DNA of 29,099 nucleotides from Flavobacteriales bacterium. Its GTDB lineage: Bacteria > Bacteroidota > Bacteroidia > Palsa-965. The position numbers and the translations under genes were made by a program. How positions within the stretch are numbered: position 1 is the first letter of the stretch; every line of letters begins with the position of its first letter. The stretch lies in the NCBI GenBank assembly GCA_040377305.1, contig JBEIPA010000043.1, positions 1 to 29,099 of the forward strand. Direction: 5' to 3'. The notes beneath the pieces were generated by a model that was not told the origin of the DNA, did no database searches, and saw nothing but the letters and a program-made list of their open reading frames with translations. Shown here in pieces: positions 1 to 29,099 of the stretch.

Positions 1-228
1 TACGCAGAATCCTGTTGTAACGAATCCGAATACACAGAATCCGGAAACACAAAATCCAATTACGCAGAATCCTGTTGTAACGAATCCGAATACACAGAAT
101 CCGGAAACTCAAAATCCAAACACACAAAATCCTGTTGTAACGAATCCGAATACACAGAATCCGGAAACACAAAATCCAAACACACAAAATCCTGTTGTAA
201 CGAATCCGAATACACAGAATCCTGTTGT
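1..228 (+). repeat. Coding tandem repeat, 60-bp period built of 15-bp subunits (TQNPV/VTNPN/TQNPE/TQNPN), truncated by window edge
   Basis: Lines starting at 1, 61, 121 and 181 are near-identical copies; in frame within the SPOR protein. Confidence 0.95.
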
Positions 229-2485
229 TGGAAATACAATCGTTGAAGACAACGTGAGCTACACGGATCCTGACGCACAAGCTGCGTTAGGAACCCGCGA
301 TGAACTTCAGGCAGAAGCACAAGTGTATCGCAACCAACAAGACTCTTTGATCGCTGCGGCTGGTCAGGCTGAGGGACAGGAGAGAACCGACCTGATGGCA
401 GAAGCTACTGCGGCGCAACGCAAGGCATGGGAAAAAGATGCAGAGGCGTCTGCTAAACAGGGAGAAGCAACACAAGAGCAGTTCAAAACAAACGATGCTG
501 TATTGGGTACGTATGTTGCCGCAGCTGCTGGTAATTCGAGTGCGAAGGTTGAACAGGCAGGACTTGTTAATGATGAAGCGCGATTGTACCTGACAAAAGC
601 CGAAGAGAAGCGTCGCGAAGCAGAAGTGGCAACAAGTCCTTATGAGCGTAATCGTGCGCTTGATGAAGCGGAGGAATTTGAATTGAAGTCCATCCAGAAA
701 CAACAAGATGCTTTGCGTTTATACCAGGAGGCTGGAGTAACTCCATCAGCGGTTGCACAAAATCCAAACACACAGAATCCAAATACACAGCAGCCGGAAA
801 CACAAACTCCGAACACACAGAATCCTGTTGTAACAAATCCGAACACACAGAATCCAAATACACAGAATCCAAATACACAGCAGCCGGAAACACAAAATCC
901 AAACACACAGAATCCTGTCGTAACGAATCCGAACACACAGAATCCAAATACACAGCAGCCGGAAACACAAACTCCAAACACACAGAATCCTGTTGTAACA
1001 AATCCGAATACACAAAATCCAAATACACAGCAGCCGGAAACACAAACTCCGAACACACAAAATCCTGTTGTAACGAATCCAAATACGCAACAGCCAAACA
1101 CACAACCGGTGGATCCCGGAAACACTTCACGTGTAGCTACCCAACTCAAGCAAGGTGAAACTTTTAAAATCACAGCTCAGCCTAACACGCAACCTATTCC
1201 GGTTGATCCTCCTGTTCCGTCGGGAATCGTGTACAAAGTGCAAGTGGGTGCATTCCGTAATCCAATTCCGGTCGATCAGTTCAAAGGAATTCAACCGTTG
1301 ACTGCCGAGTCAGTTGGTAATGGAATTACACGTTACACCGCAGGACAATTCGTTGACTTCGAAAATGCTGACGCCGCAAAACGTGAAATTCGCGCAATGG
1401 GTTATGCAGATGCTTTTGTTGTTGGTTACAAAGACGGAAAACGAATTTCAGTCGCTGATGCTCGTCGCGAACAAGGCGCTGGAAACAATCCTGTTGTAAC
1501 CAATCCGAACACGCAACAACCAAACACGCAGCAGCCAAATACACAACAGCCGAATACCCAAACACCAGTTGTGACGAATCCTGTCCAGAACGGAGTCGTG
1601 GGACCGAATACACAACAGCCAACTTATCAGAACCAGGCTCCCGCGGTTGATGTTGCAACAACGAAAGAACTCTTCTATACGGTTCAGGTGGGTGTTTATT
1701 CCCGTCCGGTTAGCTCAGCGAAATTGTACAATCTCACCGGCTTGTTCAGCGAGCGTACTCCAAACGGTTATGTTCGTTACGCTGCTGGTAAATACAGCAA
1801 CCTTCAGGCGGCAACGGATGCGAAGAACAACATTGTGAACATCGGCGTGAAAGACGCATTTGTTACGGCGTACTTCGAAGGACAACGCATAACTGTTGAA
1901 CGCGCTGCAGAACTTGAACGTTCAGGAGTTGTGCCGGCAGGATCTGGTGCTGCAAATTCGCAAGGTGGAAATCAAACACCAACTCAACCGCAAGCACCAA
2001 CCTGGCAACCGGATAATCAGACACAACCAGAAACGCAGCCGGTTACTCCACCGGTAACGCAGCCAGTAACTCCGGTGGTAACCCAACCAGTAACACCTGT
2101 TGTAACACAGCCTGTTGTTCAGCCGGAAACACAACCTGTTACACCACCGGTCGACATGACACCGATTCCATTAATTGCGAACACCAAACCAAATATTCCT
2201 GACACCGGATTGATTTTCTGTGTTCAGCTTGGAGCATACCAGCAGTTCGTTCCTATTGCAATGGCCAATCGATTCCTGCTGTTCGCATCGAAAGGTGTTT
2301 CCATTTACCGCGATGCAGATTCCGGTCTTACAGTGTATCAGGTTGGAATTTACGGCAACTACAAAGAGGCCGCTCAGCTCAAAGACGAAGCACTTGCGAA
2401 AGGAATCAATGATGCTTTCATCGTAGCATGGAAAGACGGAGAAAAGATTTCGATGGAAGAAGCACTCAAACTCCGTCCGCAATAA
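2..2485 (+). CDS. 5'-truncated large envelope protein with three C-terminal SPOR-like domains, a helical segment and N/P/T/Q-rich repeat linkers
   Basis: Frame 2 is open from base 2 (TQNPVVTNPNTQNPE...) into ORF 254..2485, so the real start lies upstream of the window. Three similar domains: GIVYKVQVGAF...GYADAFVVGYKDGKRIS (~1223-1470), LFYTVQVGVY...GVKDAFVTAYFEGQRIT (~1670-1920) and GLIFCVQLGAY...GINDAFIVAWKDGEKIS (~2207-2470). The YxVQvGaf start is typical of SPOR domains. Confidence 0.8.
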   Translation, partial: TQNPVVTNPNTQNPETQNPITQNPVVTNPNTQNPETQNPNTQNPVVTNPNTQNPETQNPNTQNPVVTNPNTQNPVVGNTIVEDNVSYTDPDAQAALGTRDELQAEAQVYRNQQDSLIAAAGQAEGQERTDLMAEATAAQRKAWEKDAEASAKQGEATQEQFKTNDAVLGTYVAAAAGNSSAKVEQAGLVNDEARLYLTKAEEKRREAEVATSPYERNRALDEAEEFELKSIQKQQDALRLYQEAGVTPSAVAQNPNTQNPNTQQPETQTPNTQNPVVTNPNTQNPNTQNPNTQQPETQNPNTQNPVVTNPNTQNPNTQQPETQTPNTQNPVVTNPNTQNPNTQQPETQTPNTQNPVVTNPNTQQPNTQPVDPGNTSRVATQLKQGETFKITAQPNTQPIPVDPPVPSGIVYKVQVGAFRNPIPVDQFKGIQPLTAESVGNGITRYTAGQFVDFENADAAKREIRAMGYADAFVVGYKDGKRISVADARREQGAGNNPVVTNPNTQQPNTQQPNTQQPNTQTPVVTNPVQNGVVGPNTQQPTYQNQAPAVDVATTKELFYTVQVGVYSRPVSSAKLYNLTGLFSERTPNGYVRYAAGKYSNLQAATDAKNNIVNIGVKDAFVTAYFEGQRITVERAAELERSGVVPAGSGAANSQGGNQTPTQPQAPTWQPDNQTQPETQPVTPPVTQPVTPVVTQPVTPVVTQPVVQPETQPVTPPVDMTPIPLIANTKPNIPDTGLIFCVQLGAYQQFVPIAMANRFLLFASKGVSIYRDADSGLTVYQVGIYGNYKEAAQLKDEALAKGINDAFIVAWKDGEKISMEEALKLRPQ
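761..1105 (+). repeat. Coding tandem repeat of 23 pentapeptides (NPNTQ/QPETQ/TPNTQ/NPVVT), mostly 75-bp higher-order unit
   Basis: Parsed as 5+6+5+5+2 pentapeptides, each full block ending in NPVVT; 345 bp. Confidence 0.95.
1487..1582 (+). repeat. Short pentapeptide repeat linker between SPOR-like domains 1 and 2
   Basis: NPVVT NPNTQ QPNTQ QPNTQ QPNTQ TPVVT NP. Confidence 0.85.
2024..2150 (+). repeat. Q/P/V/T-rich octapeptide repeat linker between SPOR-like domains 2 and 3
   Basis: QPVTPPVT QPVTPVVT QPVTPVVT QPVVQPET QPVTPP; ~24-bp period. Confidence 0.8.
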
Positions 2486-2497
2486 ACACTTTCCTGA

Positions 2498-2989
2498 ATG
2501 AAAGACAATCCTTTCCTTGAAACTATGCAATCGCATTCAGACCAGAAACTGAAAGAGATTGTCGAAAAGAAGAGAAATGATTTTCAACCCGATGCAATTC
2601 GTGCCGCCGAACACATCCTGCGCAGTCGTAGAATCAAGTTCACGGAGGCAGAGCCCGACGAAATTGTTGAAATGACTTACGATGAAATTCGTGATGACAT
2701 TATTGCCCGTCAACAGAAAGGACAATCGATGGAAAGCATACGCGCATATTACAAGGATTGTGGGGTTGACATTTATTCCAAAGAAATTCTCGGCGAGGAT
2801 GCAGCTCCTGTGCAGAGTTGGAGTTATGCAAAATTGCGTGGTGTGTTTTTCATTGTGGGTGTCGCGGGCGCCGTTTTTGTGAATCTGGCAAAGTGCGGTG
2901 ATAAGACACTACTGAACATCATTGTTGGAATAATTGTCCTTATTGGGGCACTTTGGTTCATTTCATCATTCCGGAAAGGCAGTAAATAG
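2498..2989 (+). CDS. Hypothetical protein with two C-terminal transmembrane helices
   Basis: 163 aa, 12 bp after the upstream stop; hydrophobic GVFFIVGVAGAVFVNL and LLNIIVGIIVLIGALWFIS. Confidence 0.75.
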   Translation: MKDNPFLETMQSHSDQKLKEIVEKKRNDFQPDAIRAAEHILRSRRIKFTEAEPDEIVEMTYDEIRDDIIARQQKGQSMESIRAYYKDCGVDIYSKEILGEDAAPVQSWSYAKLRGVFFIVGVAGAVFVNLAKCGDKTLLNIIVGIIVLIGALWFISSFRKGSK

Positions 2990-3036
2990 GCGTTTTTGTC
3001 GTCAATATCTCCTGAACTAGTCTGGCTCGATTTTCG

Positions 3037-3044
3037 TAAATTTG
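3037..3044 (+). promoter_or_regulatory. Bacteroidota sigma70-type -7 box (TAAATTTG) for clpS-M48
   Basis: Exact TAnnTTTG match, 7 nt before ATG 3052; no clear -33 box. Confidence 0.6.
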
Positions 3045-3051
3045 TACTCTA

Positions 3052-3342
3052 ATGAACGCAATGTTTAACCATACCGGAACTGAAACTGATACACTCGTTC
3101 TTACCAAAGAGCAAGTAAAGGAGTACAATGACCTCATTCTTTGGAACGATGATGTAAATACATTCGATCACGTAATTAATACGTTGATGGAATTGTGTGA
3201 CCACGACGAAGACCAGGCTCATCAGTGTGCGCTTATCGTTCACAACAATGGCAAGTGTAGTGTGAAGCGTGGTGATTATGAAACACTTCGCCCAATCTGC
3301 ACCGCTATCCTCGACAGAGGGATTTCGGCAACAATCGATTAA
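3052..3342 (+). CDS. clpS: ATP-dependent Clp protease adaptor ClpS
   Basis: LILWNDDVNTFDHVINTL...QAHQCALIVHNNGKCSVKRG matches the ClpS NDD and VHxxGK motifs; alternative start 3061. Confidence 0.93.
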   Translation: MNAMFNHTGTETDTLVLTKEQVKEYNDLILWNDDVNTFDHVINTLMELCDHDEDQAHQCALIVHNNGKCSVKRGDYETLRPICTAILDRGISATID

Positions 3343-3345
3343 CCC

Positions 3346-4143
3346 ATGAAGATCAAGCACTATTTTTTCAGCGCAATAGCGTTGCTGTTTATATACTCGT
3401 GTACGAAGGTTCCCATTACGGGACGTCGACAGATGAAACTGCTTCCCGAAACGAAGCTTATCGGAATGGCGAATACCGAGTATCTTAAGTTTCTTGCAGC
3501 GAATCCTGCCTTGCCTGCAACCGACTCGAGTGTAATTCTCGTGCGGAAAGTGGGATACAAGATATCGGCAGAAATAACGAAATTTCTCGCAACTCAGAAA
3601 CAGTCTAAACGTCTGACTGGGTACAAGTGGGAATTCAACGTAATCAGAAGTAACACGGTGAATGCATGGTGTATGCCTGGTGGAAAAGTTGTGGTTTACA
3701 CCGGACTTTTACCAGTGACTCAAACTGAAGCCGGTCTGGCTGTTGTAATGGGACATGAGGTTGCACACGCTATTGCACAACACGGCAACGAACGCATGAG
3801 TCAGCAAGTCGCGATTCAAATGGGAGGTACTGCTCTTGCTGTTGCTATGGAAACACAACCTGCACAAACAGCGAACATTTTCAATCAGGTTTATGGCGTG
3901 AGTTCTACACTTGGTGCACTCGCATATTCGCGTAAGCACGAAAGCGAAGCTGACAAACTCGGATTGTGTTTTATGGCGATGGCCGGCTATGATCCGAATG
4001 CTGCAGTTGCATTCTGGGAACGTATGTCAAAGAATGGCGGTTCTTCTGTTCAATTCCTAAGCACGCACCCAAGTGATGCGTCCAGAATCAAGGATATTAA
4101 AGAATACATGCCTAAGGCTATGAAATATTATAAGAAGCCTTAA
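3346..4143 (+). CDS. M48 family zinc metallopeptidase, lipoprotein (LoiP/Oma1-like)
   Basis: Lipobox IYSC, NAWCMPGGKVVVYTG, HEVAH zinc motif, YSRKHESEAD, FLSTHP. Confidence 0.93.
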   Translation: MKIKHYFFSAIALLFIYSCTKVPITGRRQMKLLPETKLIGMANTEYLKFLAANPALPATDSSVILVRKVGYKISAEITKFLATQKQSKRLTGYKWEFNVIRSNTVNAWCMPGGKVVVYTGLLPVTQTEAGLAVVMGHEVAHAIAQHGNERMSQQVAIQMGGTALAVAMETQPAQTANIFNQVYGVSSTLGALAYSRKHESEADKLGLCFMAMAGYDPNAAVAFWERMSKNGGSSVQFLSTHPSDASRIKDIKEYMPKAMKYYKKP

Positions 4144-4182
4144 TTAAGTTTGTCTATATTGTTATTATATAAATAAATTGTT

Positions 4183-4213
4183 TATATTTGAACTGTTATT
4201 AATTTAAACAGTT
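4183..4213 (+). promoter_or_regulatory. -7 box TATATTTG followed by inverted repeat AACTGTT-N9-AACAGTT, probable TA promoter/operator
   Basis: Box 4183-4190, ATTG 21 nt upstream; perfect 7-bp arms at 4191-4197 and 4207-4213 in an AT-rich intergenic region. Confidence 0.55.
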
Positions 4214-4218
4214 TAGCT

Positions 4219-4482
4219 ATGAAGCCCAACAAGAAAACAAAAGCCCAAAAGATCGAAGAGCTACAGGAAATTATCAATAACCTTGATGAAGCTCGTCTCG
4301 ATGCAGTACTAACTCTTTTAGAGTCCAAATCACTAAGAACATACGGTTTTCCTCAAGAAGAACTGTGTATGGTTGCTGAAAGCTTTGAACGCTATGGTCG
4401 CGGAGAAGTTGGTGGCCTTTCTGCTGAAGAATCGGTTCGCAAACTAACTGAGCGTCTCCATAAAATACGCAAGAGGAAGTGA
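4219..4482 (+). CDS. Putative antitoxin (addiction-module component-like)
   Basis: 87 aa with the C-terminal pattern AESFERYGRGEVGGLSAEE seen in ParE-partner antitoxins; GTGA overlap with the toxin gene. Confidence 0.7.
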   Translation: MKPNKKTKAQKIEELQEIINNLDEARLDAVLTLLESKSLRTYGFPQEELCMVAESFERYGRGEVGGLSAEESVRKLTERLHKIRKRK

Positions 4483-4769
4483 AATATCACATCATCGTTT
4501 CTGATGATGTGCATTCACAGTTAGAGCTTTTAATGGAATGGGTTGAAATGAACCGACCTGGTCGCGGAGCTGTTTTTCTAAGAGATTACAAAACTGCTTT
4601 AAAGTCGATCAGAAAGTTCCCGTATGCACATCCTTTGAAAGCTACCGACTATCGCGTCATTCAGTTTGAGCACTTCGAGTATTTATTGGTATACAGAATA
4701 ATCTCGAAGGATATCATTGTAGCCCGGCTCGTTCATTCGAGATCGGGATTTGAGAGAATGTTTGGTTGA
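4479..4769 (+). CDS. Type II TA RelE/ParE family toxin
   Basis: 96 aa: YHIIVSDDVHSQL...IRKFP...YRV...FEYLLVYRI...IIVARLVHSRS, ParE-like layout; GTG start. Confidence 0.85.
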   Translation: MKYHIIVSDDVHSQLELLMEWVEMNRPGRGAVFLRDYKTALKSIRKFPYAHPLKATDYRVIQFEHFEYLLVYRIISKDIIVARLVHSRSGFERMFG

Positions 4770-4778
4770 ATTACATAC

Positions 4779-4808
4779 AAAAGGCTGCATCTGTGATGCA
4801 GCCTTTTT
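4779..4808. terminator. Bidirectional intrinsic terminator
   Basis: Perfect 13-bp IR AAAAGGCTGCATC-tgt-GATGCAGCCTTTT between the convergent toxin and CAP genes. Confidence 0.9.
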
Positions 4809-4829
4809 CGTTTCCCGGGAGAACAATAC

Positions 4830-6053
4830 TCACTCTTCGAGGGTAGTTTCCGCTGAGCCTCCATCAGCTTTCTCTTTCTTCTCTTCTTTCGCCTTCAACC
4901 TTCTCTCCAGGACAACGATATATACCGTGTATTCTGCTTTCACTTTGCGAATCTGAACATCCATTCCAACAGACTTCAGTTCTTCTTGTGATGTACGCTT
5001 CTTGTCGAAGTCAGCCGTTGCATCATTAACGGCCATAGTTGGATCAAACGTATTTGTGTCGTAAACTTTTTTGAAAGTCATCTCCTGCACAACGGTTCTC
5101 ATACGTTTGAAGAATTCAAATCCGTGCGAAGATTTCATGACACGTTTCCTCGTGGTCTTACCGGTATAACGACTCTTTCCTTTTTCTTCTTTCACTCCGG
5201 TAGTTTTGTGGAGTGTCATGTATGCAAGGTGACTCTTCGCAGCTTGTGCCAGTGATTTATCAGAATCAATGTCCAGATAAATCCCGTTAGTCAGTTGTTC
5301 GCGGATTGATTTCTCCATCTGAGAAATACTCAACTTCTTTGCAGGAACTGTCGTGTTGTTAGCTACGTTCGTATTGTTCGCAGTCGTAGTTGGATTCACA
5401 GGACCATCAACAAATTTGTTCGTGCTCGGCTTAACGAATGCAACGGAATTATACGCAGAGCTTCCAGGTTTTCTCGCAAACAAGCTGGTTGCCCATACCT
5501 GGTCGCCTTTGAGAATAAACGCTGTTCCTTCAAGGTATGCAGAACCGGAAAGCATGTTCGCGTTGTGGCCTGGAGATGCCTGCCATTGCTCGAACGAATG
5601 TTGTGCAACACGTTCTGCAATGTCATTCGCATTGTTGCCATTTGCAGAATAGTTGTACAATGCATTCTCCCCGCACCACAACGCTTTACCATTGTCTTTA
5701 GTGACAAATCTGTAACGATCGCCAGGCGATACTCCTGAGAAAGAAGTTGTGCCCGATTTTTCATCGTGACTCAGTTGATTGTTCGCATTCATCCACATGG
5801 AATGATTTCTGCAGGCAAGCCACAAAGAGTCATCCCATGCAAGTGTATTGAGTGATTCCGCAGCGCGATAAGCGTTGATCTTTTGATGAAAGAGATACGC
5901 AGCCAGTCGTTCGATGTACTGGATAGAATCCGATTCGGAATTTTTGACGATTGTTCCTAGCGCGTCTGATTTAGACGGTCTGTGCTGGGCATTTAGTGTG
6001 GACAGTGCAATCAGAGAAAGCAATCCCACGAGAAGGCGACGGGGAATTTTCAT
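4830..6053 (-). CDS. Exported CAP (SCP/PR-1) domain protein with a second degenerate CAP-like domain
   Basis: Signal peptide LNA|Q; INAYRA...LAWD...ACRNHS.WM...LSHD...CGEN...QWQASPGHNANML; after a T/N linker a second SLAQAAKSHLAYM...VGMDV segment. Confidence 0.85.
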   Translation of the reverse strand: MKIPRRLLVGLLSLIALSTLNAQHRPSKSDALGTIVKNSESDSIQYIERLAAYLFHQKINAYRAAESLNTLAWDDSLWLACRNHSMWMNANNQLSHDEKSGTTSFSGVSPGDRYRFVTKDNGKALWCGENALYNYSANGNNANDIAERVAQHSFEQWQASPGHNANMLSGSAYLEGTAFILKGDQVWATSLFARKPGSSAYNSVAFVKPSTNKFVDGPVNPTTTANNTNVANNTTVPAKKLSISQMEKSIREQLTNGIYLDIDSDKSLAQAAKSHLAYMTLHKTTGVKEEKGKSRYTGKTTRKRVMKSSHGFEFFKRMRTVVQEMTFKKVYDTNTFDPTMAVNDATADFDKKRTSQEELKSVGMDVQIRKVKAEYTVYIVVLERRLKAKEEKKEKADGGSAETTLEE

Positions 6054-6311
6054 GGCTCAGGCTATTTACTTGGTTAGCGTAAGATTGCTTCATAGTTGAT
6101 GTATGGCTACCTAACCAAACGAAATATCGTGCCGAAAATTATGATTGTACTTTGAATCGCGTGATCTGTCGAAAACTTACGGCTCTTATTGAGACCGATT
6201 ATTCGAAAATCCGAAGATTTGAAAACGTGAGGTGTACTTGTCGGAAGAAAGGTTTTGTTCAATCAAACCGCTTGATTACGAGCGGAATACGCACTCTGCG
6301 AATTTCGAATT

Positions 6312-7727
6312 TCAAATCATCGAATCTTTTAATTCGAGCAAAACAACGTTCTCTACATGATGCGTTTGCGGAAACATATCAACTGGCTGGACGTTTACAA
6401 TGCGGTACTTTTCACATATAATGGTGAGGTCACGCGCCTGAGATGCGGGGTTACAACTCACGTATACTATGCGTTTTGCTCCGGAGTCTCGCATGCATAT
6501 GCTTACGTCTTCATGCATACCCGCCCGCGGAGGATCAGTGATGATCACATCCGGCTGACCATGTTGTGCGATGAATTCGGGTTTGAAAATATCTTTCATA
6601 TCCGATGCAAAGAATTCGCAGTTAGAAATGGAATTCATCTCCGCGTTGCGTTTTGCATCTTCAATGGCCATTGGAACGAGCTCAATACCGATTACTTTCT
6701 TCGCTTTTGCTGAAACAAACTGCGCGATAGTTCCGGTTCCGGTGTACAGATCGTAAACAATTTCATCGCCTGTAAGCCCTGCATAGTCGCGTGTAACTTT
6801 GTACAGCTCATAAGCCTGCGTCGAATTTGTTTGGTAGAATGACTTCGGCCCAATGCGGAACTTCAGATTTTCCATCGCTTCAAAGATGTGATCTCTTCCG
6901 GCGAAAGTTTTGATATCTAAGTCGAAAATCGTGTCGTTCCCTTTCGGATTAATCACATAGAGTAGGGAAGTGATCTCCGGAAATTTCTGCTGGATTGCCG
7001 ACATCACATCATTGATGGCAGCCTTGTCGTTCTTAAAAAACTGTAAAAGCACCATCGACTCGCCAGTTGTTGCAGTGCGAATAATCAATGACCGCATCAA
7101 TCCGTGCTGATCGCGTATATTGAAATACGGATATCCTTTCTCATACGTATACGCGCGAACAAACTTGCGTACGCTTTCGGAAAGTCCACCCTGCAAATGA
7201 CATTCCTGCAGATCCAGTACTTTATCGAATGCTCCTGCAATGTGAAAACCTAATCCGCTGCGATCTTCAATTTGAATTCCGCTTTCAATTTCTTCGACAG
7301 TCAGCCACTTCTTATCAGAAAATCCGAAGTCGAGCCGGTTGCGGTAATTGTAAACTTCCTTCGACCCCAGAATTTGTGAGACTTCCGGAATTTCAAGCTT
7401 GCCAATGCGAACCAGCGCATCCACAACCTGCTGTTGCTTATACGTAAGCTGCCATTTATAATCGAGGAATTGCCATTTACATCCACCACAGGTTCCGAAG
7501 TGAACACATACGGGAGTTGTGCGCTGCGACGAATACGAATGAAATTTCACCGCTGTTCCTTCCAGAAAACGTCGATGCTTCTTTACAATTTTAATGTCCG
7601 CAACATCGCCCGGCACTGCGTTTGCTATAAACACCACCATGTTATCAATGCGTGCTAAGGATTTACCCTCTGCAGCTGCTGCAGTGATTTCTATATTTTC
7701 GTAAACCGGGAGATTTTTGATTTTCAT
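6312..7727 (-). CDS. rlmD: 23S rRNA (uracil-1939-C5)-methyltransferase RlmD
   Basis: N-terminal TRAM domain, CVHFGTCGGC Fe-S motif, SFYQTN, DLYTGTG, DPPRAG, YVSCNP, DMFPQTHHVE. Confidence 0.96.
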   Translation of the reverse strand: MKIKNLPVYENIEITAAAAEGKSLARIDNMVVFIANAVPGDVADIKIVKKHRRFLEGTAVKFHSYSSQRTTPVCVHFGTCGGCKWQFLDYKWQLTYKQQQVVDALVRIGKLEIPEVSQILGSKEVYNYRNRLDFGFSDKKWLTVEEIESGIQIEDRSGLGFHIAGAFDKVLDLQECHLQGGLSESVRKFVRAYTYEKGYPYFNIRDQHGLMRSLIIRTATTGESMVLLQFFKNDKAAINDVMSAIQQKFPEITSLLYVINPKGNDTIFDLDIKTFAGRDHIFEAMENLKFRIGPKSFYQTNSTQAYELYKVTRDYAGLTGDEIVYDLYTGTGTIAQFVSAKAKKVIGIELVPMAIEDAKRNAEMNSISNCEFFASDMKDIFKPEFIAQHGQPDVIITDPPRAGMHEDVSICMRDSGAKRIVYVSCNPASQARDLTIICEKYRIVNVQPVDMFPQTHHVENVVLLELKDSMI

Positions 7728-7734
7728 TCAGGCG

Positions 7735-7742
7735 CAAAGATA
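7735..7742 (-). promoter_or_regulatory. -7 box TATCTTTG for rlmD
   Basis: Exact TAnnTTTG on the minus strand, 7 nt before ATG 7727. Confidence 0.65.
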
Positions 7743-7761
7743 ACATTACTATATTGCAGTG

Positions 7762-8103
7762 ATGTCAGAAGTAACGGCACCGCCACTCAAACAATTCCTC
7801 ATTCGTCCCTGGATATGGCATTTTGCTATGACCATGACATTTGCGATCATGTTACTCCTGGTGATTCGGCCTCAGTACACGGATAGATCTGCCGATCGGA
7901 TAGATTTTCTCTTGAACCTCGCAATACTGGTTGTATGTTGGGTTCATACACTGCTTATTCTCATCTTCTCCATGCGCCGATTCTCGAGAAAACAAATAGC
8001 TGCGGGCGGTATTTTCCTCGTACATTTTTTTGCATCCGCATTTCTCAGCTTTTACGCGTACATGATGATCAACATCGGATGGGTTTACGCACTAAAGCAC
8101 TAG
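7762..8103 (+). CDS. Small membrane protein with three predicted TM helices
   Basis: Three hydrophobic stretches; fills the gap between rlmD and rocD; ATG 7762 or GTG 7759. Confidence 0.7.
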   Translation: MSEVTAPPLKQFLIRPWIWHFAMTMTFAIMLLLVIRPQYTDRSADRIDFLLNLAILVVCWVHTLLILIFSMRRFSRKQIAAGGIFLVHFFASAFLSFYAYMMINIGWVYALKH

Positions 8104-8174
8104 TTTTTACTACCGTCTCCCGTCTGTCGTCTCCTGACTGTTTCGTATCTTTACACAGCTAAATCCTCAAAAAA

Positions 8175-9407
8175 ATGTCTGTGCAAGAGAAAATTTCCCG
8201 TTCCGAAGAAATGATGTCGCTCGAAGCGAAGTATGGTGCACATAACTACCATCCTTTACCTGTGGTGCTTGAACGCGGAGAAGGTGTTTTTGTTTGGGAT
8301 GTTGATGGCAAGCGTTACTACGATTTTCTTTCTGCTTACTCAGCGGTTAACCAGGGACATTGTCACCCGAGAATTATCGCGGCACTTGTTCAGCAGGCTT
8401 CAAAGCTCACGTTGACGTCGCGCGCATTTCACAACGATTCACTGGGCGAATACGAGAAATTCATTACACAGTTTTTTGGGTACGATAAAGTCCTTCCAAT
8501 GAATACCGGTGTTGAAGCGGTTGAAACTGCAATCAAACTCGCGCGTCGTTGGGGATATGATGTTAAACAGATTCCTGCCAATCAGGCAAAGATTGTATTC
8601 GTTGAGGGCAATTTCCACGGAAGAACAATCTCGTCTATTTCTGCGTCAACTGATCCATCGAGCTATTCCGGTTTCGGTCCGCTCGTGCCAGGATATGTAA
8701 TCGTTGCTTACAACGACCTCAAAGCAATAGAGAATGCGTTCACTGATCCGAATGTGGCAGGAATTGTATTCGAACCTATTCAAGGTGAAGCGGGAGTTGT
8801 AGTGCCGGATGAAGGATATTTAAAAGGCATTCGTGCTTTGTGCGATAAGTATAACGTGCTCATGTGTGCCGATGAAGTTCAGACTGGTCTTGCACGCACA
8901 GGGAAAATGCTCGCGTGTGATCATGAGAATGTGCGTCCCGATGTTTTGATCCTCGGTAAAGCATTATCGGGTGGAGTTCTGCCCGTTTCTGCTGTGCTTG
9001 CTGACGATGAAATCATGCTAACTATTCAGCCGGGAGAACATGGTTCTACGTATGGTGGAAATCCGCTCGCATGTAAAGTCGCAATCGAAGCATTGAATGT
9101 GTTACGTGATGAGAAGCTTTCGGAAAACTCAGAACGACTCGGTGAAATTCTTCGGAAAGAACTTCGCAAGATTGATACCAAGCGCATTAAACTCGTTCGC
9201 GGTCGCGGATTGTTCAATGCAATTGTCATTGATGAAACCGACGGCGTTTCTGCCTGGGACATTTGCATGAAAATGAAAGACAATGGTCTTCTTGCAAAAC
9301 CTACTCACGGCGATATTATCCGCTTCGCACCTCCGCTGGTGATGAATGAAGAACAGTTGATGGAGTGTGTGGATATAATCCGCCGTTCTATACTTGCTTT
9401 TAATTAA
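8175..9407 (+). CDS. rocD: Ornithine--oxo-acid transaminase
   Basis: [57 protein letters not shown] lysine in [20 protein letters not shown]. Confidence 0.96.
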
Positions 9408-9420
9408 TCAGAACTTCCTG

Positions 9421-11265
9421 GTGAGTTGTAATTTGTTCCGCTGCCTTCTTATTCCGTTGTTGCTGTTATGCGGTACTGTTGCCTCTGCACAAAAACAGGG
9501 ACAAGCGCTGATTGATTCCCTTGAGCAGGCCCTGCCCACTATGCAGGAGGATTCTAACAAAGTGAATGCTTTGAGTACGTTGGCATTTACTTACCGCCTT
9601 ACTAACGATACGCAGGCATTCCATTACGCTAATCAATGTCTGGACCTTGCACTAAAGCTCGGCGAATCTAAGGGGCTGGGCAAAGCTTATAACACGCTCG
9701 GGAATTGTAACAAGGCGATATCAGATTACCCTGAGGCGCTACGGTATTATTTTCTGGCTCTGGCTCAATTCGAAAAAGGCAATCTGCTGCGAGAAACAGC
9801 CATTGTACACATGAACATTGGTACGGTTTACCGACCAATGGGCTATACTGAGAAGGCACTTGCGGAGTACGATTCGGCTCTTGTGATTGCCATTCAACTG
9901 AAAGAAGAAAAGTTGCACGCACAGTTATTGGGCAACAAAGGTGTGATCTATTTTAGTCAGAAAAATTATAAGGAACAGCAGACTGTCAATTTGCAGGCTT
10001 TAGCAATTTTCAGAAAGATAGGAGATCGCAATAATGAAGCCTGGATACTCGACAACCTTGGTGATAGCTATGCAATTGATGATCCGGAAAAAGGGATAGC
10101 CTATCACAAAGAAGCTATTGCCATATATGATGAACTGAATAATCCGGCATACAAAGCCACCAGCCTGATGAATATTGGTGCGATTTATTTTGACATGGCG
10201 GAGCGAGACAGTTCGGCAAACCGTACTAAACTGTTGAACGAATCTATTTTAGTCCTGAAAGAAGCTGCATCCATTCTCGAGGAAATGGGCGATCTTGAAT
10301 ATCTTAAAGACGTATACCTGAGTTTATCAAATTCGCAGTCGCTTCTTGGAGAGCACGCTGAGGCGTTGCAGAGTTACCAGACTTACTCTCAGCTCAAAGA
10401 CAGTATTATTTCGGTTGAAGTGGAGGAAAGTATTGCAGAACTCGAAACGCAACGTGTAATCGAAGTGCAGGAACGCGAAATAGAAATTGAGCGTCTGAAG
10501 AAGAGAACAGAATATATCTACATATTTGGAGGGGTTGTAATCTTATTGATCATTATTGTTCTGGTAATCATCAGTAACAGGAAACAGCGGAGTCTGAATA
10601 AGATTATCAGTCTGGAGAAGGACAAATCTGAAAAGCTGTTGCACAATATTCTACCGGAAGCTGTTGCAGATGAGTTGAAGGCCAAAGGTCAGGCAGATGC
10701 AAAGCAGTTTGACCATGTGACCGTTATGTTTACTGATTTTAAAGGTTTCACTGCGATAGCGGAAAAACTTTCTCCGAAGGAACTTGTCAGTGAAATTGAT
10801 TTTTGTTTCCGGGAATTCGATCGCATCGTAGAAAAGTATGGGATCGAGAAGATCAAAACAATTGGTGATGCGTATATGGCTGTTGGTGGACTTCCTGTTG
10901 CAAATACAACCAATGCACATGATGTAGTGAACGCTGCATTGGAAATTCAGGAGTTCATGCGCAAGCTTTCAGAAGAGTGTGAACAAAAAGGGCAAACGGC
11001 TTTTCAGATACGAATCGGTATACATTCGGGACCTGTTGTTGCCGGAATTGTGGGGGTGAAGAAATTCGCCTATGATATTTGGGGTGATACCGTAAACACA
11101 GCTTCGCGGATGGAAAGCAGCGGTGAGGCAGGGCAAGTCAATATATCTGACTCTACATATACATTGGTGAAGGATCAATTCACATGTATTCATCGCGGTA
11201 AAATTCCGGCGAAGAATAAAGGAGAAATCGACATGTACTTTGTTCAGTCCAAAGTGAATTCATGA
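9421..11265 (+). CDS. Membrane-anchored class III adenylate cyclase with extracytoplasmic TPR sensor
   Basis: Signal peptide ASA|Q, TPRs (AYNTLGN, HMNIGTVY, LGNKGVIY, LMNIGAIY), one TM, SEKLLHNILP, VMFTDFKGFT, KIKTIGDAYM, YDIWGDTVNTASRMES. The K and D at the specificity positions indicate ATP. Start uncertain (9394/9421/9433). Confidence 0.92.
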   Translation: MSCNLFRCLLIPLLLLCGTVASAQKQGQALIDSLEQALPTMQEDSNKVNALSTLAFTYRLTNDTQAFHYANQCLDLALKLGESKGLGKAYNTLGNCNKAISDYPEALRYYFLALAQFEKGNLLRETAIVHMNIGTVYRPMGYTEKALAEYDSALVIAIQLKEEKLHAQLLGNKGVIYFSQKNYKEQQTVNLQALAIFRKIGDRNNEAWILDNLGDSYAIDDPEKGIAYHKEAIAIYDELNNPAYKATSLMNIGAIYFDMAERDSSANRTKLLNESILVLKEAASILEEMGDLEYLKDVYLSLSNSQSLLGEHAEALQSYQTYSQLKDSIISVEVEESIAELETQRVIEVQEREIEIERLKKRTEYIYIFGGVVILLIIIVLVIISNRKQRSLNKIISLEKDKSEKLLHNILPEAVADELKAKGQADAKQFDHVTVMFTDFKGFTAIAEKLSPKELVSEIDFCFREFDRIVEKYGIEKIKTIGDAYMAVGGLPVANTTNAHDVVNAALEIQEFMRKLSEECEQKGQTAFQIRIGIHSGPVVAGIVGVKKFAYDIWGDTVNTASRMESSGEAGQVNISDSTYTLVKDQFTCIHRGKIPAKNKGEIDMYFVQSKVNS

Positions 11266-12353
11266 AAAAACTTTTGACCTTTCTTGCCTTATGGCCGGCG
11301 CTTCTTTACGCTCAACTCGATCGTGTCCGAATGGATATGTCTGAGCTGGATTTTGTTAAAGCATTTCCTGAAGCCAGCCGCGAATACGAAGCAGAATCAT
11401 TCTGGTTAAATGCATGGGACACCATTGAAGGCACCGCCGGAAATTCAATGTGGAGAATTCTGGCGGATACCGTTACACAATACAATTTTCGCTCACCGAA
11501 AGTAAATGGACCTTCTTACCGTTTTCCTGATGTTGATTCGGTAAAAGTTCACAACATGCGGGTTAGCGCGAGACAACTTACACTGAAACTGAAAAAGTAT
11601 TATGGAGAACCTTCCGTTGTTCAGGAAAAGAAAATTGTAGTTGCCGCGTCCGAACCGGGGACAAATGATGGCGTAGTAACGTCGTTGGTGAGTACACATG
11701 ATGTTTACTTCGCGCAATGGAATTTTAGCGATGGAAGAATCATTTCCGTGATTGTCTCTGCTCAGGTTCCGTTGATTAAGTCCATAACACCGGCTCACGG
11801 AATTACAGCGGGAACTGAGACTTCTGAACAGTATGAATTTACCGTTACTGTTACCCGCAGTTCAACGGACTTACCCTGGAAATTTCAGGTAGGACGTGGT
11901 GTAACGGAAATGTCGCAGCGTAATCCACGCTTACAGGCTGTTGTTTCAAAATCGTTAGTGCACATCTATACGTTTCCGGATAAGGAATTGTCCGGCACTG
12001 CAGGGTGGAAGTTCGTGTTTCAGAAAAACACAATTATCAACATGCAGTATTACACGGCAAACGGTTTGTATTACGGCGACCAATCGACCGAAGGTTCATA
12101 CAGTCAGTGTAAGTATCGCGCTGAAAAATTAATAGCAGAAGGACAGAAATCATTGGGTAAACCAGACTCCATGTACAATGTAATGACGCCGGAGTACAAT
12201 CCATTCAACATGGAAACGAAGTACCAATATCCTTATCTCTATGCTGAATGGCGCCAAGCGGGCGGAACGATCTATCTGATTTTCGACGAGCTCGGAGGCG
12301 GTAAAGAAGGTGTGCGTTTTTCTGTACGCATCAACTATCCGGTTTTGAATTAG
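11262..12353 (+). CDS. Exported hypothetical protein, paralog 1, internally duplicated
   Basis: Signal peptide LYA|Q; ATGA overlap with the cyclase stop; alignable along its length with the next gene. Confidence 0.85.
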   Translation: MKKLLTFLALWPALLYAQLDRVRMDMSELDFVKAFPEASREYEAESFWLNAWDTIEGTAGNSMWRILADTVTQYNFRSPKVNGPSYRFPDVDSVKVHNMRVSARQLTLKLKKYYGEPSVVQEKKIVVAASEPGTNDGVVTSLVSTHDVYFAQWNFSDGRIISVIVSAQVPLIKSITPAHGITAGTETSEQYEFTVTVTRSSTDLPWKFQVGRGVTEMSQRNPRLQAVVSKSLVHIYTFPDKELSGTAGWKFVFQKNTIINMQYYTANGLYYGDQSTEGSYSQCKYRAEKLIAEGQKSLGKPDSMYNVMTPEYNPFNMETKYQYPYLYAEWRQAGGTIYLIFDELGGGKEGVRFSVRINYPVLN

Positions 12354-12382
12354 GCATGAAGGTTGATTTTACAAATCTATAC

Positions 12383-13429
12383 ATGCGAAAGTTCACCTTT
12401 CTATTTCTTCTGATTCCATTTGTGATGAGCGCGCAGCTTGATCGTATCAAAGTTGATATGGTCGAGAGTGAATTTGTGAAAGCTGTTCCAGAAGCGAAAC
12501 GTGACTATGATGCAGAATCGGGTTGGGTGAATAACACAGACTCTGTGGGCGGATTGAATGGAGAGAAACGATGGAAAATTTACAACGATACTGTTGTCGA
12601 ATACAACTTCCATACACAATACATTCAAGGCCCGTCAGAAGATTTTCCGAAAGTAGATTCAACTGATGTACATAAAATGCGAACGAGTGCGGAAAAAGTT
12701 TGCCGCAGTATGGAATTGGTACACGGCAAACCCAGTTTGTCCAGAAGCGTTTCGTTTACCGGGAGCAATCCGATGAACAATCCCATAATTTACATAGCTG
12801 AATGGAACACAGGACAGGGAATGCTGCGAGTTACAATTTCATCTTCGGTCAAACCCGTAAATAACATCAATGCTCCCCGGATCGTTTCGCCCCAAACCAC
12901 GAAGTACCAGTTGACTATTGTTGTAACGGATAGATCACTTCACAGCATGTTGAATTATTCGATCGGGCAACCTGCAACGGTCTTCTTTCTCAATAAAGAG
13001 TACCTGAGAGAAGAAGCCCTGTTCATGAACTATCATTATTATACAATTACCGATTCGTTAACCGCGCCGAATGCACGATGGAAGTTCACCTTTGCCAGTG
13101 ATAGTTTGATCGAGTTTAATTATCAAGCCTATTTCGGCATGAGTTACGGTTCCCGGAATGATTCAATTGCCCGTGCTGATGCGGAAGCGAAGACATTAGC
13201 CCTTATTTCTCAGGGACAAAAATCGTTTGGACTTCCAGACTCGTCGTTCAATAAAATCAAGGGTCCTTATCAGGCTCTTCCAAGAGTGAATAGTTATGAC
13301 AGGGGCTGGATCTACGCGCTGTGGCTGGAAGAAAGTGCATTTGCATTCTGTAGTTTAACTGAAACCGGTGGAGGGAAACACCCGGCTGCTACTTTTTTTG
13401 TCGGTGTAACTTACCTGAGCAAAAGATAA
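12383..13429 (+). CDS. Exported hypothetical protein, paralog 2, internally duplicated
   Basis: MRKFTFLFLLIPFVMSA|QLDRIKVDM; ATG 12383 gives the best signal peptide (the ORF opens at 12356). Confidence 0.85.
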   Translation: MRKFTFLFLLIPFVMSAQLDRIKVDMVESEFVKAVPEAKRDYDAESGWVNNTDSVGGLNGEKRWKIYNDTVVEYNFHTQYIQGPSEDFPKVDSTDVHKMRTSAEKVCRSMELVHGKPSLSRSVSFTGSNPMNNPIIYIAEWNTGQGMLRVTISSSVKPVNNINAPRIVSPQTTKYQLTIVVTDRSLHSMLNYSIGQPATVFFLNKEYLREEALFMNYHYYTITDSLTAPNARWKFTFASDSLIEFNYQAYFGMSYGSRNDSIARADAEAKTLALISQGQKSFGLPDSSFNKIKGPYQALPRVNSYDRGWIYALWLEESAFAFCSLTETGGGKHPAATFFVGVTYLSKR

Positions 13430-13483
13430 ATTGAGGGCGCACTTGCAAAGTTTAAATTAAACGGGAAAGTAACTATTCGGGCA

Positions 13484-14626
13484 CTAAAATTCCTTCGCTA
13501 CCATTTCCGCCACTTCTTCACCAGTCAGACTTCCCAGCGCAACGCCCATGCCACCCATCCGTACAGCGCAATGAACGCGATTCTGAATTTTCCGGACAAT
13601 TGGAGATTTGGTTTTTCCAACACCCATAGTTCCCGCCCAGCGCATATCCACCGTGTAATTTACTCCGGGTAGAATCATCGTTCGCAGTAATTCATCCAGA
13701 CGATCCTGCACAAGATTTGTCAACGCATGCTCAGTCGTCCTCTCCGCATTAAAGTCAAGATTTCGCCCACCTCCAAACAATACGCGGTTACCGATGTTTC
13801 GGAAGTAGAAATAACCTTTCTCGTAATGAAATGTGCCACGCAATTTCAAACCCGGAATTTCATGGGTCACCAACACCTGTGCTCTTGCTGGTTCCACATC
13901 TTCTAGCGGAAGCAATTGTTTCGCGAATCCATTGGTGCAGATGATGAGTTGCCTGCATTGAATGGTCATTCCGTTGCGCGTGTGAATTGATAACCCATTC
14001 TCTTCCTCTTCGAAACGAAGAATCTCCAGTCCATTCAGAATATTGATCCCAGCCGATTTCGCTTTATCAATTAAAGCACTCATCATTCTCCCGGTATCAA
14101 TCTGTCCTTCTCCGCAATTGTGAATCATGTGTTTTACCTGACCAAGACCGAATGAAGAAATCTTCCCGCTCGCATCTGCATACACGTCGTTCAGTCCGGT
14201 GATTGGTTTCAACTTCGCATTGAACCACGAAATTTTTTCAGCGCATTTCTCAAATTCTTCCGGGGAATCGAACACTTCGTAACCACCCAGCATTTCGAGT
14301 TTCATATTGGCATCGCCCACATTCTCCCGCAAACGCTTCAATCCTAAATACCGGTTCTCGACCAGCTTAAACACATCGTTTTCATTGATGTGAGTAAGAT
14401 CGTCCATCAGTTCAGTAAGACTTCCGAAACACGCAAATCCCGCATTTTTTGTACTTGCGCCCGATGGCAATGCACCTCTTTCAACCACTAGAATCTTAAG
14501 AGAAGGATTTTTGCTTTTCAGTGAAAGCGCAGCGTTGATCCCAACAATTCCGCTACCGGCAATTACCACATCAATCCCGTTCAGGTATTGATCACGTTCC
14601 CAAAAACTCAACAGAGAAACTGCCAT
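13484..14626 (-). CDS. FAD-dependent oxidoreductase, DAO/glycine oxidase/PuuB-like family
   Basis: DVVIAGSGIVG, VVERG..PSGASTKNAGF, IICTNG, YFYFR..GNRVLFGGGR, WAGTMG, MGGMGVALG. Confidence 0.88.
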   Translation of the reverse strand: MAVSLLSFWERDQYLNGIDVVIAGSGIVGINAALSLKSKNPSLKILVVERGALPSGASTKNAGFACFGSLTELMDDLTHINENDVFKLVENRYLGLKRLRENVGDANMKLEMLGGYEVFDSPEEFEKCAEKISWFNAKLKPITGLNDVYADASGKISSFGLGQVKHMIHNCGEGQIDTGRMMSALIDKAKSAGINILNGLEILRFEEEENGLSIHTRNGMTIQCRQLIICTNGFAKQLLPLEDVEPARAQVLVTHEIPGLKLRGTFHYEKGYFYFRNIGNRVLFGGGRNLDFNAERTTEHALTNLVQDRLDELLRTMILPGVNYTVDMRWAGTMGVGKTKSPIVRKIQNRVHCAVRMGGMGVALGSLTGEEVAEMVAKEF

Positions 14627-14633
14627 TGCGGAC

Positions 14634-14641
14634 CGAAAGTA
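14634..14641 (-). promoter_or_regulatory. -7 box variant TACTTTCG
   Basis: One mismatch to TAnnTTTG, 7 nt before ATG 14626. Confidence 0.5.
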
Positions 14642-14886
14642 CGGAATGGATTTGCCGGCTGGTAACTTGTTAATAATAGCGGGCTAAAAAACGGGTTACG
14701 GAAAAACCTCAAACTGCATTTTATCGTAAGAATTAGACGGGATTTTGTTCAACGCAACTGTGGCATGGAAAGTGCCTGATTGTCAAGGTCTCAAACCGTT
14801 GAGTTTTTATGTTTTTCGGGATTTTTGAGCGATATTTGCACTCCTGTTTCATGGAAAAAAGAGGAGCCGAAACCACCACCGTACGT

Positions 14887-17800
14887 ATGCCAACACTTTT
14901 TACATCCTTTTCGCGGATAGCAGCAGTATTTTGTCTGTTGCTAACAGTAGCGTTGCCGGTGAAACTATCTGCGCAAATTGCGGAACCAGTTGATTGGCGA
15001 TTCGAGTTTGGTGGTAAAGTCACCGAGTTCAATGAGAAGAAACAGAAGGACGTAGCGCTGGAAGGTGCAGTAATCACCCTGCTTAAAGGCGGCGTACAGG
15101 AACAGCAGGTTACAACGAACAGTAGCGGACGATTCAAGTTTTTGCTTGCACCGAACTTTGAATATACCGTAAACGTTACCAAGAACGGTTACATCACCAA
15201 GCGATTTGCAATTTCTACACACAACGTTCCAGTAGAACGAGGTGAAGGTCCGTTTTCACCCTATGATATTGAAGTTGGTTTGTTCAAGTTATTTCCTGGA
15301 CTGGATTACTCCTGCCTTGACAAACCGATTGCGAAAATCCTGTACACGCCGGTTGTTGAAGACTTTGATTACGACAAAGTATACACGGCTTCGATTCAAA
15401 AATGTGTTGATGATCTGAAACGTCTCGAAGCCGAAGCGCGCGCGAAGCAGAAATTGTATGATGCAGCCATTGAAGCAGCAGACAAACTTTTTGGTCAGTC
15501 GAACTGGCAAGGTGCAAAAGACAAGTACAATGAAGCACTCGTTTACCTTCCGAATGAGCAGTATCCCAAAGATCAAATCATCAAATGCGATGAGAAGATG
15601 GGCGCTTCTGCAAAGACGGAAGCAGATTACAAAGCAGCAATTGCAGAAGGAGACCGACTTTTTGCTGCTTCTGATTGGACAGGCGCAAAGGCGCAGTATC
15701 AGAAGGCGTCCGGTATAAAAGCCGGTGAGCAGTATCCCAAAGATCAGATTGTTAAATGCGATAACAACGCTGCTGCCGGTGCAAAGCGTGCTCAGTACGA
15801 TGCTGCTATCAAGGATGCGGACGCAAAATTTGCAGCGAAAGATTGGGCTGGAGCAAAAACGAAATACACCGAAGCTTCCGGATTGTTTCCAACTGAAGTA
15901 TATCCGAAGGATCAGATCAAAAAGTGCGATGACGAAATAGCGAAAGCAGGAAACAAGGCAAAGTACGATGCTGCAATTGCTGATGCAGATGCAAAATTCA
16001 AAGCGGCTGATTTCGCAAACGCAAAGACAAAATATCAGGAAGCTTCTGCGATCATTACTACTGAACAGTATCCGAAGGATCAAATTGTAAAGTGTGACGC
16101 TGAAATTGCAAAGCAAGGTCTGGACAAACAGTACAACGATGCTATTGCCGCTGCAGACGCGAAATTTAAGTCAGCTGATTTTGCAGGTGCGAAAGTGGAC
16201 TACCAGAAAGCGTCGGCACTAAAAACTGCTGAGCAATACCCGAAAGATCAGATTGTAAAATGCGACGCCGAGATTGCGAAAGCAGGATTGCAGAAGCAGT
16301 ATGATGCGGCCATTGCTGATGCAGATGCGAAGTTCAAGTCTTCCGATTGGTCTGGTGCGAAAGCGAAATACCAGGAAGCTTCCGCTTTGAAGACAGGCGA
16401 GCAATATCCGAAAGATCAGATCGTGAAGTGCGATGCTGAGATTGCTAAAGCTGGTCTCGACAAGACGTACAACGATGCAATTGCAGCTGCAGATGCGAAG
16501 TTCAAAGCTTCTGATTGGTCTGGTGCAAAAGCTGATTATCAGAAAGCATCTGCACTTAAAACAGCAGAGCAGTATCCGAAAGATCAGATCACGAAATGCG
16601 ACGCGGAGATTGCGAAAGCCGGACTCGATAAATCATACAATGACGCTATTGCGGCTGCTGATGCCAAATTCAAATCATCTGATTGGTCGGGTGCGAAAGC
16701 CGATTACCAGAAAGCTTCTGGTTTGAAAGTTGCGGAACAATATCCGAAAGATCAGATCGTGAAGTGCGATGCCGAGATTGCTAAGCAAGGACTCGACAAA
16801 TCGTACAATGATGCTGTTGCTGCTGCGGATGCTAAATTCAAAGCCAAAGATTACGCAGGTGCGAAGACGAAGTATCAGGAAGCATCTAATCTGAAGTCGG
16901 CAGAACAGTATCCGAAAGATCAGATTGTATTGTGCGATAAAGAACTTGCCGGACTCGATCTGCAGAACAAGTACACTGCAGCGATCAAAGATGCGGATGC
17001 AAAATTCAAGCTCTCCGATTGGACGGGAGCGAAGGCCAAGTACATGGAAGCTTCGGCACTGAAAGGTGAGGAGCAATATCCGAAAGATCAGGTTGTGAAG
17101 TGTGACGCAGAGATTGCGAAGAAGGGTGTACAGGAGCAATATGACGCGTTGATCAGAGACGCTGACACGAAATTCAAAGCAGCCGATTACACGAATGCAA
17201 AAGGTGTTTATCAGCAAGCATTGGATCTGAAATCTGCAGAAGCGTATCCAAAAGCACAGATTGTAAAATGCGATTCGGAAATTGCTAAGTTGGGTGTTCA
17301 GGCGCAATATGATGCGTTGATAAAGGACGCCGATTCCAAATTCGGTACTTCTGATTGGGCAGGTGCAAAAGCAAAATACCAGGAAGCATCTGCGTTGAAA
17401 ACTGCGGAAGCTTATCCGAAAACACAGATTACAAAGTGCGATGCGAATATGGCTTCTGATGCAAAAGCAGCGAAGTACACTAACCTGATTGCGAGTGCCG
17501 ATTCCAGCTTCAAACTGTCTGAATGGTCAAGCGCAAAGTCATTGTACCAGCAAGCATCTGCACTCAAAACTGCGGAACAGTATCCAAAAGATCAGATTGC
17601 GAAGTGTGATGCGGAAATTGCGAAAGTCGGAAAAGACAAACAGTACAATGATCTTATTTCAAAAGCAGATACAAAGTTCAGTGCATCTGATTGGGCAGGA
17701 GCGAAGGCGATTTACCTGCAGGCAACAGCTGTGAAAGCCGACGAACAGTATCCAAAAGATCAGGTTGCTAAATGCGACGCGAATGTCACTGCAGCAAAAG

Positions 17801-20103
17801 ACGCTGCTTACAATAAGATCATCGCATCCGCAGATTCATTGTTTAAACTTCCAGATTACACTGCTGCAAAGACCAAGTATAGGGAAGCGAACACTTCACG
17901 TCCGGGCGAACAGTATCCAAAGGATCAGATGGCGAAGTGCGATGCTGAGATAGCGAAGCTCGGAAAAGACAAACAGTACGCGGATCTGATTTCGAAAGCC
18001 GATGCCAAATTCGGAACTTCAGATTGGGCCGGAGCGAAAACTATTTACCAGCAAGCGTCGGGTGTAAAACCGGATGAAGCGTATCCGAAAGAACAGATTA
18101 CGAAGTGTGATGCAAATATTGCAGGTGCAAAGGATGCTGCTTACAACAAGATCGTAGCAAAGGCTGATTCCTTGTTCAAAGTTCCGGACTATCTGGCTGC
18201 CAAGCTGAAGTATAAGGAGGCAAGTACTGCTCGTCCTGATGATCAATATCCGAAAGATCAGATCGTGAAGTGCGATGCTGAGATTGCAAAACAAGGAAAA
18301 GACAAACAGTACAGTGATCTCATTACAAAAGCGGATGCTAAGTTCAACGCTTCTGATTGGGCTGGTGCAAAACCACTTTACCAGCAGGCTTCGGGTGTTA
18401 AAACAGAAGAACAGTATCCGAAAGATCAGATTGCAAAATGTGATCAGAACATTGCAGGGGCAAAGGATGCTGCATACAACAGAATAATAGCGAAAGCTGA
18501 TTCACTTTTCAAGGTTCCGGATTACTCCGCTGCCAAAGTGAAGTACAAAGAAGCGAGCACGCAACGTCCGGATGATCAATATCCGAAAGATCAGATGGCG
18601 AAGTGTGATGTTGAGATTGCGAAACTAGGCAAAGACAAACAGTACACGGACCTGATCGCCAAAGCAGATGCTAAGTTCAATACTTCATTGTGGACCGAAG
18701 CGAAGGCCCTTTACCAGCAGGCTTCCGGTGTTAAGACCGAAGAGCAGTATCCGAAAGATCAGATTGCAAAGTGTGATGAAAATCTTGCCAACGCAGGAAC
18801 GCAGGCGAAGTATGATGCTGCAATCAAAGCTGCAGATGCAAAATTCAAGCTCAACGACTGGAACGGAGCGAAGGCAAAGTATCAGGAAGCGTTGACGGTT
18901 AAGTCAGGCGAACAATATCCTACGGATCAGATCAGGATTTGTGACGACAACATAGCAAACGCTGCGAACAAGAAATACGCGGATGCGATTGCTGCTGCTG
19001 ATGTGAAATTCGGCGCTGTAGATTACTCCGGCGCAAAAGCAAAATATCAGGAAGCTTCAACCATGCGTCCGAATGAGCAGTACCCGAAAGATCAGATTGC
19101 GAAATGTGATGCGGAGATTGCGAAGCAGGGTCTTGATAAAACATACAACGCTGCAATCGCTGCTGCTGATACGAAGTTTAAAGCATCTGACTGGAACGGT
19201 GCGAAAGCTAAATACGAGGAAGCACTTGGAATCAAAGAAGGTGAGCAGTATCCAACCGATCAGATCAAACTCTGTGAAAAGAATCTTGCAGATGCCATGG
19301 GTCTTGAAGATCGTTACGCACACTTTATTCAACATGCCGATTCTGCATTCAAGGTGGAAGACTACGAATCTGCAAAGTCTGGTTACGAGAGCGCACTGGG
19401 TGTAAAACCTGCGCAGGCTTATCCTACAGCACAGCTTGCCGAAATCAACAAGCGACTTGCAGCAATTGAAGCCGCTCAGGCAAAGGACGCCAAGTATCGC
19501 GCTACGATTGCGAAGGCGGATAGTTTGTTTACTGCAAAAGATTTTAAAGCAGCGAAAATTCAGTATCAGTCTGCGTCAACACAGAAACCTGGAGAGCAAT
19601 ATCCGAAAGACAGATTGGCTATGTGCGATACGGAAGTTGCGAATGCAGCGTTTGAAGCAGCGAAACGGAAAAAGTACGACGATCTGATTAAGAAAGCTGA
19701 CGTGAAGTTTAACGCCGGTGCATTTGCCGATGCGAAGAAGCTCTATCAGGATGCGCTGAAGGAATTGCCTGTGGAATTGTATCCGAAAGAGCAGATTGCG
19801 AAGTGCGATAAGAAATTGAATCCTGTGACCAAGGATACTACGCGTACGGCAGAGCAGATCAAAGAAGATTACCGTAACGAGATTGCGAAAACTTATCCGC
19901 AGGGCTTAACGCAGATTGAGGAGAAGGATGGAGGCACTACAACAGTTAAACGTATTGTTGTAATTGGTGAACACGGATTCATCTACACCAAGAAAGTTTA
20001 CTCTTGGGGAACGTTCTACTTCAAAGATGGTGTACAGATTTCTGAAGGCACCTTCAATTACGAGACATCACCAGGATACATTTCGCAGCAGCAGCAGAAG
20101 TGA
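14887..20103 (+). CDS. Giant exported TPR-like repeat protein: N-terminal carboxypeptidase-regulatory-like domain, 26 helical repeats, small C-terminal beta domain
   Basis: Signal peptide ...LPVKLSA|Q from ATG 14887 (the ORF opens at 14809; 14851 is an alternative). GGKVTE...LEGAVITL...TTNSSGRFKF...YTVNVTKNGY is CarboxypepD_reg-like. 26 E/Q-x-YP motifs counted. Confidence 0.9.
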   Translation: MPTLFTSFSRIAAVFCLLLTVALPVKLSAQIAEPVDWRFEFGGKVTEFNEKKQKDVALEGAVITLLKGGVQEQQVTTNSSGRFKFLLAPNFEYTVNVTKNGYITKRFAISTHNVPVERGEGPFSPYDIEVGLFKLFPGLDYSCLDKPIAKILYTPVVEDFDYDKVYTASIQKCVDDLKRLEAEARAKQKLYDAAIEAADKLFGQSNWQGAKDKYNEALVYLPNEQYPKDQIIKCDEKMGASAKTEADYKAAIAEGDRLFAASDWTGAKAQYQKASGIKAGEQYPKDQIVKCDNNAAAGAKRAQYDAAIKDADAKFAAKDWAGAKTKYTEASGLFPTEVYPKDQIKKCDDEIAKAGNKAKYDAAIADADAKFKAADFANAKTKYQEASAIITTEQYPKDQIVKCDAEIAKQGLDKQYNDAIAAADAKFKSADFAGAKVDYQKASALKTAEQYPKDQIVKCDAEIAKAGLQKQYDAAIADADAKFKSSDWSGAKAKYQEASALKTGEQYPKDQIVKCDAEIAKAGLDKTYNDAIAAADAKFKASDWSGAKADYQKASALKTAEQYPKDQITKCDAEIAKAGLDKSYNDAIAAADAKFKSSDWSGAKADYQKASGLKVAEQYPKDQIVKCDAEIAKQGLDKSYNDAVAAADAKFKAKDYAGAKTKYQEASNLKSAEQYPKDQIVLCDKELAGLDLQNKYTAAIKDADAKFKLSDWTGAKAKYMEASALKGEEQYPKDQVVKCDAEIAKKGVQEQYDALIRDADTKFKAADYTNAKGVYQQALDLKSAEAYPKAQIVKCDSEIAKLGVQAQYDALIKDADSKFGTSDWAGAKAKYQEASALKTAEAYPKTQITKCDANMASDAKAAKYTNLIASADSSFKLSEWSSAKSLYQQASALKTAEQYPKDQIAKCDAEIAKVGKDKQYNDLISKADTKFSASDWAGAKAIYLQATAVKADEQYPKDQVAKCDANVTAAKDAAYNKIIASADSLFKLPDYTAAKTKYREANTSRPGEQYPKDQMAKCDAEIAKLGKDKQYADLISKADAKFGTSDWAGAKTIYQQASGVKPDEAYPKEQITKCDANIAGAKDAAYNKIVAKADSLFKVPDYLAAKLKYKEASTARPDDQYPKDQIVKCDAEIAKQGKDKQYSDLITKADAKFNASDWAGAKPLYQQASGVKTEEQYPKDQIAKCDQNIAGAKDAAYNRIIAKADSLFKVPDYSAAKVKYKEASTQRPDDQYPKDQMAKCDVEIAKLGKDKQYTDLIAKADAKFNTSLWTEAKALYQQASGVKTEEQYPKDQIAKCDENLANAGTQAKYDAAIKAADAKFKLNDWNGAKAKYQEALTVKSGEQYPTDQIRICDDNIANAANKKYADAIAAADVKFGAVDYSGAKAKYQEASTMRPNEQYPKDQIAKCDAEIAKQGLDKTYNAAIAAADTKFKASDWNGAKAKYEEALGIKEGEQYPTDQIKLCEKNLADAMGLEDRYAHFIQHADSAFKVEDYESAKSGYESALGVKPAQAYPTAQLAEINKRLAAIEAAQAKDAKYRATIAKADSLFTAKDFKAAKIQYQSASTQKPGEQYPKDRLAMCDTEVANAAFEAAKRKKYDDLIKKADVKFNAGAFADAKKLYQDALKELPVELYPKEQIAKCDKKLNPVTKDTTRTAEQIKEDYRNEIAKTYPQGLTQIEEKDGGTTTVKRIVVIGEHGFIYTKKVYSWGTFYFKDGVQISEGTFNYETSPGYISQQQQK
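15457..19818 (+). repeat. Coding array of 26 repeats of ~56 aa (168 bp)
   Basis: Consensus YDAAIAAADAKFKASDWAGAKAKYQEASALKTAEQYPKDQIVKCDAEIAKAGLDKQ; Pro codons exactly 168 bp apart from 16072 to 17752, then alternating 165/168. Confidence 0.95.
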
Positions 20104-20167
20104 TGATTAGATGATTGGATTAAAGTCTTGTATGACCATAACCAGTCACCTGTAGGTATCAGATCAT

Positions 20168-20905
20168 CTACTGTGTTCCAGTTCCGGAGACACGCGTAAA
20201 TCGGAAATATAAACCGATGCTTGCATTCGGAGCAATTGCAACAAACTTCTCACGAAAACTGAAGCACGGATTAATTCCAAAAGAGGTGAATGCAGTAATT
20301 CCAGGATAGAATTCATATCCGGCAAACAGATTCGCGGAAACGCCGACGATGTGTACGGCTCTTCCGGGCGTTGTTCCCGTTACAATTTCAATCCGCGAAC
20401 TATCCTGAATGCAGTCGCCCGTGCCTGAATCGTGGTGCGACCAAATATCAGTGTGAACAGTCACTTCAGGTCCACGAAAACTACTGATGACGTATGCGCC
20501 CACGCCATATCCGTAATTTACTTTACCGCGTTCATAAGCGAACTCCACACCCGGATTTATGCGTAGATAGTTTTGCTCCCGCGCTGTTGCATCAACTTCC
20601 AGGTGATCGATACATTCGTTAAATATGTTCTCTAGTCCGTTATAGTCGACGTGTGCCGATTGTAGTTTTCCCCAACCAACAATCAAGGTTCCTCGCAATT
20701 TGGGATCACCGATATCGAACCTGAAATTCAAGTCGATCCCATGCGGGGTCATGTATTCACTGTGAATATTGTTCCGGTTGAAAAAGCCGGTGTTGTATCG
20801 TTGATAGCGGTACGATAAGCCAATTTCATACCGTCCGGGATTTTGTGCCAGGAGTGTCGTGGAGCACAAGAGCACTGCGATTGCGAGACGTAGGGGTGTC
20901 ATCAT
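20168..20905 (-). CDS. Putative outer-membrane beta-barrel protein (PorT/OmpA-like class)
   Basis: Signal peptide LLA|Q; alternating amphipathic strands YEIGLSYRY, GIDLNFRF, YLRINPGVEFAY, ASIGLYFRF. Confidence 0.7.
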   Translation of the reverse strand: MMTPLRLAIAVLLCSTTLLAQNPGRYEIGLSYRYQRYNTGFFNRNNIHSEYMTPHGIDLNFRFDIGDPKLRGTLIVGWGKLQSAHVDYNGLENIFNECIDHLEVDATAREQNYLRINPGVEFAYERGKVNYGYGVGAYVISSFRGPEVTVHTDIWSHHDSGTGDCIQDSSRIEIVTGTTPGRAVHIVGVSANLFAGYEFYPGITAFTSFGINPCFSFREKFVAIAPNASIGLYFRFTRVSGTGTQ

Positions 20906-21044
20906 GTTTTTAGTAAGGTTAGTGATGCGGCGACACAGAAGTTGCGGTGGCGCGGCGGGTTATTTGCCGTACTATGGATGAAAGCAAGTTAGGAATTGCA
21001 TAAGCTGGCGCAAGGAAAATGTCGCCACTTTTCTGGATTCGGGC

Positions 21045-21734
21045 TTATTGCTCTTCTGAAGTCGAGTTGAAACAATAATTCAATCCAATTCCTGAAGAAA
21101 AAGTAGGGAGTAGTCCACCAGTAAGAACAACACCGGCCGAAATGCGAGCGAAAATGCTGAATGCGGGGTTGATTTTAACAATGACGCCAGTCGTAATTTC
21201 GGCACCACGTTTCATCTGCATCTTGTAGCGGCTTCTTCCCAAAACAGAAGTAGAGCTTTCGCGGTAATAAGGCTGGGAGGGATTATAACTGTATTGAGTA
21301 TAGCTCGATGCAACGGATCTCACTTTATTGACCCCAAAGGGAATAAGCGTTCGTAATCCGAGGGTGAAAAAATAATCCCCCTGCCCAAATTGAAATTCAG
21401 GACCAAGCATGAACTGAATCAGAGTGGCCTCGTAATGGTTACGTGTGGAATATCGTATTGACGAATTATAACGTGGATCGCTTCCGTTGTAGTTGTCGCA
21501 AGAATATTTGGAGCACCCAAGCCCCAAGGTCATTCTCATTGGTGAATTGCCCACTTGCGCTCTAAAACCAATTTCTAAAACTTGAGGGCCTACCGACATT
21601 GAACTGGAGTGACCCCAATATGCACTTTCATAGTTCAACGCCCTGAGGGCGCATCCTGCCTGTACTTCAAAGCGATTTTGTGCTTCAAGGTGCGAGAAAC
21701 CAAGGATCAATGCAGCAATTATCAGTAGTCGCAT
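21045..21734 (-). CDS. Putative outer-membrane beta-barrel protein
   Basis: MRLLIIAALILGFSHLEA|Q at 21734; strands FEVQAG, LEIGFRAQV, IQFMLGPEFQF, SSGIGLNYCF; -7-like TAAATTCG at 21749-21756. Confidence 0.7.
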   Translation of the reverse strand: MRLLIIAALILGFSHLEAQNRFEVQAGCALRALNYESAYWGHSSSMSVGPQVLEIGFRAQVGNSPMRMTLGLGCSKYSCDNYNGSDPRYNSSIRYSTRNHYEATLIQFMLGPEFQFGQGDYFFTLGLRTLIPFGVNKVRSVASSYTQYSYNPSQPYYRESSTSVLGRSRYKMQMKRGAEITTGVIVKINPAFSIFARISAGVVLTGGLLPTFSSGIGLNYCFNSTSEEQ

Positions 21735-21757
21735 AAAATTGCTTTTACCGAATTTAC

Positions 21758-21790
21758 AAAATGAAAACGGCACCCAAAATGGATGCCGTT
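21758..21790 (-). terminator. Intrinsic terminator after the DUF6580-like gene
   Basis: Minus strand AACGGCATCC-atttt-GGGTGCCGTT (one G-U pair) followed by TTCATTTT. Confidence 0.75.
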
Positions 21791-21808
21791 CACAGATGGA
21801 TTTGATTC

Positions 21809-22345
21809 TTACGCTCTCACCAGTGTCGGTTTCCAAACGCGAATTCCGTGGAATGCTCCGAATAGAATTGCTGTGTAGAATAGTTGGCTCAGGATTGTGT
21901 TGCCCATGAATGGAATTCCCATCACAAGTGAACTTGCAAGTCCTGCTGCATCCTGAGAGTAAAAGCTAACTGGCAGGTAGAAACCAACCACCCACATAGC
22001 TGCGTTGGTGATCACGAAGAATACGAAAACCGAAACGAGGCTTGCTGCAGTGATTGTAATGAAGTTCTGACGATCGCGGATAAACCAACCGATCATGGTA
22101 ATCAACATCATGCTGCCGTATGTCGCCCACATTGTAGCGTGGAAAGCAAAGAAAATATCAGTGATAAAAAGAGCTGCAACCGGAACAATGAGGCTCAGCC
22201 AACGATTTCCCATTGTTGCTCCAGCGAACAATGCCATTGCACCAACAGCGGTAAAGTTGAAAGGGTGGGGAATGAATCGCGAGAAAGCTGCGATGAGCAC
22301 AGCAGCGATTACAAATAATACGCGTGGAGAAAAAGCCTTGTTCAT
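21809..22345 (-). CDS. DUF6580-like putative transport membrane protein (ECF S-component-like size and topology)
   Basis: SRFIPHPFNFTAVGAMALFAGA, LFITD, FFVITN..W, GIPF.GNT motifs; 5-6 TM; ATG 22345 has a TAATTTCG box at 22363-22370. Confidence 0.8.
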   Translation of the reverse strand: MNKAFSPRVLFVIAAVLIAAFSRFIPHPFNFTAVGAMALFAGATMGNRWLSLIVPVAALFITDIFFAFHATMWATYGSMMLITMIGWFIRDRQNFITITAASLVSVFVFFVITNAAMWVVGFYLPVSFYSQDAAGLASSLVMGIPFMGNTILSQLFYTAILFGAFHGIRVWKPTLVRA

Positions 22346-22388
22346 AAACGTTGTATTTGAGGCGAAATTAAGCAATAATTCCCTAAAA

Positions 22389-22601
22389 TCAATTGGTAGG
22401 AACACCGTGCTTCTTCCGCGCTTTCTTCAGCTGTTTACGCGCTTGTTTCTCCGCTTTCTTGGTCAGTTTCTTGCGGTCTTTCGATTCCCGATCACTCGGA
22501 TGCGTTTTCGCATTTCTGTATTCGTTGGTCGGGCCGTCATTGTGTTTACACGAGGCGAAAACCAGAGAAAAGGATAATGCTGAAATAAGGAAGTACTTCA
22601 T
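22389..22601 (-). CDS. Small basic lipoprotein
   Basis: MKYFLISALSFSLVFASC lipobox then a Lys/Arg-rich tail; 70 aa. Confidence 0.7.
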   Translation of the reverse strand: MKYFLISALSFSLVFASCKHNDGPTNEYRNAKTHPSDRESKDRKKLTKKAEKQARKQLKKARKKHGVPTN

Positions 22602-22701
22602 GTATGTATAACGTGTACGGTGCAAATTAAATACATCAGGGGTTGCGGAAGTTGAAAATCCTGTGGAGTTTTTAACAAGCGAGAGAGCAATATCGCTGTC
22701 C

Positions 22702-23418
22702 TCAGTCGTTGATCATCACTTTCTGCCGACGCAAAGTCTGTTTTCCACGATCCCGAAGTGTCCAGTGAACACTGCGAACTCCATGCCGCGCATAGGAATT
22801 GTGAATTCGCACTTTGTTCATGAGTGCTCCATCAACGGAGTATTCAGTTCTCACTTCAACCCAGCGTTTATTCTCGCGATAGTTGTATTTCCATTGCTCA
22901 CGAAGAGTTCCATCCAATGTGGTGAATGTCGTATAACCCCATCTTCCTTTATGGGAAGTTTTTTGTTCTACAACTCCATATTCTCCATAGATGTAGTTTC
23001 TGGATCCGGGGCAACTGCCAATGAATTTACTGCCATAAATTCCTTCTGAATAGTTGCTTTCCGTCAACCGCCAGCCAGACACAAGTAAAGTGTCTCGAAC
23101 TAGAGGCAAAGCATACCATTGTGTCACTTGCAGCGTGTCCGAAAGTGAAAGACTCAGATAGCTTAGCCCGCGAAGTGTATCGCCCGGTAAAATGTTTTTG
23201 AGCAATTCCGTATAACGTTCCGGTTTCGCACAGATTGAAAAAATAACGAAATCGAATTGGAAACTCCTGTGTTCTTCGATGTTCGGAAACTGAACCACGC
23301 GTTGATTCAGAACATGACCGGTGATCATTAAATCTGATCGTTCAAATAGCGAGTCAAGATCTGCTGCATGAACGAGCGATGAACAAAACAAACTGATAAT
23401 GAAAATCGATTTCCGCAT
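22702..23418 (-). CDS. Exported hypothetical protein with MORN-variant-like beta hairpins at the C-terminus
   Basis: MRKSIFIISLFCSSLVHA signal peptide; TLDGTLREQWKY and YSVDGALMNKVR hairpins. Confidence 0.7.
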   Translation of the reverse strand: MRKSIFIISLFCSSLVHAADLDSLFERSDLMITGHVLNQRVVQFPNIEEHRSFQFDFVIFSICAKPERYTELLKNILPGDTLRGLSYLSLSLSDTLQVTQWYALPLVRDTLLVSGWRLTESNYSEGIYGSKFIGSCPGSRNYIYGEYGVVEQKTSHKGRWGYTTFTTLDGTLREQWKYNYRENKRWVEVRTEYSVDGALMNKVRIHNSYARHGVRSVHWTLRDRGKQTLRRQKVMIND

Positions 23419-23456
23419 GGTCAACAAATCACACTACTAAAACCGAATTGGATAGT

Positions 23457-24674
23457 TTACTTATCCAGTTTCAGGCTATGTCCAAGTTTATCCCGCTTTG
23501 TTTCGAGATATAACTTGTTGTGCTTGTTAGACGCAATCTCGAGCTCAACGTTGTCTACGATTTCGAGACCGTAGCCCATCAAGCCTACACGTTTCTTCGG
23601 ATTGTTAGACATCAAACGCAATTTGCTAACGCCGAGATCACGCAGGATCTGCGCACCCGTACCGTAATCGCGATCGTCTTCACCGAAACCTAATTCCAAA
23701 TTCGCCTGTACGGTATCGCGACCCTGTTCCTGCAGTTTGTATGCTTTGAGCTTATTCAGCAAACCAATGCCGCGACCTTCCTGGTTCATGTATAGAATCA
23801 CGCCTTTTCCTTCGCGCTGAATCATTTCCATCGCGCGGTGAAGCTGCGGTCCGCAATCGCAACGACACGAACCGAAAATATCGCCGGTCATGCACGAGCT
23901 GTGTACGCGCACTAGAATCGGTTCTTCTTTTTTCCATTCGCCTTTGTACAACGCAAGGTGTGGTTGTCCGGTTGGCAAATGCGTATAAGCAACCATTTTG
24001 AAATCGCCGTAGTCGGTTGGTAATTCAATTTCAACTTCGCGGTGAACATTCGTTTCTGTGCGAAGACGATATTCAATCAGGTCTTTAATGGAAATAATTT
24101 TCAGGTCGAATTTCTTCGCGATATCCAGAAGTTGGGGAAGACGAGCCATTGATCCGTCTTCGTTCATGATTTCAACCAATGCACCTGCAGGTTCGAATCC
24201 GGCCAGACGTGCTAGGTCAATTGTAGCTTCTGTGTGACCGGTTCTGCGCAATACACCTTCACGTTTAGCACGCAATGGAAAAATATGTCCCGGCTTTCCG
24301 AATTCTTCTTTCTTGATCGTCGGATCGATCAGCGCCTGAATTGTTTTCGCGCGATCGTGTGCAGAAATTCCAGTTGAACAGCCGTGACCTTTCAGATCGA
24401 TTGATACCGTGAAAGGCGTTTCATACGTAGCTGAATTTTCCTTCACCATCAACTGCAATCCAAGCTCATCAGCGCGGTCTTCCGTAATAGAAGCACAAAT
24501 TAATCCGCGTCCATGAGTGGCCATGAAATTGATCACTTCCGGAGTAACGTTTCGAGCGGCAGTAATGAAGTCACCCTCATTTTCACGATCCTCATCGTCG
24601 ACTACAATGACCACTTTCCCGGCCTTGATTTCTTCAATTGCCTCTTCAATCGAATTCAGCACTTTTTGCGACAT
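23457..24674 (-). CDS. ribBA: Bifunctional DHBP synthase / GTP cyclohydrolase II
   Basis: [35 protein letters not shown]; [43 protein letters not shown]; start MSQKVL at 24674. Confidence 0.97.
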
Positions 24675-24697
24675 CTTATTCCAGCTATTTAGAAGTG

Positions 24698-24705
24698 CAA
24701 AGGTA
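24698..24705 (-). promoter_or_regulatory. -7 box TACCTTTG for ribBA
   Basis: Exact TAnnTTTG 23 nt upstream of ATG 24674. Confidence 0.6.
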
Positions 24706-24959
24706 CTGATAAGATCGGCAAAGCGGGGTTTTGTATTCCTGTCGGCGCTACTCTGGCGTATTCTTGTTGAGTTTTTTGTCATTTGAACACGATTTTCGCT
24801 AGTCATCTGTTTCTTGGTGAAATTTCGGAGAATCTGGCAGTCAACCAGTATCGATTCATTACCTTAATGCCGCTGAAATCCGGACGCTTTCCGTCAGGAT
24901 TCACACCCACTTGAATGACACAGTCGGGTACGAATTCAAAAAAAGAAAAATAGATTCAG

Positions 24960-27900
24960 ATGAGTAAAAAACTTGTACTACTCTCAGTTGGTTTGCTTTC
25001 AATCCTGGCATTGCAGGCTCAAAATGGTCGCTCGTTTGCGATTGAATTTTCTTCGGGTTCTCAAATAATTGAAACCCGGATAGAGCCATTGTCTGACGAT
25101 TCGGAATTGATGAACGGTCGCTACTATCGTCATTTGCATTTCAATTCGCTGCCCGATTATGCAACGAGAATGGAAATGGAAAAGAACGGAATCACGCTTC
25201 TCAATTTCATTTCCGGCATGACATACACGGCTTCATTGCGAAGTGACGTGAAGTTCCCATTGAGCGCATCGTACAACGTAAGCGGAATGTCGCTCATCAA
25301 TGCAGATTCTAAAATGCATCGCGAACTATCTACTGCTCTGGCGAATTCCGATTTCCCGTTCTACGCAATGGATGGAGACCGGAATATAGGTATCACTTTT
25401 ACGTACTATGCAGATATTCCGCACCACGTTGTGCTGGATTCTGTTTACGCGTTGCCCTACAAGCTTTCTTATCACAATGGAAACAGTCATCGTATGACGA
25501 TCTGGATTCCAGAGAACGAGGTACGTGCGTTTGTTTCCAAATCATTCGTATGTGCAGCAGAGTTGAAGGATGATGCTCCACAATTGGACAACAACGTAGG
25601 TCGTACAGATCACCGCGATAATTGGCTGGCTCAGGATTTTCCCGGAGGAAGAATGTATAATGGAGCCGGAGTGAACGTGATGTTACAGGATGATGGTATT
25701 ATCGGTCCGCACATTGATTACACAGGGCGCTTGCAGAATCAGTTCATTACGTTTAACGGAGGTGATCACGGTGATCATTGTGCCGGAATCATTATGGGTG
25801 GTGGAAATAAAGATCCGCTGACCAGAGGAATGGGTTGGGGTGCAGATATTCACGTGTATGAAGCCGCTCCATATCAAGGGTACGATAGCATTTACAATCA
25901 CTACTTCACGAATAACATTCTGATTACATCCACCAGTTACTCGGATGGATGCAATGCGGGTTATACAACGCTGGCTCAAACATTAGATCAGCAAATCATT
26001 GATATGCCAAATCTGATTCACGTATTCTCTGCGGGTAACAACGGAGCATCTGATTGCGGATATGGAGCAGGTTCAACATGGGGAAATGTTACAGGCGGTC
26101 ACAAGCATTCTAAAAATTCAATTGCCGTAGGGAATCTTACACATCTGGATGCGCTCGCTGCTTCATCAAGTCGCGGACCTGCACATGACGGACGTATGAA
26201 ACCTGAAGTGTGTGCGGTTGGAACAAACGTGTATTCAACCAGCGACGTGAACGATTACGTTTTCAAAACCGGAACATCGATGTCTTGTCCTGCTGTGTCT
26301 GGCACATTCGCTTGTTTGTACCAGGCTTATCGTGAGATTAACGGAACAACTCCGAAATCGGGATTGATGAAAGCTGTATTGATGAATACGTGCGATGATC
26401 TTGGTAACGCAGGACCCGATTTCAGATTTGGTTACGGTCGTATTAATGGTCGTAAAGCAATTCAGCCGATAGAACAAAACTGGTACATCACAGATTCAGT
26501 AGGCAACACACAAACTGATGTGCATACGATTACTGTTCCTGCTAACACAGGTCAGTTGAAGGTTATGCTTTACTGGCACGATGTTCCTGCTGCGGTGAAT
26601 GCGACTGTGGCGTTGGTAAATAATCTGAATATGCAGGTTACGGATCCATCATCGACTGTATTTAATCCGTGGATTCTGGATTTTACTCCGAACGCTGCCA
26701 ATCTTAATGCTGTTGCAACACGAGGAATTGACGTGCGTAACAACCATGAGCAGGTTACGATCGATAATCCGGCTGCCGGAACTTACACTGTTTCAGTGAA
26801 TGGGGCAGTGGTTCCAATGGGACCACAAGTGTATTATCTGGTTTGGTATTTCGAACCAGCCGATGAACTTGTACTGACGTATCCAAATGGTGCAGAAGGA
26901 TTTGTTCCAGCCGAAACGGAAGTGATTCGTTGGGATGCATGGGGCAATGCAGGAACGTTTACGCTTGAATACACAACAAACGGAACGACATGGAATCCGA
27001 TAGCAAGTGGTATTGCAGCAGCAGATCGTTATTATAACTGGACAGTTCCTGCTGGATTGAGCGGTTTGTGTAAAGTGCGAATCACACGTAATTCAGTGAG
27101 TGATGAAAGCGACGAGAATTTCTCGATAGCAGCTGTGCCAACAGGAATTTATGTTGATTGGTCGTGTCCTGATTCCTTGTGTCTGAAATGGAATTCGGTT
27201 CCGGGCGCAACAGCGTATGACGTGTTCATGCTTGGTTCTGTATACATGGATTCGGTGGGAACTTCACCTGTCGACAGTTTTGTTGTTACAGGTTTGAACA
27301 ATTACACCAACACATACTGGTTCAGTGTTAGAGCGATTGCGCCTAACCAAACTGTAGGTCGTCGTGCGATTGCAATTGAAAAGCTGCCCGGTGTAGTTTG
27401 TGCAGGACCTGACGCTTCTGTTTCAGCCGTATCTGCACCGGAATCTGAATACTACAGTTGCATGAGCCTGAATAACGTTCCGGTTGTTGCGACTATTTCA
27501 AATACAGGGACGTCAACGATTTCCAACTTTCCGGTTTCGTTCTCATACGATAATGGAGCGCCAGTGACTGAAACATATTCGGGCACGATTGCGCCATCAG
27601 GAACTGCAACCTATACGTTCACAGCAACATTGAACATTGGTGCAATTGGACCACATACACTGAAGGTGTGGAGTGATCTGGTGAATGATATCGGAAATCT
27701 CAACGACACAACCACAACACTGATCAATCACAACAACTCTGTGACTGTAACTCCGGCTTGGGTGGAAGATTTTGAGAGTTTCCCACTGTGCGGCACATCT
27801 TCGAATTGCGGAAATACAAATTGTGCCATGATCAACGGCTTGACCAACATCGTGAACGGTTCGGGTGATGATATTGACTGGAGAACTTCACAGGGTGCAA

Positions 27901-28571
27901 CTCCTTCGTCGAACACAGGACCTGGATCAGATTATCTCCCAGGCAGTACCACTGGAAATTATCTGTACCTCGAAGCTTCTGCTTGTTTCGGTCAAACAGC
28001 GACTTTGATGTTGCCGTGCATTGATCTTACCGTGTTTAGCACTCCGACGTTTTCATTTGCATACCACATGAACGGAGTTGACATGGGTGAATTGCATGTT
28101 GATATTTACTCTAACGGAGTTTGGATCAATGATGCATGGGTAGAAACCGGTAATCAAGGAAACACATGGCAACTAGCTACTGTTTCGTTGAACGCTTATG
28201 CGGGACAGGTAATCCTGATTCGCTTCCGCGGAATAACAGGTCCGGATTACACAAGCGACATGGCTATTGACGCTATCCGCCTGGAGGATCCAACATCATT
28301 GCAGGATAATGCATCATTCTCCGGATTAAACATTTTCCCGAATCCGACAGAAGGAATCACAACGGTTAATGTTTCAGGACTCACAGAATCAATCGTCACT
28401 GCAGATGTTTATGACGTTGGTGGCCGATTAGTAAGTTCATCACAACATGCAGCAAGCGGAAGTACGGCACAGTTTCAGGTAGACCTGAATGGTTTGTCTT
28501 CGGGCGTGTATTTCCTGAAAGTGCGTTCCGGCGATCTTGAAGAAACCGTAAGGATCACCAAACTGGACTAA
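24960..28571 (+). CDS. T9SS-secreted S8 (Kp43-like subtilisin) serine peptidase with FN3/CARDB-like and MAM domains
   Basis: Signal LQA|Q; triad LQDDG, HGDHCAG, TGTSMSCP; oxyanion FSAGN; Kp43-like LKVMLYWHD...VNNLNM; MAM EDFE..DIDW..GATPSSNTGP..GNYLYLEAS..FAYHM..GNQGNTW..DMAIDAI; CTD IFPNPT...SGVYFLKV. Confidence 0.94.
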   Translation: MSKKLVLLSVGLLSILALQAQNGRSFAIEFSSGSQIIETRIEPLSDDSELMNGRYYRHLHFNSLPDYATRMEMEKNGITLLNFISGMTYTASLRSDVKFPLSASYNVSGMSLINADSKMHRELSTALANSDFPFYAMDGDRNIGITFTYYADIPHHVVLDSVYALPYKLSYHNGNSHRMTIWIPENEVRAFVSKSFVCAAELKDDAPQLDNNVGRTDHRDNWLAQDFPGGRMYNGAGVNVMLQDDGIIGPHIDYTGRLQNQFITFNGGDHGDHCAGIIMGGGNKDPLTRGMGWGADIHVYEAAPYQGYDSIYNHYFTNNILITSTSYSDGCNAGYTTLAQTLDQQIIDMPNLIHVFSAGNNGASDCGYGAGSTWGNVTGGHKHSKNSIAVGNLTHLDALAASSSRGPAHDGRMKPEVCAVGTNVYSTSDVNDYVFKTGTSMSCPAVSGTFACLYQAYREINGTTPKSGLMKAVLMNTCDDLGNAGPDFRFGYGRINGRKAIQPIEQNWYITDSVGNTQTDVHTITVPANTGQLKVMLYWHDVPAAVNATVALVNNLNMQVTDPSSTVFNPWILDFTPNAANLNAVATRGIDVRNNHEQVTIDNPAAGTYTVSVNGAVVPMGPQVYYLVWYFEPADELVLTYPNGAEGFVPAETEVIRWDAWGNAGTFTLEYTTNGTTWNPIASGIAAADRYYNWTVPAGLSGLCKVRITRNSVSDESDENFSIAAVPTGIYVDWSCPDSLCLKWNSVPGATAYDVFMLGSVYMDSVGTSPVDSFVVTGLNNYTNTYWFSVRAIAPNQTVGRRAIAIEKLPGVVCAGPDASVSAVSAPESEYYSCMSLNNVPVVATISNTGTSTISNFPVSFSYDNGAPVTETYSGTIAPSGTATYTFTATLNIGAIGPHTLKVWSDLVNDIGNLNDTTTTLINHNNSVTVTPAWVEDFESFPLCGTSSNCGNTNCAMINGLTNIVNGSGDDIDWRTSQGATPSSNTGPGSDYLPGSTTGNYLYLEASACFGQTATLMLPCIDLTVFSTPTFSFAYHMNGVDMGELHVDIYSNGVWINDAWVETGNQGNTWQLATVSLNAYAGQVILIRFRGITGPDYTSDMAIDAIRLEDPTSLQDNASFSGLNIFPNPTEGITTVNVSGLTESIVTADVYDVGGRLVSSSQHAASGSTAQFQVDLNGLSSGVYFLKVRSGDLEETVRITKLD

Positions 28572-28595
28572 CTGCAATGCGTTTTTCCATCTAGT

Positions 28596-28627
28596 AAAAA
28601 AGCCGAATCGTTTGATTCGGCTTTTTT
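28596..28627 (+). terminator. Intrinsic terminator
   Basis: Perfect 14-bp IR AAAAAAGCCGAATC-gttt-GATTCGGCTTTTTT. Confidence 0.92.
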
Positions 28628-28734
28628 ATGTCATATACGTCCACCAAACAGTAGTAATTCACCTGTTTTGAAAATATTTCGGGCAATTGCGGTTACTTTT
28701 TCTCCGTTTCGGCATTAAGAGATAAATCAAGCCT

Positions 28735-29099
28735 ATGAAACGCACACTCTTTTTCATCGCTACATCAGCTGTACTTGCAGTATCATGCAATCCCGATACC
28801 ATCGACTTTTCCGGTGCCGCACAGAATGCCGACAAGCTGGTTGTGAGTGAAGATGAGCAGCTCCCGGTTTCAGAAACGTTGAGCGTGGTTAATCAGACCG
28901 CGACACCAATTTCGTATGTCGATCTTGGAGTATCGCAAGTTGTTCCGGTAAGAGTTCAGGTGCCCGTAATTCCGGATGAGTACATCGCACCTGCTGGATT
29001 GATTGATCAGTTCACCGAACTCGCCAGGTTCACGAATGGTGCGGAATCATACGTTGATGCAGCACGTGAACTAACAAGCACCTGCATTGGCGTTCTCGA
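28735..29099 (+). CDS. 3'-truncated hypothetical lipoprotein (absent from the ORF track)
   Basis: MKRTLFFIATSAVLAVSCNPDTIDFSG... lipobox AVSC; frame open to the window end. Confidence 0.8.
   Translation, partial: MKRTLFFIATSAVLAVSCNPDTIDFSGAAQNADKLVVSEDEQLPVSETLSVVNQTATPISYVDLGVSQVVPVRVQVPVIPDEYIAPAGLIDQFTELARFTNGAESYVDAARELTSTCIGVL

What the first reader, a model, noticed from the sequence alone, without database searches (positions are those of the whole stretch)
14887..20103. Giant exported rod-like protein of 26 ~56-aa helical repeats joining two small end domains
Seen: Sec signal peptide, a carboxypeptidase-regulatory-like beta domain, 26 tandem repeats and an ~80-aa C-terminal domain (YPQGLT...KRIVV...YTKKVYSWGTFYFKDG). 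There is no lipobox, TM anchor, catalytic motif or recognisable T9SS type A CTD. Known: canonical TPRs are 34 aa. Inference: each unit is a TPR-like hairpin plus a third helix running into the next unit, giving an extended spectrin-like chain rather than a TPR superhelix. At a rough ~3 nm per unit this would be tens of nm long, more than a normal periplasm width. Candidate undescribed envelope scaffold, molecular ruler or filament.
Basis: partly seen in the sequence, partly recalled or inferred. Interest (0 to 1): 0.75.

Follow-up and report, generated by a model that had tools for sequence, protein, structure and literature searches.

The report
Giant helical tether in Bacteroidota envelopes
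This gene encodes a 1738-residue protein with an export signal, in which 26 repeated units are predicted to form a rod up to about 75 nm long between two small conserved end domains; it belongs to a large unstudied Bacteroidota family whose middle part varies freely in length and type, so it likely works as a long two-ended tether in the cell envelope.

Summary
In detail: one ORF (14887-20103, +, 1738 aa) with a signal peptide, a transthyretin-like head, 26 units of 55-60 aa and an ~80-aa tail unknown to Pfam and NCBIfam. Each unit is one TPR plus a third helix that runs into the next unit. The AlphaFold model shows this, multi-unit stretches do not fit TPR solenoids, and unit spacings in 116 homologs step by one helical turn (56/57, 60, 63/64, 67, 71; period 3.6). 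New here: head and tail define a family found in 110 of 201 sampled Bacteroidia genomes, mostly all-or-none by family, 1-7 copies. It is rare in a phylum-wide sample (5 of 251). The middle is interchangeable: 0-39 units, TolA-like charged helix or proline-rich linker; 279-2469 aa. That points to a stalk joining two binding modules and argues against a fixed ruler. The tail is not a type A/B T9SS signal or a TonB C-domain, so the protein is likely periplasmic and, at about three periplasm widths, would lie along the envelope. Partners and location are untested. This scan noted what appears to be the same family before, on other DNA (e1-697645). No paper on it was found.

The parts
14887..14973 (+). 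Sec-type signal peptide, residues 1-29, likely cleaved before Gln30 (LSA|Q). Possible earlier in-frame start at 14851.
   Evidence: Sequence; only hydrophobic stretch of the protein. A loose [AGS]Q pattern is present in 140 of 158 homologs and a lipobox-like pattern in 1 of 158 (no chance control run).
14974..15435 (+). Head domain, residues 30-183: transthyretin/prealbumin-like (carboxypeptidase-regulatory-like) beta sandwich with a family-specific extension (extra hairpin, FDYDxxYT) that ends in a long helix. Likely disulfide C143-C173.
   Evidence: Pfam PF13620 E 2.8e-7, below cut-off. Model of homolog P0171 at pLDDT mostly above 90. Fold matches: carboxypeptidase D TTR-like domain Z 8.7, 2.1 A, 79 aa; SusC N-terminal extension 9hfj Z 8.3, 2.5 A, 79 aa. 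Cys pair: 21 proteins have both, 20 neither, 0 only one (redundant relatives).
15457..19818 (+). Stalk, residues 191-1644: 26 units, each one TPR motif plus a third helix predicted to continue into the first helix of the next unit. Units 14/16/18/20 and 15/17/19 alternate, marking a duplicated ~111-aa double unit.
19849..20103 (+). Tail domain, residues 1655-1738 plus stop: predicted helix, five-strand beta meander, helix, with a conserved Trp-Gly-Gly at a hairpin tip. In no Pfam or NCBIfam family.
   Evidence: Alignment A1; model of homolog P0171; conservation W 80%, aromatic 97% of 202 rows; 1648 clusters at 50% identity.
13484..14626 (-). Divergent FAD-dependent oxidoreductase gene (Pfam DAO), an old head-to-head neighbour; functional link unknown.
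   Evidence: Pfam PF01266 E 1e-37. A homolog lies upstream and divergent in 16 of 40 fetched loci (in two of them one gene lies between) and, by eye, in 5 of 10 further loci.
14627..14886 (.). Intergenic region, likely holding divergent promoters; GATATTTG at 14831-14838 resembles the Bacteroidota -7 box.
   Evidence: Sequence; the consensus TAnnTTTG is recalled, not tested. The sigma-70 scan found nothing, as expected for this phylum.

Best explanation
The protein has an export signal, no membrane anchor and 26 repeats between two conserved end domains, and it likely works as a long, semi-flexible two-ended tether in the periplasm, holding one binding partner at its head and another at its tail. 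Steps: (1) Sec export and signal cleavage release it as a soluble chain (inferred from sequence). (2) With no recognisable T9SS signal it would stay in the periplasm (inferred; tested only against type A and B signals). (3) The repeats form a chain of three-helix knots strung on one running helix, up to ~3 nm per unit and ~75 nm in all, with glycine hinges in 20 of 25 linkers (predicted; supported by spacing statistics). (4) The stalk's job is reach, not chemistry, since homologs replace it with a charged single helix or a proline-rich linker (the replacement is shown; the reading is inferred). (5) The head would dock on an envelope protein and the tail, through its conserved aromatic hairpin, on a second protein or a glycan such as the cell wall (inferred; partners unknown). 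(6) At about three periplasm widths it would lie along the envelope or loop, not stand across it (inferred).
For: Head and tail are conserved together while the middle is not: 158 non-redundant proteins with both ends are 279-2469 aa long with 0-39 units, 25 of them with none. Examples of TolA-like and Pro-rich middles: L043, L047, L055, L057, L060. The middle type needs 24 changes on a 95-row quick tree; starred branches force at least 4-7 per type. 109 of the 110 genomes with the tail also have the head at E<=1e-12. 9 of the 10 head-only genomes carry a second type of small tail; in the three genes read in full it follows a similar stalk. Continuous helix: model and spacing period 3.6, permutation p 0.004. 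Not a solenoid: single units fit TPR/MIT bundles at 1.1-1.8 A, multi-unit fits to TPR arrays 10-29 A. No T9SS A/B signal although the genome has at least 150 type A and 54 type B matches. The co-occurring Cys pair suggests an oxidising compartment. Presence is mostly all-or-none by family, as for a housekeeping envelope part.
Against: No partner, location or phenotype is known, and no RNA or protein data were seen. Neighbouring genes give no shared envelope machine: PorE-like TPR/PD40/OmpA genes lie near only 4 of 40 loci, and the commonest neighbour is a probably cytoplasmic oxidoreductase. The tail sits within 25 residues of the C-terminus in 317 of 317 proteins (redundant, and partly set by the search), as a secretion signal would. 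It is also fused behind unrelated bodies such as MORN repeats. A soluble 75-nm rod in a ~25-nm periplasm is unusual. Among the 15 closest full-length proteins 14 keep 21-26 units, so length is not free within a lineage. The repeat model covers only four units, was folded without an alignment, and breaks the helix at one of three junctions.
Confidence: 0.5

Rival explanations
1. Surface stalk: the tail is an unrecognised secretion or anchoring signal (a new T9SS C-terminal domain type), and the rod projects the head outward like an adhesin on a periscope.
For: Signal peptide plus a conserved ~75-aa domain always at the far C-terminus, the general layout of T9SS cargo (PMC12618676, passages). 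It is found behind different bodies. 109 of 110 carriers have SprA. The head fold also occurs in pilins and adhesin stalks. A 75-nm rod fits outside more easily.
Against: No likeness to type A or B signals (hhalign 1.5% and 1.3%; control A vs B 69%), and a different predicted topology. Only 1-7 copies per genome, and no enzyme domain among the 29 family members scanned against Pfam, unlike a general signal. One protein has two tails in tandem and little else (P0027). SprA is in 197 of 201 genomes, so the co-occurrence says little. Repeat DNA identity is at most 81%, below the highly identical repeats of Periscope proteins.
Confidence: 0.2
2. Periskeletal filament: head binds tail of the next molecule, so the rods polymerise end to end along the periplasm to brace or shape the cell, as CrvAB does in Vibrio.
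For: Two conserved ends that travel together. Head-only and tail-only proteins exist in the same lineages and could cap chains. Periplasmic filaments are known in Vibrio (bioRxiv 2020.02.20.954503, passages) and in gliding Bacteroidota (PMC9870892, passages).
Against: Head-tail covariation was at noise level: the top pair is an almost invariant Asp correlated in one clade (Neff about 126, weak power). The head is paired with an apparently unrelated second tail in three families.
Confidence: 0.13
3. Force-relay arm: the head is gripped by a TonB/TolA-type motor protein and the stalk passes pull to a distant target at the tail, standing in for the TolA that Bacteroidota seem to lack.
For: Many middles look like TolA or TonB domain II. 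The head has the fold of the SusC N-terminal extension, which PMC12204202 (section 10) says is implicated in TonB contact; the same section reports no identifiable tol-pal loci in Bacteroidetes. No TIGR02794 TolA match in this genome.
Against: No N-terminal membrane anchor; the tail is unlike TonB_C (hhalign 0.25%). ExbB/ExbD-like genes were seen near one locus only (L079, by eye). The fold of the head is very common. Glycine hinges and a fourfold length spread suit force transmission poorly.
Confidence: 0.1
4. Molecular ruler: the number of units sets a distance or chain length in the envelope.
For: A discrete, rod-like repeat; 14 of the 15 closest full-length proteins have 21-26 units.
Against: 15-39 units within one family, 279-2469 aa overall, several lengths per genome, and unstructured Pro-rich middles.
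Confidence: 0.07

Closest known systems
TPR proteins (Pfam TPR clan; consensus CTPR arrays, PP5, Sti1, OGT) and MIT three-helix domains
   Same: Each unit carries TPR signature residues (small residue at 8, aromatic at 17, A20, Y24, A27) and one unit superposes on PP5 TPR (Z 9.7, 1.4 A, 57 aa) and on MIT domains (Z 8.5, 1.1 A, 57 aa).
   Different: Period 55-60, not 34. The TPRs are isolated, not stacked; multi-unit fits to TPR solenoids are 10-29 A, TM-score at most 0.21, so no superhelical groove is predicted.
TolA / TonB periplasmic force transducers
   Same: Three-part plan with a helical or proline-rich middle of low conservation and a small C-terminal domain (PMC12204202, passages).
   Different: Cleavable signal and a beta-sandwich head in place of the membrane anchor; tail unrelated to TonB_C by profile; no tol-pal or exb operon; far longer.
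Periscope proteins (SasG, Rib, SHIRT, CdrA stalks)
   Same: Rod of tandem small domains whose number varies, separating two ends (PMC8201768, passages).
   Different: Repeat DNA is only 60% identical on average (max 81%), so the expansion is old, not rapidly switching. No surface anchor. The stalk can be swapped for a single helix.
Spectrin repeats (recalled, not from a call)
   Same: Chain of three-helix bundles in which the last helix of one unit continues into the first of the next.
   Different: Units about half the size (56 vs ~106 aa) and TPR-derived; spectrin was not among the listed fold matches. An analogy only.
PorE, and the SusC N-terminal extension
   Same: TPR plus carboxypeptidase-regulatory-like domains in Bacteroidota envelope proteins; PorE is proposed as an outer membrane-wall tether (PMC12204202, section 10).
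   Different: No lipid anchor, beta-propeller or OmpA wall-binding domain; a long stalk and a new tail instead.
CrvAB periplasmic filament of Vibrio
   Same: Soluble periplasmic structural proteins without membrane anchors (bioRxiv 2020.02.20.954503, passages).
   Different: No sequence link was found or tested; polymerisation is not shown here.

Membership tests
Canonical TPR solenoid proteins | TPR helix-turn-helix motif with signature residues | tested here: met
   Signature positions 8, 17, 20, 24, 27 kept in the 26 units; several homologs pass Pfam TPR_2 cut-offs, though P0001 itself has no Pfam TPR hit.
Canonical TPR solenoid proteins | Tandem 34-residue period | tested here: not met
   Spacings 55-60 in P0001; 52-99, peaks at 56/57, 60, 63/64, 67, 71 in 116 homologs.
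Canonical TPR solenoid proteins | Stacked superhelix | tested here: not met
   Predicted model only: multi-unit rmsd 10-29 A to solved TPR arrays.
T9SS cargo (type A or B C-terminal domain) | Sec signal peptide | tested here: met
   By sequence and hydropathy; no SignalP available.
T9SS cargo (type A or B C-terminal domain) | TIGR04183 or TIGR04131 C-terminal domain | tested here: not met
   No hit for P0001 or 40 tails; hhalign 1.5% and 1.3% with a positive control of 69%; the same models ring widely in this genome.
T9SS cargo (type A or B C-terminal domain) | Secretion across the outer membrane | not testable with these tools
   Needs a reporter fusion or fractionation.
TolA / TonB | Uncleaved N-terminal membrane helix that binds the motor | tested here: not met
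   Single N-terminal hydrophobic stretch ending LSA|Q, the same pattern across homologs; cleavage itself is inferred.
TolA / TonB | TonB_C / TolA III C-terminal fold | tested here: not met
   No Pfam or NCBIfam hit; hhalign 0.25% against 15 of this genome's TonB_C domains; predicted helix-five strands-helix order. The tail was not fold-searched alone.
TolA / TonB | Helical or proline-rich periplasmic middle | tested here: met
   In homologs; in this protein the middle is the repeat chain.
TolA / TonB | Gene beside tolQR/tolB/pal or exbBD | tested here: not met
   Not among recurring neighbours in 40 loci plus the window; one nearby exb-like cluster by eye (L079).
Periscope proteins | Long, highly identical DNA repeats | tested here: not met
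   Mean 60%, max 81% DNA identity; same codon for same residue in only 52%.
Periscope proteins | Variable repeat number | tested here: met
   15-26 among the closest proteins, 0-39 in the family: between species. Variation within a species was not shown.
Periscope proteins | Surface display | not testable with these tools
   No anchor recognised.
CarboxypepD_reg / transthyretin-like domain | Prealbumin-like beta sandwich | tested here: met
   Fold matches Z 8-9.6, profile hits to NOMO2, SdrD and SusC NTE; Pfam score just under cut-off.
BamP | Sequence relation to the BAM subunit with two domains joined by a loop | tested here: inconclusive
   No chain named BamP among PDB sequence hits of head or tail profiles; no direct comparison was run. 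Paper passages seen (PMC12611786).

The most novel reading that the evidence does not exclude
About half of Bacteroidia families share an undescribed, ancestral periplasmic skeleton or force-relay system built from soluble two-headed rods, 5 to over 100 nm long, that link head to tail or link a motor to distant envelope sites. It would have been lost in the model Bacteroidota and would use a new kind of bacterial spectrin-like chain made from single TPRs.
Probability: 0.2. Interest if true: 0.8.

Novelty: new variant of a known kind. Interest (0 to 1): 0.52.

Why it matters
It defines a widespread, apparently housekeeping envelope protein family of Bacteroidia with a tail domain that the Pfam and NCBIfam libraries do not hold. 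It seems missing from the large, well-sampled families, which may be why it has been overlooked. It shows TPR motifs used as knots on a running helix to build a rod, with a clean evolutionary signature (spacing changes by whole helical turns), and shows three different stalk types doing one job. How Bacteroidota organise their periplasm without a clear Tol-Pal system is an open question, and this family is a concrete candidate to test. The repeat is also a natural length-tunable protein rod.

Tried and rejected
PDB sequence search with the whole protein gave one weak TPR hit; with the tail profile nothing. ESM Atlas: no usable hit for the tail, only 'hypothetical protein' Bacteroidota clusters for a short homolog. 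Fold searches with the two-domain model were filled by the head, so the tail's fold has no tested match and is not claimed to be new. One Pfam LCI-fold hit at E 0.057 in 1 of 40 tails is not evidence. Head-tail covariation: noise. Head and tail are not homologous to each other. O-glycosylation motif D-(S/T)-(A/L/V/I/M/T): 6 sites against 5.4 expected, and not enriched in the family; rejected as evidence. My recollection that the Cys-rich leader of P0027 marks TonB-like proteins was not borne out: its relatives in this genome are assorted small exported proteins. Co-occurrence with SprA is uninformative (197 of 201). In 7 genomes lacking the family the oxidoreductase gene sits in unrelated contexts, so no replacement gene was revealed. 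The second tail type shows no profile likeness to the first (0.5%, three sequences only) and a database search with it found nothing. No RNA holder listed. Paper searches found no description of this family; the library lacks most subscription papers and no supplements were read. PMC12419801 (passages) was irrelevant.

Full report
Observation. The window is one whole contig of a 5.2-Mb genome; a genome of the same genus is titled 'Bacteroidia bacterium'. The frame at 14887-20103 (+) encodes 1738 residues. It holds 26 units at spacings of 55-60 residues, with 9 of 48 core columns identical in all units, mean protein identity 56% and mean DNA identity 60%, maximum 81%. Units 14, 16, 18, 20 and 15, 17, 19 are each other's closest matches, which marks duplication of a double unit; units 5-8 form another recent block. 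The only hydrophobic stretch is the N-terminal signal, ending LSA|Q. The head scores just under the Pfam cut-off for CarboxypepD_reg. The tail has no consistent Pfam or NCBIfam match in 40 homologs.

Shape of the repeats. An AlphaFold model of the head plus four units, made without an alignment, left the head unfolded but gave the units block pLDDT of 73-95. It shows a 14-residue helix alternating with a 34-35-residue helix that joins the end of one unit to the start of the next at two of three junctions; the first junction is broken. Single units superpose on TPR and MIT three-helix bundles at 1.1-1.8 A over 50-60 residues; longer alignments to TPR arrays have rmsd of 10-29 A. Z values near 10 for helical bundles are not discriminating, so this says 'locally TPR-like, globally not a solenoid', no more. 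Each unit keeps TPR signature positions. Independent support comes from evolution: in 116 homologs, non-redundant at 75% in the tail, unit spacings peak at 53, 56/57, 60, 63/64, 67 and 71; the best period is 3.6 residues, with permutation p 0.004 (relatives are not independent). Insertions of whole helical turns are what a continuous helix between bundles would tolerate. From helix lengths the advance is at most about 3 nm per unit, 78 nm for 26; this is arithmetic, not a measurement. Glycine occurs in 20 of 25 linkers and proline in none, suggesting hinges.

The family. The tail profile finds 1648 clusters at 50% identity, fragments included. It is present in 110 of 201 genomes of at least 90% completeness drawn from the genus, the family and many other families of the class, at 1-7 copies. 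Among the 30 families tallied by name all but one are all-or-none (own family 22 of 22; eight families 5 of 5; others 0 of 4 or 0 of 5). In a phylum-wide sample, where large families weigh most, only 5 of 251 genomes have it. These tallies include three unpublished genomes (G012, G361, G424). Named records are metagenome bins called Bacteroidia, Flavobacteriales or Bacteroidetes, all 'hypothetical' or named from the repeats. The head profile is found in 119 of the same 201 genomes and in 109 of the 110 tail carriers. Nine of the ten head-only genomes carry a different small tail. Among 158 non-redundant proteins with both ends, length is 279-2469 residues and unit number 0-39. The middle may be units, a Lys/Ala/Glu-rich helix like TolA domain II, a proline-rich linker like TonB, or mixtures. 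On a quick tree of head plus tail (95 rows; the careful search did not finish) the middle type changes 24 times, and sister rows can be 503 and 2282 residues. This genome also has a divergent paralog with a helical middle and degenerate tail, two head-only proteins and one four-unit protein.

The ends. A short natural homolog (P0171, 318 aa) folded with a 106-row alignment at mean pLDDT 86. The head is a transthyretin-like sandwich with an extra hairpin leading into a 50-residue helix; best matches include the carboxypeptidase D domain and the SusC N-terminal extension. A Cys pair in the head is present together or absent together in 41 proteins. The tail is helix, five-strand meander, helix, with a conserved Trp-Gly-Gly in the loop between strands three and four. 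The fold searches were filled by the head, so the tail's fold is unassigned. By profile it is unlike type A, type B and TonB C-terminal domains of this genome (1.5%, 1.3%, 0.25%; control 69%). The genome has T9SS and gliding motor genes and many canonical cargo proteins. The tail also occurs behind MORN repeats, behind a single unit, and twice in one small exported protein, so it behaves as a portable module.

Neighbourhood. A divergent FAD oxidoreductase gene lies upstream in 16 of 40 loci and by eye in 5 of 10 more, across at least seven families. A DUF4846 gene lies near 8 of 40 loci and PorE-like genes near 4 of 40. No operon points to a machine.

Mechanism. Shown: export-type signal, no anchor, conserved ends, interchangeable middle. 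Predicted: rod of three-helix knots on a running helix. Inferred: periplasmic location and a tether role. In Porphyromonas the PorM arches span about 17 nm and the PorKN ring is about 8 nm thick (PMC9170169, passages), so a periplasm of roughly 25 nm; a 75-nm rod would have to lie along the envelope or loop. I put the two-ended periplasmic tether at 0.5, a surface stalk with a new secretion signal at 0.2, a head-to-tail filament at 0.13, a motor-linked arm at 0.1 and a ruler at 0.07. Against the favoured reading: the tail is terminal in 317 of 317 proteins, close relatives keep 21-26 units, and no partner is known.

Comparison and novelty. It works like TolA/TonB middles, Periscope stalks or spectrin in giving reach, but fails the defining tests of TPR solenoids, T9SS type A/B cargo, TolA/TonB and Periscope proteins. 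Papers seen: PMC12204202 (passages and section 10), PMC12611786, PMC8201768, PMC12618676, PMC9870892, PMC9170169, PMC12871550, PMC12419801 and bioRxiv 2020.02.20.954503 (passages only). Nine searches found no description of this family; that is not proof of absence. The spectrin comparison and the Bacteroidota promoter consensus are recalled. Verdict: a real, undescribed and widespread envelope family with an unusual repeat architecture; function inferred, not shown.

Noticed in passing
window 1-2485 (+): Protein cut by the contig start, with long Asn-Pro-Asn-Thr-Gln-type repeats and a Pfam SPOR hit; three similar SPOR-like segments by eye. Probably a large septal cell-wall-binding protein.
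   Followed up: no
window 13484-14626 (-) and many loci: FAD oxidoreductase gene kept head-to-head with the stalk gene across at least seven families, but in unrelated contexts where the stalk gene is missing; reason unexplained.
   Followed up: partly
L089:7287-7481, L091:5433-5627, L093:5347-5541: A second, different small C-terminal domain (YYGYxNFGDGxG...TxEEF) follows the same head and stalk in three families and coexists with the first type in a fourth (16 of 201 genomes).
   Followed up: partly
L080:2024-11395 (-): 3124-aa member in which about 2200 residues, charged and helix-like in the stretches printed, come before the head domain, then more such sequence and the tail.
   Followed up: no
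G000 C7:1392-2672, C47:45793-46362, C11:137756-138310, C43:35621-36370: A divergent paralog, two stand-alone head proteins and one protein of four units only in the same genome; clusters of stand-alone heads also in L072 and L094.
   Followed up: partly
P0027; G000 C31:15221-15745 and nine more: A Cys-rich leader (CxxxW...CxxCxxxVxDF) in front of a hydrophobic signal-like stretch in assorted small proteins; P0027 joins it to two tail domains.
   Followed up: partly
window 11262-13429 (+): Two tandem paralogous exported proteins of about 360 aa with no clear Pfam family; homologs beside the same locus in two close relatives.
   Followed up: no
window 24960-28571 (+): Subtilisin-like (S8) protease by eye, with a T9SS type A C-terminal domain.
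   Followed up: no
G000 whole genome: Very large T9SS cargo set (at least 150 type A and 54 type B matches) and two full-length gldM genes.
   Followed up: no
L043, L056, L057: A recurring three-gene cluster (TPR protein and two small exported proteins) divergent from the helix-type members.
   Followed up: no
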